Origin: Clostridia bacterium | Lineage (GTDB): Bacteria > Bacillota > Clostridia > UBA1381 | Direction of reading: 5' to 3' | Length of the DNA stretch: 64,000 nucleotides | Assembly: GCA_045593305.1 (NCBI GenBank) | Contig: JAZNWI010000181.1 | Coordinates: 8,831 to 72,830 of the forward strand | Part shown: in pieces, positions 1-64,000 of the stretch | Layout: the number at the start of each line of letters is the position of its first letter | How positions within the stretch are numbered: position 1 is the first letter of the stretch | The notes under the pieces: generated by a model | Database searches by the model: none | The model's input: only the letters and a program-made list of their open reading frames with translations | Told to the model about the DNA's origin: nothing | Program-made: the position numbers and the translations under genes

Positions 1-2267
1 ACCGCGAGAAAGAGCGCCGTATGGCAATGTTTGAAGCGGCGGGAGTTAATAATATAGACAAATATCAGATGCTTTACCACGAGGGTAAGGTCAGCGAACC
101 TCTTCCTCATCTTGTTATTGTTGCTGATGAATTTGCCGAACTGAAAAAAGAAGAGCCGCAATTTATTTCGGATCTTGTTTCTGTTGCTCGTGTGGGCCGA
201 ACTCTCGGTATCCATCTTGTTTTGGCAACTCAAAAACCCTCGGGTATTGTTGATGACCAGATTTCGGGTAACTCCCGTTTCCGTCTTTGCCTTAAGGTTC
301 AGGATGCGAGCGACAGCCGTGAAATGATTGAAAGACCTGAGGCTTCAAAAATAACTCAGGCAGGCCGTTGTTATGTTAGAGTCGGTAAGGATGAGGTGCT
401 TGAGTTGTTCCAGTCCTTCTGGAGCGGAGCGCCGTATGTAGGTAATTCTGAAGGGAAAATCGAGAAGGGTAATCAGGTTTGTATTGTTGAAACAAACGGA
501 CACAGAGTTAAGCCACCAAAGAAAAACACTTCAAAGGTTAAAGCCGAGTTCGACGAGCTTGCGGCAATAAATAAATATATAACTGATTTGGCTGAAAAAC
601 AAGGTATTCCGAAGCTGCGCGGTCCGTGGCTTCCCGAGCTTGAAGAAAATATTTTGCTGGATAGTGTAATCAGCGCTGAAAAAGGTTTTGACGGCGAAAA
701 ATGGAATACCAATGATTTGCCGTGGCTTAAAGTTCCCGTAGGTTTTTATGATATGCCTGAGCTCCAGGAGCAGGGTACATTGTGTTTGGATTTTGCCTCT
801 GATGGTCATTACGGCATTTATGGTGCATCGGGTACGGGCAAAACAGTGCTTTTAAAGACACTCATTACTTCAATGTGCAAAAATTATACTCCTGATGACG
901 TTAACATTTATGTTATCGACTGCGGCGGTTGGAGTATGAATGTTATGTCCGCCTTCCCTCATGTGGGCGGAGTAGTTCTTGATGTAGAGGAAGAAAAAAT
1001 ATCAAAATTCCAAAAGCTTATTAACGAGGAATTTGACAGGCGCAGAAAATTGTTCCTGGATAATGTTGTAAGCTCTTTGACCGCATACAGAGAAACTGTC
1101 GGAAAAATGCCTGCGATTATTATCATGATCGATAATATTATGCCTATTTTCGATCTTTATCCTGATATTGAAGATTTGCTGATAAAGATTTCCCGCGATG
1201 GTGCAACATACGGTATTTACCTTGTGTTTACCGCTAATACAAATACGGGAATCCGATATAAAATTATTCAAAATATCAAGGGCGCAGTAGCTTTTGAGCT
1301 TACAGATAAGGGTGATTATTCCGGTATAGTAGGCAGAACTGAGGGTAAATTCTTGCCTAAAACCTGTGGCAGAGCATTATATAAGGGTTCGTGCCCCACA
1401 GAGTTTCAGGTAGCTTGGTACGCACAGGGCGAAAATGAAATTATAAGAGCCGCCGATGTTAAAGGCTTATCATCAAGAATGTGCGATGCGTGGACAGGTG
1501 ACTTACCGAGAGTTATTCCTGTAATGCCTGAAAAGGTTGAGTTCAATGCTATTGCCCGAGAGTATAAAGGAAGAAACGATATACCTCTTGGTATCTCTTA
1601 CGAAAGCATTGAAACGGCTTTTGCAGGTATGGAAAAGAAGTATTGCTTTATGGTGAGCGGTTCTATAGGCTCGGGTAAAAGCGCGCTGTTAAAAAATATA
1701 GCTTGTATGCTGCAAAACGAAAACAACCTTATGTATTTCTTTGACAGCGATAAAAGAACCTTTGCGGACTTTGCGTCAAGTGCAACCGGCTACGCTATCG
1801 ACAAAAATGATAGTGCTGTGAATACACTCATCCGTGAAATTGTAGGTATGCTTAACGCCAGAAAGGACGCGCAGGTTGAGGCATCTGCCGAACCCGATTT
1901 CGATCCTGTTTCGTTTATATTAAAGGAAAAGCAAATCTGTATTTTTATTGATGATATCAATGAGTTTGTTGAGTCTGTTGAAAACGAAACGCGCAACTGG
2001 ATGGATAATATTGCAAGATTGGCTGAGGATTTGGGCGTATTGGTATTTGTTGCCGGGCGACTTGGCGATGTCAGCAAATTAGCTGACTTAGAGCCGTTAA
2101 CAGCCACGATAGTGAAATATCAAAACGGTATTCTGGTTGATGGCTCTCCCGCAAATGCAGGCTTTTTTGATAATAACCTTTCTTTTGCTGAGCGAGATCA
2201 GGTTTGCGGTCAGGGTAATGCCTGGTTATTCGATAATGGTTCTTGCACTAAAATAAAAATTCAGTAA
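1..2267 (+). CDS. essC: T7SSb FtsK/SpoIIIE-family ATPase EssC, C-terminal ~755 aa (5' end lies upstream of the window)
   Basis: The reading frame is open to the window edge. P-loop domains: D1 Walker B VIVADEFAEL plus LGIHLVLATQKPSG, D2 Walker A GASGTGKT, D3 Walker A GSIGSGKS. WXG100 genes follow immediately. Confidence 0.9.
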   Translation, partial: REKERRMAMFEAAGVNNIDKYQMLYHEGKVSEPLPHLVIVADEFAELKKEEPQFISDLVSVARVGRTLGIHLVLATQKPSGIVDDQISGNSRFRLCLKVQDASDSREMIERPEASKITQAGRCYVRVGKDEVLELFQSFWSGAPYVGNSEGKIEKGNQVCIVETNGHRVKPPKKNTSKVKAEFDELAAINKYITDLAEKQGIPKLRGPWLPELEENILLDSVISAEKGFDGEKWNTNDLPWLKVPVGFYDMPELQEQGTLCLDFASDGHYGIYGASGTGKTVLLKTLITSMCKNYTPDDVNIYVIDCGGWSMNVMSAFPHVGGVVLDVEEEKISKFQKLINEEFDRRRKLFLDNVVSSLTAYRETVGKMPAIIIMIDNIMPIFDLYPDIEDLLIKISRDGATYGIYLVFTANTNTGIRYKIIQNIKGAVAFELTDKGDYSGIVGRTEGKFLPKTCGRALYKGSCPTEFQVAWYAQGENEIIRAADVKGLSSRMCDAWTGDLPRVIPVMPEKVEFNAIAREYKGRNDIPLGISYESIETAFAGMEKKYCFMVSGSIGSGKSALLKNIACMLQNENNLMYFFDSDKRTFADFASSATGYAIDKNDSAVNTLIREIVGMLNARKDAQVEASAEPDFDPVSFILKEKQICIFIDDINEFVESVENETRNWMDNIARLAEDLGVLVFVAGRLGDVSKLADLEPLTATIVKYQNGILVDGSPANAGFFDNNLSFAERDQVCGQGNAWLFDNGSCTKIKIQ

Positions 2268-2285
2268 TAACACAAGGAGTTTGTT

Positions 2286-2885
2286 ATGCCTAAAATTGAA
2301 ATTGATGTAGATAAACTTCAATTAGCTGTTCAATTATTTGATTATTCACGAAAACAGGTTGAAGAAGTTTTGTATAAGTTCAATGCTTTAAACAATGAGT
2401 TTCAAGCAGATATGCAGTTGCAAACATCATTGGAATATCCTCAGATTCAAGTTGCTTGCGAAGAGTTTTCAAAATCCTGCTTTGTTGTAAATGAAAAAAT
2501 GCAAGACTTATATTCCGTATTCCTTCAGGTCCCGGGCATTTACTCGCAGCTTGAAGAGAAGGCGAAAAATCGGGTTGAAGGTATCGTTGCAAAAGCCGAG
2601 ATTACTCAAAGAAATATGAGCGATATAACTGCCATTAATATTGAATTGGCTGTTGAAGCTGATGAAGATGTCAGCGTTTTTGCCGAAACAAGTCAGCTTG
2701 TTCAGAACAACAGTTATGAAATGGCTTTGGCAAGTACAGCCGCCGCTGTGGGAATAATTGAGGAAACTTATGCAGGGGATGAGAATCTCGGTATAAACCC
2801 ACTTGTTGAAATGCAGGTTGAAAATTCTGTGATTTCGCTGGAGGCGTCTTTGGTAGCTTCAATGGAGGAAACGGAAGATGAATAA
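2286..2885 (+). CDS. hypothetical T7SS-associated protein (helical N-terminus, very acidic C-terminus)
   Basis: AAGGAG RBS 7 nt upstream of the ATG. 199 aa. Sits directly after essC. No family recognisable by eye. Confidence 0.55.
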   Translation: MPKIEIDVDKLQLAVQLFDYSRKQVEEVLYKFNALNNEFQADMQLQTSLEYPQIQVACEEFSKSCFVVNEKMQDLYSVFLQVPGIYSQLEEKAKNRVEGIVAKAEITQRNMSDITAINIELAVEADEDVSVFAETSQLVQNNSYEMALASTAAAVGIIEETYAGDENLGINPLVEMQVENSVISLEASLVASMEETEDE

Positions 2886-3609
2886 GTGCACTATCAATGA
2901 GTTGGAAAAGATAGAGAAAAAAATATCTTATCTTAAAAATATCTGGCCTGATGTCAGAGTTAATAACATAGTAATTCTTTCTCAGTATCAGCTTTTGTGC
3001 TTGGGTGCCTTGTTGAAAAAGCCCATAGTTCCGGGAATAACACCGATTATTAATATTGATGATGTAAGCGTTAAAACGGCGTTGAAATCGCTGCAAAAAA
3101 AGCAGATGTATTTTCCGCGTTTTTCGGGTGTGGGCGAGGTTGATGAAACTGTTTCAGCTCTTATGGAGCAGCTTTGTGCGCCCGGTGAAAAATATGAAAT
3201 TATCCTCAATTACAGGGCCGGTAAGGTTATTAAATTTTTCGCTTCTTTTACTAAAGGTGCATCGGTGCTCCTTTTTAAACTGAACGAAGGTAATTATGTT
3301 CTTTGTAATTGCGAAGGTGTTTTTAAGTCCGAAAGCATATACAGCGTTGGCGAAATAAGTGCCGATGTTGTGAAACGATTGCGCGATGAGATTACCCAAT
3401 CTTTAGGCTTCTGTGAGGTTAAGGAAAAACTCGCCGCGCTTAACAACGATTCGTTGTTTGTAAACGGGATGTACGATTGCCTTTGCGGCAAGACCAATAA
3501 CGGAATGTTTTGTAAGTATTTTTTCGACGGAATGAAGTTCAGAAAGTTTGAATCCGGCTTTGTGGTTTGCGGAAATGGCTCCGGCGGGATAATAAAACTC
3601 AGAAGGTGA
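2878..3609 (+). CDS. hypothetical soluble protein in T7SS locus
   Basis: The start overlaps the preceding stop, which suggests translational coupling. 243 aa with no TM segment. No family recognised. Confidence 0.55.
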   Translation: MNKCTINELEKIEKKISYLKNIWPDVRVNNIVILSQYQLLCLGALLKKPIVPGITPIINIDDVSVKTALKSLQKKQMYFPRFSGVGEVDETVSALMEQLCAPGEKYEIILNYRAGKVIKFFASFTKGASVLLFKLNEGNYVLCNCEGVFKSESIYSVGEISADVVKRLRDEITQSLGFCEVKEKLAALNNDSLFVNGMYDCLCGKTNNGMFCKYFFDGMKFRKFESGFVVCGNGSGGIIKLRR

Positions 3610-3615
3610 TGTGGA

Positions 3616-3867
3616 ATGAGTAAAATTATAATTACATTAACTAATCAGCGGAGAGATTTCTCCTACGATTTAGAGGTGCCCACAGACGAGCCGATAGAAA
3701 AGCTTTATACAGATATTATTGAAACCTTAAGTAGCCAAAATCCGAGCTTTTTGAGCTATCAGTCTCAGATGCTTTTGTATTCATTACGTATGAAACGATA
3801 CATGCTTCCCAATGAAACTTTAGATTCTTGCGGGGTATTAAACGGCGATTACTTGTTATTAGGTTGA
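3616..3867 (+). CDS. esaB: YukD/EsaB-like ubiquitin-fold T7SS protein
   Basis: 83 aa. Pattern IITLTN..DFSYDLEVPTDEPIEKL...LPNETLDSCGVLNGDYLLL matches the YukD beta-grasp family. T7SS context. Confidence 0.75.
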   Translation: MSKIIITLTNQRRDFSYDLEVPTDEPIEKLYTDIIETLSSQNPSFLSYQSQMLLYSLRMKRYMLPNETLDSCGVLNGDYLLLG

Positions 3868-3875
3868 GGTGCATT

Positions 3876-4178
3876 ATGACAGAGGAAATTTTGTTTGCAG
3901 ATATGCTGAATCACTATTCTTTGAAAATCACCGAATTGTCGGATGTTCTTGCCGACGCGGTTTCAAAGCTTAATACATGCGTGATTCTTTCGGAAGAAGC
4001 TTGGAAAAGTCCGTCCATATTAAAATTTAATGACAAAATTCTTGATATGCGGCAACAGTTCAACAATATGAATCATTCATTGGATGAACTTACAGCTTTA
4101 TTCAATACAATAAAAAATGCGGAATTGGAAGCTCAGACAGAAAACCTTATGAATGTTGTTGAAGCTTCAAAAGACTAG
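3876..4178 (+). CDS. WXG100-like small helical protein (degenerate W-K-S motif)
   Basis: GAGGTG RBS then ATG at 3876. 100 aa. Central EEAWKSPSILKF at the hairpin position. Confidence 0.6.
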   Translation: MTEEILFADMLNHYSLKITELSDVLADAVSKLNTCVILSEEAWKSPSILKFNDKILDMRQQFNNMNHSLDELTALFNTIKNAELEAQTENLMNVVEASKD

Positions 4179-4232
4179 GTGTTAAAGAGAATGTCTCTTA
4201 GCAATATATTTTAGCTTCAGGAGGTGAAAATA

Positions 4233-4535
4233 ATGGCACTTATTCAGGTAACTCCCGATTTACTTAAAGGCAAGGCAAACGAGCTTCGTGGTTTAAAGGG
4301 ACAGCATGACGAGGCAATGAACAAGGTGAGAACTCTCATCACAAACCTTAACGAGGTTTGGAAGGGTGATGCGCAGGTAGCTTTCCTCAACAAATATGAA
4401 AGCATGCAGTCAACTTTCACAAATTTCTCACAGATGCTTGAGGATTATGCAAAGCTTATGGATACAGCAGCTCAGCAGATGGGTGAACTCGATACAGGTC
4501 TTGCAAGCAAGATGTCCGGTTTTGGTACGAAGTAA
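4233..4535 (+). CDS. esxA: WXG100 family T7SS substrate EsxA-like
   Basis: AGGAGGTG RBS then ATG at 4233. 100 aa. MALIQVTPD... N-terminus and central NEVWKGDAQVAF (W-x-G) motif. Confidence 0.85.
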   Translation: MALIQVTPDLLKGKANELRGLKGQHDEAMNKVRTLITNLNEVWKGDAQVAFLNKYESMQSTFTNFSQMLEDYAKLMDTAAQQMGELDTGLASKMSGFGTK

Positions 4536-4548
4536 AACCGAAGAGCCG

Positions 4549-4568
4549 CCTCCGATTTTTATCGGAGG
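4549..4568 (+). terminator. 8-bp hairpin just after esxA (CCTCCGAT-TTTT-ATCGGAGG), weak terminator or mRNA stabiliser
   Basis: Perfect inverted repeat 14 nt after the esxA stop. No clear U-tract follows. Confidence 0.35.
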
Positions 4569-4661
4569 TAGGCTTGCCTGTTTAATTTCGGTAAAGATTC
4601 AAATCCTTTTTTAAGCAAAAAATTCGCCTGTTTAAAAAAAGATTTGAGAAGGAGATAAATT

Positions 4662-4949
4662 ATGGAAATTGTTATAGATGTGGATGCTTTATTGCGTTGT
4701 AGCGATAGTTTGAGCAATGTTAACTATGAGCTGCAGACAAATATGAATAATATTGAGAATCTTGTTCTCGGTTTAGGCAGTGAGTGGCAAGGTCAAACAG
4801 CAAAAGCGTATGAAAATAATATTTTGATTGTGAAGAAACAATTTGAATATCTCAACAAGTATATTGAAGAATACACTCAAGTGCTTAAGACGATAGCTGC
4901 AGAATACGCAGAAACCGAAAAAAATATCACTATGAGATTGGAAGGATAA
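4662..4949 (+). CDS. WXG100 family protein
   Basis: GAAGGAG RBS. 95 aa. Central GSEWQGQTAKAY (W-x-G). Confidence 0.75.
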   Translation: MEIVIDVDALLRCSDSLSNVNYELQTNMNNIENLVLGLGSEWQGQTAKAYENNILIVKKQFEYLNKYIEEYTQVLKTIAAEYAETEKNITMRLEG

Positions 4950-4953
4950 TACA

Positions 4954-5637
4954 ATGTTCAAAAAAATTGAAAACCTTATTCCTCTTGCTGAATCCCACAT
5001 ATATTTTTTAGCTAAAGAATTAAACTTGACTCGTACAGTAGCAACGGGTATCGATTTTACAAGATTATCAAAGCAAGAGCAAAATGAGCTTCGCCAGTCA
5101 GTATATGACCATTTTAGGGAAAATAAAGTTTTAAATACGGACTTTTTCGGCAATGCAACCATACGAAAAGATTATGCGGAAATTGTTCGCATGTTTGAAA
5201 ATCCTGATTATGTTTGTTGTGTTGCCATTGTAGATTACAAGAACAAGAAGTCGGTTATGAAAAAAGTATATTTTTCAAATAATAAATGGTTTGGTCTTGA
5301 TTATAGTTCAAACGGAGCATTTGTCATTGGCGAATTAGATGATGTGAACGATGCTAAAATATTTGCATTGAAAGAAGCAAATATGATTAACGAGACCGAG
5401 CCAATATCAGAGAATGATATTGATAACACATACACTTTTGACAATATAAATGCAGTCGTGTCAAAAATTGTAATCGTCGATGAGTTTTATAAAAGAGGCG
5501 AAGAATATTTTGAAAAACAATGTTTATATACACGGTTGAAAGATGGATTATGGGCAGATCTGGATAGTGCGGATGGAGTGAAGGTACAACTTAAAAAGAA
5601 AGATATGTCGGAAATAGCGTTTTATCAGGAGGGGTAA
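4954..5637 (+). CDS. hypothetical soluble protein in T7SS locus
   Basis: GGAAGGA RBS. 227 aa. Tightly packed, 4 nt after the preceding WXG gene. No family recognised. Confidence 0.55.
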   Translation: MFKKIENLIPLAESHIYFLAKELNLTRTVATGIDFTRLSKQEQNELRQSVYDHFRENKVLNTDFFGNATIRKDYAEIVRMFENPDYVCCVAIVDYKNKKSVMKKVYFSNNKWFGLDYSSNGAFVIGELDDVNDAKIFALKEANMINETEPISENDIDNTYTFDNINAVVSKIVIVDEFYKRGEEYFEKQCLYTRLKDGLWADLDSADGVKVQLKKKDMSEIAFYQEG

Positions 5638-5640
5638 AAA

Positions 5641-5934
5641 ATGGCACAGATCAAAATTGATACAAAATATGCAAGACGCGATGTGAAGCGTATAAGAACC
5701 GCAATAGCTTACCTCGAAAATGCGTATAATGAGTACTCGCAGCTTAATAACTTTGTTAACGATACTTATAAGGGTGAAGCGGCTAACGCCTTGAGCACAT
5801 TGATTACCGCAAATCGTATGAAGAGGGTTCAAAATATGATAAGTGACCTTAGGGGGGCGCAGAACCGACTTCAAAGAGCAATAGACAGCTATGAAAGAGC
5901 CAGCGAAAATGTTAAGAAGAGTGTTGAGGGGTGA
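5641..5934 (+). CDS. small helical WXG100/Lap-like protein (Y-K-G variant)
   Basis: CAGGAGGGG RBS. 97 aa. Central DTYKGEAANAL. Confidence 0.6.
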   Translation: MAQIKIDTKYARRDVKRIRTAIAYLENAYNEYSQLNNFVNDTYKGEAANALSTLITANRMKRVQNMISDLRGAQNRLQRAIDSYERASENVKKSVEG

Positions 5935-5939
5935 GTTTT

Positions 5940-6242
5940 ATGGCCAAAAGAGTTTTAGTAAATGTAGATAAGGTAAACGAACTTGGTAACGAGGTCGAAC
6001 AGCTTTTGCAAGAAATGCAAGCTTGCTATGACAGTATATTAAAAAATAAGCAGTTAATATGTGAAAATTGGCAGAGCGATGCAGCGCTCCAATATGTAAC
6101 CAATATAGATAAACAAAACAAAAATATAAATAAGCTTAAAGATTCCATAAAAAACGATAAGGAATATACATTAAAAACCTCCGCCCAAATTCGAGAGATA
6201 GACAGAAATTTTGCGAAACAATTCGAAAATAATAAGGCTTGA
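5940..6242 (+). CDS. small helical WXG100/Lap-like protein (W-Q-S variant)
   Basis: GAGGGGTGA RBS then ATG at 5940. 100 aa. Central ENWQSDAALQY. Confidence 0.6.
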   Translation: MAKRVLVNVDKVNELGNEVEQLLQEMQACYDSILKNKQLICENWQSDAALQYVTNIDKQNKNINKLKDSIKNDKEYTLKTSAQIREIDRNFAKQFENNKA

Positions 6243-6266
6243 TTAGGGTGAAACGGAGAGATAAAT

Positions 6267-7334
6267 ATGGGAACAATTATTGAATTAAATTATTCAAACA
6301 TACTTAACTATTCTACAAAAATAAGATCTATCGACAACGATTTGGAGCAGGCCTATAAGCAACTTGCGGAATCTACCGATTGGGGTAGTTCAATTATGCA
6401 GGGAACATGGAGCTTTTCTGGGAAAAATGCAATTTTTAATGAATTGGCTCAATCTAAAAAAGAGATAAAGCGTATTATGGAGGCTGATGAGGCGCTTATT
6501 AATATTCTTAACAGCCTTGAGTCAGGTTATGAAGGCGTAAATAAAAAAACAACTACGAATGATGAGGCTATACGAAAATTTATCGAGTCTTTGTTTTGGT
6601 TGGTAAAACCCGCAATCATTGCACCTGTGATCATTGGACCTATATGGGGACAATTAATAAACGGATATTCAGATTGGGATACGGGAATACCGGGTGGGGG
6701 TGTGCCTTCTATACCCAAAATTTTCGAAATAACTGATGATTTGAAAGATAAACTGCTGGAAAAAGCGGATGACATTATTGACGGAACAGGCAAAGACTTA
6801 AAGAGTATGAGTGAATCTCTTGATGCAATAAATGATTGGATAGAAAAGAATCTTGGGGAAGACCGAAGAGATCTTATTGATACCTTGCTGGAAGAGCTGG
6901 TTAACGATAAAGATAAATACAAATCACTAAAAATTCTTCAGCAAATTTTTAGCGGAAATTTCGAAGGAGATACATTAATAGATATAGCTTCTCTTGTTGT
7001 GTCTATTATGGGAAAGTCGAATATTAAAACTAAAACGCTGTTTACCGCACTAAAAAAGATGGACAAGTGGAGCGGAATAGGCGCTGAGATGGAGGCGCAG
7101 GTCATAGAGGCATTTGAAGAGGGCGATATATTTAATGGTGTGAGATTGTTTTTGGGCTATGTGGTCGGCGGTCTTAGTGGTTGCGTGCTGGATAATGCTG
7201 CAGCTTTAGCGGATTCCTATTTGCATATTTCTGAATTGGAAACTATTTTCGAAATATTTACGGGTATTGATATTAACGGACCTGTTGACAAAGCAGTTGG
7301 CTCGTTCTTTTGGCGTCTGTTAGGTTTTAAATAA
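6267..7334 (+). CDS. candidate T7SS effector: WXG/LXG-like helical N-terminus plus hydrophobic, glycine-rich membrane-active regions
   Basis: 355 aa. N-terminal ~100 aa is helical with STDWGSS and GTWSFSGKNA. Hydrophobic stretch FWLVKPAIIAPVIIGPIWGQLI. C-terminal small-residue-rich segment LFLGYVVGGLSGCVLDNAAALA. Confidence 0.55.
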   Translation: MGTIIELNYSNILNYSTKIRSIDNDLEQAYKQLAESTDWGSSIMQGTWSFSGKNAIFNELAQSKKEIKRIMEADEALINILNSLESGYEGVNKKTTTNDEAIRKFIESLFWLVKPAIIAPVIIGPIWGQLINGYSDWDTGIPGGGVPSIPKIFEITDDLKDKLLEKADDIIDGTGKDLKSMSESLDAINDWIEKNLGEDRRDLIDTLLEELVNDKDKYKSLKILQQIFSGNFEGDTLIDIASLVVSIMGKSNIKTKTLFTALKKMDKWSGIGAEMEAQVIEAFEEGDIFNGVRLFLGYVVGGLSGCVLDNAAALADSYLHISELETIFEIFTGIDINGPVDKAVGSFFWRLLGFK

Positions 7335-7349
7335 TCGGAGGATAAATAA

Positions 7350-7685
7350 ATGCAATTATTACATATAGGCACAATTTTTACTAAAAATGAAAAGAACTTC
7401 TTGATAATTGGTTATTCCGTCATAAAAAAAGATGAAAAACTACTTCCTGCGTATAAATGCGTTCGGCTTCCGTTGGGCTTCATCAGCAAAGATAGTATAA
7501 AAACCGTTTCTATTGATGATGTTGATAATGTTATTTTCAGCGGCTATAAAAACGAGCAAGCAAACGATTATTTGGAAAAGCTCGGAAAAATATATGATGT
7601 TTTCGGAGAATACGGAGAAGAAGTAAACGATCAGTTAGATGAAGTGTTACAGGCTTTAAAGGAAGGTGGGTATATAAATGAGTAA
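7350..7685 (+). CDS. DUF4176-like protein
   Basis: 111 aa. LLHIGTIF...FLIIGY...RLPLGF...VDNVIFSGYKNE matches the DUF4176 pattern (LPLGSVV ... MI.G ... YP.G ... V.F.GY). Confidence 0.65.
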   Translation: MQLLHIGTIFTKNEKNFLIIGYSVIKKDEKLLPAYKCVRLPLGFISKDSIKTVSIDDVDNVIFSGYKNEQANDYLEKLGKIYDVFGEYGEEVNDQLDEVLQALKEGGYINE

Positions 7686-7944
7686 TTTATTACCGTTAGG
7701 CTCAATAGTAAAAAAGCAGGATAGATTGTTTATGCTCGTCGGCTATCTTCCTCAAGATAAAAAAATCCACATGTATTCCGCTGTTCCGTACCCTTTGGGT
7801 ATGCTGGAAAAGGAAGTAATATATACAATTGACGAAAATGAGTTCGAGGTCGAATTCAAGGGGTACAGCGATGATTTAACTGAACAAGCGCTGAATGGTA
7901 TTGAACTTTTAATACGGGAATTGGCTGCTCGGTTGACTAAATGA
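7678..7944 (+). CDS. DUF4176-like protein
   Basis: 88 aa. LLPLGSIVKK..LFMLVGY...AVPYPLGML...EVEFKGYSDD is a close match to the DUF4176 pattern. Overlaps the previous gene by 8 nt. Confidence 0.75.
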   Translation: MSNLLPLGSIVKKQDRLFMLVGYLPQDKKIHMYSAVPYPLGMLEKEVIYTIDENEFEVEFKGYSDDLTEQALNGIELLIRELAARLTK

Positions 7945-7987
7945 TTGATTTGTCTGTAAATTAATTTAATTGATAGGATGTATGACA

Positions 7988-8788
7988 ATGGCAAACAGTA
8001 TTAAAGTAGAAACAGATACGCTGACGAAGTTAGCGGTGCAGTACAGAAGCGATGCAGAAAATTATAAGAACTGTTGCGACAAGCTTGAGGCTAAGCTGGC
8101 GGAATACGATGATTATTGGTGGGGCGCTTTTTCAGCGAGTTTTGAGACTGAGATAAAGAACCTGAAAAAACAGAAGAAAACTGTTTACGATAATTGTATG
8201 AGCTTGGCTCAGTTTTTGGATGAAGCGGTAAAACTCTATATACAGCTTGATAGGGGCTTAATAGCTAAAGATAGCGTGGATGTCAATGATTATCCGGAAG
8301 GTGTAAGGGTTAGCCAACACATTCCTACCGATGCGGAATTACAGGAGTTATATAACAATAGTGTTTATCCCGGAATGGGAAAAAATCCGGATGGTTCCGT
8401 TAGTTGCGCTGCACTTACAAAAAGAAAGGCGCAACAGCACGGTTTTGACTATACAGGCTACGGTAACGGTAATCAAGTTTATGACAGGATTCAGTCAAAT
8501 AATAGTTTCAACGTTACTAAATATCCCGGTAGGGACTGTTTAAATAAGTTGATTGCCGCAGAGGGGGAGCCTGTAACCAATGTGGTTATCTCGTTCCCAC
8601 GCTCTCCTAAATGGGGCAATAAGTATGGTCATGTGCTTTATATCGATAAGATAGTAGATGGTAAAGTTTATTATTCAGATAATACAAGTCCGAGTACAGC
8701 CAAAGTAAAAACAATTGATGATTTCTTAAATGCTTATTATAAATCAAACGGAAGTCCGATAGGTTGCGCGCATTTAGAGAAAAAATAG
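7988..8788 (+). CDS. WXG-like N-terminal domain fused to a CHAP/NlpC-P60-type peptidoglycan amidase
   Basis: N-terminus has DDYWWGAFSASF (W-x-G). C-terminus has candidate catalytic Cys (GSVSCAALTK) and His (YGHVLYIDKIVDGKVYYSDNT). No signal peptide. Start is at 7988, or at 7982. Confidence 0.7.
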   Translation: MANSIKVETDTLTKLAVQYRSDAENYKNCCDKLEAKLAEYDDYWWGAFSASFETEIKNLKKQKKTVYDNCMSLAQFLDEAVKLYIQLDRGLIAKDSVDVNDYPEGVRVSQHIPTDAELQELYNNSVYPGMGKNPDGSVSCAALTKRKAQQHGFDYTGYGNGNQVYDRIQSNNSFNVTKYPGRDCLNKLIAAEGEPVTNVVISFPRSPKWGNKYGHVLYIDKIVDGKVYYSDNTSPSTAKVKTIDDFLNAYYKSNGSPIGCAHLEKK

Positions 8789-8801
8789 AGAAGAAAAAAT
8801 A

Positions 8802-10805
8802 ATGAATATTCAGGTGATTGGGATGTTAGATAAAGGTACGCCGGTATTCGGTAATTGGAGCGTTGATGAAAAGATCGGCTCCGGGGCTTTCGGTACCGTG
8901 TATAAAATAAAAAGAGAAGAATTCGGCAGAACATATTTTGCCGCTATGAAGGTTATTAAAATACCGCAGGATAAGTCGGAATATAAAAGACTTCGCAGCG
9001 AAGGTATGGACGATGAAAGCATATCTACATATTACGGACAGATTGCCGAAGATTTCATAAAAGAAATCGAGATGCTTTCTTCTCTTGACGGTATTACGAA
9101 CATAGTTGATTACAAGGACCATATTATAGAATCTTGTGCTGATTTAGGTTACACGATTTATATTAAAATGCAGTTGTTGACACCTTTATCAAATCAGCTT
9201 GTTAAAGAAAACGGGCAGGTTAATTTCCTGCCCTATGATGAAATACTGAATTTAGGTATCGACATTTGCTCGGCGCTTGAAACCTGCGAAAAGCATAATA
9301 TTATCCACCGCGATATTAAGGTGGATAACATTTTCGTTTCTTCAAACGGCGATTACAAATTGGGCGATTTCGGTATAGCAAAGCAGCTTGAAGCAACCCA
9401 AGGGGAGATGTCTAAAAAGGGCACATTGCTGTATATGGCTCCCGAGGTTTTCCGAGCCGAAAACTACGATAAAACTGCGGATATTTATTCGTTAGGCATT
9501 GTTCTGTATCGTCTGCTTAATAAAAACAGAGCGCCCTTTTTCCCCGAATATCCCACACCCATAAAATTTACCGATAAGGAACAAGCTAATACAAAGCGTT
9601 TAAACGGCGAAGATTTCCCCGATATCAGCGATATAAGCGGCGAGCTTATGAATGTTTTGAAAAAAGCCTGCGCATTTAACCCGAAAGACAGATATCAGAG
9701 CGCAAGCGAATTCAAAAAAGCACTTAAAGCCGTAAAAAAAGCCAAGGCTGAAACCGAAGAAGAGGAAATTACCGCTATTCCCGTGGCGCCTGCTCCGATT
9801 GTTGAAACTCCCGTTGAGGATGATTCTTTAGAAGCAACAGCAAGCGCGTTCAATGACGAAATACCACAGGTGGATTATATCCCTCAAAACGAGGTTGACG
9901 AAACGGTTGAAGAGGATGACTTAGAAGCAACAGCAAGCGCGTTCAACGATGAAATACCGCAGGTCGATTATATCCCGCAAAACGAGGTTGACGAAGTTGT
10001 TGAGGATGATGATTTAGAGGCAACGGCAAGCGCATTTAATGACGAAATACCGCAGGCTGAATATATCCCTCAAAACGAGGTTGACGAAGCTGTTACGGAG
10101 GACGATTTAGAAGCAACTCAGAGTGAGTTTGATAATCAAACACCTGAAGAAATCGCTTCCGAAGATGATGCCGTAGAGAAAAAACGTAATGGTAATCGTA
10201 TTAGTGCATGGGGATTACTTACAGTAATAGTAGTGTGTTTTGTTATTGGTACTTTAACCATGAACCAAACATCGGGTTATCAGCCTGAAGAAACAAAAAC
10301 CTCGATACAGCTGGCTGAAATAGATGGGAAAGATTGTGGAGAGGTTGAAAGCCTGCTCTATAATGCCGGGATTGACTACTATTATACAGATGTTTATTCC
10401 TCAACCTACGAATACGGCACTATTATTGGTGAAGGTCGTGACGGTTGGAGAGATAGTTCGTATGCTTACACCGGAGATACTGTAGAGCTGCTTTTCAGTT
10501 GCGGACCGGCTGACGCTGCTTGGGCATACGGTGAGCCTGATAATTACGACGGTGTAGTAACAGAAGATGGTTTGTTTTATGTGGAACTTATGGCAGAAGA
10601 TGGGTCTTTTTATAGAGATGACGCAAACCTTTATACTTGGGAGCGTTTGATGGAGGTTTATGGTTCCAATATGGTTCCGGAGCGCCAGCCAAGAGATATA
10701 ATTGATGACCCTATGATGGGGGATGTGACATTAAACGGTAAGGAGGTTTATATTGGGTACAATGTCGGCCCATACTGGCGCTATGACTACGAAATCTGGG
10801 ATTAA
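8802..10805 (+). CDS. Hanks-type Ser/Thr protein kinase, membrane-anchored, with acidic repeat linker and extracytoplasmic domain
   Basis: Kinase motifs GSGAFGTVY, AMKVIK, HRDIKVDNIF, DFGIA, MAPE. TM segment WGLLTVIVVCFVIGTL. One PASTA-like segment in the C-terminal domain. An alternative start ATG 8823 would match the paralog's N-terminus. Confidence 0.9.
   Translation: MNIQVIGMLDKGTPVFGNWSVDEKIGSGAFGTVYKIKREEFGRTYFAAMKVIKIPQDKSEYKRLRSEGMDDESISTYYGQIAEDFIKEIEMLSSLDGITNIVDYKDHIIESCADLGYTIYIKMQLLTPLSNQLVKENGQVNFLPYDEILNLGIDICSALETCEKHNIIHRDIKVDNIFVSSNGDYKLGDFGIAKQLEATQGEMSKKGTLLYMAPEVFRAENYDKTADIYSLGIVLYRLLNKNRAPFFPEYPTPIKFTDKEQANTKRLNGEDFPDISDISGELMNVLKKACAFNPKDRYQSASEFKKALKAVKKAKAETEEEEITAIPVAPAPIVETPVEDDSLEATASAFNDEIPQVDYIPQNEVDETVEEDDLEATASAFNDEIPQVDYIPQNEVDEVVEDDDLEATASAFNDEIPQAEYIPQNEVDEAVTEDDLEATQSEFDNQTPEEIASEDDAVEKKRNGNRISAWGLLTVIVVCFVIGTLTMNQTSGYQPEETKTSIQLAEIDGKDCGEVESLLYNAGIDYYYTDVYSSTYEYGTIIGEGRDGWRDSSYAYTGDTVELLFSCGPADAAWAYGEPDNYDGVVTEDGLFYVELMAEDGSFYRDDANLYTWERLMEVYGSNMVPERQPRDIIDDPMMGDVTLNGKEVYIGYNVGPYWRYDYEIWD
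9816..10151 (+). repeat. In-frame 93-bp tandem repeat, 3 full units plus 1 partial, encoding DDLEATASAFNDEIPQVDYIPQNEVDExVEE
   Basis: The LEAT codons recur at 9828, 9921, 10014 and 10107, an exact 93-nt period. Confidence 0.9.
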
Positions 10806-10826
10806 TAATTATAAAAGGGTGAAATT

Positions 10827-12551
10827 ATGTTAGATATAGGCACAAAGGTCTTTGGTGATTGGACCGTTGATGAAAAAATCGGTTCCGGTGCATTCGGAAC
10901 GGTTTACAGAATAAAAAAAGAGGATTTCGGCAATTTTTACTACGCCGCGATGAAGGTTATTCGTATCCCCCAGGATAAAGCTGACCACGACAAGCTTCGT
11001 ACCGAAGGTATGGATGACGAGAGCATTTCTTTGTATTACGGACAAATTGCTCAGGATTTCATTAAGGAAATTAAATTGCTTTCCTCTCTCGACGGAATAA
11101 CGAATATTGTTGATTACAAGGACCACAGCATCGTCCTTAATGAGGATTTCGGGTACACGATTTACATAAAAATGCAGTTGCTGACTCCTTTAAGCAAAAA
11201 GCTTATTGATGAAAATAAGCAGGTGTTATTTATGTCCGTTGACGAGGTGTTGGATTTAGGTATGGATATCTGTACCGCCCTTGAAACCTGCGAAAAGCAT
11301 AATATTATTCACCGCGATATTAAGGTGGATAACATTTTCGTTTCCTCTAACGGCGATTATAAACTTGGCGATTTCGGAATAGCAAGACAGCTTGAAGCTA
11401 CCCAGGGCGAAATGTCTAAAAAGGGTACGCTTATGTATATGGCGCCGGAAGTGTTCAGGGGAGAGAACTACAACAAAACAGCAGATATTTATTCTTTGGG
11501 TATAGTGTTGTATCGTTTGCTTAATAAAAACAGAGCCCCGTTTTTTCCCGAGTATCCTACTCCAATAAAATTTACAGATAAAGAGGATGCCAACGCTAAA
11601 CGCCTGAAAGGCGAGGCGTTCCCGGATATAAGCGGCGTAAGCGCGGAGCTTGTGGCTGTTTTAAGAAAAGCCTGCGCATTCAACCCTGAGGAAAGATATC
11701 AGACCGCAGGAGATTTCAAGAGAGCCTTGAAATCCATAAAAAAAGGTGCTGCACAATCCGTTCAGCCGCAGGCAGAAGAAAAAGCTTCTGAGCCTCAGGT
11801 TGTTGAAGACGAATATGAAGCAACAGGTAGCGCTTTTAATATGGAGATACCCGAGGTTGAAACAAAAGAAGCACCTGCTATTGAGGAATGTTTTGCAGAA
11901 GATACCGACTTAGAAGCAACAGGCAGCGCTTTTAATATGGAGATCCCTGCCTTTGAAACGAAAGCAGCACCTATTGTTGAGCCTTCTTTTGCGGAAGATA
12001 CCGATTTAGAAGCAACAGGCAGTGCTTTTAATATGGAGATCCCTGCCTTTGAAACGAAAGCAGCACCTATTGTTGAGCCTTCTTTTGCGGAAGATACGGC
12101 TTTGGATGAAACTGTTGGTGTGTTTAACAATATTCCGTTTTATGCTGAACAATCAGAAGAAGCCGAACAAAAAACCAAAAAGCAAAAAGCCGGAAAAAAA
12201 CAAAAGAAGCAAAAAGCCAAAAAAGCCGGGAAAGCCGATAAATTACAAGAGCCGATGGCGGAAATAGGCGGCGTATTAAACGAAGCGAAGGAAAAGGGCA
12301 TAACAAAAAAACTGAGCCAAAAAACAAAGGTTTTGATGATAATAAATATAATTCTTGCTGTTGTATCAGCGGTCGTAGCTTTGATATTTGGGGCTTATTA
12401 TATTTTGGCTATAATTGGCATTGCAATATCTGCCGGCAATTTAATCAGCTTACTTGTGATTCTGTTCAAATATAAAATAATACCTTTAATAAAGCGCTTA
12501 TTTAATATCATTAATTCACTTTTTGGAGCTATAAAGGGTATAAAGAAATAA
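10827..12551 (+). CDS. Hanks-type Ser/Thr protein kinase paralog with repeat linker, Lys-rich tract and C-terminal double TM
   Basis: Same kinase motifs as the upstream gene. Long runs of near-identical nucleotide sequence across the catalytic core. C-terminal hydrophobic stretch VLMIINIILAVVSAVVALIFGAYYILAIIGIAISAGNLISLLVILF. No ectodomain. Confidence 0.9.
   Translation: MLDIGTKVFGDWTVDEKIGSGAFGTVYRIKKEDFGNFYYAAMKVIRIPQDKADHDKLRTEGMDDESISLYYGQIAQDFIKEIKLLSSLDGITNIVDYKDHSIVLNEDFGYTIYIKMQLLTPLSKKLIDENKQVLFMSVDEVLDLGMDICTALETCEKHNIIHRDIKVDNIFVSSNGDYKLGDFGIARQLEATQGEMSKKGTLMYMAPEVFRGENYNKTADIYSLGIVLYRLLNKNRAPFFPEYPTPIKFTDKEDANAKRLKGEAFPDISGVSAELVAVLRKACAFNPEERYQTAGDFKRALKSIKKGAAQSVQPQAEEKASEPQVVEDEYEATGSAFNMEIPEVETKEAPAIEECFAEDTDLEATGSAFNMEIPAFETKAAPIVEPSFAEDTDLEATGSAFNMEIPAFETKAAPIVEPSFAEDTALDETVGVFNNIPFYAEQSEEAEQKTKKQKAGKKQKKQKAKKAGKADKLQEPMAEIGGVLNEAKEKGITKKLSQKTKVLMIINIILAVVSAVVALIFGAYYILAIIGIAISAGNLISLLVILFKYKIIPLIKRLFNIINSLFGAIKGIKK
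11814..12140 (+). repeat. In-frame 96-bp tandem repeat, 3 units plus 1 degenerate, encoding LEATGSAFNMEIPAFETKAAPIVEPSFAEDTD
   Basis: Unit starts at 11814, 11910, 12006 and 12102. Units 2 and 3 are almost identical at DNA level. Confidence 0.9.
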
Positions 12552-12575
12552 AAGTTTAATAAAAGGAAAATTATT

Positions 12576-13592
12576 ATGGCGAATCTTCTTATTTCAGGCT
12601 ACGCTCGCAGTAACGTAGGTAAAAAACGAAGCAACAACGAGGATAATTTTTATCTCTCGGGTGTTACTGTTGATTCTGCTAACGATATTTCAGCGGAGTA
12701 CGAGTATTCATCAAAAATAGCCACCGCTGTTTTCGACGGTATGGGTGGCGAGGCCGCCGGAGAAAAGGCATCTCAGACGGCGGCGGTTACATTCGGCGAA
12801 AAAATCGTGGAGGTTATTAGTTCCGATTTTTCCGAAAATGTAATCGGCTCGGTAATAGAAAGTGCTAACAGCGCCGTTTGTGCCGAAATGCGCAAAATCG
12901 GAAAGCGTATGGGTTGTACATTCGTATCGCTTGGCTTTTCCGACGGAAAAATATATATTTCAAATGTCGGGGACAGCCGCGCCTATCTTTTGAGAGATGG
13001 TAAACTGATTTGCCTCAGCAAGGACCATACGATTGCTCAGACTATGGTTGATGCAGGTATGGTTTCCTACGAAGAGTCTCAAAAAATAAAAGAGAAGCAC
13101 AAATTAACTCAGCATATCGGCATTTTCCCCGAAGAAATGATTATCGAGCCCTATTTCAAGACCATAGCCGCCAAAGAGAATGATGTGATTTTACTTTGTA
13201 GCGATGGGCTTACGGATATGTTGACTGATGATGAAATTAAGGATGTTTTGTTGGGGAATGCTACGGTTAAGCAAAAGGCTGACGCACTAGTGGAAGCGGC
13301 TCTTGGAAAAGGCGGTAAGGATAATGTTACGGTTGTTGTAGCTTCTGTTTCCGCCAAAAACACAGTAGCGGCAATCACCAAAGAAAAGCGCAGACCGAAA
13401 AAATGCAACAAAAAGAAGCTGGCTGTAACAGGTGCGATTTTTGGTGCAGTTGCGATTATTATCACTTTGATTTTACTGCTTTTGAGTAGTGGCGTTTTTG
13501 ATTCAAAGGATAAGGATAACGGCGGTAAAAGCACACAAACAATATTTAGTGATATCTTTACAAGTGAAAAGAAAGAAGCCCCGAAGGTTTAG
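12576..13592 (+). CDS. PP2C (PPM) family Ser/Thr phosphatase with C-terminal TM anchor
   Basis: Motifs AVFDGMGGEAAGE, NVGDSRAYLL, LLCSDGLTDML, GGKDNVTVVV. TM segment VTGAIFGAVAIIITLILLLL. Confidence 0.9.
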   Translation: MANLLISGYARSNVGKKRSNNEDNFYLSGVTVDSANDISAEYEYSSKIATAVFDGMGGEAAGEKASQTAAVTFGEKIVEVISSDFSENVIGSVIESANSAVCAEMRKIGKRMGCTFVSLGFSDGKIYISNVGDSRAYLLRDGKLICLSKDHTIAQTMVDAGMVSYEESQKIKEKHKLTQHIGIFPEEMIIEPYFKTIAAKENDVILLCSDGLTDMLTDDEIKDVLLGNATVKQKADALVEAALGKGGKDNVTVVVASVSAKNTVAAITKEKRRPKKCNKKKLAVTGAIFGAVAIIITLILLLLSSGVFDSKDKDNGGKSTQTIFSDIFTSEKKEAPKV

Positions 13593-13618
13593 GGTATAGC
13601 ATTACTGAAACTAAAAAA

Positions 13619-13668
13619 GCCTCGTCAGGATTGCGGCGTTTTCCGCTTTCCCGACGGGGCAATTTTTA
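13619..13668 (+). terminator. Rho-independent terminator after the kinase/phosphatase genes
   Basis: GCCTCGTCAGG...CCCGACGGGGC stem with an inner GCGG/CCGC stem, followed by AATTTTTA. Confidence 0.6.
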
Positions 13669-13787
13669 TGCTCTCGTATGGTAAAACCGATACTGTAAAA
13701 ACAGTGGTTTATTTATAATGAAATAAATGGTGCATTTTAATATGATGTATGTTATGATAAATAAAAAGGTCGGAGGCGTGAGCTTTT

Positions 13788-15263
13788 ATGACAACCAAGG
13801 AATATTTAAATCTGATTGATACTGTAAATGAAAACGGTAAATATAAAGCGGATTGGTCATCTCTTTCCCACCATAAGGTGCCCGAGTGGTATATGCGGGA
13901 TAAATTAGGTGTGTTTATTCATTGGGGTGTTTACAGCGTTCCTGCCTTTGGAAGCGAATGGTATTCCCGCGAAATGTATTGGGAGGGAACAAACGAGTTC
14001 AAGCACCATGTTGAAAACTATGGTAAGCAGGATGAGTTCGGGTATAAAGATTTTATTCCTATGTTCAAGGCTGAGAGGTTTGATGCTTCGGCTTGGATAT
14101 CGCTTTTTAAGAAATCCGGTATCAGATATGTTATGCCTGTTGCGGAGCATCACGATGGCTTCGCAATGTACGATACAGAGTTCAACCGATGGAATTCCAA
14201 AGAAATGGGCCCCTGCCGCGATGTTGTAGGCGAATTGAAAGCAGAGTGCGAAAAACAAGGGTTGGAGCTTTGCGCATCAACTCACCGTGCGGAGCATTAT
14301 TTCTTTATGAATGGCGGCAGAGAATATGACAGCGATGTAAATGATGAAAACTACAGAGATTTTTACGGTCCTGCTGTTTACTGCGAAGAATTTCATTCGG
14401 GCAGGCTTCACAAATATACTGCCGATACATATTCAAAAGGTGCAAGTACGCAGTGGCTTGAGGATTGGCTTGTGAGAACCTGTGAGATAATTGATAAATA
14501 TCAACCTTCAGTATTATATTTTGATTGGTGGATTCATAATCATTCCTTTAAGCCGTACCTTAAAAAGCTTGCGGCATACTACTACAACCGCGCTGAAGAA
14601 TGGGGTAAGGAGGTTACCATCAATTACAAGCACGAGGCTTTTCCGCCTACGGTTGCAACCTTCGATGTTGAGCGCGGTGCATTGTCGGGTATTTCCCCCA
14701 TTTATTGGCAGACCGATACGGCTATCGGAAAACACTCGTGGGGTTACAGGAAGGACAACAAATATAAAAGCGCCCGTCAGGTTATTTGCGACCTCGTTGA
14801 CATTGTAAGTAAAAACGGAAATCTTCTTATAAATATAGGTCCCAAGCCTGACGGAACAATAACCGATGAAGAGACTAAGGTTTTACTTGATATGGGGCGA
14901 TGGCTCGAAATAAACGGCGAAGGTATTTACGGAACAACCTTCTGGAAAACTTTTGGGGAAGGCGAGGTTAACGCAGAAGACGGTTTCTTTAAGGATAATG
15001 AAGAAAAGGCTTTTACAAATGAAGACTTCAGATTTACTTTTAAAAATGGTTATCTGTATGCTTTCCAGATGCGCCCGTCAAATACAGTCAGAATCAAAAC
15101 TCTTCGAAAACACAATCCGCACGATTATCTTATAGAGAGTATCGAACTTCTTGGTACTGATGAAAAAATTGAATTTGACAGAAATGAAGAGTATCTTGAA
15201 ATCAACCTGAAAGGCGAATTTGCAAAGAATTTGCCAATTTGCTTCAAAATAGAATTAGGCTAA
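13788..15263 (+). CDS. alpha-L-fucosidase (GH29)
   Basis: GVFIHWGVYSVPAFGSEWYSREMY signature. 491 aa. No signal peptide. Confidence 0.9.
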   Translation: MTTKEYLNLIDTVNENGKYKADWSSLSHHKVPEWYMRDKLGVFIHWGVYSVPAFGSEWYSREMYWEGTNEFKHHVENYGKQDEFGYKDFIPMFKAERFDASAWISLFKKSGIRYVMPVAEHHDGFAMYDTEFNRWNSKEMGPCRDVVGELKAECEKQGLELCASTHRAEHYFFMNGGREYDSDVNDENYRDFYGPAVYCEEFHSGRLHKYTADTYSKGASTQWLEDWLVRTCEIIDKYQPSVLYFDWWIHNHSFKPYLKKLAAYYYNRAEEWGKEVTINYKHEAFPPTVATFDVERGALSGISPIYWQTDTAIGKHSWGYRKDNKYKSARQVICDLVDIVSKNGNLLINIGPKPDGTITDEETKVLLDMGRWLEINGEGIYGTTFWKTFGEGEVNAEDGFFKDNEEKAFTNEDFRFTFKNGYLYAFQMRPSNTVRIKTLRKHNPHDYLIESIELLGTDEKIEFDRNEEYLEINLKGEFAKNLPICFKIELG

Positions 15264-15266
15264 AAA

Positions 15267-15311
15267 ACACACCCAACTGTTATGCTTTTCATAACGGTTG
15301 GGTGTGTTGTT
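15267..15311 (+). terminator. Rho-independent terminator
   Basis: 18-bp stem ACACACCCAACTGTTATG / CATAACGGTTGGGTGTGT with one G-T pair, followed by a T-rich tail. Confidence 0.75.
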
Positions 15312-15530
15312 ATCTATCTGTTTAATTGATTTTTATAAGAATAAAGGTTAAAGGTAAGGGATTTGTTTTAACGCTCATATTCAGTTGTGAATGAAAAGCT
15401 CAACGCAGAAAACAGAAACGCCATAATCATCCGGTTGTTATTATAGCTGAAGTATCCCTGCTCGTATATTCAAGTCAAAACAAATTTTCTCATAAAACAT
15501 AAGAAAATTTAGCTATAATAAGACACTTTA

Positions 15531-15570
15531 GTGCAACTTAGTGCCTCTAAAATGCAACTTGCGCTTGACC
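15531..15570 (+). promoter_or_regulatory. Direct repeats (TGCAACTT x2, 21-bp period) abutting a TTGACC -35-like hexamer; candidate LytTR operator
   Basis: GTGCAACTT at 15531-15539 and ATGCAACTT at 15552-15560. TTGACC at 15565-15570. Lies upstream of the ABC/LytTR operon. Confidence 0.45.
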
Positions 15571-15625
15571 GTATTGTAAATTGAAAATGTATTTGTTAAA
15601 GTGATGTTACAGGGAGGCGATAGAT

Positions 15626-16516
15626 ATGAAGTCTATTGAAATAAATAACCTTACTAAAAAATACGGCGATTTTACTGCAGTGGATAATATTTCTTTTTTC
15701 GCTTGCGACGGTGAGTTTGTTGGTTTTTTAGGCGTTAACGGAGCAGGCAAATCTACCACGATAAATATAATGTCAACCTTGCTTGCGCCTACTGACGGTG
15801 ATGTTAAAATCTGCGGATACGATTTATCGCAAGATACCAAGATAAGAGAAAATATAGGTGTTGTATATCAGGAAAATGTTCTTGATGATTTGTTGACAGT
15901 TAATGAAAATTTACTATGCCGAGGAGTGCTTCACGGAATTACAAAAAAACAGGCACAGGAAAAAGCACTGGAATTAAGCGAGATTTTTGGGATTGGAAAA
16001 ATACTTGATAAAAAATATAAATACCTGTCCGGTGGACAAAAAAGACGATGCGAAATAGTGGCGGCTCTTATGCATACACCGAAAATACTTTTTCTTGATG
16101 AACCGACAACAGGACTTGACCCGGCAGCTCGTATTGAAGTCTGGAATACAGTAAAGTTGATGCGTGAGAAAACGAATATGACGGTTTTTCTTACGACACA
16201 TTATATGGAAGAAGCTGCACAGGCGGATAAAATAATTATAATAGATAAGGGTAAATTAATTGCAGAAGGAAGTCCTTTTGAGCTTAAAGAAAAATATGCA
16301 TATGATTACTTGCGGATTTACACAGATGAAAACATTGAGTGTAAATTAAAAAACTTTGAATATAGAAAACAGGGTAACGAAGTGATGATAAAATTGAAAA
16401 AAACAAATGATGCTATTGAAATTATAAATGAATTAAAAGGTAGCTTCAGTGGTTTTGAAGTCGTTCAAGGAACCCTTGACGACGTGTTTATAAATGCGAC
16501 GGGAGGATTATTATGA
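15626..16516 (+). CDS. ABC transporter ATP-binding protein
   Basis: Walker A GVNGAGKST, signature LSGGQKRR, Walker B LFLDEPTTGLD. Confidence 0.9.
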   Translation: MKSIEINNLTKKYGDFTAVDNISFFACDGEFVGFLGVNGAGKSTTINIMSTLLAPTDGDVKICGYDLSQDTKIRENIGVVYQENVLDDLLTVNENLLCRGVLHGITKKQAQEKALELSEIFGIGKILDKKYKYLSGGQKRRCEIVAALMHTPKILFLDEPTTGLDPAARIEVWNTVKLMREKTNMTVFLTTHYMEEAAQADKIIIIDKGKLIAEGSPFELKEKYAYDYLRIYTDENIECKLKNFEYRKQGNEVMIKLKKTNDAIEIINELKGSFSGFEVVQGTLDDVFINATGGLL

Positions 16517-17427
16517 CACAATATACACAATTGGTTAAAAGAAATTTATTGATGTATCTTAGGGATAAGGGAACAGTTTTCTTTTCGCTGTTGTCAATGC
16601 TTGTAGTGTTGTGCCTTATGATATTTTTCCTCGGTGATATTAACATTGATATGTTAACGGATAATCTTGCCGCATTACCGAACAGAAACGCCGCAGAAGA
16701 TAAAACTAACGCTTTTTTATTGGTTTTAGCGTGGACAATCGGCGGTATAGTTCCCAGTAATGCGGTTATGGTTACGCTTTCATCTTATTCGGCTATGATA
16801 AAAGATAAGAACAGTAAACGCAGCGATGCTATTTATACATCACCGGTAAACAGGGGGATTATAGCATTATCATACATAACTTCAACTTGTTTATCTGCCA
16901 TTATAATATGTTCACTCACATTTACGATTGCCGAAATATATTTTGTGATAAAGGGAGCATCTGCTTTATCGCTATTTTCACATATTAAAGTTTTTCTGTT
17001 TATAATAGTTAGTTCTTTTTCGTATTCTGCTATAATGTATTTATTCGCTACACTAGTAAAGAGCGAAAGTGCCTGGAGTGGCTTCGGGACCGTAATAGGA
17101 GCTTTAGTCGGTTTCTTCGGCGGCACATATATGCCCATAGGTCAACTTTCACCTTTACTTCAAAATGTAGTAAAATGTACTCCTGTTATTTACAGTACGG
17201 TTATGTTCAGAAATGTAATATGTGAAGACATGATGGGTGTGTTGTTCGTGGATGTGCCTGAAGAAATTGCAAATATTTATGGTGAAACTATGGGGATAAG
17301 TATAAATTTATTTGATTGGAATATTTCACCATTGATTTGTTGTGTGTTTTTACTTGTTTCGGGTTTTGTATGCTTAGGCTTAGGAATGCTTGTTATTAAT
17401 TACAGAAGAAAGAATGGTGCGAAATGA
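16513..17427 (+). CDS. ABC-2 type transporter permease
   Basis: Start overlaps the ATPase stop. About 6 TM segments. 304 aa. Confidence 0.75.
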   Translation: MTQYTQLVKRNLLMYLRDKGTVFFSLLSMLVVLCLMIFFLGDINIDMLTDNLAALPNRNAAEDKTNAFLLVLAWTIGGIVPSNAVMVTLSSYSAMIKDKNSKRSDAIYTSPVNRGIIALSYITSTCLSAIIICSLTFTIAEIYFVIKGASALSLFSHIKVFLFIIVSSFSYSAIMYLFATLVKSESAWSGFGTVIGALVGFFGGTYMPIGQLSPLLQNVVKCTPVIYSTVMFRNVICEDMMGVLFVDVPEEIANIYGETMGISINLFDWNISPLICCVFLLVSGFVCLGLGMLVINYRRKNGAK

Positions 17428-17861
17428 AAATAACAATTGTAACACCTAAACCGAATGAAGAGGATGAAATCATAATAAAATGCAGAAATCTCGATGAAGA
17501 TTTAATGAAAATCATCTGTCGGTTAAAGGAAGAGGAAAGCAGAGTTACTGCTTATCAGGATAGAGATATAATTAAGTTGTATCCTAAAGATATTTATTAT
17601 TTTGAGTCCGTTGACAATAAGGTGTTTGCTTGTTGCGAAAAACAGGTTTATGAAGTGCGGCTGAAACTTTATGAAATTGAAGATGCTTTGTCAAACAGCG
17701 ATTTTATCAGAATATCAAAATCTGTTATTGTGAATTTATATAAAATAAAATCTGTTGCACCGATGTTTAACGGAAGATTTGAAGCAAAACTTCAGAATGA
17801 CGAAAAAATTATTATTTCAAGGCAGTATGTACCTGATTTGAAAAAAGCGTTAGGTATATAG
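17424..17861 (+). CDS. LytTR-domain DNA-binding protein (no receiver domain)
   Basis: IYYFESVDNKVFACCEKQVYEVRLKLYEIEDAL..FIRISKSVIVNLYKI is typical of the LytTR domain. 145 aa. Confidence 0.85.
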   Translation: MKITIVTPKPNEEDEIIIKCRNLDEDLMKIICRLKEEESRVTAYQDRDIIKLYPKDIYYFESVDNKVFACCEKQVYEVRLKLYEIEDALSNSDFIRISKSVIVNLYKIKSVAPMFNGRFEAKLQNDEKIIISRQYVPDLKKALGI

Positions 17862-17873
17862 GAGGTTAATGCA

Positions 17874-18296
17874 ATGAAATTTTTTACTGAATTCCTTAAA
17901 ATGTTTACATATATTACAACGGGGACAGCTATTGCTTTTGCTATATATACATTGATAGTAGGATATGAAATGGTGGCTGTTTATAGCGTAGCAGAAATTC
18001 CTTTGGTAGGGATAATTATGTCCCTTGTTACAACCGCAACTATTCAGCGTGAATATTCAACAAATAAGGGTATGGTTTTCGCCTTTGCTTGTCATTATAT
18101 TTTTGTAAGTGCTTCAATGGTAGGTTTAGGCATTCTTTTTGAATGGGTAAGACCCGTACCGAAAGAAATTGTATTAATGCTTATTTGTGTGGTTTTTGTT
18201 TATGCATTTTCAATTGCAATGTTTTTCATTTCAATGAAAAGGGAAGCCAATCAAATAAATGCTGCATTAAAAGAACGGTTGGAAAAACAGGATTAA
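17874..18296 (+). CDS. DUF3021-like 4-TM membrane protein (putative LytTR partner/inhibitor)
   Basis: AGGAGG RBS. 140 aa with four hydrophobic helices. LytTR plus small membrane protein is the conserved gene order. Confidence 0.65.
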   Translation: MKFFTEFLKMFTYITTGTAIAFAIYTLIVGYEMVAVYSVAEIPLVGIIMSLVTTATIQREYSTNKGMVFAFACHYIFVSASMVGLGILFEWVRPVPKEIVLMLICVVFVYAFSIAMFFISMKREANQINAALKERLEKQD

Positions 18297-18370
18297 ATTA
18301 TAAAAAACCGGGTTCTTGCTTAATTTCTTGGTATTTTGCAAATGTTTTGGAAAAAATATGTTTTTTTACC

Positions 18371-18409
18371 TAACAAATCAAGTTTTAAACAGACTATATA
18401 GTTGAAAGC
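18371..18409 (+). promoter_or_regulatory. Promoter-like module TAACAA-N16-ACTATATA-N2-TGAAAGC upstream of sigma gene 1
   Basis: The same module, with the same spacing, recurs upstream of the paralogous sigma gene at 20113-20151. Confidence 0.4.
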
Positions 18410-18434
18410 ATTACGTAATCGCTTGGAGGACCAT

Positions 18435-20060
18435 ATGAAAAAACAAGAACTGCTGAAATATTTTGACGATGAGTTGATGGAAAAACTATATGGTTTTTGT
18501 TATGCAAGAACCAATGATAGCTATGAAGCACAGGAATTGTGTTCGGATATCATTTTTGCTTTGGTGAAAGCCGCAAATACAGACGGTGAGATTATGGATT
18601 TATATTCGTTTGTGTGGCGGGTTGCCAAAAATGTCTATGCCGACTTTTCAAAAAGAAAAAGAAAGCATACTGATACCTTTTATGAGGGAGATTCTGAAGA
18701 AATACTTCCCTTTCTTGCAGACGAAGCACACGAGGACGATAGTGACGAACTGTTAGAGGCAGTGTATAGGAGAATAGCTTTTTTAACGAAGGCATATCGT
18801 GAAGTGATGATTATGTTCTATTTGGACGGTTTATCCACCGCAGAAATAGCAAAGCGCCAGAATATAGGCGAGAGTGCCGTTCGTCAAAGATTATTTTCAG
18901 CAAGAGAAAAAGTGAAAAATGAGGTAAATGAAATGTATGAAACAAATAACAGACCGCTTGCCCTTGATGAAATTGATTATGTTATCTGGGGCACGGGTGA
19001 TTTAAAAGGGGGAGACCCCCGTACTGTTTGCACACGTATGTTTTCGAAGCATGTTTTGTGGCTTTGCCATAAAAAAGCTATGAGTCCGGGTGAAATTGCA
19101 GAAAAATTGAATGTTCCCACAGTTTATGTTGAAGAAGAACTTGAAATTCTGACCAAAGGTGCAAATGAAGATTACGGTCTTCTTCGCAGAACCGAAAACG
19201 GCAAATATGCAATTAATTTTATTTTGTTGGATAAACTTGCCGTGAATAAGGTTCAGGATTTGTATCTTGAACAGTTACCTAAAATATGCAATATAGTTTC
19301 ACAGTTTATTGAAGAACACAAGAAAGAATATCTTGCTTTGCCGTATCTTAATAAAAAAGCGGATTTCAATTTGATTTTGTGGCAACAGATATACTTTATA
19401 ACCAAGGTGTTTTCCGAAAAGGTAGAAAAGGTTTTGTCAGAGAATTATTTTGAAAAATCTCAAAAAATCGAGCGTCCATTCAGTGTGTACGGATTTGTTG
19501 ATAATAAAAAGAATTACGGAGGCGGCTGGGATGTGGTAAATGCAGAAAATGTTTGTGGTTTTTCAAAGGTTCGTTTTGATAATATTTATATCACAAGAAT
19601 AAAACAGCATTTTGATTGCGGTCTTAATATTTCAAAAGCATCTCCTATTCAGCTTACACTCAGGGCCATTGACGGGCTTAAAATAAACGGTTTGTCGGAG
19701 AAAGAAAAAGAGCATGCGGCAAAAGCTGTTGAAAGCGGTTATCTGTATAAAGAAGATGGCGTTCTCTACACCAAAATTCTTGTATCTTCTATGGAGGATA
19801 ACGAAACACTTTTCGACATAAGCAAAAGTCTGAATACGGAAAGCTTTGAAGATGAAGCACAGATTATTGCAGAAAAGCTCGCTAAACTTATCAAGAAAAA
19901 TGTACCATTCTACTTGCTTGATGAATGGCGTTTTGTAAATCATCTTGCAAGTCTTCCCGTACTTGATTCGGTAGTAGAAGTGCTGATTGATAAAGGTGTA
20001 CTTGTACCCCCTGCAGACGGAGTGGGTGCCGAAGGCTGTTGGTTGAGTGTTGCAAAATAA
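18435..20060 (+). CDS. sigma-70 family (ECF-like) factor with ~350-aa fused C-terminal domain
   Basis: GGAGGA RBS then ATG at 18435. Region 2-like N-terminus. Region 4 HTH REVMIMFYLDGLSTAEIAKRQNIGESAVRQRLFSAREKV. Long soluble C-terminal extension. Confidence 0.8.
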   Translation: MKKQELLKYFDDELMEKLYGFCYARTNDSYEAQELCSDIIFALVKAANTDGEIMDLYSFVWRVAKNVYADFSKRKRKHTDTFYEGDSEEILPFLADEAHEDDSDELLEAVYRRIAFLTKAYREVMIMFYLDGLSTAEIAKRQNIGESAVRQRLFSAREKVKNEVNEMYETNNRPLALDEIDYVIWGTGDLKGGDPRTVCTRMFSKHVLWLCHKKAMSPGEIAEKLNVPTVYVEEELEILTKGANEDYGLLRRTENGKYAINFILLDKLAVNKVQDLYLEQLPKICNIVSQFIEEHKKEYLALPYLNKKADFNLILWQQIYFITKVFSEKVEKVLSENYFEKSQKIERPFSVYGFVDNKKNYGGGWDVVNAENVCGFSKVRFDNIYITRIKQHFDCGLNISKASPIQLTLRAIDGLKINGLSEKEKEHAAKAVESGYLYKEDGVLYTKILVSSMEDNETLFDISKSLNTESFEDEAQIIAEKLAKLIKKNVPFYLLDEWRFVNHLASLPVLDSVVEVLIDKGVLVPPADGVGAEGCWLSVAK

Positions 20061-20112
20061 TACATAGTTTCGAAATTTATTGAAAACGATAAAAATTTTT
20101 AAAAAAATTAGT

Positions 20113-20151
20113 TAACCGGGATAAGACATTTTGTACTATATATATGAAAGC
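20113..20151 (+). promoter_or_regulatory. Promoter-like module TAACCG-N16-ACTATATA-N2-TGAAAGC upstream of sigma gene 2
   Basis: Same architecture as 18371-18409. Confidence 0.4.
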
Positions 20152-20174
20152 TTTCAAAAAGGTACGGTATAAAT

Positions 20175-21743
20175 ATGAAAAAGGAAACGGCTGCAGAGTT
20201 ACTCAACGAAAATCTTAAGAATATTTTTGCTTTTTGTGTAACGAATTTGTTTGACAAACAGGATGCGGAGGATTTAACTAACGACATAATTGTTGAGGTG
20301 CTGTCCTCTGTGGACAGGCTTGAATCTGATGAGGCATTTTACGGATTCATGTGGCGCATAGCGGAGAACACATTAAAAAAATATATACACAAAAAGAATA
20401 CACGAAGCTCAAAAAACAATATAGATTTTTACGGTGTGAATTGGGGCACCCCCGAGGAACATATCGTTGAAAACGAAGAACTTATGGTTCTTCGCAGAGA
20501 GTTATCGCTTCTTTCCAAACAATATCGTGAGGTAACCGTACAGTATTATATTAACAATAAAACCGTGGCTGAAATTTCAAAAGAAATGAAAATCAGTGAA
20601 GAGATGGTTAAATATTATCTTTTTAAAACAAGAAAAATTTTGAAAGAAGGCATACAGATGCAAAGAAATTTAGGCGAAAAAAGTTATAATCCCGGTACTT
20701 TTGGTATTGATTTCTGGGGATACGGAAGTAACGCGTATGTATGGGAAACATTTGAAAGAAAACTCCCGGGAAACATTGTGCTTGCCGCATATAAAAAGCC
20801 TCGCAGATTCGAGGAGCTATCTTTAGAGTTGGGTGTAGCTGCCCCGTATCTTGAAGATGAACTTGATATTTTATTAAAGTATAACTTTATAAAGCAAACA
20901 GGTAACAAGTATCAGACAAATTTTATTATTTTTGAAAATGAATATGAAAATGAAATTCAGCAAAAAATACCGGCTGCACAAATTTGCAAGAATACTGTAA
21001 AAAGTATTTTTGAAACGGTTGATGAGATTTTACCTGAAATAAAGAAAGTTGATTTTGGGGTTCAGCTGAGTGAAGGCGAACTTCGGTGGTTTCTTGTAAA
21101 CTTTGTTTTAGTAAACGCTTTAAACGACTTTGATAAAAAGATACAAGAAGATTTTGGTGCTTATCCCCATTTGTATGATAAAGCATACGGTATCATTTTT
21201 GGTCACGATAATGACTATGGCTTTTCCTATTTCAATGGTATTTATGGTACGGCAAATACAGATAAAACCGCTCGTTATGATGGTGTTAATTACAAAATAA
21301 TAGAAAAGTGCCAGAATTATCATCCTCAAAATGTTGAAAGAACGCGAGTGATTCTTGACGCTGTATTAGGAAAAGATATCGGTCCACACCAAAAAGAAAT
21401 CATTGCTCAGCTTGTGAGCGAAGAAATGATTTTGGTTGAAGATGATGTGATGAAAGCAAATTTCCCTGTGCTTTCACGCAAAGAAAATGCTCAGATTAAA
21501 TCACTGGTACAGGAGCTTGTTGATACAGTTCAGAATTGTATGCAAGAAATCTGCGAGTATGCGGCGGATATTCTTGAAAAGCACGTGCCTGAATCCCTGA
21601 AAGACCAATGCAGATATATTTGCTTTTTAAGGCATCAGGGGGATACCATAGGCATAATTATGGAAGAACTTGTTAAAATCGGCTATCTGAAAATACCTGA
21701 AGAAAGAAAAAACCTTTGTATTTACGGTGTGAAAAAAGTATAA
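20175..21743 (+). CDS. sigma-70 family (ECF-like) factor with ~340-aa fused C-terminal domain (paralog)
   Basis: Region 4 HTH REVTVQYYINNKTVAEISKEMKISEEMVKYYLFKTRKIL. Same domain layout as the upstream gene. Confidence 0.8.
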   Translation: MKKETAAELLNENLKNIFAFCVTNLFDKQDAEDLTNDIIVEVLSSVDRLESDEAFYGFMWRIAENTLKKYIHKKNTRSSKNNIDFYGVNWGTPEEHIVENEELMVLRRELSLLSKQYREVTVQYYINNKTVAEISKEMKISEEMVKYYLFKTRKILKEGIQMQRNLGEKSYNPGTFGIDFWGYGSNAYVWETFERKLPGNIVLAAYKKPRRFEELSLELGVAAPYLEDELDILLKYNFIKQTGNKYQTNFIIFENEYENEIQQKIPAAQICKNTVKSIFETVDEILPEIKKVDFGVQLSEGELRWFLVNFVLVNALNDFDKKIQEDFGAYPHLYDKAYGIIFGHDNDYGFSYFNGIYGTANTDKTARYDGVNYKIIEKCQNYHPQNVERTRVILDAVLGKDIGPHQKEIIAQLVSEEMILVEDDVMKANFPVLSRKENAQIKSLVQELVDTVQNCMQEICEYAADILEKHVPESLKDQCRYICFLRHQGDTIGIIMEELVKIGYLKIPEERKNLCIYGVKKV

Positions 21744-21761
21744 CATTGAAGGAGAATTGGT

Positions 21762-23249
21762 ATGGAAAAAATAATCGTTGACGGAAAGCGCTTTGTTGAT
21801 GAATACGACAGACACAGGATTTTTAACGGTGTGAATTATGACGATAAAGTAGCCGAAAGAACGAGTTGGATGTATGACACCGAGTATATGGAGTTGACAG
21901 TGCGCAAATTCAGCCAATGCGGTTGGACTATCGTAAGGCTTGGTGTTCCGTGGGCGGCTATTGAACCTAAACCCAATGAGTATGATGAAGATTATATTGA
22001 TAAAATAGTAGCTTTTTTAGACCATTGCGAGAAATACGGAATATATGTTTTTGTTGATATGCATCAGGATTTATTCGGTGGTTCTGCAGATGAACGTGGC
22101 GGTGACGGAGCTCCCGAGTGGGCTTGCTTAAGAGGAACAAAAAAACCGAGAAAATCAAAACTTGTGTGGGCAACGGGTTATTTCTGGGATAAAGGCGTAC
22201 ATAATTGCTTTGATAATTTCTGGGCAGACACCAAAGTCAATGGTGTCGGCTTGCAGACATATTTTATCAATATGTGGTGCCATCTTGCCGAAAGAATCAA
22301 GGACCATCCTGCTTTACTTGGTTTTGATTTATTCAACGAGCCTTATCCCGGTAGTGATGGCGGAAAAATCTTCAGAAAACTTATTCTTAATCTTGCAAAA
22401 ACAGTAATTACAGATAAACGTTGCAATAAACCCTGGCTTATAAAACAACTTGTTACAGGTAATTCCCACAGAGTTCTTGAACCATTTGAGGACCCCGACC
22501 TTTTCCGCAAGGTTACAAAGGCGGGAGATGAACTTCAAAGAAAATTTGATGAAGAAGTATATTCAGGTTTTATAAACCGTCTTTCAAAAAGCATACGCAA
22601 GGTTACCGATAACGGAATAATAATTGTTGAAAGCTGTTATTATACAAATCTTGGTATTCCCTTCTGTATGCCTCCCGTAAATTATGATGGCAAGCAGGAA
22701 GAACAGCTTTGCTATTCACCCCATGGTTATGATTTAACGGTTGATACACCCACTTATGACTATGCAAGTAATTCCCGGGTTTGGTCAATTTTTGAAGAGA
22801 AAAAAAGAACTCAGGAAAAATGGAATAAACCTATTATTGTAGGGGAATGGGGAGGTTATTGGCAAGGTGACAGATGGCTGGACCACCTTGATTTTCTGCT
22901 TGGGAAATTTGATGAAAATCAATGGAGCCAGGCATATTATACTTTCCAATACGGTTTCTTTATGACTCAGCATAAAAAGGTTCTGAAAAGGATAGTAAGA
23001 CCTGTTCCTCAGGCAGTTTGCGGTACAATTGAAAGTTATCGCCACGACAAAGAGAATAATGTGTTTATTTTGGAGTTTACACAGGAAAAAGAATTTGATG
23101 TTCCTACAGTGATTTATGCTCATAAGGAAATCGAGAGCATAGAAACCGACGGGGAATATAAGATTATTCCTTTGGGTAAAAACGGTGAAAGCAGAATCGA
23201 AATAAAAACAGGTATAGGCAGTCATAAGGTTACAGTTAAGTTTAAATAG
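21762..23249 (+). CDS. GH5 family glycoside hydrolase (endoglycoceramidase/cellulase-like)
   Basis: IVRLGVPWAAIEP, YVFVDMHQD, GFDLFNEPYPG (acid/base NEP). No signal peptide. Confidence 0.8.
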   Translation: MEKIIVDGKRFVDEYDRHRIFNGVNYDDKVAERTSWMYDTEYMELTVRKFSQCGWTIVRLGVPWAAIEPKPNEYDEDYIDKIVAFLDHCEKYGIYVFVDMHQDLFGGSADERGGDGAPEWACLRGTKKPRKSKLVWATGYFWDKGVHNCFDNFWADTKVNGVGLQTYFINMWCHLAERIKDHPALLGFDLFNEPYPGSDGGKIFRKLILNLAKTVITDKRCNKPWLIKQLVTGNSHRVLEPFEDPDLFRKVTKAGDELQRKFDEEVYSGFINRLSKSIRKVTDNGIIIVESCYYTNLGIPFCMPPVNYDGKQEEQLCYSPHGYDLTVDTPTYDYASNSRVWSIFEEKKRTQEKWNKPIIVGEWGGYWQGDRWLDHLDFLLGKFDENQWSQAYYTFQYGFFMTQHKKVLKRIVRPVPQAVCGTIESYRHDKENNVFILEFTQEKEFDVPTVIYAHKEIESIETDGEYKIIPLGKNGESRIEIKTGIGSHKVTVKFK

Positions 23250-23604
23250 TAGGAATAGTTGTGAAAAAGGAATACAACAAACCGAAAATCAAACTCAGTT
23301 TGCTTCTTGCTGCTGTTTCTATATTAGATTGCTTTACATACGTTCTGTAGGGTAGAGGTTTATTTTATACCGCGAGTACATATTTTTCATCCGTTGAGCA
23401 TCGCTATTGAAGAATTGATGATTGTATATTTATTTGTTGCAATGCTTGTTTCGTGTTCGATAGGTTTAATATGCGCTTCTGTTGAAAAAACACGCAGACA
23501 ATCGGAAGCAAAAACTTGTATTGATAAATAAGGTGTGCTCGAAAAAGCAAAAATCAAAAGAATATACCAATAAATTGTGAGTGTATTGAAAGAAGGTTAC
23601 TCTG

Positions 23605-25485
23605 ATGAAAAAAACGTGGGCAATCATTTTATGTGCAATTCTGATGATACAAACCGCCGTGCTTCCTACATCGGCGATGGAGAATCCCCCTTTTGAAGTT
23701 TATAGATTACAAGAAAGTGAAGCGAGTGAATACGGCTACATAGATTATAAATTTGTGGATTCAAACGGCAACGAACCGGAAATTGAAGTTGTTGAGAATA
23801 CAGAAAGCGAAACACTTTACTATTCTGCATATTTTCCGTCCTCTTACGATTTGAGGGATTACGGTTATGTTACACCCGTAACAAATCAGGGCAGTTCAGG
23901 TAACTGTTGGGCGTTTTCCTGTGTGAGTTCACTTGAAAGTAACAGTGTTAAACAAGGGGTAAGCGAGTATTCTGCAACAGATTTTTCGGAAGCACATCTC
24001 GTTTGGTTTTCTAAAAACAGCTTTACAACCGATACAAATGATTTAGCCTACGGTGATGGTTTAACTGTAGAAAATCCTTATTCGGGCAGTGAATGTGGCG
24101 GTAACTGGCGGTATGTCGTTAAGGCGTTATCACGTTGGTCGGGTTTAGCAAAGGAATCTGATTATCCGTTTTACCCGTATTCGCATTCTAATATGGGGAA
24201 TTACAATGAAAACTGCCGTTATGACAAAGGTTCGGATGTTGTGATTGAGTCTGCAGAAGAACTTGCAGATACAGAAGATATAAAACAATGGATTATGGAA
24301 AACGGCGCCATAACCGCAAGTTATTACAACAATGCTACCTATTTAAACAAACAAACTTATGCGTATAATTGCAACACCTCTGTTACCTGTAACCATATGA
24401 TTTCCATTATTGGTTGGGATGACGATTATCAGGCCGATAATTTCCTTTCAACTTGTGTTCCCGCCGCTGATGGCGCGTGGCTTTGTAAAAACAGTTGGGG
24501 GGAAGATTGGGGTCTTGACGGATATTTCTGGATATCTTATGAAGATGTTACATTAGGGGAGTTTGTGGGCTTCAAAACACAAAGTGCAGATGCTTTTACA
24601 AATAACTATACCTATAACGGAAACGGATATCGAGATAATTTAACTTTTGGCACTTCACCTCAAATCGCAAATGTGTACAAAGCGAAAAACTATGAAGTTA
24701 TTTCCGATGTGGCCACATACATTATGCAACAGAATACCGATTTAACAATCAGCATATACAAAGATTTGCCTGCGGATTATACATCGCCTGTAGAAGGTAC
24801 TTTCGTAACATCATGGCAGACTAAAATAGACAATCCGGGATATCACACAATTGATGTGCCGGAAGAGGTGCTTCTGAAACCCGGAACAATTTTTTCAATT
24901 GTAATAAAGCTGGAAATAGAAACCGGCAAGCCTTCCATTGCTGTTGAGGGGGATACTGAATACGGTTTTTGCTGTAATCGTGGTGAAAGTTATTTGAATT
25001 CAGGAAGCAAATGGAATGATATGACTGCTTACAGCAGTTTTTTGGGTGTGAACAATTTGTGTATTCAAGCTCTTACTAAATCTCTGTTTGAACACGAATC
25101 AGGTGTTTATATTGATTTTAAAAATAATATATTAATTACACCAACCAACGATTTTTCGTTTTTAAATGATACGATAGATATTTTAAATGGCAGTGAATTC
25201 TCTGTTAAGGACATATATGGAAATGATATTAGTTGTTTTGCAACAGGTTCTACGATGACGGTTTGGGAAAACGATGAGCATTCCGCAGATTTTACGATGG
25301 TTGTAACAGGGGATATCAATGGAGACGGTATTTGCGATGTGCTTGATGTGAGTGAAACGGAGCTTATTGCAAACGGACATAAAAATTCTGATACACTCCA
25401 GTGCTATGCCGCAAACGGTTGTGTTTCGGATTCGGTTGATTGCAATTCGTATCAAAATGTTGTTAATGTGGCTTTGTCCGGTTGA
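23605..25485 (+). CDS. secreted papain-like (C1) cysteine peptidase with C-terminal dockerin-like module
   Basis: Signal peptide MKKTWAIILCAILMIQTAVLPTSA. QGSSGNCWAFS (Cys), CNHMISIIGWDDD (His), KNSWGEDWG. C-terminal GDINGDGICDVLDVSE Ca-binding-loop-like repeat. Confidence 0.85.
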   Translation: MKKTWAIILCAILMIQTAVLPTSAMENPPFEVYRLQESEASEYGYIDYKFVDSNGNEPEIEVVENTESETLYYSAYFPSSYDLRDYGYVTPVTNQGSSGNCWAFSCVSSLESNSVKQGVSEYSATDFSEAHLVWFSKNSFTTDTNDLAYGDGLTVENPYSGSECGGNWRYVVKALSRWSGLAKESDYPFYPYSHSNMGNYNENCRYDKGSDVVIESAEELADTEDIKQWIMENGAITASYYNNATYLNKQTYAYNCNTSVTCNHMISIIGWDDDYQADNFLSTCVPAADGAWLCKNSWGEDWGLDGYFWISYEDVTLGEFVGFKTQSADAFTNNYTYNGNGYRDNLTFGTSPQIANVYKAKNYEVISDVATYIMQQNTDLTISIYKDLPADYTSPVEGTFVTSWQTKIDNPGYHTIDVPEEVLLKPGTIFSIVIKLEIETGKPSIAVEGDTEYGFCCNRGESYLNSGSKWNDMTAYSSFLGVNNLCIQALTKSLFEHESGVYIDFKNNILITPTNDFSFLNDTIDILNGSEFSVKDIYGNDISCFATGSTMTVWENDEHSADFTMVVTGDINGDGICDVLDVSETELIANGHKNSDTLQCYAANGCVSDSVDCNSYQNVVNVALSG

Positions 25486-25497
25486 TGGAGTGTTTTT

Positions 25498-25980
25498 ATG
25501 AAACAGGAAACAAAAGAAAAAATCAAAAAGTTTTTACATGAGGCAAAATCTTTTGAAAACAGAGTAAGTTGCTTTTTTGCTATTTGTTTTGTAATTCTTG
25601 CTATTCACACAGTGCATATGAGTTTAATAATGGATGAGATAAGAAGTCTGGAACTCAATGTCCTGTCGTGGTCTGATTATGCATATTCAGCTTATAACAA
25701 TACAGAAGAAATAAAAGAACTCATTTCTCTGAATTCGGGTGAAATAACCCATTTTGAACACGAAAATTATGGTGCGTACACAATAATACGGGTTATGCCG
25801 AAAAATATAACAGATGAAACCATTGTGAGTGTTATGGCTGGAAATGAGTTTCTGAATGCGGAACGTGATGGCGAATTTTTTACGGTAGAGGTCAGCGGCG
25901 AGCCTGAATTTGTAATAGTAAAAATAGCAGATTGTGACGGAATACATACAGATAAAATTTATTTAACAAATAAAACGTAA
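25498..25980 (+). CDS. hypothetical N-terminally anchored protein
   Basis: GGAGTG RBS. 160 aa. One TM segment (CFFAICFVILAIHTV). Confidence 0.5.
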   Translation: MKQETKEKIKKFLHEAKSFENRVSCFFAICFVILAIHTVHMSLIMDEIRSLELNVLSWSDYAYSAYNNTEEIKELISLNSGEITHFEHENYGAYTIIRVMPKNITDETIVSVMAGNEFLNAERDGEFFTVEVSGEPEFVIVKIADCDGIHTDKIYLTNKT

Positions 25981-26038
25981 CAATGCTTGTATATAACAAA
26001 AGGTGTATAATAAAATTTTATATAGGGGGATTTTTGAA

Positions 26039-26338
26039 ATGTGTGAACAGGAAGATAAAGTGTTAAACAAAGATGATAACCGGAAGGAACAGGAAATTAA
26101 CAATCCTCCGGAGATAAAGTCAATCGTAAAAAGCCCAAACTACAAAAGGCAAATTCAGGGAGCTTGTCTTATTTTGTTTGGTATTTTGCTAATTACTTTA
26201 TTGAATACCTGGGAGTGGATGGAATCTATTTATTTTTTTGAATTTACCCCATGGATAAGCTTATTGTGCGGAGTGTTAGGTGTAATAGTCGCATTTTCAG
26301 ATAGTATAAAAGACTTTTTAAATCTTTTAAACGAGTAA
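26039..26338 (+). CDS. hypothetical small membrane protein (2 TM)
   Basis: AGGGGGA RBS 8 nt before ATG 26039. Two hydrophobic helices. Confidence 0.45.
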   Translation: MCEQEDKVLNKDDNRKEQEINNPPEIKSIVKSPNYKRQIQGACLILFGILLITLLNTWEWMESIYFFEFTPWISLLCGVLGVIVAFSDSIKDFLNLLNE

Positions 26339-26368
26339 TCCGAATTGCAATAATTGGAAGGTGTTTTT

Positions 26369-27220
26369 ATGGCTTTATTTTATAAATTTTATTTCTTCGT
26401 GGGAAAGCTTTTCTCTAAACGGGAAAAAGGAATAAGAAAATATAAACAAAAATTAACTGCACGTGCAGAAAAATCGGGCGTGATAAGGCAAGGTTTCACC
26501 TTAATTTTTCCCTCGTATAAAAAATATTTTTATTGCGATAAAAACACCGGAGAGGGATATTTTTTCAGATGTAAACCTATTGAAGATAAGGGTAAATATC
26601 CCATCGTTATTTATCATCACGGTGGCGGTTGGAATTGTGCGGGCAAAAATAATATGCAGTTGTTTGAGTTTTCTAAATTAATGAAAAAACTCAATAACAG
26701 AAAATGTCATCAGGTTGCCATACATCTTGATGTTACTTGTGACTATAACAGGGCAGAGCATAGCAGAGCCCTTGAGGGTTTTATTGACTATATTCAGAAT
26801 ACATATAACAATGTCGATTTTGACAGAGTTTACCTTGCGGGCACTTCGCACGGCGGTTATGCCTGCGTTTATGAGGTCTTAAGGAATCCTCAAAAATATG
26901 CGGCGGCGGTTATTTCAATGTCTTATACATTCAATGAAGAGTGGAAAGCTCAGGAGAAAATCAAAGAAAATCCATATGTACGCAATCTCGCGGATGAAGA
27001 TTATAAAACCCTTGCCGGAACGCCTTTTTATATCTCTTGTGCAAAAGATGACCATATGCATATGGTAACGAGCAACGAGCTATTGTCAAAAAATCTTAAA
27101 AAGAACAATGCAGATGTGAAAGAGAAGATGTATGAAACAGGCGGACATACAATTTATGCTGATTTCTTTAGAAACAGCGATTGGGATGAGTGGATGTTTT
27201 CTAAGACGAGGAAAGGATGA
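26369..27220 (+). CDS. alpha/beta hydrolase (esterase/peptidase-like)
   Basis: HHGGGW oxyanion-type motif and GTSHGG nucleophile elbow. GGAAGGTG RBS. Confidence 0.7.
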   Translation: MALFYKFYFFVGKLFSKREKGIRKYKQKLTARAEKSGVIRQGFTLIFPSYKKYFYCDKNTGEGYFFRCKPIEDKGKYPIVIYHHGGGWNCAGKNNMQLFEFSKLMKKLNNRKCHQVAIHLDVTCDYNRAEHSRALEGFIDYIQNTYNNVDFDRVYLAGTSHGGYACVYEVLRNPQKYAAAVISMSYTFNEEWKAQEKIKENPYVRNLADEDYKTLAGTPFYISCAKDDHMHMVTSNELLSKNLKKNNADVKEKMYETGGHTIYADFFRNSDWDEWMFSKTRKG

Positions 27221-28413
27221 ACTCTATGAAAAACCAAAAGTCAAAAAAGGTTATCGCTGTTTTAGCAGTGTTGTGCTCAGCTTTACTGATATTGGCGTTG
27301 GTTAATGAGTTTTTCGGGAATCCTGTTTCGCTTTTGCTTTCAAGAAAAGCAGTAGAAAAATATATTGAAGAAACATATCCCGACAAGAAGTTTTTTGTAG
27401 AAAAAGTAATTTACGACTTTAAAAATATGGAATATATGGCTGAAATTATATCTTCGGAAGATCCTGATATATATTTCTATATTTCTACAGATGCTCTTGG
27501 ACGCAACATTGATGATAACTACAACGTGAATTTTGACGAGGATGGAAACTACGACTACGGTTATTCGTTGACTGTTGATGAATATATTACAAAAATAAAC
27601 GATTTAATTGACCAAGGTGAACTCAAGCGAGCTTTGGCACAAATAAATTTTTTGGAAGAAAATTATTCCGGTGATGTGGGAGCAGAATCAGCGGTTACAG
27701 AGTATTATGATTCAAAGATTTCTTTCGACATATCTTTTAACTGCGGAGCGTGCGACAATGAATTTTACATAACCGATAAAAGTCTCGCATCCTCCGAAAA
27801 AACAATCCGAACCTCTTTTGGTATTATTATCGAAAATGTCCAAAACTCAAAAAGTGAAACAATAGCGGTATTTAATGCCGATTATTCTGCTGAATGGAGC
27901 GGCGGAGAAATTGGTGCGGAAATCATAGACTACCAAAAGGACAGTATTCTTTTTGAAGTTTATTATCCTCCTGTGGGGGATGCGGTGTCGTATATGTATA
28001 AGGCAGATACAAAAGAATTGATTGAATTACAGAAAGACACCACTAAACCCTGCGGAGAGTGGCATATAGTTGATGATAAACTCATTGGCGGCACACAAGC
28101 TCTTTCTGTTGATCAGAAAATAAAACTTTACGCTTATAAGTGGAATGGTGATTTGTTATACACCCTGGAAGATATCCTTTCAGGTTATACAATTTCCGAC
28201 GAATGGTTGTATTTTGCAAAAGTAACCGAAAAAGAAACACAATCTGATTATATAGTTTACAAAATGAAGCTTGACGGAACAGAAATAAGCGAATATTATT
28301 CTGTTTGTCTTCCGAATTATACTGATTTTGCTGTTCGTGATGGCGTTATTTTATGGTGGGAAAACGGAGAAGAAACAGCAATAGACTTGTTTACGCTTCA
28401 ACCTGTAAATTGA
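27217..28413 (+). CDS. hypothetical membrane-anchored protein
   Basis: N-terminal TM or signal anchor VIAVLAVLCSALLILALV. 398 aa. The C-terminal half looks beta-rich. Function unknown. Confidence 0.55.
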   Translation: MNSMKNQKSKKVIAVLAVLCSALLILALVNEFFGNPVSLLLSRKAVEKYIEETYPDKKFFVEKVIYDFKNMEYMAEIISSEDPDIYFYISTDALGRNIDDNYNVNFDEDGNYDYGYSLTVDEYITKINDLIDQGELKRALAQINFLEENYSGDVGAESAVTEYYDSKISFDISFNCGACDNEFYITDKSLASSEKTIRTSFGIIIENVQNSKSETIAVFNADYSAEWSGGEIGAEIIDYQKDSILFEVYYPPVGDAVSYMYKADTKELIELQKDTTKPCGEWHIVDDKLIGGTQALSVDQKIKLYAYKWNGDLLYTLEDILSGYTISDEWLYFAKVTEKETQSDYIVYKMKLDGTEISEYYSVCLPNYTDFAVRDGVILWWENGEETAIDLFTLQPVN

Positions 28414-28456
28414 TTACATATATACTTTAAATACGCTAAGTCAATTTTAAACGTGG

Positions 28457-29068
28457 ATGAATGGGGAAGATATTATGCCGATATTTACAATAACATTTTG
28501 CGTAATTATTTTTATAATCTACATACTTGATAATTTTATAGTAATCCCTAAAACAGAAACAGTTACACTTAAAGAGAAGCTTCTGACAGGGCATAACAAA
28601 GGCTACATAAATCACGCTTTGCATCTTTCGGAAAAGAAAATAAAAAAAGGTCAGGTCTGGCGTCTTGTTTCCTCTGCACTTCTTCACGTTGGAACGGTGC
28701 ATATAATATCAAACATAACTGCAACACTCGTTGTTGGCTATGCTGTCGAATCTCAATTGGGTACATTAAAAACAACCCTTTGCTATATCGGGTCTGCTCT
28801 CATATCGGGATTGTTTATGACATTCGTGTATAAACTCCACGAGGGCGAAGGTGCGTCAACGGGGATTTATGGTCTGATTGCGGTTTTTGTAATGCTTGCC
28901 ATAAAAAACGGAACAGTTTTCTTTTCGCCCGTGTCAACAATAGCGTTGGTAATTTTGGCTATATACACAGTTGGCGGAATGTTTATGGGCAAGGCAACAT
29001 TCTGGGAACACGTATCCGGTTTTGCAGGCGGATTGTTGATGGGATTGATTTTTGTAGTGTTAATGTAA
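28457..29068 (+). CDS. rhomboid family intramembrane serine protease
   Basis: WRLVSSALLHVGTVHIISN and GASTGIYGL (GxSxG) within a polytopic protein. Confidence 0.8.
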   Translation: MNGEDIMPIFTITFCVIIFIIYILDNFIVIPKTETVTLKEKLLTGHNKGYINHALHLSEKKIKKGQVWRLVSSALLHVGTVHIISNITATLVVGYAVESQLGTLKTTLCYIGSALISGLFMTFVYKLHEGEGASTGIYGLIAVFVMLAIKNGTVFFSPVSTIALVILAIYTVGGMFMGKATFWEHVSGFAGGLLMGLIFVVLM

Positions 29069-29161
29069 ATCTCAAAATGAATCTTGAAAACGATTGCAGT
29101 GCTATTCGTTTATGAAATTGTAGAAAATACCGATAACTCAAAAATAAACGGCATTTAATTA

Positions 29162-29203
29162 CCGCCCGAACCCTAATAAAATGAAGGGTTCGGGCGGTTT
29201 TGT
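29162..29203. terminator. Bidirectional Rho-independent terminator between convergent genes
   Basis: 13-bp perfect stem CCGCCCGAACCCT / AGGGTTCGGGCGG followed by TTTTGTGTT. Confidence 0.85.
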
Positions 29204-29225
29204 GTTGAGTAGTATATTCTGTAAA

Positions 29226-30284
29226 TCAAGGTATATCTAAACGCCATTTCTGCTGCATGATAACGGCAGGCGTTTCTTCAGTATCTCTTGCATAAAAAAC
29301 AGTCAACAGACTACCGTCATCAAGCTCAACAGTTGAAGGGTAACCTAAATCGTCTGAGTCGTAATTTTCATAAAGACTGTGTTCTTCGCTCCATGTTTCG
29401 CCGCCGTCTGTGCTGAAAATTACGCGGATTCCGTAGGGGAGTGTTCTGCGCGAAAATGCCGCAATCAATACGCCCGATGAGTGAAGCAATAAGTGTGACG
29501 GCGCGCCGCTGTTGTCGGGGATAATCTGCCGTGGTTTACTCCATGTTTTTCCGTTATCATAAGAAACGGTCTGGAAAAGTGTGAACATAGTTTCTTCGTC
29601 ATTTTCTGCTCGTAAATGGCAAATAATTTTTCCGTCGGGGAGTTGAATAGCATAAGGTTCATAAAAATTGATTTCATCAAAACCATCGGTGGAAATTTCA
29701 CCTTGAAAAGACATATTTCCGTTTTCGGGGTCGATTATATGCGCTTGCAATTGGTTGCGCACTCCTAATACCCTGCCAACCCATAAAATCGTTCCGTCAT
29801 TAAGTTGAACAGGGCCGTGGGGTGATGATATTGGGGATTTATAAATCTTCGAAAAAGACTTACCGTAATCTGTACTTATCCTGAAATTTATGCCGAGAGC
29901 AGCGCCTTCGTCGTATAGAGAAACAGAGTTGATATAGTCAAAGCATTCTTTCGTCTGTAGCATATTGTATCTCTGAAAATCAGTAGAATTATTGAAGGAT
30001 GTTACAATCAAGCCCTTTTCATCGAAAACCGTAAGCCCCACATCTCTGTCATCAAGAACTGTGTCAATAATTATTTCGGGTTTTGAATAATGCTCGCCGT
30101 TATCACCGCTGAAAGAAACAACACCTTTGCCGAATGGGCATATATGCTCTACCCGATAGCCTGAAGCACCTACTGCAATAGTTCCGTTTTGAAGCTTTGC
30201 AATGGTGGGCCAGGCAAAATAAGAATGAGGACCCTCGGGATTGCTCATTATAATTTTTGCAGGCCCCATTAATTTAATATTCAC
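29226..30284 (-). CDS. BNR/Asp-box repeat glycosidase (sialidase-like)
   Basis: Asp-box repeats SGDNGEHYS, STDYGKSFS, SYDNGKTWS, STDGGETWS. Start is uncertain: GTG 30284 lies behind AGAGGTGA, while the ORF extends to TTG 30359. Confidence 0.75.
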   Translation of the reverse strand: MNIKLMGPAKIIMSNPEGPHSYFAWPTIAKLQNGTIAVGASGYRVEHICPFGKGVVSFSGDNGEHYSKPEIIIDTVLDDRDVGLTVFDEKGLIVTSFNNSTDFQRYNMLQTKECFDYINSVSLYDEGAALGINFRISTDYGKSFSKIYKSPISSPHGPVQLNDGTILWVGRVLGVRNQLQAHIIDPENGNMSFQGEISTDGFDEINFYEPYAIQLPDGKIICHLRAENDEETMFTLFQTVSYDNGKTWSKPRQIIPDNSGAPSHLLLHSSGVLIAAFSRRTLPYGIRVIFSTDGGETWSEEHSLYENYDSDDLGYPSTVELDDGSLLTVFYARDTEETPAVIMQQKWRLDIP

Positions 30285-30390
30285 AGATATATTCACCTCT
30301 TGTTGTGTTATTGGATTGACTAAATTTATTTTATATAAAACTCTTGTTTGTGTCAACAAAGAGAGGTTTAAAACTAAAACATTAACTTTA

Positions 30391-31080
30391 TTAATCCAAT
30401 ATTCTGCCGTCGGTAGAGATGGTTACAACTCTCCAAGGAATGAATTTCCCGCTTGCTTGCAACGCTCTTTTTACAGCATTTTCAATACCGCCGCAACAAG
30501 GAACTTCCATACGAACGATGGTGACGCTTTTAATATTGTTGTTTGCAATGATTGCAGTCAGTTTATCTGTATAGTCGCCTTCATCAAGCTTCGGACATCC
30601 GATGAGAGTAATGTGATTGCGAATAAAATCGTTGTGGAAGTTGCCGTAGGCGAAAGCTGTGCAGTCAGCCGCAACCAAAAGATTTGCGCCGTCAAAGTAT
30701 GGTGCATTTACGGGAACGAGTTTAATCTGAACGGGCCATTGTGAGAGTTGGCTTGTGGCAGGTGCAGATGTTGGTACGGCACAAGCCTCTCGTTTGATAG
30801 CTTTTGAAGCCGTTCCGGGACAACCGCAGGGTAGCGGTGCCTTCTTTTGCTTAGCTGCAAGAACTGCCGCTTCATCGTATGCCGGCGCTTCTCTTTCTTC
30901 AAAGGTAATGGCATCTACGGGACACGCCGGCAGACAATCGCCGAGTCCGTCGCAGTAATTCTCGCGGGTAAGCTTTGCCTTGCCGTTTATCATTTCAATA
31001 GCACCTTCGTGACAAGCAGCGGCACAAGCACCGCAACCATTGCATTTATCTTCATCTATTTTTATTATTTTTCTTATCAT
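30391..31080 (-). CDS. 4Fe-4S dicluster ferredoxin-domain protein with Cys-rich C-terminal domain
   Basis: CNGCGACAAACHEGA and CDGLGDCLPACPVDA motifs. AGAGGTGA RBS. Confidence 0.8.
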   Translation of the reverse strand: MIRKIIKIDEDKCNGCGACAAACHEGAIEMINGKAKLTRENYCDGLGDCLPACPVDAITFEEREAPAYDEAAVLAAKQKKAPLPCGCPGTASKAIKREACAVPTSAPATSQLSQWPVQIKLVPVNAPYFDGANLLVAADCTAFAYGNFHNDFIRNHITLIGCPKLDEGDYTDKLTAIIANNNIKSVTIVRMEVPCCGGIENAVKRALQASGKFIPWRVVTISTDGRILD

Positions 31081-31169
31081 AAAAATTTCACCTCTATTGA
31101 TTTTGTGATTTCATTATAGTAGAATAATAAAAACAAGTCTGTTGTATTTACAACGAAAGAGGTGGGTTT

Positions 31170-31829
31170 TTGAAAAAATATATTCCCGTTTTGAAAAGAA
31201 CGAAAATGTTTTCGGGCGTAGGTGAAAGTGATGTTGAAGCAATGCTCAGTTGCCTTGGAGCAAGGCTTGGTGAATATAAAAAAGGGGCTTTTGTGTTAAG
31301 ACAGGGCGAGCACATTAACGATATTATGGTTTTGGTTGAAGGTGGTTTGCATATTCAAAAGGACGATTATTGGGGTAATCGCAGTATTCTGGGTAATATA
31401 GCAGTTGGCGAAATGTTTGGCGAAGCGTATGTTGCGCCTGAAAGCGGAGCTCTTCTTAATGATGTTGTGGCTGTTGAGGACAGTGCGGTGATATTCTTTG
31501 ATGTGAATCGTGTTATAACCACCTGCCCGTCGGCTTGCCGTTTTCACGCTATGGTGGTACAGAATATGTTTTTCGCAATTTCAGAGAAAAACAGAAAGCT
31601 TGTACAAAAGCTTGGTCATATGTCTAAACGCACCACAAGAGAAAAGTTGATTTCATATTTGTCCGAAGAGGCTAAAAAGCAAAATAGCTCAATATTTACC
31701 ATTCCCTTTAACCGTCAACAGCTTGCAGATTTCTTATCTGTTGACAGAAGTGCTATGTCAAACGAGCTTTGTAAAATGCGTGATGAGGGAATGTTGAAGT
31801 TTGAGAGAAATCGGTTTGAATTACAATAA
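31170..31829 (+). CDS. Crp/Fnr family transcriptional regulator
   Basis: cNMP-binding-like N-terminal domain. C-terminal HTH RQQLADFLSVDRSAMSNELCKMRDEG. TTG start behind AAGAGGTGGG. Confidence 0.85.
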   Translation: MKKYIPVLKRTKMFSGVGESDVEAMLSCLGARLGEYKKGAFVLRQGEHINDIMVLVEGGLHIQKDDYWGNRSILGNIAVGEMFGEAYVAPESGALLNDVVAVEDSAVIFFDVNRVITTCPSACRFHAMVVQNMFFAISEKNRKLVQKLGHMSKRTTREKLISYLSEEAKKQNSSIFTIPFNRQQLADFLSVDRSAMSNELCKMRDEGMLKFERNRFELQ

Positions 31830-31897
31830 CCTTTATACTGATTGATTTTTATATGACAAGATGGTATAATTACGAAAACAGCGGGTGGTGAGCAGAT

Positions 31898-32827
31898 TTG
31901 AACTTGTTACATATGAAATATGCCGTTGAGGTTGCCAAATTAGGCTCTTTAGGTAAAGCGTCTGAAACCTTGCTTATTGCAACACCGAATATAAGCCGCT
32001 CAATAAAAGAGCTTGAAACAGATTTGGGAATAACTATTTTTGAGCGTACCACTAAAGGTATGGAGCTTACTCCGGAAGGGGAGGAATTCATACATTTCGC
32101 CAAGGGAATCCTCGGTCATATTGAACATGTTGAGGATTTCTATAAAAAAGGTGCGGTTAAAAAGCAGGAGTTTTCAATATCTGTTCCTCGAGCTTGTTAT
32201 ATTTCCGAGGCGTTCGCAGAATTTTCAAAATCGCTCTCAAAAGACGCGGCGGAAATATTCTATAAGGAAACTAACTCGCAGCGCACCATTCGCAATATGG
32301 TTGAGCACGATTATAAATTAGGTATTATACGCTATGCTGAAAACTATGATAAATACTTTAAAGCTATGCTTGAAGAAAAAGGCTTTCAGTATGAATTGGT
32401 AACGGAGTTTACTTATTCACTTATAATGAGTGCAGATAACCCGTTGGCAAAAAAAGAAACAATTACCTACGATGATTTAAGTGATTATATCGAAATAGCT
32501 CATGCTGACCCCTATGTTCCTTCAATGCCGTTATCGAAGGTCGTTAAAGAGGAGCTTCCCAACAACATAGATCGCAGAATCTTTATTTTTGAAAGAGCAA
32601 GTCAGTTTGATTTATTATCTATGAACCCCGAAACATTTATGTGGGTTTCGTCTGCACCAAAAAGTCTTCTTGAACGCTATAACCTGGTTCAGAAGAAATG
32701 TGGCGATAATAAAAAGGTATATAAAGATGTTTTGATTTATAAAAATGGTTATAAGCTTTCAAAACTTGACCGCCAATTTATTACTGCCCTGTGTGAATCA
32801 AAAAGAAAACATCTTAAAATGAATTAA
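31898..32827 (+). CDS. LysR family transcriptional regulator
   Basis: N-terminal HTH MKYAVEVAKLGSLGKASETLLIATPNISRSIKELE. 309 aa. TTG start behind GGTGGTGAG. Confidence 0.85.
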   Translation: MNLLHMKYAVEVAKLGSLGKASETLLIATPNISRSIKELETDLGITIFERTTKGMELTPEGEEFIHFAKGILGHIEHVEDFYKKGAVKKQEFSISVPRACYISEAFAEFSKSLSKDAAEIFYKETNSQRTIRNMVEHDYKLGIIRYAENYDKYFKAMLEEKGFQYELVTEFTYSLIMSADNPLAKKETITYDDLSDYIEIAHADPYVPSMPLSKVVKEELPNNIDRRIFIFERASQFDLLSMNPETFMWVSSAPKSLLERYNLVQKKCGDNKKVYKDVLIYKNGYKLSKLDRQFITALCESKRKHLKMN

Positions 32828-32832
32828 TTTTT

Positions 32833-32866
32833 AACCGATTTGAGTAAAACTCAAGTCGGTTTTTTC
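32833..32866 (+). terminator. Rho-independent terminator after the LysR gene
   Basis: AACCGATTTGAG / CTCAAGTCGGTT stem followed by TTTTT. Confidence 0.85.
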
Positions 32867-32876
32867 ATATGTTTTT

Positions 32877-32900
32877 GGTGTTATCATTTTTGATAACACC
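32877..32900. promoter_or_regulatory. Perfect 10-4-10 palindrome GGTGTTATCA-TTTT-TGATAACACC
   Basis: Read directly. Lies between the LysR terminator and adhE, 117 nt upstream of the adhE ATG. Confidence 0.4.
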
Positions 32901-32937
32901 GGTTATATGTTTTAAGAATTCCATAATCCTTTTAAGG

Positions 32938-32955
32938 TTGTTAAAATAATAACAA
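32938..32955. promoter_or_regulatory. Rex-like operator TTGTTAAAATAATAACAA
   Basis: 17 of 18 positions fit the clostridial Rex consensus TTGTTAA-N4-TTAACAA. Lies 62 nt upstream of the adhE start. Confidence 0.55.
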
Positions 32956-33016
32956 AGTTAACCGAGGGCGCAGTATGCACCCGATTAAATCAGTAATAAT
33001 TATTAGGAGGATATAT

Positions 33017-35716
33017 ATGGACACCAAGTACGAAATTGTTGATTGCGTTGAAAAGCTCCAGGAAGCTATTGAACGCACAAGAGAGGCACAAAAGAAATTT
33101 GCAACCTACACTCAGGAGCAGGTAGATAAAATCTTTTTAGCTGCTGCTTCCGCCGCAAACAAAGCAAGAATTCCTCTTGCAAAAATGGCAGTTGAAGAAA
33201 CAGGTATGGGTATTGTAGAAGATAAGGTTATTAAGAATAACTATGCTTCCGAATATATCTACAATGCTTATAAGAATACAAAGACTTGCGGTGTAATTGA
33301 AGAAGACAAGGCTTTCGGTACTAAAAAAATTGCAGAGCCTATCGGTGTTATCGCTGCGGTTATTCCCACAACAAACCCCACATCAACAGCAATTTTCAAA
33401 TGTCTTATTGCTCTTAAAACAAGAAACGCTATTATAATCTCTCCTCACCCCAGAGCAAAGAACTGCACAATTGCCGCAGCAAAGCTTGTGCTTGAAGCAG
33501 CAGTAGAAGCAGGCGCTCCCGAAGGAATTATCGACTGGATTGATGTTCCTTCTCTCGAAATGACAAATACTGTAATGAAAGAAGCAGATATAATTCTCGC
33601 AACAGGCGGCCCCGGCATGGTTAAAGCGGCTTATTCAAGCGGCAAACCCGCCCTCGGCGTTGGTGCAGGTAACACTCCTGCAATTATTGATGACAGTGCA
33701 GATATTCTTCTTGCGGTTAACTCAATTATTCATTCAAAAACATTCGATAATGGTATGATTTGTGCTTCTGAGCAGTCAGTTATTGTTCTCGAAAGTGTTT
33801 ATGATGCAGTAAAAACAGAATTTGCAAGTCGCGGTTGCTATTTCCTTGATGCTGCAGAAACTGAAAAGGTAAGAAAAACAATTATCATCAACGGCGCCCT
33901 TAATGCAAAAATCGTTGGTCAGAGCGCTGCAAAGATTGCAGAGCTTTCGGGTGTAACTGTTCCCGAAGGAACAAAAATTCTTATCGGTGAAGTTGAAAGC
34001 GTTGAGCTTTCTGAAGAATTCGCTCACGAAAAGCTTTCACCCGTACTTGCAATGTATAAGGCTACCTCTTTCGAGGATGCACTTTCAAAGGCAGAACACC
34101 TTGTTGCTGACGGTGGTTACGGTCACACATCTTCTGTTTACCTTAACGAGGTTACAGAAACTGAGAAGCTTAATGAGTTTGCAGCACGTATGAAAACTTG
34201 CCGTATCCTTGTCAACACACCTTCATCACACGGTGGTATCGGCGACCTTTACAACTTCAAGCTTGCTCCGTCACTTACTCTCGGTTGCGGTTCCTGGGGC
34301 GGTAACTCAGTATCAGAAAACGTTGGTGTAAGACACCTTATAAATATTAAAACTGTTGCAGAAAGAAGGGAGAATATGCTTTGGTTCAGAGCACCCGAAA
34401 AGGTATATATTAAGAAAGGATGCTTACCGGTTGCTCTCGATGAACTCAGAAGCGTAAGAGGCGCTAAAAAAGCATTCATCGTAACAGATACCTTCCTTTA
34501 TGAAAACGGCTATACAAAGCCTATTACAGATAAGCTTGATGAAATGGGTATTGCTCATACAACATTCTTTGATGTTCAGCCTGACCCCACTCTCAAAAAT
34601 GCAAAAAGCGGTGCGGCTCAGATGGCAGCATTCAAGCCCGATACAATTATCGCTCTCGGCGGTGGTTCTGCAATGGACGCTGCTAAGATTATGTGGGTTC
34701 TTTATGAACACCCCGAAGCAGACTTTATGGATATGGCAATGCGTTTCATTGATATCCGTAAGCGTGTATATACTTTCCCCAAGATGGGCGAAAAGGCATA
34801 TTTCATTGCTGTTCCCACATCTGCAGGTACAGGCTCGGAGGTAACACCTTTCGCAGTTATCACAGACGAAACAACAGGTGTTAAATATCCTCTTGCAGAC
34901 TACGAGCTTCTTCCCAATATGGCAATTATCGATACCGATTTCCATATGTCAGCACCTAAGGGTCTTACAGCGGCTTCAGGTATAGATGCTGTAACTCACG
35001 CAGTAGAAGCATACGCAGCAATGCTTGCAACAGATTACACAGACGGCCTTGCATTACAGGCACTTAAAAATATCTTCAAATATCTTCCCCGTGCATACGA
35101 AAACGGTCAGACCGATGTTGAAGCAAGAGAAAAAATGGCTAATGCCGCAACAATGGCAGGTATGGCTTTTGCTAACGCCTTCCTCGGTATTTGTCACTCA
35201 ATGGCACATAAGCTTGGTGCTTTCCACCACCTTCCACACGGTGTAGCAAACGCACTTATGATTGAAGAAGTTCTTCGTTTCAACGCAAGCGAAGCGCCTG
35301 CAAAAATGGGTACATTCTCACAGTATGACCATCCCCATACTCTTGCACGCTATGCAGAAATTGCAGATTACCTCGGTCTCGGCGGTAATAACGACAACGA
35401 AAAGCTTGAAAACCTTATCAAAGCTATTAACGACCTTAAAGCAAGGGTTGGCATTAAAGAAACAATTAAGGACTACGGTGTTGACGAAAAAGCATTCCTT
35501 GACAATCTTGATGAAATGGTTGAACAGGCATTTGACGACCAGTGCACAGGAGCTAACCCCCGTTATCCTCTTATGAGCGAAATCAAAGAAATGTATCTCA
35601 ATGCTTACTACGGCAAGCATTTCACAGAAAAAGCAATGCCCACTGCAGCAGATGTTGCAACAGGCATGACTGCAAACGCAGTTAAAGCACCTTACACAAA
35701 GGGTAAAAAGGCATAA
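33017..35716 (+). CDS. adhE: bifunctional acetaldehyde-CoA/alcohol dehydrogenase AdhE
   Basis: AGGAGG RBS. N-terminal ALDH domain plus C-terminal Fe-ADH domain (GGGSAMDAAK, CHSMAHKLGAFHHLPHG). 899 aa. Confidence 0.95.
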   Translation: MDTKYEIVDCVEKLQEAIERTREAQKKFATYTQEQVDKIFLAAASAANKARIPLAKMAVEETGMGIVEDKVIKNNYASEYIYNAYKNTKTCGVIEEDKAFGTKKIAEPIGVIAAVIPTTNPTSTAIFKCLIALKTRNAIIISPHPRAKNCTIAAAKLVLEAAVEAGAPEGIIDWIDVPSLEMTNTVMKEADIILATGGPGMVKAAYSSGKPALGVGAGNTPAIIDDSADILLAVNSIIHSKTFDNGMICASEQSVIVLESVYDAVKTEFASRGCYFLDAAETEKVRKTIIINGALNAKIVGQSAAKIAELSGVTVPEGTKILIGEVESVELSEEFAHEKLSPVLAMYKATSFEDALSKAEHLVADGGYGHTSSVYLNEVTETEKLNEFAARMKTCRILVNTPSSHGGIGDLYNFKLAPSLTLGCGSWGGNSVSENVGVRHLINIKTVAERRENMLWFRAPEKVYIKKGCLPVALDELRSVRGAKKAFIVTDTFLYENGYTKPITDKLDEMGIAHTTFFDVQPDPTLKNAKSGAAQMAAFKPDTIIALGGGSAMDAAKIMWVLYEHPEADFMDMAMRFIDIRKRVYTFPKMGEKAYFIAVPTSAGTGSEVTPFAVITDETTGVKYPLADYELLPNMAIIDTDFHMSAPKGLTAASGIDAVTHAVEAYAAMLATDYTDGLALQALKNIFKYLPRAYENGQTDVEAREKMANAATMAGMAFANAFLGICHSMAHKLGAFHHLPHGVANALMIEEVLRFNASEAPAKMGTFSQYDHPHTLARYAEIADYLGLGGNNDNEKLENLIKAINDLKARVGIKETIKDYGVDEKAFLDNLDEMVEQAFDDQCTGANPRYPLMSEIKEMYLNAYYGKHFTEKAMPTAADVATGMTANAVKAPYTKGKKA

Positions 35717-35734
35717 GAGAAGGGAGAAATAAAA

Positions 35735-36484
35735 ATGAAACTTGATAGAGTTATTGCAGTAAGAAACGATAAGACTATTTACCGCGACGGTGACAAGTGC
35801 GTTAAGGTTTTTAACGCCGATTATTCAAAAGCAGATGTTCTTAACGAAGCTTTAAATCAGGCAAGAATCGAAGAAACAGGTCTTAATATTCCTAAAATCG
35901 TAGAAGTTACAATGGTTGAGGGCAAATGGGCTATTGTTTCTGAATACATCAAGGGTAAAACTCTCCAACAGCTTATGGAAGAGGATGTAGAGAAAAAGGA
36001 TGAATACATCAATCTTCTCGTTGATATTCAGTTGAATGTTCACTCAAAGGTTTGTCCCTTGCTCAATAAATTAAAAGATAAAATGAACCGTAAAATCAGT
36101 GCTTCTGAGCTTGATGCTACAACTCGCTATGACCTTCACACAAGACTCGAAGGTATGCCTAAGCACAACAAAGTTTGCCACGGCGACTTTAACCCCTCAA
36201 ACATTATTATTGCTGAGGACGGAACTCCCTATATTTTGGACTGGTCTCACGCAACACAGGGTAATGCTTCTGCAGATGCCGCAAGAACATACCTTCTTTT
36301 CTGGCTTAACGGTGACATCGAAGGTGCTAAAAAATATCTTGATTTGTTCTGTGAAAAGAGCAACACCGCAAAGCAGTACGTACAGAAATGGATGCCCATC
36401 GTTGCCGCTTCCCAGTCAGTTAAGGGTAACGAAAAGGAACGCGAATTCCTTCTTTCCTGGGTAAATGTTGTTGATTACGAATAA
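35735..36484 (+). CDS. protein-kinase-like phosphotransferase (APH/choline-kinase fold)
   Basis: Brenner-type motif CHGDFNPSNIII followed by ILDWSHA. 249 aa. Confidence 0.75.
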   Translation: MKLDRVIAVRNDKTIYRDGDKCVKVFNADYSKADVLNEALNQARIEETGLNIPKIVEVTMVEGKWAIVSEYIKGKTLQQLMEEDVEKKDEYINLLVDIQLNVHSKVCPLLNKLKDKMNRKISASELDATTRYDLHTRLEGMPKHNKVCHGDFNPSNIIIAEDGTPYILDWSHATQGNASADAARTYLLFWLNGDIEGAKKYLDLFCEKSNTAKQYVQKWMPIVAASQSVKGNEKEREFLLSWVNVVDYE

Positions 36485-36505
36485 GAAATAAGCGAGGGTA
36501 TAAAA

Positions 36506-36745
36506 ATGAAAATTACAGTTTGTATTGGTAGTTCTTGCCATATTAAAGGTTCACGTCAGGTTGTTGAACAGCTTCAGTATCTTATCAAGGAAAACAACTT
36601 AGGTGATAAGGTTGAGTTAGGCGGCACATTTTGTATGGGTAAATGTCAGCAGGGTGTTTGCGTAACTGTTAACGATGAGTTTTATTCAGTAACACCCGAA
36701 ACAGTAACCGAGTTTTTTGAAGAAAACGTAAAAGGAAAGATATAA
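36506..36745 (+). CDS. thioredoxin-like [2Fe-2S] ferredoxin (NuoE/HydC-like small protein)
   Basis: CIGSSCHIKGS ... FCMGKC four-Cys pattern. 79 aa. Confidence 0.7.
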   Translation: MKITVCIGSSCHIKGSRQVVEQLQYLIKENNLGDKVELGGTFCMGKCQQGVCVTVNDEFYSVTPETVTEFFEENVKGKI

Positions 36746-36747
36746 AA

Positions 36748-37008
36748 ATGATTATTCAGGTTTGTGTGGGCAGTTCTTGCCACTTGAAAGGCTCAGCAGA
36801 TATTGTTGAACTTTTACAAAAAGCCGTTGAAGATTATCATTTGGAAAAAGAGGTAACACTTGTCGGTAGCTTTTGCATCGGCAAGTGTAACCGCGTAGGG
36901 GTAACAGTTCAGGTAGATGATAACATTTATACAGGTGTTACCAGAGAAAACTTCAAGGAATTTCTTAATGATAATGTTTTATCCAATCTAAAAAGTGAAG
37001 GGATGTAA
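36748..37008 (+). CDS. thioredoxin-like [2Fe-2S] ferredoxin (paralog)
   Basis: CVGSSCHLKGS ... FCIGKC pattern. 86 aa. Confidence 0.7.
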   Translation: MIIQVCVGSSCHLKGSADIVELLQKAVEDYHLEKEVTLVGSFCIGKCNRVGVTVQVDDNIYTGVTRENFKEFLNDNVLSNLKSEGM

Positions 37009-37014
37009 CGGGAG

Positions 37015-38694
37015 ATGCCTAATTGTTTAACGCTAAAAAAGTCCAACTGCAAAAACTGTTATAAATGTATTCGCCATTGTCCCGTTAAGGCGATTCGCTT
37101 TTCGGGAAACCAGGCACATATTATAGGCAATGAGTGTATTCTTTGCGGTCAGTGCTTTGTTGTTTGCCCGCAAAATGCTAAAGAAATTGTTGATGAAACA
37201 GAAAAAGTAAAAGTATTTCTTCAGGCGAGAGAAAAGGTTATAGTAAGCCTTGCACCGTCTTTTATAGCAAATTACAACGGTGTTGGTATAAATGCTATGC
37301 GCAAAGCCTTAAAGAAGTTGGGCTTTTACGATGTTGAAGAAACTGCAATCGGTGCAACAATTGTAAAAAATGAATACGAAAGAATGCTGAAAGAGGATGA
37401 AAGAGACATTATTATCACATCCTGTTGCCATTCTGTTAATTTACTTATTCAAAAATACTTTCCTGCAGAATTAGAGTATCTTGCAGATGTTGTTTCACCT
37501 ATGCAGGCCCACTGTATGGATATTAAAAGCCGCTATCCCGATGCTAAGACCGTTTTTATTGGTCCTTGTGTTTCAAAGAAGGATGAAGCAGAGCATTATG
37601 AGGGGATTGTTGATGCTGTTCTGACATTTGAGGAGTTAACCAACTGGTTAAAAGAAGAACAAATCGAGCTTGAAGCTGAGTATGATAATGATGATTTCAG
37701 CAAGGCGCGTTTCTTCCCCACAACAGGTGGCGTTCTTAAAACAATGGCACAGGATATTCCCGGTTATACATACCTTGCTCTTGACGGTGTTGAAAACTGC
37801 ATTGCTGCGCTTAAAGATATTGAAAGCGGCAATATTCACAAGTGTTTTATTGAAATGTCTGCTTGTGTAGGTAGCTGTGTGGGCGGCCCTGTTATGGAGA
37901 AATATCACCGTACAGAGGCTGTTAAAGATTATATAACCATTACAAAATATGCAGGCAAAAAGGATTTTGAGGTTTCCCAACCTAAGTCAACTGATTTGAG
38001 AAAACAGTTTGAATATATTGAGCACAGATATCCGCAACCATCCGAGATGGAGATAAACAGCGTTCTTCGCCAGATGGGAAAATTCAAGCCCTCTCAAGAG
38101 CTTAATTGCGGTTCATGCGGTTATAATACCTGCCGCGAGAAAGCGGTGGCAATTTGTCAGGGTAAGGCTGAAATTTCAATGTGCTTGCCGTTCTTAAAAG
38201 ATAAAGCAGAAAGCTTTTCAGATACTATTGTAAACAGCTCGCCCAACGGACTTATAGTTCTCAATGAGAATTTAGAGGTTCAGCAAATCAACAAAGCTGC
38301 AAGAGAAATTATGAATATCCGTTATGCGTCGGATGTTCTCGGTGATTATGTTATCCGTATTCTTGACCCCACCATTTTTGAAAATGTGTTAAAAACAGGC
38401 AGGGGCGTAAACAACCAACGAGTTTACTTTGCGGAGTATAAGAGATATGTTGAACAGACAGTTGTTTACAACAGGGATTCACATCTTTTAATAGGAATTA
38501 TGAGAGATGTTACCGCTGAAGAAGAGCAGCGGGAGAGAAAAGAAAACATCAGCCGACAAACAATTGAGGTTGCCGATAAAGTTGTTGATAAGCAAATGCG
38601 AATCGTTCAGGAAATTGCTTCACTCTTGGGTGAAACTGCCGCAGAAACAAAAATCGCGCTTGCAAAATTAAAGGAGTCGATTTCTGATGAATGA
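37015..38694 (+). CDS. hydS: sensory-type [FeFe]-hydrogenase-like protein with C-terminal PAS domain (HydS/HfsB-like)
   Basis: Two N-terminal 4Fe-4S motifs. Variant H-cluster motifs TSCCHSV, GPCVSKKDE, EMSACVGSCVGGP. Extra CGSCGYNTC...C motif. PAS-like segment SPNGLIVLNENLEVQQINKAAREIMN. Confidence 0.85.
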   Translation: MPNCLTLKKSNCKNCYKCIRHCPVKAIRFSGNQAHIIGNECILCGQCFVVCPQNAKEIVDETEKVKVFLQAREKVIVSLAPSFIANYNGVGINAMRKALKKLGFYDVEETAIGATIVKNEYERMLKEDERDIIITSCCHSVNLLIQKYFPAELEYLADVVSPMQAHCMDIKSRYPDAKTVFIGPCVSKKDEAEHYEGIVDAVLTFEELTNWLKEEQIELEAEYDNDDFSKARFFPTTGGVLKTMAQDIPGYTYLALDGVENCIAALKDIESGNIHKCFIEMSACVGSCVGGPVMEKYHRTEAVKDYITITKYAGKKDFEVSQPKSTDLRKQFEYIEHRYPQPSEMEINSVLRQMGKFKPSQELNCGSCGYNTCREKAVAICQGKAEISMCLPFLKDKAESFSDTIVNSSPNGLIVLNENLEVQQINKAAREIMNIRYASDVLGDYVIRILDPTIFENVLKTGRGVNNQRVYFAEYKRYVEQTVVYNRDSHLLIGIMRDVTAEEEQRERKENISRQTIEVADKVVDKQMRIVQEIASLLGETAAETKIALAKLKESISDE

Positions 38695-39859
38695 TTTATG
38701 TGCAGATATCGGTTATAAAAGTATAAATCATTATGGAGAACAACTTTGCGGAGACCATATAGATATAGTTGAACCCGATGAGGATTCAACAGTTGTAGTT
38801 CTTTCTGACGGATTGGGTAGCGGTGTTAAAGCGAGCATTCTCTCGACACTTACATCAAAGATTATTTCTACGATGTTAGCCGAGGGGCTTTCCTTAGAAG
38901 AATGTGTCGAAACCATTGCCGCAACCTTGCCCGTTTGCTCCGTCAGAGGTGTGGCATACTCTACTTTTACAATTATCCATTTAAAAAACAATCAGACTGC
39001 CGAGCTTATTCAGTACGATAATCCCCATACAATAATCATCAGAAACAATAAAAATTGGGATTATCCGAAAACAGAAATGAATATAGGCGGAAAGAAAATA
39101 TTTAAGTCAGTTATTCAACTGCAGGAAGATGATATTTTCATAGCAATGAGCGACGGTTGCCCCCACGCGGGTATCGGCACGGCTTACAACTTCGGATGGA
39201 AGCGCGCAGATATTGCAAATTTTATGGAAACATTGGCGCCTGTGGGCTATACCGCAAAAAATTTATCCACTATGTTGATTGATGAGTGCGATAAGCTTTA
39301 CGGACATAAACCCGGTGACGATGCAACAGCTTGCGTCGTTAAAATCAGAAAGCGCGTGCCTATGAATATGTTGTTCGGGCCGCCTTCTAACCGTGATGAT
39401 GCAGACCGTATGATGAGCCTTTTCTTCTCGAAGGAGGGTAAGCATATTATATGCGGCGGCACAACTTCGACTATCGCTTCTAAGTTTTTAAGAAAGCCCT
39501 TAAAGCCTTCTCTTAATTTTGAGAACAGCGATGTTCCGCCTATTGCGGAAATTGAGGGTGTTGACCTTGTAACAGAGGGTGTTATCACAGTCAACAAGGT
39601 TGTAGAGTATGCTCAGGATTATCTCGGTGAAAATAAACACTATGAGCATTGGAGTTTTAAAAAGGACGGCGCTTCTCTCATAAGCCGATTGCTTTTTGAA
39701 GAGGCAACTGATATAAACTTCTATGTGGGCAGAGCTATTAACCCTGCTCATCAGAATCCTGATTTGCCTATAAACTTCAACATTAAAATGAACCTTGTTG
39801 AAGAATTGTCCAAAAGCTTGAAACAAATGGGAAAACGAATTAAAGTAAGTTACTTTTAG
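38687..39859 (+). CDS. SpoIIE/PP2C-type protein serine phosphatase
   Basis: CGDHIDIVE, VVLSDGLGSGVKAS, AMSDGCPHAG, GDDATACVV. Start overlaps the hydS stop. Confidence 0.8.
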   Translation: MNDLCADIGYKSINHYGEQLCGDHIDIVEPDEDSTVVVLSDGLGSGVKASILSTLTSKIISTMLAEGLSLEECVETIAATLPVCSVRGVAYSTFTIIHLKNNQTAELIQYDNPHTIIIRNNKNWDYPKTEMNIGGKKIFKSVIQLQEDDIFIAMSDGCPHAGIGTAYNFGWKRADIANFMETLAPVGYTAKNLSTMLIDECDKLYGHKPGDDATACVVKIRKRVPMNMLFGPPSNRDDADRMMSLFFSKEGKHIICGGTTSTIASKFLRKPLKPSLNFENSDVPPIAEIEGVDLVTEGVITVNKVVEYAQDYLGENKHYEHWSFKKDGASLISRLLFEEATDINFYVGRAINPAHQNPDLPINFNIKMNLVEELSKSLKQMGKRIKVSYF

Positions 39860-39873
39860 AGTGAGTAAAGAAT

Positions 39874-41307
39874 ATGAGTAATATAAGAAAATTTGATACA
39901 AAGGTACAATATCTTAAATATAAGGTTTTAAGGGAAGTTGCAAGAGAAGCCTGGAATGATACTCTTCTCGAAAACATTCTTGAGATACCTAAAAAAATCG
40001 TCCCCGGCAAAACCTCCACAATGCGTTGTTGTGTATATAAAGAGAGAGCAATTCTCTCTGAACGTGTGAAAATCGCGATGGGCGGTGACGCAGAAAACCC
40101 CAATGTTATCGAGGTAATCGATATTGCTTGCGATGAATGCCCGGCGGCAGGCTATGAGGTAACGGACTCCTGCCGTGGCTGTCTTGCTCACCGTTGTGAA
40201 GACGTGTGTAAACGAGGCGCCATTTCCTTCGATCACAACCACGTTGCGCATATTGATAAATCAAAATGTGTTGAGTGCGGTCAATGCGCTAAGGTTTGCC
40301 CTTATTCTGCAATTGTCAACCGCAAAAGACCTTGCCAGATTGCGTGTAAGGTAAAGGCAATATCTATAAACGAAGATAATGCCGCATCCATCGATAACGA
40401 TAAATGTACGGCTTGCGGTGCCTGTGTTTATCAATGTCCTTTCGGTGCGATTTCTGATAAATCGTACATACTTAATGTGGTTGACCTTATAAAGAAAAGC
40501 GAACAAGGCAGAAACTACAAGCTGTATGCAGTTGTCGCTCCGTCTATTTCCAGCCAGTTTTCTTATGCAAAGTTAGGTCAGGTTATAACAGGGCTTAAAA
40601 ATATGGGCTTCCATACAGTTGTTGAGGCGGCTCTTGGTGCAGATATGGTTGCAATGAGCGAAGCAAAGGAATTAACCGAAAAAGGTTTCCTTACAAGCTC
40701 TTGCTGTCCTGCATTTGTTTCTTATATTAAATCTTCATTCCCTGATTTAGTTCCTTTGATTTCACATAACCGTTCTCCCATGGTTGAAATATCAAAATAT
40801 ATAAAAGAAACAGATGAAAATGCAAAAACGATTTTCATAGGGCCATGTACTGCAAAGAAAGCCGAAGCACAGCTTGAACAAGCAAAGCCTTATGTTGATG
40901 CGGTTCTGACCTTTGAAGAGCTTCAGGCTCTTTTTGACAGCCGAGATATTGATATAACAACGCTCGATGAAGATGTTCTTGATAATGCATCATATTTCGG
41001 TAGAATCTTTGCCCGTAGCGGCGGTCTTACAGACGCAGTAACACAGGCGATAAAGGAACAGAATATTACTGATTTTGACTTTAAGCCTGTTTCTTGCGAC
41101 GGTATTGAGGAGTGCAGAATAGCTCTTCTTAAAAAGAGCAAAAACGCACTTAACGCAAACTTCATCGAAGGTATGGCGTGTACCGGCGGTTGCATAGGTG
41201 GCGCAGGTTGCCTTACTCATGGCGAGAAGAATAAAGCCGAAGTTGATAAATACGGCAGAGAAGCATTTGAAAAAACAATCAGTGATGCGATTTCTATATT
41301 AAAATAA
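39874..41307 (+). CDS. hydA: monomeric [FeFe]-hydrogenase (HydA2/HfsD-like)
   Basis: Several 4Fe-4S motifs (CVECGQCAKVCP, CTACGACVYQCP). H-cluster motifs TSSCCPAFV, GPCTAKKAE, EGMACTGGCIGG. Confidence 0.9.
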   Translation: MSNIRKFDTKVQYLKYKVLREVAREAWNDTLLENILEIPKKIVPGKTSTMRCCVYKERAILSERVKIAMGGDAENPNVIEVIDIACDECPAAGYEVTDSCRGCLAHRCEDVCKRGAISFDHNHVAHIDKSKCVECGQCAKVCPYSAIVNRKRPCQIACKVKAISINEDNAASIDNDKCTACGACVYQCPFGAISDKSYILNVVDLIKKSEQGRNYKLYAVVAPSISSQFSYAKLGQVITGLKNMGFHTVVEAALGADMVAMSEAKELTEKGFLTSSCCPAFVSYIKSSFPDLVPLISHNRSPMVEISKYIKETDENAKTIFIGPCTAKKAEAQLEQAKPYVDAVLTFEELQALFDSRDIDITTLDEDVLDNASYFGRIFARSGGLTDAVTQAIKEQNITDFDFKPVSCDGIEECRIALLKKSKNALNANFIEGMACTGGCIGGAGCLTHGEKNKAEVDKYGREAFEKTISDAISILK

Positions 41308-41341
41308 TATTTGTTTTACAATTCCCACCATTCAAATACAG

Positions 41342-41386
41342 GTACTCTCCCTCGACAGTTTAACTGTTGGGGGAGAGTATCTTTTA
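41342..41386 (+). terminator. Rho-independent terminator ending the adhE-hydA operon
   Basis: Long stem TACTCTCCCTCGACAGTT / AACTGTTGGGGGAGAGTA followed by TCTTTT. Confidence 0.8.
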
Positions 41387-41534
41387 CTTGCTTACTTGAT
41401 ATTTTCATTTAAGATATATGTTCAAATAAAACAGTTGTGTTGAAGAAGTTGTTTGTTTGTGTTATTATATATTCAGTAAATCAGTAGCGTTGCTGATAGT
41501 GAAAAAAGTACGGGTTGGAGCAGAGTTGGTGAAA

Positions 41535-42035
41535 ATGAAAAAAGTTATTGTTATAGGTTGTCCGGGCTCGGGAAAAACCACATTTGCAGAAAAACTCCAT
41601 AAACGAACAGGTTTGCCCTTGTATTATCTGGATGCAATCTGGCACAAACCCGATAAAACTCATATTCCGAGAGAGGAATTTGATGATAGAATACAGGAAA
41701 TATTTCTGACTTCCGAGTGGATAATTGATGGGAATTACAGCAGGACTATTGAAACACGACTTCAGCAATGCGACACAGTTTTCCTCTTTGATTTACCAAC
41801 GGAAATTTGTATTCAAGGAGCTACTGAGCGAATCGGTAAAGGGCGTTACGACTTGCCTTGGCTTGAAACCGAATTGGACCCTGAGTTTGAAGGTTTTATA
41901 AAAGAATTTTCGCAAAAATCTTTACCTAAAATATACGGATTGATTGAGAAATACAGGGAAGATAAACAGGTTGTAATCTTCAGGTCAAGAGAAGAAGCGG
42001 ATGAATATTTGATTGGAATATCAGATTTTATGTAA
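41535..42035 (+). CDS. P-loop NTPase, adenylate-kinase/topology-modulation-protein family
   Basis: MKKVIVIGCPGSGKTTFAEKL Walker A at the N-terminus. GGTGA RBS before ATG 41535. Confidence 0.75.
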   Translation: MKKVIVIGCPGSGKTTFAEKLHKRTGLPLYYLDAIWHKPDKTHIPREEFDDRIQEIFLTSEWIIDGNYSRTIETRLQQCDTVFLFDLPTEICIQGATERIGKGRYDLPWLETELDPEFEGFIKEFSQKSLPKIYGLIEKYREDKQVVIFRSREEADEYLIGISDFM

Positions 42036-42038
42036 TCG

Positions 42039-42491
42039 GTGAACAGAACAAGAGTCGCAATGGGTAATACGGGCATCCCCTTTGATTTGTGTATGGTTGA
42101 GGATGCGCCGAAAGTGCTTCGTAAATACCGCACCGCAATTTTTGCCGCACCTATTCCTTCGGAATACGGAAAGGCGGCGGTTGAGTTGTGCAAAAAACAG
42201 AATGTTTCATTTATTTATGCAAGTGAAAGTAAATCTTTTTTCACAACGGATGAGCTTCGTGATTTACTTGTTTCATCGGGAGTGCATTGCTATAACGATA
42301 AGAATTGTGTTGTTTATGTGGGTGGCGGATATCTTGGCATTCATAGTGTTGCGGACGGTACAATCAACATAAATTTGCCTAAGAAATACAAGATTAAATC
42401 TCTGCTCGGTGTAGCCTTACCCGAATGCGAAACAGAGAAGCTTTCGTTAATTATGAAAAAACACGATACAGCGGTTTTTGAGTTAGTATAA
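42039..42491 (+). CDS. hypothetical protein (possibly a domain-sized remnant)
   Basis: 150-aa ORF with a GTG start 3 nt after the preceding stop. No convincing RBS. No family recognised. Confidence 0.35.
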   Translation: MNRTRVAMGNTGIPFDLCMVEDAPKVLRKYRTAIFAAPIPSEYGKAAVELCKKQNVSFIYASESKSFFTTDELRDLLVSSGVHCYNDKNCVVYVGGGYLGIHSVADGTININLPKKYKIKSLLGVALPECETEKLSLIMKKHDTAVFELV

Positions 42492-42515
42492 AGAGGTTTA
42501 AATGGGTGTTTTATT

Positions 42516-43187
42516 ATGACAACAAAGTTATTTGTTCAAGCTTTGACTAAATTTTTATTAGGTTTCGTTTTAGTTTGTTTGTTAATATTCTTACCTGCAG
42601 GTACGTTTTCATTTTTTAACGGGTGGTTGTTTGTCGGTGTTTTATTCGCGCCAATGCTTCCGGCAGGAATTGTGATGATGCTGAAAAATCCCGAACTGTT
42701 AAAAAAACGACTCAATTCAAAAGAAAAGCAAAAGGAACAAAGCCTTGTGGTGAAGCTTAGCGGACTTATGTTTTTAGCAGGCTTTATTATAGCAGGCTTA
42801 GGTTTTCGTTTCGGTTGGTATGTGTTGCCCAAAGGGGTTTCATTGGGTGCCGCGGTTGTATTCCTTGTGTCATATGTTCTTTATGCTGAAGTGCTTAGAG
42901 AAAACACGTATCTTAGCCGTACTATTGAGGTGCAGGAAAATCAGAAAGTTATAGATACAGGACTATATGGTATCGTAAGACACCCTATGTACAGTGTCAC
43001 GTTGCTTTTATTTTTATCGATGCCTATTGTATTAGGTTCAATATATTCCTTTTTGGTTTTTCTTGTATATCCCTTTATAATTGCCAAAAGAATTAAAAAT
43101 GAAGAAGAATTTCTTGAAAAAGAACTGGATGGTTATCTTGAGTATAAACAAAAAGTCAAATATCGATTGATACCGTTCATTTGGTAA
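42516..43187 (+). CDS. isoprenylcysteine carboxyl / phospholipid methyltransferase family membrane protein
   Basis: Polytopic protein. GLYGIVRHPMYS motif. Confidence 0.8.
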   Translation: MTTKLFVQALTKFLLGFVLVCLLIFLPAGTFSFFNGWLFVGVLFAPMLPAGIVMMLKNPELLKKRLNSKEKQKEQSLVVKLSGLMFLAGFIIAGLGFRFGWYVLPKGVSLGAAVVFLVSYVLYAEVLRENTYLSRTIEVQENQKVIDTGLYGIVRHPMYSVTLLLFLSMPIVLGSIYSFLVFLVYPFIIAKRIKNEEEFLEKELDGYLEYKQKVKYRLIPFIW

Positions 43188-43316
43188 TATTAAAACAGTT
43201 CCGATTTAACCGAATGTCCGAAATCTTATTTACCTGGTCTAAAAAATGGATTGAAAAAACGAAATAGAACATACACATTATAATTTAAAATATGAGGACT
43301 TAAAGGTGAGATTAAA

Positions 43317-44033
43317 ATGAAATATGTAAAAGCAGAAAAATATGATAGCGATTTAATCAATCAAAAAATTATGGGACCTAACCCGTTAAAATTAGAAGAA
43401 GAGCTTATGAAAGACAATAGTATTAAAAAGGGCGCTATTGTTATGGATTTAGGTAGCGGACAAGGAATCACATCTGTGTTTTTAGCAAAAGAATATGGAT
43501 TTAAAGTTTATGCAACAGACCTTTGGAGTGACGCCGAGGAAAATCAAAAATTCTTTACCGAAATGGGATTAACAGAAGAGAAAATTGTTGCTGTAAAAGC
43601 GGATGCTACGGATTTAAAATACGAAAAGGAATTTTTCGATGCAGTTGTCAGTACAGATTCCTATAATTACTTTGGAAGAGATGCAGACTATTTAGATGAA
43701 AAGCTTTTACCTTTTGTAAAGAAAGGCGGGTATATTTATATAGTTGTTCCGGGAATGAAAAAAGACTGCCATAATAACATTCCGAAAGAACTATTATTAT
43801 CCTGGACTCCTGAACAATTAGACTATATCCACGATATAGAATATTGGAAAAACATTGTTTCAAAATCCAAGAATAGTGAGATTGTTTCCATTTGCGAAAT
43901 GGAAAGTAATGAAGAATGTTGGAACGATTGGATACAGTGTGATAATGAATATGCTATCAATGACAGAAAGGCCATTGAAGCAGGAGCATGTAAATATTTG
44001 AACTTTATTGCTATTGTTTTAGAGAAAATTTAA
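43317..44033 (+). CDS. class I SAM-dependent methyltransferase
   Basis: Motif I VMDLGSGQGITSVFLAKEYG. AAAGGTGA RBS. Confidence 0.8.
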   Translation: MKYVKAEKYDSDLINQKIMGPNPLKLEEELMKDNSIKKGAIVMDLGSGQGITSVFLAKEYGFKVYATDLWSDAEENQKFFTEMGLTEEKIVAVKADATDLKYEKEFFDAVVSTDSYNYFGRDADYLDEKLLPFVKKGGYIYIVVPGMKKDCHNNIPKELLLSWTPEQLDYIHDIEYWKNIVSKSKNSEIVSICEMESNEECWNDWIQCDNEYAINDRKAIEAGACKYLNFIAIVLEKI

Positions 44034-44054
44034 GTAATGGTAACAGGAGTCATT

Positions 44055-44435
44055 ATGGATTTTGAAAATTACAAAACCGAAGTAAAGGAAACTTGGGGCG
44101 AAACCCGGGCGTATAAGGAACATACCGAGAAAACAAAAGATTATTCAAAAGAAAAGTGGAATAACCTTGCTGACGGTATGAATGAAATCCTTGCAGAATT
44201 TGCGGTATGTATGAAAAATGGTGAAGAGCCTGATTCTACCGAAGCACAGAATCTTGTGAAAATGTTGCAAAACCATATCACTGAAAATTACTATACCTGC
44301 ACAAATCAGATTTTAACAGGGCTCGGTCAGATGTATGTTGCAGACGAACGCTTTAAAAACAACATTGACAAGCACGGCGAAGGAACTGCTGACTTTATCA
44401 GTAAGGCTATAGGAATTTATAGCGAAAAGAACTAA
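44055..44435 (+). CDS. TipAS-like antibiotic-recognition domain protein (no MerR HTH)
   Basis: WGETRAYKEH...YSKEKWN...GEEPDSTEAQ...GLGQMYVADERFKNNIDKHGEGTADF matches the TipAS domain pattern. AGGAG RBS. Confidence 0.7.
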   Translation: MDFENYKTEVKETWGETRAYKEHTEKTKDYSKEKWNNLADGMNEILAEFAVCMKNGEEPDSTEAQNLVKMLQNHITENYYTCTNQILTGLGQMYVADERFKNNIDKHGEGTADFISKAIGIYSEKN

Positions 44436-44463
44436 GTTGATTCTAATTTACGGAGATGATTTT

Positions 44464-45720
44464 ATGAAATATAATCTTGTGGTGGCCGGCGGGGGACTTT
44501 CCGGTGTTGCGGCGGCTGTCAGTGCTGCTCGTGAGGGTCTTAAGGTCTTGTTGGTTGAAAAGGCGGGTTGCCTTGGCGGTGTTATTTCAAATTGTCTCGT
44601 TTATCCCTTTATGCCGTATTGGACAAAGCCTTATTGGGATAAAAATATTAAAAGAAATTACCTTTCTCAAGGCGTTTTCAAGGAAATGAAGGAAAGGCAC
44701 GATAAATATGTTGATGATTGTAAGGACCACGAATTCAATTCCGAATATTTCAAAATCGTTCTTGATGATATAACAACCGAGGTAGGTGTTGATGTCCTTT
44801 TCCACGGTATTGTTTATGATGTTAAAACTTGTGGGCGGAAAATTACCGAGGTCGATATAACCGCCAAGGGTCAGAAAATAACGGTTGAAGCCGATTTCTT
44901 TGTAGATGCCACAGGTGACGGCGAATTGTTTTATCTTGCGGGGTGCGATTTTCAGTTGGGTCGTGAAAGCGACGGCTTGTGCCAGCCTATGACAACCTGC
45001 TTCAGAATGAGTGGTGTTGACCTTGATCTTTTTACTGAGGAAAGACCGCGTTTGCAGGAACTGTATAAAGAAAAACAAGCCAAGGGTGAAATTACAAATC
45101 CTCGGGAAAATATTTTGGTTTTCTTTGGCGTAGGGGAGGATGTTCTGCACTTCAATTCAACCCGAGTGATAAAGCTTAACCCAACAGACCCCTTTGATGT
45201 GAGCAAGGCCGAAGTTTTAGCCCGCCGTCAGATACATGAGCTTGTCAGCTTTTTGAGGGAGAATTCAAAAGCCTTTGACGAAAGCGCCCTTATTTCCATT
45301 GCCATCGACATCGGTGTTCGTGAAAGCCGTAAATTGAAGGGTGTGCATATTCTGACCGCCGATGAAATAATCAACTGCACTCGGTTTGAGGATTCCATAG
45401 CTTTAGGAAATTACGATATAGATATACATAACCCGTCAGGCACAGGCACAAGCCACAGATTTTTTGGTGACGGCGAGTTTTATACAATTCCATATCGTTC
45501 ACTTTTGCCGAAGGAGTATGATAATTTGCTTGTGGTAGGGCGTTGCCTTTCCGCAACCCACGAAGCACAGGCGTCTGTGAGAATAATGCCGATATGTTGT
45601 TGCCTTGGCGAAGCTGCAGGCACTGCGGTTGCAGTGGCTATGAAAAATAACGAAACAGCACATACGGTTGATATAAAAACCCTCCAAAGCAAACTGAAAG
45701 AAAACGGAGCTGTTTTATAA
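44464..45720 (+). CDS. FAD-dependent oxidoreductase
   Basis: N-terminal VVAGGGLSGVAAAVSAAREG dinucleotide-binding motif. 418 aa. Confidence 0.8.
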   Translation: MKYNLVVAGGGLSGVAAAVSAAREGLKVLLVEKAGCLGGVISNCLVYPFMPYWTKPYWDKNIKRNYLSQGVFKEMKERHDKYVDDCKDHEFNSEYFKIVLDDITTEVGVDVLFHGIVYDVKTCGRKITEVDITAKGQKITVEADFFVDATGDGELFYLAGCDFQLGRESDGLCQPMTTCFRMSGVDLDLFTEERPRLQELYKEKQAKGEITNPRENILVFFGVGEDVLHFNSTRVIKLNPTDPFDVSKAEVLARRQIHELVSFLRENSKAFDESALISIAIDIGVRESRKLKGVHILTADEIINCTRFEDSIALGNYDIDIHNPSGTGTSHRFFGDGEFYTIPYRSLLPKEYDNLLVVGRCLSATHEAQASVRIMPICCCLGEAAGTAVAVAMKNNETAHTVDIKTLQSKLKENGAVL

Positions 45721-45765
45721 AAGTGCTGATATAATACTTAAAATAATGCAATTATAGTAAAAAAA

Positions 45766-45793
45766 CAGACGACAGGTTTTGCCTGTCGTCTTT
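45766..45793. terminator. Bidirectional terminator between convergent genes
   Basis: AGACGACAGG / CCTGTCGTCT perfect stem, flanked by an A-run (5') and a T-run (3'). Confidence 0.8.
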
Positions 45794-45812
45794 CGTATGT
45801 AGTTATATATAT

Positions 45813-47120
45813 TTACTTTATCTCAATCTTAAAAAGTCTTGCTCCGTGAGAGTTAACCTTTGCGGAAAATTCACCGTCGGTTACTGTGTGTTCTTCGTGT
45901 TTCCACATATCCCAAACGCTGTATTCAACACCGCCCATTGAAATATTGGTAATATCAAAGTTGATTTCTCTTTCTTTATCATCTGTGTTGAAAAGTGCAA
46001 CATATTTGCAGTTTTCGCCATTAGATGTCCAGATGATTTCACCTTTGCCGTCAGTTTCTTCACGCTTGAATTGTCTTGCGCCGCTTGAATTTTTCAGCAT
46101 ATCAATAAGCTCTCTGTTCTGAAGAAGCGAAAGAGTGAATTCATCGTTTTCACGCATTTCACCGCCCATCATAAGAGGTGAACGGAAAATACCCCAAAGG
46201 GTCATCATTGTTATCTGCTCATCGTGGGTAAAGCGTGTGTAACGGTTTCTGTATTGGGGGAGTTCTTCGGTTTTCTGGATTCTGCCCAAGGGGAGCATAT
46301 CGCAATCGGGCCAGGCGCCGGGCTGAACGTATTCCTGCCAAGCGTAGCAACGCTCAAACATTGCGTGAAGCTTACTCCATTCGTCCCAAAAATCGCCTGT
46401 CATACGCCAAAGGTTAGCGTGAGCTGCGAGGTGCTCGTGCTCACTTACAGGAGCAGGGCCGGGAGAAAGACTGAGAACCATATCTCTGCCACACTTATCA
46501 ATAGCTTTTCTGAGCATTTCAATTTCTTTTCTTGCTGAATAGGGGTTATTGGGGAACATCTCGGTATTAGCGATATCATCGCACTTGATGTAATCTACAC
46601 CCCACGAGGCGTAAAGCTCAAAGATTGAATCGTAATATTCCTGAGCTCCCTTTTTGTCAGGGTAAAGACCGTACATATCCGGGTTCCAAGGACATATTGA
46701 AGTGGGGTTTGCAATATCATTGGCGGTAACACCCTCGCACTTGATTTTAGTGTGCTGATGCGCTGCCTGTCGCGGAATACCTCTCATAATGTGAATACCG
46801 AATTTAAGACCGAGTGAGTGAATGTAATCCGCAATGGGCTTGAAACCTTTTCCGTCAGCAGAAGAGGGGAAGCGTTCAACTGAAGGAATAAGGCGTGAAT
46901 ATTCATCCATACGAAGGGGAGCAAAGTAGTTGTAGGAAAAACTGTTTGCTGTGGGCTCTGACCACTGAATGTCACAAACAACATATTCCCAACCGTAATC
47001 CTTAAGGTGTTTTGCCATATAATCCGCATTGGCAAGGAGCTGTTCTTCATTTACCGCCGCACCGTAGCAGTCCCAACTGTTCCAACCCATAGGGGGCGTA
47101 AGAGCTATTTTTTTATGCAT
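45813..47120 (-). CDS. alpha-galactosidase (GH27-like)
   Basis: LTPPMGWNSWDCYG N-terminal signature. YIKCDDI. AAGAGGTAG RBS. Confidence 0.9.
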   Translation of the reverse strand: MHKKIALTPPMGWNSWDCYGAAVNEEQLLANADYMAKHLKDYGWEYVVCDIQWSEPTANSFSYNYFAPLRMDEYSRLIPSVERFPSSADGKGFKPIADYIHSLGLKFGIHIMRGIPRQAAHQHTKIKCEGVTANDIANPTSICPWNPDMYGLYPDKKGAQEYYDSIFELYASWGVDYIKCDDIANTEMFPNNPYSARKEIEMLRKAIDKCGRDMVLSLSPGPAPVSEHEHLAAHANLWRMTGDFWDEWSKLHAMFERCYAWQEYVQPGAWPDCDMLPLGRIQKTEELPQYRNRYTRFTHDEQITMMTLWGIFRSPLMMGGEMRENDEFTLSLLQNRELIDMLKNSSGARQFKREETDGKGEIIWTSNGENCKYVALFNTDDKEREINFDITNISMGGVEYSVWDMWKHEEHTVTDGEFSAKVNSHGARLFKIEIK

Positions 47121-47133
47121 TTTAATCTACCTC

Positions 47134-49203
47134 TTATTCTTCAATTTCTTTCATTATTTCATCGTATGTTACCATATTGCCGTGCTTTGCAAAATCAACC
47201 TTTTTACCGAGAATACGGATGTTATCAACTATTGGTTTATTGTTTGTGTAAATAGGTTTACCGGGAGTGATGGGGTAAATACCAAGGCAACTGAAGATGT
47301 ACCAAGCGGCAGTTGAGCCGTTGTCCTCGTCACCGGGGAAACCGTCATCTTTCCATGAGAAGCCCTCTGCACAAATCTTTTTAAGCCAGTATTCAGTTTT
47401 TTCGGGTTGACCGAGATATGTGTAGATAAACGGAATGTGGAAGCTGGGCTGATTGGAAATCGCACACTGACCCCAATCGCAAGCCGCCATTTCGGTCATT
47501 TCGTGGATTTCGTAGTTGTATCCGCCAACTCTGTAATCGGCAGGTGTGGAGAAGAATTCATCAAGCTTTTTGATAAGTCCGTCCTTACCGCCGTAAAGCT
47601 CTGCAAGACCGTCAATATCGTGCTGTACCGCAAATGTTGTTTGCCATGCGGCGGCTTCAGTGTAGTCTCCGCCCCATCTTATTGGGTCAAAGTCGGGCTT
47701 GAAGTTACCCTCGGAATCCTTAGGTCGCATAAAGCCCGTTTCTTTATCGAAAATATTGGCATAATTCTTAGCACGTTCGAGATATTTTTCTTTCTTATCC
47801 TTGTAGCCGAGAATACCTGCAACAGTTGCAAGGCAATCATCGAAGTATGCCGCATCAAGAGTAAGGTTTACGCTTTCTTTGAATTTGTCGCAAGGTACAT
47901 ATCCCAGCTCAAGGTATTCCTCGCAACCCTCTCTACCGTAGGCGGGTACTGTGGAGGATTTATTAGCGTGGTGCTCCATGCCTTCAAATGCAGTTTCGAG
48001 TAAATCCTTTGAAATCAGATTTCTTGTGGCAACATCTGCGATTACCGCATCAATTGCGGTGCTGGGCATACAGTTTTTTGCATCGCCTGCAGTCCAACGG
48101 GGAAGCCAACCGCCATCTATATAATCCTGAATATAACCCTCAATAATCTCGGGTAAAATATCCTTGGCGACAATAGCGTAGAACGGATAGTTTGTGCGGT
48201 ATGTATCCCAGAAGCCGTTATCCGTGTATCTTACACCCGGGAGAACCTTATCTGCACAGGGTGAATAGTGAATGGGATTGCCGTTTTCATCGGGCTCGTA
48301 TGCCTTGTGAGGATAAAGGAAGGTGCGATACATACAGCTGTAGAATGTTTTCATTGTATCGTCATCTGCATCTATCTCAATTTTACTGAGATATTCGTTC
48401 CAGATACGCTCATTCTCCGTTTTGAGCTCATCAAAGCTACCGTAAACAGAGTCGTGCTGAAGATTTCTCAATGCCTGATCATAGCTTATGAAAGATGTTG
48501 CAACGGTGAAAGTAACATCCTTTTTCTTCAATGCAATATGAATACCTGTGCCTTCGCCCTTGATATGTAAACTGTGCTCGGTATCGCAGGTGTCTCTGTT
48601 ACCCGTGAGAATCTTGTCTGCATCAACAGAATCTGCATCGAATTGGAAAACGTAATACCCCTTGAGAGTACCTTTATCGTGGCTTTTTTTGCCTTGGTTG
48701 CAATCAGTCCAACAATAAAGACGGTTGTTTTCTTTATCAAACTCGTATTCACAATTATATTTAACGGGTAAAACTGACAGATAACGATCAAAATCCGTCT
48801 TAAAGCTTAACCTTACACAAGCGCCGTATTCGGTGGGGGTAAGCTCAAAATCACAAAAAGGACGTTTGAGATAGCACTTAAGATAATGGGGTTGTAAAAT
48901 TGCTTTTTCGGGGTCGTAACCTGACCAGCAATCTTCAAAATCAACGTAAGGCTTCTCTATCTGAGGCATCATTGTAAATGCACTATGGTCACTAATCCAC
49001 GGACTGGGCTGACGGGTAAGGCGAATACCCTCAACAGAACGGTCCTCGGGATGATAGTACCAGCTTCCTCTTGATGTTTCGGTCTGCAAACTGAACGCCG
49101 CGAAACCGAAAGGTCTTTGAACCAAAGGCAAGGTATTACCTTGAGAAAACCTGTGCAGAGATTTTGACCCCTGCTTAATATTTACATATTTAAGATAATT
49201 CAT
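47134..49203 (-). CDS. GH92 family alpha-mannosidase
   Basis: N-terminal GNTLPLVQRPFGF and C-terminal GDEDNGSTAAWYIFSCLGIYPITPG signatures. Confidence 0.85.
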   Translation of the reverse strand: MNYLKYVNIKQGSKSLHRFSQGNTLPLVQRPFGFAAFSLQTETSRGSWYYHPEDRSVEGIRLTRQPSPWISDHSAFTMMPQIEKPYVDFEDCWSGYDPEKAILQPHYLKCYLKRPFCDFELTPTEYGACVRLSFKTDFDRYLSVLPVKYNCEYEFDKENNRLYCWTDCNQGKKSHDKGTLKGYYVFQFDADSVDADKILTGNRDTCDTEHSLHIKGEGTGIHIALKKKDVTFTVATSFISYDQALRNLQHDSVYGSFDELKTENERIWNEYLSKIEIDADDDTMKTFYSCMYRTFLYPHKAYEPDENGNPIHYSPCADKVLPGVRYTDNGFWDTYRTNYPFYAIVAKDILPEIIEGYIQDYIDGGWLPRWTAGDAKNCMPSTAIDAVIADVATRNLISKDLLETAFEGMEHHANKSSTVPAYGREGCEEYLELGYVPCDKFKESVNLTLDAAYFDDCLATVAGILGYKDKKEKYLERAKNYANIFDKETGFMRPKDSEGNFKPDFDPIRWGGDYTEAAAWQTTFAVQHDIDGLAELYGGKDGLIKKLDEFFSTPADYRVGGYNYEIHEMTEMAACDWGQCAISNQPSFHIPFIYTYLGQPEKTEYWLKKICAEGFSWKDDGFPGDEDNGSTAAWYIFSCLGIYPITPGKPIYTNNKPIVDNIRILGKKVDFAKHGNMVTYDEIMKEIEE

Positions 49204-49305
49204 AAAGCATTCCTACTTTCGACGAGTATATTGTTATGATAGCATATAGTTATAAATCTTTCAATAATGATATAAATTAAAAAACAAGTGAAGTATTTTT
49301 GATGA

Positions 49306-49337
49306 TATAAAACGAGGACAGGTGCATCCCTGTCCTC
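49306..49337 (-). terminator. Rho-independent terminator after the GNAT gene (minus strand)
   Basis: GAGGACAGG / CCTGTCCTC stem. On the minus strand it is followed by GTTTTATAT. Confidence 0.7.
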
Positions 49338-49342
49338 ACTTT

Positions 49343-49903
49343 TTAGTCCAAATGCATTTTATAGAATTTTGCCTTAAACGTTTGTGTGCCGTCAAAGGTG
49401 CTGTATTCTCCGTAATGGTCGAATGTTAAACCGCACTTTTCCATAACCTTGCCCGAAGCTGGATTATCAACTGCGTGGTTTGAAACAAAATCCTTTATTC
49501 CTTGCTGTGTATAGGCAAATTCAATCATCCGCTTTGTAGCTTCTGTGGTTAGGCCTTTGTTCCAATAATCTGAACGGATATTGTAACCAAAACCCCAAGC
49601 ACCCGGTTCTTTTTTGTCAGGACCAATGCTACAGCTACCTATTAAAAGATTGTTTTCTTTAAGCACAATTCCCCAGTGAAAATTTTTATCATTGGGGAGT
49701 ATAACATTTATCCAATGCAATACCTCATCTGTGTTTTTGTAAAGGTTATAAGGCATAAATTTATTAACTTTTTCATCACTCAACCATACGAAAGCAGCAT
49801 CTGCATCCTTTGGTGTAATAGGACGTAAAATCAGCCTTTCTGTTTCAAGTATGGGTGTGTTTTTTATGTATTTTATCTGTTTAATTTTTTGTATTATATT
49901 CAT
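49343..49903 (-). CDS. GNAT family N-acetyltransferase (RimJ/RimL-like)
   Basis: TERLILRPITPKDADAAFVW N-terminus and GNAT core. AAGAGGAAG RBS. ATGA overlap with the upstream gene. Confidence 0.85.
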   Translation of the reverse strand: MNIIQKIKQIKYIKNTPILETERLILRPITPKDADAAFVWLSDEKVNKFMPYNLYKNTDEVLHWINVILPNDKNFHWGIVLKENNLLIGSCSIGPDKKEPGAWGFGYNIRSDYWNKGLTTEATKRMIEFAYTQQGIKDFVSNHAVDNPASGKVMEKCGLTFDHYGEYSTFDGTQTFKAKFYKMHLD

Positions 49904-51021
49904 CGTTTCTTCCTCTTTTCTGTTTCTATTGCTATAAAGGGAACAGTCATTTCTTCTTCTGTAAGACCTGCGTGAACACCAACCATTTCAAAATCGCCTC
50001 GTTTATAGTCAATATTGATTTCACCAAGAGCAACTGCGAAAAAGTCACCTATAAAGTTTGCGGTTTTCGGATGCGGTGTTCCAAAACCTAAAATATTTTC
50101 AGAGAACACTTCTTCCTTTGTCATTAACCTGAAAGACTCACCGAATATTTTGTTGAATTCTGTTTTGAATTCTTCTGTTTTTCCGTCTTTAATAAACAAA
50201 CTTAAAGCTCTTGGTTCAATAGATGGTGGTATTTTTAAAAGTTCTGTTATTTGGGGATAGTCCTCTAAATATTCTGTTTTCCCATCACAAAGTCCGTGGT
50301 CAGCGGTGATAATTACAAGTGAATCCTTTAATTTACCACAAAGCTTTTCAACCTCGCTGTTAATATGCAAAATCTCTTTGTGTGCTTCAGGACTTGTTAC
50401 TCCGTGACCGTGCATTGCATGGTCAGGCTGATTCCAATAAGCATAGATATATTTCTTCTTTCTCTTTTTAGAAAGCTTGTATATCGTCTTGCAAATATCC
50501 TCAACACTTTTGACACGATATTTTGAAAAGAAGGCTACACAGTAAGCACTTTTTCTGCCCTTTACCTTTTCAATTCTTTGCATAATGTTTTTGTAAGGAA
50601 TGTATTTGTGAGCCACGTTGTATTTTGCAGCAGGCTCACCATTTCTTTGCAAGGTATTTTTGAAAACTGCAACATTTTCTCCGATTTCTTCAAAGTATAA
50701 GTCCCAGCCAAGCCATCCACATTCCAACGGAGAATATCCACTTAAAATAGATGTGGTTGCTGCAACGGTTGTTGATGGGAAAACGGAAGAAATATCGGTT
50801 ACATAATGTTTCCTTAAAAAATCATTTTCTTCGAGATGATAGTTCAAGGTTGAAGTTCCCAATCCGTCAAAAAGAATTACTATAATATTTTTGTAGTCTT
50901 TCTGGAGTAATTTATCAAATTCGGGTAAGGTTTTATGTTGGCAGTCCTTTACGCCGAAATGGTTTAAAACTGATGAAGCAATCGAAAGTATGCTTCTATC
51001 GTAGTTTGGATATTTAATCAT
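49900..51021 (-). CDS. alkaline phosphatase superfamily protein (nucleotide pyrophosphatase/phosphodiesterase-like)
   Basis: LFDGLG, FPSTTVAATTSILSG and ITADHG metal/nucleophile motifs. AAGGAG RBS before ATG 51021. Confidence 0.8.
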   Translation of the reverse strand: MIKYPNYDRSILSIASSVLNHFGVKDCQHKTLPEFDKLLQKDYKNIIVILFDGLGTSTLNYHLEENDFLRKHYVTDISSVFPSTTVAATTSILSGYSPLECGWLGWDLYFEEIGENVAVFKNTLQRNGEPAAKYNVAHKYIPYKNIMQRIEKVKGRKSAYCVAFFSKYRVKSVEDICKTIYKLSKKRKKKYIYAYWNQPDHAMHGHGVTSPEAHKEILHINSEVEKLCGKLKDSLVIITADHGLCDGKTEYLEDYPQITELLKIPPSIEPRALSLFIKDGKTEEFKTEFNKIFGESFRLMTKEEVFSENILGFGTPHPKTANFIGDFFAVALGEINIDYKRGDFEMVGVHAGLTEEEMTVPFIAIETEKRKKR

Positions 51022-51395
51022 AATTTCTACTCCTTTCAAAGTTGTATTGAGAATAAAAGTAACCGGTGTAAGCTTTGCAGTAAGCCTACACCGGTATAAT
51101 CATATCGTTAACAAATCACTTTAGTTTTGTCGAAATGAGTATAGAGGCATAGACCTGCAAGAAAGATCGTAATCGTTCTTTGCAAGCCAGGAATTCTGCA
51201 TATCTTGTTTTTTGAGAAGATATGTGTTCATAACCTTTACCTCGTTTTTATATTTTCGCACACTATAACACAAGTTTTTTGAGTTGTCAAGAAAAAGTTT
51301 TTAATTACACTTCTCTTATATCAATGGTAAGATTATGATGTTATATATGTTATGGCGTAGGTTACTGAGAATTCCAATGCGAAGGAGCTGAGTTT

Positions 51396-51503
51396 ATGAG
51401 CTTTAATTTTAAGACGGTGCTTATCCTTGCTCTTGTTTTTTATATATTTTTTGTGTTATCATACATTTGTACAGCAAAAATAAAATCTGATTTTAAATTC
51501 TAA
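51396..51503 (+). CDS. candidate small hydrophobic ORF (35 aa)
   Basis: GAAGGAG RBS 7 nt upstream of the ATG. MSFNFKTVLILALVFYIFFVLSYICTAKIKSDFKF has one TM-like helix. Ends 22 nt before the GH3 start. Confidence 0.3.
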   Translation: MSFNFKTVLILALVFYIFFVLSYICTAKIKSDFKF

Positions 51504-51524
51504 AGATTGACGGAGTGTGATTTT

Positions 51525-53600
51525 ATGACTTTTGATTTTAATACAGCAGTTAAGCTTTATAAAGAAAATCCTACAAATGAAAAGTTAAATGAAGTCGCAG
51601 AAAAGCTTCTTTCTGAAATGACTCTTAAAGAAAAAATAAAGATGATGCAGGGGCACGCTATGGGTGTAACAATAAAAAATGTTTTCACTCGTGGCAGATA
51701 TTATAACGGTGAAGCATATCCTGCAGGAGGTTGCAAAAGACTGGGGATTCCGCCCGTTCTTTTTACTGACGGACCTCGTGGTATAGTTATGGGAAAATGC
51801 ACTTGTTTCCCTGTTTCTATGCTTCGTGGTGCTACATTTGACGATGAATTGGAATATGAAATCGGCAAGGTTATGGCAAAAGAAGCCGGTGCTTTTGGTG
51901 CAAATCTATTTGCCGGTGTATGTATAAACTTACTTCGCCATCCCAAATGGGGCAGAGCACAGGAGACTTATGGTGAGGACCCGTTTTTGCTTGGCAAAAT
52001 GGGTGCCGCGCTCACAAAAGCAATGCAGGAAAACGGTATAATTGCCTGTCCTAAGCACTATGCCCTTAACAGTATTGAAGATTTGCGATTTAGCGTTGAT
52101 GCAAAGGCAGCGGAAAGAACTCTTCACGAGGTTTATTTGCCTCATTTCAAAAAATGCATTGATGTCGGTGCAATGTCTATAATGGGTGCATATAATAAGG
52201 TAAATGGCACTTATGCGTGTGAAAATAAAGAGCTTTTAACTGACATTCTTCGTGATAAATGGGGCTTTGAGGGCTTTGCTCTTTCCGACTTCGTTTATGG
52301 TATTTATGATGCGGCAAGAAGCGTTAAGGCGGGTATGGATGTGGAAATGCCATATACCTTCAGATATGCTTTCCTGAACAGTAAGCTGAAAAAAGGTGAG
52401 CTTACCGAGGCTGATATTGATTTAAGTGCAGGAAGAGTTTTAAAAGCACTTATCAAAACTTTACCTGAATATAAAGAACAACCCAAGTCCGTTATTCTCG
52501 CAAAAGAGCATACCGAGTTGTCAAGAAAAGTTGCAGGTAAAGGTACAGTTCTCCTAAAAAATGAAAACAAAACATTACCTGTTGCTAACGGCAAAAAGAT
52601 AGCCGTTATTGGCAGATATGCCGATAAAATAAATGTTGGCGACCACGGTAGCAGTAATGTTTACAGTCCTTATACAGTAACCGCTTTTCAAGGCATCAAA
52701 AACCGCTTCGGTGCAGATAATGTTGTGGTTTATAACGGTTGTGATACTGCTAAAGCTACAGAATCGGTTAAGTATTGTGACTACATAGTTGCTTGTGTAG
52801 GAAGTGATTACAAGCAAGAGGGCGAGTTCCTTGTGAATCTCGGTAACATCAAGCAAAAGCCTGTAGGTAAAGGTGGCGACAGAGTCAATTTAAGAATACC
52901 TGACGAAGATGTTGCACTGATTAAAGCTTTATCCCAAACAGGTAAAAAACTTATAGTTAATATAATGGGCGGTAGTGCCTATGTTATTAAAGAGTGGAAC
53001 GATTTGGCAGATGCAATTCTCTTCTCATTCTATAGCGGTCTTGAGGGCGGAAACGCTCTTGCAGATGTTTTAAGCGGTGATGTAAACCCCGGCGGTAAAT
53101 TGCCCTTTACAATTGCTTTCAACGACGAGGATTACCCATCATTTTTACATATTGAAGATAGTGGCAGAGGAATTAATTACGGTTACTACCACGGCTACAC
53201 CTTGTTTGACAAAAAAGGTATAGAGCCTCAATATCCTTTTGGTTACGGATGTTCATATACGGATTTTGTAATTGAAAACCCGAAGGTTTTACAAACTGAA
53301 AAAGTGATTCAGGTTTCAGCGGATGTTAAAAATATCGGTGCTGTTGATGGTGATGAGGTTCTGCAGATTTATGTTTCAAGCGAAAATGCACAAGAAGACA
53401 GACCGGTTAAGCTTCTTAAAGGCTTTAAACGAGTGACTGTAAAAGCAGGGGAGAGCGTAGGAGCAAAGGTTGTAATAGACCTTGAAGATATAAAATTCTA
53501 TAATGCAGAAGAGGGCGAATGGGAGCTTGATAGGAGCTACACAATTCTTGTGGGTACGAATAGCCGAAATGCAAAGATAGTTGGCAGAGTTGAGTTTTGA
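51525..53600 (+). CDS. GH3 family beta-glucosidase / beta-hexosidase
   Basis: LTLKEKIKMMQG, KHYALNS, GFALSDF (nucleophile Asp region). 691 aa. Confidence 0.9.
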   Translation: MTFDFNTAVKLYKENPTNEKLNEVAEKLLSEMTLKEKIKMMQGHAMGVTIKNVFTRGRYYNGEAYPAGGCKRLGIPPVLFTDGPRGIVMGKCTCFPVSMLRGATFDDELEYEIGKVMAKEAGAFGANLFAGVCINLLRHPKWGRAQETYGEDPFLLGKMGAALTKAMQENGIIACPKHYALNSIEDLRFSVDAKAAERTLHEVYLPHFKKCIDVGAMSIMGAYNKVNGTYACENKELLTDILRDKWGFEGFALSDFVYGIYDAARSVKAGMDVEMPYTFRYAFLNSKLKKGELTEADIDLSAGRVLKALIKTLPEYKEQPKSVILAKEHTELSRKVAGKGTVLLKNENKTLPVANGKKIAVIGRYADKINVGDHGSSNVYSPYTVTAFQGIKNRFGADNVVVYNGCDTAKATESVKYCDYIVACVGSDYKQEGEFLVNLGNIKQKPVGKGGDRVNLRIPDEDVALIKALSQTGKKLIVNIMGGSAYVIKEWNDLADAILFSFYSGLEGGNALADVLSGDVNPGGKLPFTIAFNDEDYPSFLHIEDSGRGINYGYYHGYTLFDKKGIEPQYPFGYGCSYTDFVIENPKVLQTEKVIQVSADVKNIGAVDGDEVLQIYVSSENAQEDRPVKLLKGFKRVTVKAGESVGAKVVIDLEDIKFYNAEEGEWELDRSYTILVGTNSRNAKIVGRVEF

Positions 53601-53730
53601 GGGAAATGATGGGAATACTTGATATTTTAAAGAAAATACCGTCCGCTAAAGAAATGAAAGGCGGATTTGGTGAAACACATGAGAATTATTATCAGTTATA
53701 TTGGTGATATGAGAAAGTTATAGCAGGAAT

Positions 53731-53769
53731 AAAGCGAGGGCGGGGATGTTTTGTCCCTGACCTCGCTTT
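53731..53769. terminator. Long imperfect hairpin, probably a bidirectional terminator at the island junction
   Basis: AAAGCGAGGGCGGGGA / TCCCTGACCTCGCTTT with 2 mismatches. T-rich on the plus side (TCTGGTGCGTTTTT) and TTTATT on the minus side. Confidence 0.6.
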
Positions 53770-53966
53770 TCTGGTGCGTTTTTATTTAAGTCGTTACAGT
53801 TACATTCTTTTGGGCGTTTTGCAGTCGAGTGACGGGTTGATGGCGTAGAAGTTTCTGCTGTCCATCTTATCCGTTGCAAGTCTGAGCCCTTCCCCAATAA
53901 TCGATTCCTGAAAAAACGACACATTAAGTCAAATTATGAAACCTTCAATCAAAAAGAGGGCAAAGA

Positions 53967-54587
53967 TTAATCTTTAATACGCTTTATATGAAATCTTCCA
54001 CGGGCACTAGGGTGGTAGCAATCAAGAACCATTGCGTTTTCAGGTAGCCAATCTTTAACTGTACCGTAGGTGCCGCCGCATATTACTATTTGGGGTGATA
54101 AAAGTTCAATTTCTTTTTTTATAAAAGGCTCATAAAGTTTTGCATAATTCGCCAATCTGCTGTGGTTGGTTGAACCATATCCTCCGCGTTTGTTAAGGTT
54201 CATATATGCACAGTTTTCAGCATCTTTATCCGTGTAGTTATTACTCGCGTCCAATTCATTTAAGGTCTTTAACACCTTTTTTATGAAATCGTAATAAACA
54301 GTCATATATTCTTTTGAGTCTTTCATTGCAAAAGTGTCTTCAAATTCGCCTATTTTTTCATTAACTGAAACATTAGATTCTCTGCATATTATCAAAATAC
54401 CATTAAATTTCATCTCTGATGAAATATAACCATCGGGACAAAAACTGTTTTTGAAGGTTTCATAATCGGGGCTCATACCGTTAATTTTGGGGAATGTTTT
54501 TTTGCAAGAATTTTCATCTTCGGCTTCTTGTGCTTTTTTCCATAATGTAAAAAGTTCCTCTAAAGTAGTAATGTTTTTAATTTCCAT
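53967..54587 (-). CDS. uracil-DNA-glycosylase-superfamily-like protein with non-canonical motifs
   Basis: AGGTGA RBS before ATG 54587. 206 aa. Order of elements: ILIICRESN (motif-A position), AYMNLNKRGG, PQIVICGGTYG, CYHPSARG (motif-B-like HPS). Confidence 0.5.
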   Translation of the reverse strand: MEIKNITTLEELFTLWKKAQEAEDENSCKKTFPKINGMSPDYETFKNSFCPDGYISSEMKFNGILIICRESNVSVNEKIGEFEDTFAMKDSKEYMTVYYDFIKKVLKTLNELDASNNYTDKDAENCAYMNLNKRGGYGSTNHSRLANYAKLYEPFIKKEIELLSPQIVICGGTYGTVKDWLPENAMVLDCYHPSARGRFHIKRIKD

Positions 54588-54653
54588 ATTATCACCTGAA
54601 AAAATTATATCATAATTATCGTAAATCTCAATAATGCGATTATTACAAAAATG

Positions 54654-54673
54654 ATGCACTCTTTTTGGTGCAT
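54654..54673. promoter_or_regulatory. Perfect 6-N8-6 inverted repeat ATGCAC-N8-GTGCAT in the divergent promoter region
   Basis: Read directly. Lies 8 nt upstream of the TTGTGT -35-like hexamer of the WYL gene. Confidence 0.45.
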
Positions 54674-54680
54674 ATAACAC

Positions 54681-54708
54681 TTGTGTTATGGTGCAGATAT
54701 GGTACAAT
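54681..54708 (+). promoter_or_regulatory. Sigma-A-like promoter of the WYL regulator gene (TTGTGT-N16-TGgTACAAT)
   Basis: Extended -10 TGGTACAAT at 54700-54708. It contains GGTACA, the reverse complement of the TGTACC motif seen at the two downstream promoters. Confidence 0.5.
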
Positions 54709-54743
54709 AGTATTGTTATCATAGCGATTTGAGGAGTGTTGTT

Positions 54744-55727
54744 ATGGCTGAACTTGAACCTAAAAAATTGGCGTTAATCCGTATTTTGCAAATTTTTGAG
54801 AAATACAGTGATTTTGACCATCCTTTAAAGCAGGAAGATATTGCGAACTATCTTGAAGATGATTACGGAATTGTTATTGAGAGAAAGGCAATCGGAAGAA
54901 ACATATCTCTTCTTAAAGAGGCGGGGTATGAAATCGAATCAACCAGAGCGGGTAGTTTCCTTGAAGCGCGGGCTTTTGAGGATTCGGAGCTTCGTATGCT
55001 TATTGATGGGGTTCTTTCAAGTACGCATATTGCACCTAAATATTCAAAGGATTTAATTGAAAGACTTTGCGGTCTGTCGAATGTTTATTTTAAATCCCAC
55101 ATTAAAAATATTTATTCCGTAAACGATTGGAACAAGACGGATAATATCGCTCTTTTCTATAATATAGATATGATAGATTTGGCTATCGAAAAGGGTGTGC
55201 AGATTGCTTTTGATTACAATAAGTTCGGTGTGGATAAAAAGCTGCATAAATCTGCTTCTCACAAGGCGAGTCCTTATCAGCTTATTCTTCATAACCAACG
55301 CTATTATTTAATGGCGCTTAACGAAAGATGGCACAATATGGGTTTTTACAGACTTGACAGAATCAGCAATATGACTCTTATTGAGGACAGACCTTTAACC
55401 AATATTCGTACTGTTGAGGGTTACGAAAACGGAATTGATTATAAGGAAATAGCGACAGGTCTTCCTTATATGTTCACAGATAAGCCTCAACCTATTGAAT
55501 TTATTTCAGATAAAAAAATTATCGACCAGATTGTTGATTGGTTCGGTAGAGATATTAAATTTACCGAGCTCAGCAAAGATAAGGTGAAGGTTGAATTAAC
55601 CGCAAGTCCCAATGCAATGGAGCACTGGGCAAAGCAGTATCTTGGCTTTGTTGAAATTACAAAACCTTTGGAGCTTCGTCAGAAGATTAAAGAAATATTG
55701 GTTGATGCTAAAAAAAGATATAAATAA
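54744..55727 (+). CDS. WYL-domain transcriptional regulator (BrxR/CapW-like architecture)
   Basis: GAGGAG RBS. N-terminal wHTH (LKQEDIANYLEDDYGIVIERKAIGRNISLLKEAG). WYL-type core RYYLMALNERWHNMGFYRLDRISNM. 327 aa. Confidence 0.85.
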   Translation: MAELEPKKLALIRILQIFEKYSDFDHPLKQEDIANYLEDDYGIVIERKAIGRNISLLKEAGYEIESTRAGSFLEARAFEDSELRMLIDGVLSSTHIAPKYSKDLIERLCGLSNVYFKSHIKNIYSVNDWNKTDNIALFYNIDMIDLAIEKGVQIAFDYNKFGVDKKLHKSASHKASPYQLILHNQRYYLMALNERWHNMGFYRLDRISNMTLIEDRPLTNIRTVEGYENGIDYKEIATGLPYMFTDKPQPIEFISDKKIIDQIVDWFGRDIKFTELSKDKVKVELTASPNAMEHWAKQYLGFVEITKPLELRQKIKEILVDAKKRYK

Positions 55728-55740
55728 ATATATTTTTTAT

Positions 55741-55773
55741 AAACCGCCACGCAGAAATGCGTGGCGGTTTTTG
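55741..55773 (+). terminator. Rho-independent terminator after the WYL gene
   Basis: Perfect 12-bp stem AAACCGCCACGC / GCGTGGCGGTTT followed by TTTTT. Confidence 0.9.
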
Positions 55774-55807
55774 TGTACCTAAAACAGTACATAAGATTTT
55801 GTATAAT
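55769..55807 (+). promoter_or_regulatory. Promoter/operator cassette: TTTTGTGTACC, inverted repeat GTGTAC-N8-GTACAT, then TATAAT
   Basis: GTGTAC at 55773 and TATAAT at 55802, a 29-nt offset. The inverted repeat covers the -35 position. Confidence 0.5.
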
Positions 55808-55839
55808 ATATTTACGATGAAAATTTGGGAGGTTTAAAG

Positions 55840-57861
55840 ATGGTTTTTTATAAGATTGAAGCAGCTATTGATGATGTTGAAAATAATGTTGATTTGAAGG
55901 ATAGGAAATCTATGAAAACATTGGCAGATGAGCTTTGTGAAAAAAGTGAATCTTTTTATCAAAAAAGTAAGCAACAGAATTTTGTTTTTGCAGTGGGAGT
56001 CAGAAATGAAAAAATTACTTTTGGAATGATTCTCAGAACCAATGGCGACATAGATAATATTTTTGCAAAATTCGAGAAAATATTACCATTTGAATTAAAG
56101 AAGGTTTTGTTTGAAGAAATTACTTTCAGAGCATTTCATTCTATGCTTAACAGTGCTGTGCGTAATGATTTTGTTTATGATAATGATGATGTTTTAGATG
56201 CATTCGGAATAAGCGGGATTGGTGATAGGTATTGCCATATCCCTTATGGTGAAGCGGTAATTGAAGATAATGTTAATTCAGAAAAAATGTTTCAGTTTGC
56301 AGATGAAAATCTGTTCAGAGAAACTCTGAGACCTGAACTTGAAAGAATATACATAAAAAACACCTGCAATGTATTTAAAGGTCATCCGGTGCATTACATA
56401 ATAAGAAGCGATGAACGGGAATTGAAAAAAGAGATATATCGCACCTTGCTTGCGGCGCTTTATGATAACGGACGAATACAGAATAAGAGATATTGTTTCG
56501 TGGACTATGATAATAAATGCCGGGTTCCCGGTCAAAGTTTTGAGGCTCTTTATAAAAGCTGCGAGGGCGGAGCAATGATAATTCGTTATGGTAATGAAAC
56601 AGATAATGATGGTGAATATGCAAGGCGTGATGAAGAGGTTATTTCAGCTTTGTGTGAAACGGCGGTGAAGTATAAAAACAAGGTTCTGACAATAATTTGC
56701 CTTCCTTGTGCCGGCACCAAAGTAAAGGAAATGTTTTTAATGAATTTCGGTGTAACTTCCTTTGTGGAAATTTTTGAGGATGTAGTCCATAAGAAACAGG
56801 CGCAGGAGTATCTCAGAAACAAGGCGAAGCAATTGAAAATAAGAAGTGACAAAAAGTTGATAGATTTATCTGACGATAATGATAAATGTTATACCGTAAC
56901 CGAACTTAATCGTATTTTTGATGAATGGCATGATAAAAAACTTCGTAACACAATTTTTCCTCAATACAAGCAAGCGCAAACAACGAAAGTTAAACTAAAT
57001 AAAGAAGAACCCAAGGGGAGTGCTTATGAAAAACTGCAAAAACTTATTGGTTTGAGTGAAGCCAAAAAGGTTATGAACCAAGCCCTTAATTTTTATAAAG
57101 CACAGAAAATATTTGAAGATAGAGGTTACTCAAAGGACCGTCCTGCTATGCATATGGTATTCACAGGCAATCCGGGAACTGCAAAAACAACTGTGGCAAG
57201 GCTTTTTGCGCAGATTATGAAAGAAAATGGACTTTTGTCAAAAGGTGATTTGTATGAAGTGGGCAGAGGAGATATCGTTGGAAAATATGTCGGCTCCACA
57301 GCACCTTTAGTACAAAAGTTATTCAGAGAAGCCAAAGGCAGTGTTTTGTTTATTGATGAGGCGTATTCTCTTGTTGATGACAGAGATGGGCTTTACGGTG
57401 ACGAAGCAATAAATACCATAGTTCAGGAGATGGAAAATAATCGTGAAGATACCGTTGTTATTTTTGCAGGGTATCCTGATAAAATGAACGGCTTTTTAGA
57501 CAAAAATCCCGGACTTCGCTCACGTATTGCTTTCCATATACCTTTTGAAGATTATAATTCAAAAGAGCTTTGCGATATCGCAAAGTTGATTGCCGCAAAT
57601 AAAGGTTTAGAGTTAACTGAAGAAGCAACAGAAAAATTAGAAACAGTTTTTGAATCTGCGATATTAAGCCCTGATTTTGGTAACGGCAGATACGCAAGAA
57701 ATATCATAGAAAAGGCTAAAATATCACAAGCCAACAGACTTGTTTCTATGGATTTAGATAAGATTGCGGATGAAGATATCACTACACTTCGTGCGGAAGA
57801 TATAGAAGAACCTTTTACAACCAAAACAGAAGAAAATATCAAAATAGGCTTTGCCATATAA
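55840..57861 (+). CDS. CbbX/SpoVK-type AAA+ ATPase with ~430-aa N-terminal region containing a P-loop-less AAA-like segment
   Basis: GGGAGG RBS. Walker A GNPGTAKT. Walker B VLFIDEAYSL. GYVGSTAPLVQKLF is typical of the CbbX/SpoVK clade. N-terminal segment KGHPVHYIIRSDE...GGAMIIRYGN. Confidence 0.85.
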   Translation: MVFYKIEAAIDDVENNVDLKDRKSMKTLADELCEKSESFYQKSKQQNFVFAVGVRNEKITFGMILRTNGDIDNIFAKFEKILPFELKKVLFEEITFRAFHSMLNSAVRNDFVYDNDDVLDAFGISGIGDRYCHIPYGEAVIEDNVNSEKMFQFADENLFRETLRPELERIYIKNTCNVFKGHPVHYIIRSDERELKKEIYRTLLAALYDNGRIQNKRYCFVDYDNKCRVPGQSFEALYKSCEGGAMIIRYGNETDNDGEYARRDEEVISALCETAVKYKNKVLTIICLPCAGTKVKEMFLMNFGVTSFVEIFEDVVHKKQAQEYLRNKAKQLKIRSDKKLIDLSDDNDKCYTVTELNRIFDEWHDKKLRNTIFPQYKQAQTTKVKLNKEEPKGSAYEKLQKLIGLSEAKKVMNQALNFYKAQKIFEDRGYSKDRPAMHMVFTGNPGTAKTTVARLFAQIMKENGLLSKGDLYEVGRGDIVGKYVGSTAPLVQKLFREAKGSVLFIDEAYSLVDDRDGLYGDEAINTIVQEMENNREDTVVIFAGYPDKMNGFLDKNPGLRSRIAFHIPFEDYNSKELCDIAKLIAANKGLELTEEATEKLETVFESAILSPDFGNGRYARNIIEKAKISQANRLVSMDLDKIADEDITTLRAEDIEEPFTTKTEENIKIGFAI

Positions 57862-57875
57862 AAAGGAGAATAGAT

Positions 57876-58634
57876 ATGGATAAATTACCAATTATGTACA
57901 ATGACTATCAAATGAATAAAATTCAAAAGTTTATAGATAAAAACTTTGGTCGGGGTAGCGGATTTCTGTATCATGAAATTTATAGCGAATATGTTCATAC
58001 AGATGTATATGTTGCTGTTAATGAAGACGGCGTAAAAAATTTGGTTACATTCGGAATGAGTGCTCGCGAAATGTGTCCGGCAGTAATTGGATTTGGAAGT
58101 ATAGAGTTTGTTATGAAGCTATCAAAAGAAATTGATGCTAAAAGCAAAGAGGCGTGTGTCGTAACAGGTGAATTACAAAGTTTAAGTAAATTTCCTTTCA
58201 GAGAAAACACTTGTTTGGGTCCCGGGCACACGATTAATGTTTCAAAACAATTTAAAGACACATTCGGTTATGATTATGTGGTTTTTTATGACTCGGGCTT
58301 AACATTCAAAATGTCAAAATCAAAAGAAGTTAAGTTTTTATTGGCTGTTCCTGTTTACAAGGAGGAAAGGGAATGGATGGTAGAAAACGACAGTTTCTTA
58401 TTTTTGGATGAATTGCTTGATGAATATGGCGAAAATGTCTTTAAGGTTGACTTTCGAAGAGATGTTTTGATACCGAATTATACAATCGACCCCGAAGAGT
58501 TAAGTCTTATGAGAGTTCTTGGAATTGATTCGGAAACATTAAGCTGTCTGAGTGACTATCTGAGTCAAATGGAAGAACAAGGTGCAGAAATAACATATGA
58601 AATGATAGCTAAATGGATTGAAGAAAATAAATAA
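57876..58634 (+). CDS. SUFU-like (suppressor-of-fused family) protein
   Basis: GFLYHEIYSEYVHTDVYV...NLVTFGMSAREM matches the bacterial SUFU pattern (HE...D.hiDV...lvT.GmS..M). 252 aa. Confidence 0.55.
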   Translation: MDKLPIMYNDYQMNKIQKFIDKNFGRGSGFLYHEIYSEYVHTDVYVAVNEDGVKNLVTFGMSAREMCPAVIGFGSIEFVMKLSKEIDAKSKEACVVTGELQSLSKFPFRENTCLGPGHTINVSKQFKDTFGYDYVVFYDSGLTFKMSKSKEVKFLLAVPVYKEEREWMVENDSFLFLDELLDEYGENVFKVDFRRDVLIPNYTIDPEELSLMRVLGIDSETLSCLSDYLSQMEEQGAEITYEMIAKWIEENK

Positions 58635-58639
58635 GAAAA

Positions 58640-58674
58640 CGAGTCTTTCGAAGTTTCGGAAGACTCGCTTTTGT
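58640..58674 (+). terminator. Rho-independent terminator after the AAA-SUFU operon
   Basis: CGAGTCTTTCGAA / TTCGGAAGACTCG stem followed by CTTTTGTG. Confidence 0.85.
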
Positions 58675-58707
58675 GTACCGAAATTGGTTCGCAAGAATTG
58701 CTATACT
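58669..58707 (+). promoter_or_regulatory. Second copy of the cassette: TTTTGTGTACC, N8, GTTCGC, then TATACT
   Basis: GTGTAC at 58673 and TATACT at 58702, the same 29-nt offset as at 55773/55802. The right half-site is degenerate. Confidence 0.45.
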
Positions 58708-58770
58708 ATCGTTGTGAATTGAGTTTGCCCCTCATTATACATTTTTATTTGCAATAAAAGGAGTTTTTTT

Positions 58771-61700
58771 ATGTCAAAGAAAAAAGATGTTAATGCTGTT
58801 GAAGTAGCGAATGAAAAACGAAAAATTCTATTTAACTTTTATGACAGTATCAAAAAAGGCGGTGCAGTTTTTTCTAATGAAGATTTTGAGATAGCAATAG
58901 AATCTTTAAAGTATGCACAATTAGACATAAGAGAGCAGGAGAAAAGAGCCAGGGAGGAGAGAGAGGCAGAGCTGCTTAAAAAGAAAATGGAAGAAGAGGA
59001 AACCAGAAGAAAAGCGGCAGAAATCAGAGCGGCACGAAGAGCTGAACGCAAACGCAGAGAACGTGCGGAGCAAATCAGCGCAATGGAATTGCCAATGGAT
59101 TTCGTTAACTCTTTTGAAGATGATGCACGCGCCAATATTCATTGCGACAGTATATCCGATGCATTATTTGTTTCTATTGATTCTTTAGGGCTTGTTGATA
59201 TTGAGTTTATTGCTTCAATTACAGGGGAAGAAATGAAAACTGTAATCGAAACATTAAAAGGTTCAATTTATCAGAATCCGCTTCATTGGGAGGAATGCTT
59301 TTATAAAGGTTGGGAAACAGCAGAAGAATATCTTTCGGGAAATCTTATGCATAAATATCAATTAGCTATGGAAGCAAATACTGAATACCCCGGTTGTTTT
59401 GATGATAATATAAAAGCTTTGTTGGAGGTTATGAACCCTGAACTTACCACAGACGAGATTTATATAACATTGGGCTCTCCCTGGGTGCCTACAGATATTA
59501 TAGATGACTTTATTATGCATTTAATAGGCTACGAAAAGTATGGAGGGGAGTACCCGAAGGAAGTAGAATCATTTATTACTAAAGAAAATGCTGTGCGCCA
59601 CGATGAAATTACAGGTATCTGGGAAATACCCAATAAAACAAGGTTCAGAAAAAGTAAGGAGCATGGTAAATACGAGGAGATAAATTATTCTACATACGGA
59701 ACCAAAAGAATGGACATGCTTTACCTTTTGGAAAATATTCTTAATATGAAAACTCTGGCAATTTTTGACACCACCGACCCTAATAGCAAAACAAGAATTC
59801 TTAATCAGAATGAAACAGTAAAAATTTTGGAAAAGCAAGATAAGATGGTTCAGGAATTTCAGAAATGGGTATGGGAAGACGAGGAACGGAAAAGAAGATT
59901 GAGCGGAGCATATCACCGTAAATACGGCAGCATTAAAAAACGTGTTTTTGACGGTTCGTTTTTAGAATTTCCTGATATGAATCCCGAAATTGAACTGCGC
60001 CCACACCAAAAAAATTCGGTGGCAAGAATTATTTTTTCTCCCAATACATTGTTAGCTCATGATGTAGGCGCAGGAAAAACTTATACAATGATCGCTGCGG
60101 GTATGGAGTTGAAAAGGCTTGGAAAATCACAAAAGAATTTATATGTAATTCCCAATAATATTTTGCCCCAATGGGTTGAAATGTTCAAAAAAATGTACCC
60201 TGACGCAAATTTACTTGTTGTCAACAATAAAAACTTCAACTCGAAAAAACGAAATGAAACCTTAAACAGAATAATGGAGGAGGATTTCGATGCAATTCTT
60301 ATGGCATACAGCTCCTTTGATTTATTATCTCTTTCTAAAAAATATTATCAGGATATGTATGAAGAACAACTGTCTTTGTTGGATAAAGCATCCACAAGCT
60401 TTGAAGGTAAGGTGGTTTCAAGAAAACGCGAGAGCGTTGTGAAAACACTTGATAAATTACAAGATAATATGGTTTCAAATGTTTGTGAAGTGGCTTTTGA
60501 TGAGTTGGGTATTAACACCCTTTTTGTTGATGAAGCGCACAACTATAAAAATGTTTCATTGGATTCGGCTATCTCAAGGGTAAGAGGTATATCGAAAAGC
60601 GGTTCAAGAAAATGCGATGCGTTGATGGATAAGGTTCATTGCGTTCAACGCCAGAATAACGGCGGCAGAGTAATTCTTGCAACGGGAACGCCCATTACAA
60701 ACTCTATCAGCGATATTTTTATTATGCAAAAATATCTGCAAGATGGCGAATTGGAATTTTTAGGAATTCAGAATTTCGATTCATGGGTTGGTATGTTCGG
60801 AAAAAAGACTACAGAATTTGAAATTGATGTTGATACAAATTCATATCATCTTGCCACCCGTTTTTCAAAATTCTATAACGTTCCCGAGCTTACTGCGATT
60901 CTTTCGTCAATAGCTGATTTTTATCATATTGACCAATCTGTCGGGATACCTGAATTTGATGGCTACACTGATTCAGTTCGTGTGGGTAGCGATGATTTCA
61001 AAGTGTTTTTGAAGGATATATCCAAAAGAGCAGATGATGTAAGAAAAAAACGCGTCAAACCTAAAGACGATAATTTGCTGAAAATTACAACCGATGGCAG
61101 AAAAGCGGCTCTTGATATGAGGCTTATTGATATGGTTTATGGTCTGGATTTCGATTCAAAGGTTTTCAGATGTGCAGAAAATATTATGGAAATATACAAT
61201 AAAACCCGTGACGAAAAACTTATACAAATGGTTTTCTGTGATACATCTACACCGAAAAATTCCTTTAATTTATATGACGAACTAAAAACTATATTGAAAG
61301 CTATGGGTATGCCCGAAAATGAAATAGCTTTTATACACGAGGCAGATACCGAGGTGAAGAAGAAACTACTTTTCAGAGATTTGAGAAATGGGATTAAATC
61401 CGTTGTTATCGGTTCAACATTTAAAATGGGTTTGGGTGTAAATGTTCAGAAAAGACTTTGCGCGTTGCATCATCTCGATGTTCCGTGGCGGCCTGCAGAT
61501 ATGGTGCAACGAGAAGGAAGAATTCTAAGACAGGGGAATAAATGCGAAGCGGTACAGATTTTCAGGTATATTACCCGTGGAAGCTTTGACGCTTATTCCT
61601 GGCAGTTGCTTGAAGCAAAACAAAAATTTATAAGTCAGATTTTGTCAGGACATGTTGTTGTTCGTGAGGGCGACGATGTTGACGAAAGTGTGTTGACTTA

Positions 61701-62391
61701 TGCAGAGGTTAAGGCATTGGCGGTAGGTAATCCTCTTATTAAAAAGCGCGTTGAAATTATAAATGAATTAGATAAATACAGAATACTTCAGCGCGATTAT
61801 ACCGAGTCCCGTTATTTGAAACAAAAGACATTAGCAGAGATTCCCGAAAAGATAGAACAACAAAAGGAACGAATCGCAAACACGCAGCTTGATATGGAGT
61901 TTTATGCAGCGCATGGAAATGATTATGAAGATATGAGTTACGAAGAACAAAAGGCTATAAGAGATGCAATATTTTCTGCGGTAAAAACTCATATTAACCA
62001 AAGCTATGAAAAGAAAATTCTGAATTATCAGGGCTTTGACGTGGTTGTTCCTGCACGTATGCAGCCAAAAGTAGTGAAAAGCAAAAATAAGGCAGAAGAT
62101 GGCTCGGCAACTGAAAAAGAGAGGATTCCTTATGTTTTTGTTAAACGAAAAGGCGTTTATTATATGGAAATTGAGAGCGTCGCGGGTATAACGAAACGTT
62201 TGAATAATTTGCTTGATAACCTTGCACAGACGAAACAAAGGCAAGAGGATGCGCTGGAAGACTTGTATTGTCAAAAGGCGGCAATTGAAGAAGAGCTTAA
62301 AACCAACACACAAAGCTATGAATTAGAAATCGAAAGCTTAAAAGCAGAGCTTGAAAAAATTGATGAAGAATTAGGAGTGGCAGCAGCATGA
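58771..62391 (+). CDS. SNF2-family helicase with charged coiled-coil N-terminus and coiled-coil C-terminus (no methyltransferase domain seen)
   Basis: Motif I DVGAGKTYT. Motif II FVDEAHNYKN. Helicase-C motif VPWRPADMVQREGRILRQGN. N-terminal WETAEEYLSGNL / GSPWVP region. 1206 aa. Confidence 0.9.
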   Translation: MSKKKDVNAVEVANEKRKILFNFYDSIKKGGAVFSNEDFEIAIESLKYAQLDIREQEKRAREEREAELLKKKMEEEETRRKAAEIRAARRAERKRRERAEQISAMELPMDFVNSFEDDARANIHCDSISDALFVSIDSLGLVDIEFIASITGEEMKTVIETLKGSIYQNPLHWEECFYKGWETAEEYLSGNLMHKYQLAMEANTEYPGCFDDNIKALLEVMNPELTTDEIYITLGSPWVPTDIIDDFIMHLIGYEKYGGEYPKEVESFITKENAVRHDEITGIWEIPNKTRFRKSKEHGKYEEINYSTYGTKRMDMLYLLENILNMKTLAIFDTTDPNSKTRILNQNETVKILEKQDKMVQEFQKWVWEDEERKRRLSGAYHRKYGSIKKRVFDGSFLEFPDMNPEIELRPHQKNSVARIIFSPNTLLAHDVGAGKTYTMIAAGMELKRLGKSQKNLYVIPNNILPQWVEMFKKMYPDANLLVVNNKNFNSKKRNETLNRIMEEDFDAILMAYSSFDLLSLSKKYYQDMYEEQLSLLDKASTSFEGKVVSRKRESVVKTLDKLQDNMVSNVCEVAFDELGINTLFVDEAHNYKNVSLDSAISRVRGISKSGSRKCDALMDKVHCVQRQNNGGRVILATGTPITNSISDIFIMQKYLQDGELEFLGIQNFDSWVGMFGKKTTEFEIDVDTNSYHLATRFSKFYNVPELTAILSSIADFYHIDQSVGIPEFDGYTDSVRVGSDDFKVFLKDISKRADDVRKKRVKPKDDNLLKITTDGRKAALDMRLIDMVYGLDFDSKVFRCAENIMEIYNKTRDEKLIQMVFCDTSTPKNSFNLYDELKTILKAMGMPENEIAFIHEADTEVKKKLLFRDLRNGIKSVVIGSTFKMGLGVNVQKRLCALHHLDVPWRPADMVQREGRILRQGNKCEAVQIFRYITRGSFDAYSWQLLEAKQKFISQILSGHVVVREGDDVDESVLTYAEVKALAVGNPLIKKRVEIINELDKYRILQRDYTESRYLKQKTLAEIPEKIEQQKERIANTQLDMEFYAAHGNDYEDMSYEEQKAIRDAIFSAVKTHINQSYEKKILNYQGFDVVVPARMQPKVVKSKNKAEDGSATEKERIPYVFVKRKGVYYMEIESVAGITKRLNNLLDNLAQTKQRQEDALEDLYCQKAAIEEELKTNTQSYELEIESLKAELEKIDEELGVAAA

Positions 62392-63497
62392 GTTCAACAA
62401 ATATAAATATGCCGGTATTATCCGTAGAAAAAACCATAAAAACATTATCGGAATCTTATTGTGAAGTTATAAAAAAAGATTTGCCTATGAAAATACTACC
62501 TTCTGTTATGCTTTGGGGACCTCCCGGTGTAGGTAAATCTCAGGCAATAAGGCAGATTGCCAAAAACATTGAGTCGCAAACAAGAAAAAGGGTTGAAGTT
62601 ACAGATGTCAGACTGCTTCTTTTTAATCCTATTGACCTTCGAGGAATACCTACTGCAAACGCAGATAAAACCTTGGCAATATGGTTGAAACCGCAAATAT
62701 TTCAGATGAGCGACAGCGAAGATGTTATCAATATACTTTTTCTTGATGAGATTTCTGCAGCACCTCAGTCGGTGCAGGCTGCGGCTTATCAGATAACTCT
62801 TGACAGAGTTGTTGGTGAGCATAAATTGCCGGATAACTGCATTGTAGTTGCTGCAGGTAACCGAGTTACAGATAAATCCGTTTCTTTTAAAATGCCTAAA
62901 GCTCTTGCAAACCGTTTGTTACATATTGAAATTGAGGGTAGCTTCGATTCCTGGCTTAATTGGGCTATGAAATCAGGTGTAAACGAAAAAGTTATCGGTT
63001 ATTTATCTTATCGGACAGACAGGCTTTTCGGTTTTGATGCGCAAAATGATGATCTTGCTTTCGCCACGCCCCGTTCATGGGAAATGGTAAGTAATTTGCT
63101 TAATAATGTTTCAGATAATGTTGTAAAAATATACCCGTTAATAGCGGGTCTTGTGGGTAATGGTGTTGCTTATGAATTCAGATCCTGGTGCAAGATGACT
63201 GATTTGCCCAAAGTGGAAGATATTTTTAACGGAAAGGAAAAAAACTTGCCTGAAACCGGCGATGCTTTGTATGCGGTAGTAGCTTCCATGGTGTCTTATG
63301 CCAGAGATTGTAAATATGATTTAGACAAAATGGGACATTCTCTCAGGTACGCTTATAATATGCCTGCTGATTATGTAGCGTTTTTATTGAAAAATTATGA
63401 AACTTTTTCAGATGATTATAAAAATACTTTATTACAGATTCCCGAATATATAAAACTTGCGGGAAAGAATGGTGTTGTTCGCAATGGCTCAGTTTGA
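62388..63497 (+). CDS. MoxR-like AAA+ ATPase (AAA_5 type)
   Basis: Walker A GPPGVGKS. Walker B ILFLDEIS. VVAAGNR. Start overlaps the SNF2 stop. Confidence 0.85.
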   Translation: MSSTNINMPVLSVEKTIKTLSESYCEVIKKDLPMKILPSVMLWGPPGVGKSQAIRQIAKNIESQTRKRVEVTDVRLLLFNPIDLRGIPTANADKTLAIWLKPQIFQMSDSEDVINILFLDEISAAPQSVQAAAYQITLDRVVGEHKLPDNCIVVAAGNRVTDKSVSFKMPKALANRLLHIEIEGSFDSWLNWAMKSGVNEKVIGYLSYRTDRLFGFDAQNDDLAFATPRSWEMVSNLLNNVSDNVVKIYPLIAGLVGNGVAYEFRSWCKMTDLPKVEDIFNGKEKNLPETGDALYAVVASMVSYARDCKYDLDKMGHSLRYAYNMPADYVAFLLKNYETFSDDYKNTLLQIPEYIKLAGKNGVVRNGSV

Positions 63498-64000
63498 TAA
63501 GCAAACCTTAGATATTGTTAAGAGATTGCAAAGCGCAAGACTCTCTCTTTTATCAAAACAACCTTTTTACGCTTTGCTTTTGATGAATATGAAATTTGCT
63601 TTAGATATAACCTGCAAAACCGCTTACACAGACGGAACAAGAATAGCATTTAACCCTGACTTTATAAATATGTTAAGCGATAGCGAATTGGAGTTTGTTT
63701 TAATGCACGAGGTTTTGCACGTTGCGTTAGGTCACCCTTTTAGATTTCAGGCTGATTATGATTTGGAAGCGTATGATTTAGCATGTGATATTGTGGTTAA
63801 TTCCAATATATTGAAAAGCTTCGGTATGGACCGCAGGAAAATCACTTTGAAAGAATACGGTGAATTAATTCATATTGCGCCGGATGGAACAGAAGGCTAT
63901 GAATATACGGTTGAGCAGGTTTATATACAGATACTTAAAAAAAGAAAAAAGGAAAAAGATAGTGATTCAGCGAATGATGAAGGTGAGCCCCAAGATGATC
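63484..64000 (+). CDS. DUF2201-type putative metallopeptidase / VWA-like protein, N-terminal part (runs off window)
   Basis: ATG 63484 overlaps the MoxR stop. KQPFYALLLMNMKF...TDGTRIAFNP...LMHEVLHVALGH (HExxH). Frame is open to position 64000. Confidence 0.8.
   Translation, partial: MAQFDKQTLDIVKRLQSARLSLLSKQPFYALLLMNMKFALDITCKTAYTDGTRIAFNPDFINMLSDSELEFVLMHEVLHVALGHPFRFQADYDLEAYDLACDIVVNSNILKSFGMDRRKITLKEYGELIHIAPDGTEGYEYTVEQVYIQILKKRKKEKDSDSANDEGEPQDD

Follow-up and report, generated by a model that had tools for sequence, protein, structure and literature searches.

The window analysed here, a 64,000-nucleotide stretch of DNA from a Clostridia bacterium, closes with 9 kb from the left end of a chromosomal accessory island that totals at least 20 kb. 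This island is a modular regulon without a fixed six-gene composition, and its only invariant part is a trio of genes for an SNF2 ATPase, a MoxR-type AAA+ ATPase and a vWA protein. Such a combination of DNA motor, chaperone ATPase and protease-adaptor probably forms a new machine for responding to stress or invaders. The reading that we favour, with about even confidence, is that of a modular island, induced by ssDNA, in which the core acts on DNA-bound proteins by remodelling or cleaving them, probably for defence. The original prediction of an undescribed conflict system stands as far as novelty goes, while its defence part is a suggestion that has a serious rival in a repair regulon.

Composition and distribution of the island

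The six genes that had been proposed for positions 54744-64000 are all found on the + strand by open reading frames and domain profiles (Pfam). Relatives of the locus are few, only 217 among 185,579 species genomes, and the loci of 80 of them, each representing a separate GTDB species, were retrieved. The hosts are gut and rumen Clostridia, mostly Acutalibacteraceae and Oscillospiraceae. SNF2 is encoded in 89/89 loci, MoxR in 70 of the 74 with room for the gene and the vWA protein in 65/67; the trio is preserved in 65-70 of some 70 loci over SNF2 identities of 47-95%. The proposed gene set does travel together in dozens of species, but its WYL, AAA+ and SUFU members are optional. Among the 34 loci having at least 8 kb on either side, WYL occurs in 23, the DNA ligase LigA in 17, LRR in 13, AAA+ in 12, the p268 family in 10, DUF2779 in 9 and SUFU in 8, and look-ups seeded with AAA+ reach the same island as searches seeded with SNF2. 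The optional, co-regulated modules comprise a divergent NAD+-dependent DNA ligase (LigA) with all domains present and an intact KxDG motif, the AAA+/SUFU pair, LRR and Sel1 proteins, a Cas4-like nuclease, a dGTPase-like HD protein, an Ec107-like retron and GmrSD type IV restriction genes.

Downstream of the zincin N-terminus, where the window ends, the contents of the island are inferred from a relative with 95% identity in SNF2 and 85% in DNA, which goes on past the point matching 64000 with the vWA domain, LigA and further genes, and in which two GmrSD restriction genes are inserted after WYL. Methyltransferase, PLD and TIR domains, noted as missing in the original prediction, are indeed absent from the window part of the island (Pfam, PADLOC); the supposed lack of nucleases does not extend to the relatives, which carry GmrSD and the Cas4-like DUF2779 protein. 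Since the SNF2 sequences from loci in Lachnospiraceae and Erysipelotrichaceae are closer to that of the window (57-61% identity) than many from Acutalibacteraceae (49-51%), there are signs of horizontal transfer of the island between families.

A further, domain-less reading frame of about 206 aa (ORF206; 53967..54587, - strand) diverges from the WYL gene and likely starts at the ATG at 54587, preceded by a GGTGA ribosome-binding site. It gave zero matches in Pfam, PHROGs, PADLOC and NCBIfam, and a homologue with 29% identity adjoins the WYL gene in another locus (L064). ORF206 probably belongs to the regulon as additional cargo, although its membership is uncertain.

The SNF2-MoxR-vWA trio

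The first gene of the trio (58771..62391, +) encodes a SWI2/SNF2 ATPase of 1206 aa with SNF2-rel_dom, ResIII and Helicase_C domains (Pfam) and intact GAGKT, DEAH and QREGRILRQGN motifs; precomputed domains add PF28553 (WH_1), PF28554 (DUF8437) and PF28555. Its anticipated likeness to the helicases of DarB-like polyvalent proteins is borne out by a match to phrog_10089 ('DarB-like', 6e-231). In a Foldseek search with a low-confidence model, the nearest structures were ISWI, Mot1, CSB and RapA, all of which strip proteins off DNA, and this likeness suggests a protein-displacing type of motor.

The MoxR-type ATPase (62388..63497, +; 369 aa) is recognised by AAA_3/AAA_5 (Pfam) and phrog_1297 (6e-90). 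The third gene (63484..64000+, +) is cut by the window end, and its 5' part encodes a DUF2201_N zincin with the HExxH-type motif HEVLHVALGH (phrog_1314, 2.8e-32). Within the window, the predicted MoxR-vWA pairing holds for the zincin, the vWA domain being taken from the full-length orthologue in L009 (544 aa; DUF2201_N 3e-37, DUF2201/vWA 3.6e-15), in which the MIDAS motif DTSGS is intact. The zincin also bears weak similarity to SprT-like and M48 proteins. The reading frames overlap by 4 nt (SNF2/MoxR) and 14 nt (MoxR/zincin), which fits the translational coupling that had been proposed for the three genes.

The tandem AAA+ protein and its SUFU partner

The tandem AAA+ protein (55840..57861, +; 673 aa; Pfam AAA and AAA_lid_6), its start codon set by comparison with P0121, consists of an N-domain (1-170), a degenerate AAA-like domain without a P-loop (~180-370) and a CbbX/SpoVK/EccA-type AAA+ module (400-660) that is predicted to be of the active type. 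It scores ~245 bits against the NCBIfam models spore_V_K, CbbX and EccA, under the equivalog cut-offs, and matches CbbX in the PDB at 2e-57. Its AF2 model (pLDDT 83.5) aligns in Foldseek over the full length to the double-ring unfoldases Cdc48/p97, Drg1, Rix7 and ClpA/C, so that a Cdc48-like, protein-remodelling character may be attributed to it. The 252-aa SUFU-domain protein (57876..58634, +; Pfam SUFU 1.4e-19) has its gene 3' of the AAA+ gene or 5' of SNF2 in 16 loci.

The WYL regulator and the shared promoter-operator module

The regulator at the head of the set (54744..55727, +; 327 aa) is a WYL-WCX protein (Pfam WYL 2.9e-8; PADLOC WYL 3e-21) whose gene starts with an ATG 3' of a GAGGAG ribosome-binding site; the WCX domain is seen in its homologues, and an N-terminal wHTH is predicted. 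It had been called BrxR/CapW-like. Against solved structures, the family profile instead matches DriD (8.6e-10 to 4.6e-9) and PafBC (2e-6), with BrxR and CapW not recovered. DriD, an ssDNA-sensing activator, is thus its nearest solved relative; CapW, too, is an ssDNA sensor (PMC11662680).

The two strong terminators claimed earlier are present on the + strand, one after the WYL gene (55741..55770; a 13-bp GC-rich stem and a U run, dG -24.2 kcal/mol, z -6.9) and the other after the SUFU gene (58636..58672; dG -19.4 kcal/mol, z -4.4). The common terminator-promoter-operator cassette is likewise confirmed in two copies, at 55769-55809 and 58669-58709. The module consists of an 18-bp palindrome, TGYACC-N6-GGTRCA, followed after exactly 10 nt by a TATAAT-like -10 box, with no -35. 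In the operator O1 (TGCACTCTTTTTGGTGCA, 54655..54672, one mismatch), located in the divergent intergenic region between ORF206 and WYL, an AATAAT box lies exactly 10 nt away on the - strand, oriented toward ORF206; an equivalent site precedes the WYL genes of six relatives. O2 (55774..55807, +) combines the palindrome TGTACCTAAAACAGTACA at 55774-55791, the 10-nt spacer and the -10 box TATAAT at 55802-55807, and modules of its type precede AAA+ orthologues in eight loci. O3 (58674..58707, +), with the palindrome TGTACCGAAATTGGTTCG, 10 nt and the -10 box TATACT at 58702-58707, has two right-arm mismatches and is better kept 5' of SNF2 in nine relatives. A fourth, operator-like palindrome (AGCACCTCAGTCGGTGCA, 62759..62776) inside the MoxR gene is of uncertain status: it codes for a conserved AAPQSVQ motif, the Ser codon of which is TCG in 38/73 orthologues, whereas TCG makes up 21% of all Ser codons.

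At up to one mismatch, the palindrome occurs 118 times in 85 related loci (1.43 Mb) and once in the reversed-sequence control; at up to two mismatches the window holds 10 matches where 3.3 are expected, a number reached by 0/100 shuffles. At least five of the six TATAAT positions are matched exactly 10 nt 3' of the palindrome in 53/73 sites, and the central N6 is 86% A/T. Most gene-upstream sites are found 34-68 nt 5' of the start codon, and the genes so preceded are WYL, AAA+, SNF2, LigA, LRR, p184, SUFU, FtsH-like AAA and HD_assoc; for the retron RT the distance is 150-197 nt. Because in many species each transcription unit is preceded by a copy of the operator, the WYL, AAA+/SUFU and SNF2 operons appear to be co-regulated as one unit, as had been argued, with the regulator predicted to bind the palindrome. 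The site lies at a fixed distance from the -10 box and overlaps the missing -35, as in DriD promoters, and by this analogy activation is as likely a mode as repression.

Defence, repair or mobile cargo

A main role in defence against invading DNA is suggested by co-regulation with the retron and GmrSD and by the patchy, horizontally transferred distribution. The retron RT downstream of the operator matches RT_Ec107-like at 2e-117, WYL is separated from the AAA+ gene by the GmrSD genes in L009 and L126, and McrBC, PDDEXK_4 and Toprim are among the nearest neighbours in related loci. Of the neighbouring genes as a whole, only a small fraction are known defence genes, and within the invariant trio there is neither a nuclease nor any other evident killing effector. 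In the proposed mechanism, a homodimeric WYL-WCX regulator would sense ssDNA, by analogy with DriD, PafBC and CapW, and turn on the whole island, probably as an activator, upon DNA damage or when foreign DNA enters or replicates. The SNF2 translocase would then track along duplex DNA until it meets a DNA-bound protein or nucleoprotein, which the vWA/MIDAS adaptor would capture, MoxR would remodel and the fused zincin would cleave. Where present, the tandem AAA+ unfoldase might help, with SUFU as an adaptor, and the dedicated ligase could reseal the DNA.

The same machinery could serve the host's own genome as an SOS-independent DNA-damage repair regulon, an explanation that is serious although we hold it unlikely. 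A DriD-like ssDNA sensor would here induce the translocase, two AAA+ remodellers and the zincin, and these would remove proteins stalled on or crosslinked to DNA, much as Cdc48 does with Wss1 or SPRTN, before ligase, Cas4-like nuclease and dNTPase complete the repair. The kinship of the regulator with the DNA-damage activators DriD and PafBC, the DriD-type promoter geometry (PMC13004042), the intact LigA, the DUF2779/Cas4-like and HD_assoc/dGTPase-like proteins, the SprT-like or M48-like traits of the zincin and the Cdc48-like AAA+ protein all fit such a regulon, and UDG, RNase_T, UvrD_C and DNA-polymerase-III-like (DNA_pol3) fragments lie nearby. However, a core repair pathway would be expected to be more uniform than an island of patchy spread, variable content, shuffled order and signs of cross-family transfer. 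The retron behind the same operator and the GmrSD genes adjoining WYL inside the island also speak against repair, as do the SUFU, LRR and Sel1 proteins, reportedly typical, from work on polymorphic toxin immunity, of conflict loci and not of repair. The SNF2 family is otherwise found in polyvalent proteins of phages and plasmids (PMC5512222).

That family membership could also mean that the genes are cargo or a remnant of an ICE, prophage or satellite, with the helicase and MoxR-vWA serving the element in, for example, counter-defence or establishment, which had been offered as an alternative and now seems improbable. MoxR-zincin-vWA pairs are indeed frequent in phages (838 records), with a 51% identical pair in phage G and a pair among the early genes of N4-like phages, and have been proposed to act as assembly chaperones (PMC7824862). 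Close to the island in some loci there is a tubulin/FtsZ-like gene, HTH_17, a small sigma factor or an FtsK fragment, candidate virome fragments carry AAA+ and WYL genes, and the position of the island differs across species. Yet the 285 neighbouring gene families include no recurrent family of integrases, recombinases, relaxases, T4SS components or phage structural proteins, and the islands sit between housekeeping genes (ATP synthase, tRNA synthetase, proABC and similar). Phage and plasmid collections gave no near matches, and what an IMG/VR scan recovered was limited to SNF2 relatives with 28-37% identity, of which not one adjoins a MoxR, vWA, LigA, WYL or AAA+ gene. A chance gathering of unrelated operons that share no function (a stray helicase, a MoxR-vWA chaperone pair for a housekeeping client and an AAA+ protein beside a generic regulator) is very improbable: each family does occur alone elsewhere (MoxR-vWA pairs in phages and plasmids, CbbX-type AAA+), but the persistence of the trio across SNF2 identities, the rigidly spaced and 118-to-1 enriched operator and the overlapping reading frames contradict it.

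Comparison with known systems

As had been predicted, the trio as a set corresponds to no named defence system among the PADLOC models, and no paper describing it was found; single proteins gave only weak partial PADLOC matches to the generic models WYL, IetA, DrmD and ZorD. DarB-type helicases of invasive elements nearly always have a methyltransferase fused to them (PMC5512222), unlike the island SNF2, in which Pfam finds no such domain. The closest parallels to the regulator, DriD and PafBC, govern DNA-damage responses rather than defence. DriD recognises a palindromic site whose centre is A/T-rich (PMC10853764), and its promoters lack a -35 and have their sites all at the same distance from the -10 (PMC13004042), a geometry that the promoters of the window share.

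Gene content and the invariant core

The gene content of the island was established from an ORF listing with translation and from family scans (Pfam, PADLOC, PHROGs and NCBIfam), and the original prediction of a regulator heading two compact operons, with strong terminators around the units, was an accurate description, since six plus-strand genes, their intact motifs, their overlaps and two strong terminators were all found. At the head lies the WYL regulator gene (54744-55727, +), which likely starts at the ATG behind GAGGAG and whose product carries a WYL domain (Pfam PF13280, 2.9e-8, above the cut-off; PADLOC WYL, 3e-21); an intrinsic terminator stands 3' of it (dG -24.2, z -6.9). The gene for a 673-aa AAA+ protein (55840-57861, +), with its start set by an identical database protein (P0121), is followed by the SUFU gene (57876-58634, +; Pfam SUFU 1.4e-19) and, 3' of the latter, by the second terminator (dG -19.4, z -4.4). 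The ORF listing and family scans then give a SWI2/SNF2 ATPase of 1206 aa (58771-62391, +), a MoxR-type AAA+ protein (62388-63497, +) and the opening 172 codons of a gene for a DUF2201_N zincin (+, running from 63484 up to the window end) with the motif HEVLHVALGH. All ATPase motifs are intact, and the overlaps of 4 nt (SNF2/MoxR) and 14 nt (MoxR/zincin gene) fit translational coupling within this trio. Exact-sequence look-ups with the window's own MoxR and SNF2 proteins returned no match.

The content of the island past base 64000 is inferred from relatives, and the extension rests on the closest of them, an Acutalibacteraceae MAG (L009), in which SNF2 is 95% identical and a stretch of 8.2 kb aligns to the window at 85% DNA identity. 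Homology between the two begins at 54645, and this position marks the left edge of the island in the window. In L009, the trio ends with a full zincin-vWA protein of 544 aa (MIDAS DTSGS intact); beyond it lie a divergent NAD-dependent ligase and then a 268-aa protein (p268), an LRR_5 protein, a DnaB_C/nSTAND-like protein and a 184-aa protein (p184), while the other strand encodes a nuclease of DUF2779/Cas4-like type and an HD_assoc/dGTPase-like protein. Between WYL and AAA+, L009 carries two type IV restriction genes of the GmrSD family (2580-6936) that the window lacks (between 55630 and 55768); a bona fide defence module of the island thus shows an indel polymorphism.

A scan for SNF2 across one genome per GTDB species recovered 217 relatives, all of them MAGs; the 80 loci kept are all from Clostridia of animal and human guts. 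The ORFs of 89 loci, called by a longest-ORF procedure, were clustered, and MoxR was found in 70 of 74 loci and the zincin-vWA gene in 65 of 67. The optional genes, counted over the 34 loci that extend 8 kb or more to each side, comprise WYL (23/34), LigA (17/34), LRR_5 (13/34), AAA+ (12/34), p268 (10/34), DUF2779 (9/34), SUFU (8/34), an FtsH-like AAA-M41 protein (6/34) and a retron RT (3/34), and they vary in order and strand between loci. Look-ups begun from AAA+ homologues reach the same island as those begun from SNF2, so the idea that the gene set travels together stands in this sense, but not as a fixed six: the invariant core is the SNF2-MoxR-zincin-vWA trio. One locus (L124) has the order WYL - AAA+ - SUFU - SNF2 - MoxR - vWA - LigA amid proABC/LemA and other housekeeping genes. 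The loci with LigA have an SNF2 that is ~47-95% identical to that of the window by tBLASTn, mostly above 54%, and the ligase is missing from most loci of a clade ~50% identical in SNF2. In two loci (L001 8850-9986, L046 8062-8943), proteins of 293-378 aa consisting only of DNA polymerase III alpha NTPase/finger fragments lie directly 5' of SNF2, one of them behind an operator.

A common operator-promoter module

That the same cassette precedes both operons, as had been claimed, is real. A repeat finder pairs 55769-55809 with 58669-58709, and aligning the sequences 5' of the orthologues in other species defines the conserved part as an 18-bp palindrome, TGYACC-N6-GGTRCA, accompanied by a -10 box in both window promoters. 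The predicted operators lie in the gap separating the WYL gene from a divergent ORF (54655-54672, at most one mismatch), before the AAA+ gene (55774-55791, at most one mismatch) and before SNF2 (58674-58691, two mismatches). The window holds 10 palindrome matches against 3.3 expected, a number that none of 100 shuffles reached, and 85 non-redundant related loci (1.43 Mb) hold 118 sites with at most one mismatch, against a single site when the same loci were scanned as reversed sequence.

The distance from palindrome to start codon is 34-68 nt for most gene-upstream sites, and the genes behind it include WYL, AAA+, SNF2, LigA, LRR, SUFU, the FtsH-like AAA and the dGTPase-like HD protein; before the retron RT it lies 150-197 nt 5' of the start. 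A TATAAT box (at least 5/6) is found exactly 10 nt past the palindrome in 53 of the 73 intergenic sites with a downstream gene, and the palindrome centre, 86% A/T, occupies the position expected for the -35 hexamer. The AAA+ (TATAAT, 55802-55807) and SNF2 (TATACT, 58702-58707) promoters of the window follow this 10-nt rule. The right half-site GGTRCA doubling as a -35 element was ruled out, the measured spacing to the -10 box being 10 nt and not 17.

At the first operator (region 54639-54672), a -10-like box AATAAT on the minus strand faces a 206-aa ORF (53967-54587, -) that is divergent from the WYL gene and matches nothing in any library. Because this box sits exactly 10 nt away, the ORF could belong to the regulon as well; a homologue, 29% identical, adjoins the WYL gene in another locus (L064). 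Two direct half-site copies (GGTGCA ... GGTACA) at 54690-54707 overlap the probable -10 of the WYL gene, TACAAT, and may be an autoregulation element separate from the palindrome. An operator-like palindrome, AGCACCTCAGTCGGTGCA, is also present inside MoxR (62759-62776), where it codes for a conserved AAPQSVQ motif. It is kept with at most one mismatch in ~20 orthologues, and its Ser is encoded in 38 of 73 genes by TCG, a codon that accounts for 21% of all Ser codons; it could be a candidate internal binding site, or a coincidence.

The WYL regulator

The regulator had been called BrxR/CapW-like, and this was not borne out. Single-sequence PDB searches with the WYL protein, and likewise with the SUFU protein, returned nothing. 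Run against PDB sequences at E up to 1, a profile of 39 family members recovers DriD best (7U02/7TZV 8.6e-10, 9PFQ 4e-9, 8TP8 4.6e-9) and then PafBC (6SJ9, 7P5X), the codes having been checked against papers, and not one BrxR or CapW chain. At the sequence level, the BrxR/CapW assignment is thus out. Profile residues 148-325 align to the WYL-WCX part of DriD, and the WCX model PF25583 matches the orthologues weakly; an N-terminal wHTH is expected, and no HTH model scored on the WYL protein in Pfam.

DriD of Caulobacter crescentus is a homodimeric ssDNA-binding activator of a palindrome with an A/T-rich centre (PMC10853764), and its promoters, which have no consensus -35, hold the site at one distance from the -10 in all cases, RNA polymerase being recruited (PMC13004042). 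The island promoters are of this type, with 53 of 73 sites 10 nt from the -10 and the -35 position inside the A/T-rich palindrome centre. CapW is a repressor that likewise senses ssDNA (PMC11662680). Since both DriD and CapW sense ssDNA and the module has the promoter grammar of DriD, it is a reasonable inference that the island regulator would sense ssDNA too, and by this analogy activation, rather than repression, is plausible.

Proteins of the core

The likeness of SNF2 to DarB-like helicase modules, which the original prediction had seen, is upheld by a match to phrog_10089 ('DarB-like antirestriction') at 6.2e-231 over residues 125-1195, which includes the region N-terminal to the helicase and corresponds to the helicase part of the profile (positions 2107-3213 of 4647). 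Polyvalent proteins almost always join the DarB-type helicase to an adenine methyltransferase in one chain (PMC5512222); neither Pfam nor NCBIfam has a methyltransferase model that matches the SNF2 protein. The AF2 model of residues 101-1206 is of low confidence (pLDDT 63.9), so its fold neighbours, ISWI, Mot1, Chd1, CSB/Rad26 and RapA, are only indicative. These enzymes translocate on dsDNA, shifting or displacing the proteins bound to it. The SNF2 N-terminus is a charged, K/E/R-rich low-complexity segment of ~120 residues.

MoxR matches AAA_3 (3e-8) and AAA_5 in Pfam, with Walker A GPPGVGKS and Walker B LFLDE, and phrog_1297 (6e-90), and the zincin gene matches phrog_1314 (3e-32). The window holds only the zincin part of the vWA gene, and the vWA domain is known from the L009 orthologue, which has DUF2201/vWA (3.6e-15) with MIDAS residues DTSGS...T...D and an N-terminal zincin HExxH. 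Similarity of the zincin to SprT is marginal (E 0.008). In L009 (14711-16345), zincin and vWA are joined by an acidic, low-complexity linker of ~140 residues (residues ~160-300) rich in lysine and glycine.

Relatives of MoxR occur in 838 phage records (tBLASTn), among them those of phage G (51%) and of N4-like phages, in which the MoxR/zincin-vWA pair is located with the early genes. In jumbo phages, the MoxR and metallopeptidase-vWA pair was described by Iyer et al., who suggested that it serves as an assembly chaperone (PMC7824862). In Bacillus phage G, gp566 is the nearest MoxR among phages, gp576 (annotated as 'HNH endonuclease') is homologous to DUF2201, and gp596 is an AAA+ protein of CbbX type (37% over the AAA+ module), so that this single jumbo phage has two ATPase families of the island.

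Optional modules

The AAA+ protein is well modelled (AF2, pLDDT 83.5). The model predicts an N-domain followed by an AAA-like domain that lacks a P-loop and by an active AAA+ module of CbbX type, and over its full length it aligns to the double-ring unfoldases Drg1, Cdc48/p97, Rix7 and ClpA/C. Scores against the CbbX/SpoVK/EccA equivalogs (203-248 bits, cut-offs 423-467) fall short of equivalog level; the protein shares the AAA+ module alone with them, and its N-terminal 400 residues are family-specific. The SUFU domain scores 71 bits against a Pfam cut-off of 25.

LigA of L009 has complete Ia, adenylation (KIDG = KxDG), OB, Zn, HhH and BRCT domains and scores 421 with NF005932 (above the cut-off of 369). 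Because it falls just below the cut-off of TIGR00575 (431 against 444) and reaches only 200 bits with T. filiformis LigA, it is by these scores a divergent paralogue. The p268 protein, whose gene follows LigA or AAA+, was considered as a divergent SUFU and is out (hhalign probability 0.1%); it has no PDB sequence relatives.

The RT of some islands is an Ec107-like retron RT (2e-117), and the order p184 - Ec107-like retron RT - WYL recurs in four loci (L012 936-3896, L021 4189-6998, L044 1315-4248, L126 5073-8000). The 150-197 nt between operator and RT would leave room for an msr/msd RNA; Rfam gave no match, and hence no retron ncRNA family, over the last 20 kb of the window and in six relatives. 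Bacillota make up 93% of the Ec107-like clade (clade 2), for which no accessory module is known (bioRxiv 10.64898/2026.05.14.725207).

Proposed function and significance

The gene content, the ORF overlaps, the common operator-promoter module, the conservation of the trio and the real defence genes among the optional ones are what the analysis shows. That the island is a regulon serving defence is favoured, with the balance even between its being right and wrong. In such a scheme, an ssDNA signal would turn the island on, SNF2 would translocate along duplex DNA, and the vWA/MIDAS adaptor with MoxR would capture and remodel a DNA-associated protein for cleavage by the zincin; the Cdc48-like AAA+ with SUFU and the ligase would assist, and the DNA would be resealed. 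A possible but clearly less probable alternative is an endogenous DNA repair regulon, the target being a lesion on the cell's own DNA; the DriD-type promoter grammar and the ligase sit comfortably with it, and the GmrSD and retron genes with defence.

A bolder form of the regulon-plus-defence reading, and an unlikely one, would make SNF2, MoxR-(zincin-vWA), AAA+/SUFU and the NAD-ligase one ssDNA-switched machine of invader immunity that clears DNA-bound proteins. With the ssDNA-sensing WYL activator as its switch, it would find proteins covalently or tightly held on DNA, unfold and cleave them and reseal the DNA, and its targets could be relaxase-linked conjugative DNA, protein-primed phages and DarB-like protectors. 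If true, this machine would give prokaryotes an equivalent of Cdc48 with Wss1 or SPRTN, and its logic would account for the widespread phage MoxR-zincin-vWA pairs. Cdc48/p97 with Wss1 or SPRTN acts in eukaryotic DNA-protein crosslink repair.

Overall, the analysis defines a conserved and undescribed three-gene core, DarB-type SNF2 with MoxR and zincin-vWA, in more than 200 gut Clostridia species, and puts the MoxR/zincin-vWA pair, which hundreds of phages carry without any known function for it, into a cellular, DNA-linked context. It also provides a precise operator and promoter grammar and a Firmicutes case of a DriD-like WYL regulon, with DNA-damage-type sensing tied to bona fide defence genes (retron, GmrSD) in one island, which bears on how defence islands get switched on. 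A dedicated divergent NAD-ligase in such a cluster is unusual. For the Ec107-like retrons found in some islands, the regulon suggests candidate partners for a clade without accessories (bioRxiv 10.64898/2026.05.14.725207).

Host island or mobile element

The original prediction had offered cargo of an integrated conjugative element or prophage as an alternative, with the DarB likeness of SNF2 in its favour; this is improbable, given that no recurring mobile families, viral partner genes or phage and plasmid matches were found. Neighbour scans covered the commonest families: in Pfam, the 148 nearest non-core families include GmrSD, McrBC, PDDEXK_4, Toprim, RNase_T, Clp protease and DNA_pol3 fragments, and the next 137 include ATP synthase, tRNA synthetase, citrate synthase, ABC transporters and sugar hydrolases, with no recurring integrase, recombinase, relaxase or phage structural family in either set. 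The SNF2 relatives in IMG/VR are only 28-37% identical and none adjoins a MoxR, vWA, LigA, WYL or AAA+ gene, and megablast against phage and plasmid collections gave no match. The SNF2 of Lachnospiraceae/Erysipelotrichaceae loci (57-61%) is closer to that of the window than that of many Acutalibacteraceae loci (49-51%), which points to horizontal transfer, and an accessory, transferable host island is the supported reading of these comparisons.

That the locus sits among defence genes holds for GmrSD-like ones, but PADLOC found few other known defence genes among the 148 nearest neighbours, and the idea of a dense defence island is for this reason weakly supported. One locus group (L006-L008), the only one with a mobile-element flavour, has a tubulin/FtsZ-like gene (~6799-7761, -) divergent from the AAA+ gene and, farther out, a small sigma-70 region-4 protein and an HTH_17 protein. 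Two unverified 'Bacteriophage sp.' fragments from human faecal viromes (L122, MT839804.1; L123, MT838628.1) carry full-length AAA+ relatives, 32-43% identical, and L123 also a WYL protein; they may reflect contamination or packaging of island DNA.

Comparison with known systems

The claim that the gene set matches no named system holds, as DISARM, Zorya, Dpd, BREX and others fail on both helicase and partner genes. PADLOC and NCBIfam gave weak partial matches to DrmD, ZorD, DpdE, IetA and mad8, far under the family cut-offs; the helicases of SNF2-containing systems match in part of the C-lobe only, at 30-40 bits (DrmD, 36 bits against a cut-off of 610), and DrmABC with its methyltransferase, ZorABC, DpdA-K and PglX/PglZ are present neither in the window nor in L009. 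Searches on DUF2201/MoxR, DarB/MoxR and MoxR/anti-phage/helicase found no description of the gene set in the searchable literature.

Among regulators, DriD is the best solved relative, sharing WYL and WCX in a homodimer-type regulator, a palindromic site with an A/T-rich centre (PMC10853764) and the control of several units from -35-less promoters at a fixed distance to the -10 (PMC13004042). However, its half-sites are CGAC/GTCG with a 7-nt gap, against TGYACC/GGTRCA with a 6-nt gap, and its targets (didA, recA, recJ, bapE, dnaG) are scattered, whereas those of the island (SNF2-MoxR-vWA, AAA+/SUFU, LigA, retron) are grouped in one variable island. BrxR/CapW loci resemble the island in having a WYL regulator at the edge of a cluster with bona fide defence genes (here GmrSD and retron) and a palindromic site in the regulator's own promoter region, but their operator lies at one promoter, while that of the island is repeated before up to nine units with a geometry that suggests activation.

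The DarB protein of phage P1 and the polyvalent methylase-helicase dyad share the helicase module and N-terminal region with SNF2; theirs are chains of 2,000-12,000 aa, whereas the island SNF2 is a stand-alone chain of 1206 aa without methyltransferase, chromosomal and always coupled to MoxR-vWA, and not part of a phage or conjugative element. The jumbo and N4-like phage pair belongs to the same two families (phrog_1297, phrog_1314; phage G gp566 51% identical) but lacks adjoining SNF2, ligase and WYL genes, and its proposed role is that of a virion assembly chaperone (PMC7824862). With Cdc48/p97-Wss1/SPRTN, the island shares, by analogy, the combination of a double-ring AAA+ unfoldase, a DNA-associated zincin and DNA end sealing, though the homology seen goes no further than superfamily level, with a marginal zincin/SprT similarity (E 0.008).

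A further comparison is with the MoxR-vWA ternary conflict systems of Kaur et al. (2020), which occur in multicellular bacteria and whose third component is a VMAP, iSTAND, tandem FtsH or beta-propeller protein (PMC7159879). Both pair a MoxR AAA+ with a peptidase-bearing vWA protein and a specific third component, and the island AAA+ with its inactive first domain recalls the FtsH-type one. Unlike these systems, the island has an invariant DarB-type SNF2 translocase as third component, a short DUF2201-type vWA and a linked DNA ligase, none of which is described in PMC7159879 or elsewhere in the searchable literature. Its tandem AAA+, present in 12/34 loci, is an optional protein of CbbX type, 6 of 34 loci have a single AAA-M41 protein that is FtsH-like, and its hosts are unicellular gut Firmicutes. 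The island is filed with two known kinds, the WYL-controlled islands and the NTP-dependent systems centred on MoxR-vWA.
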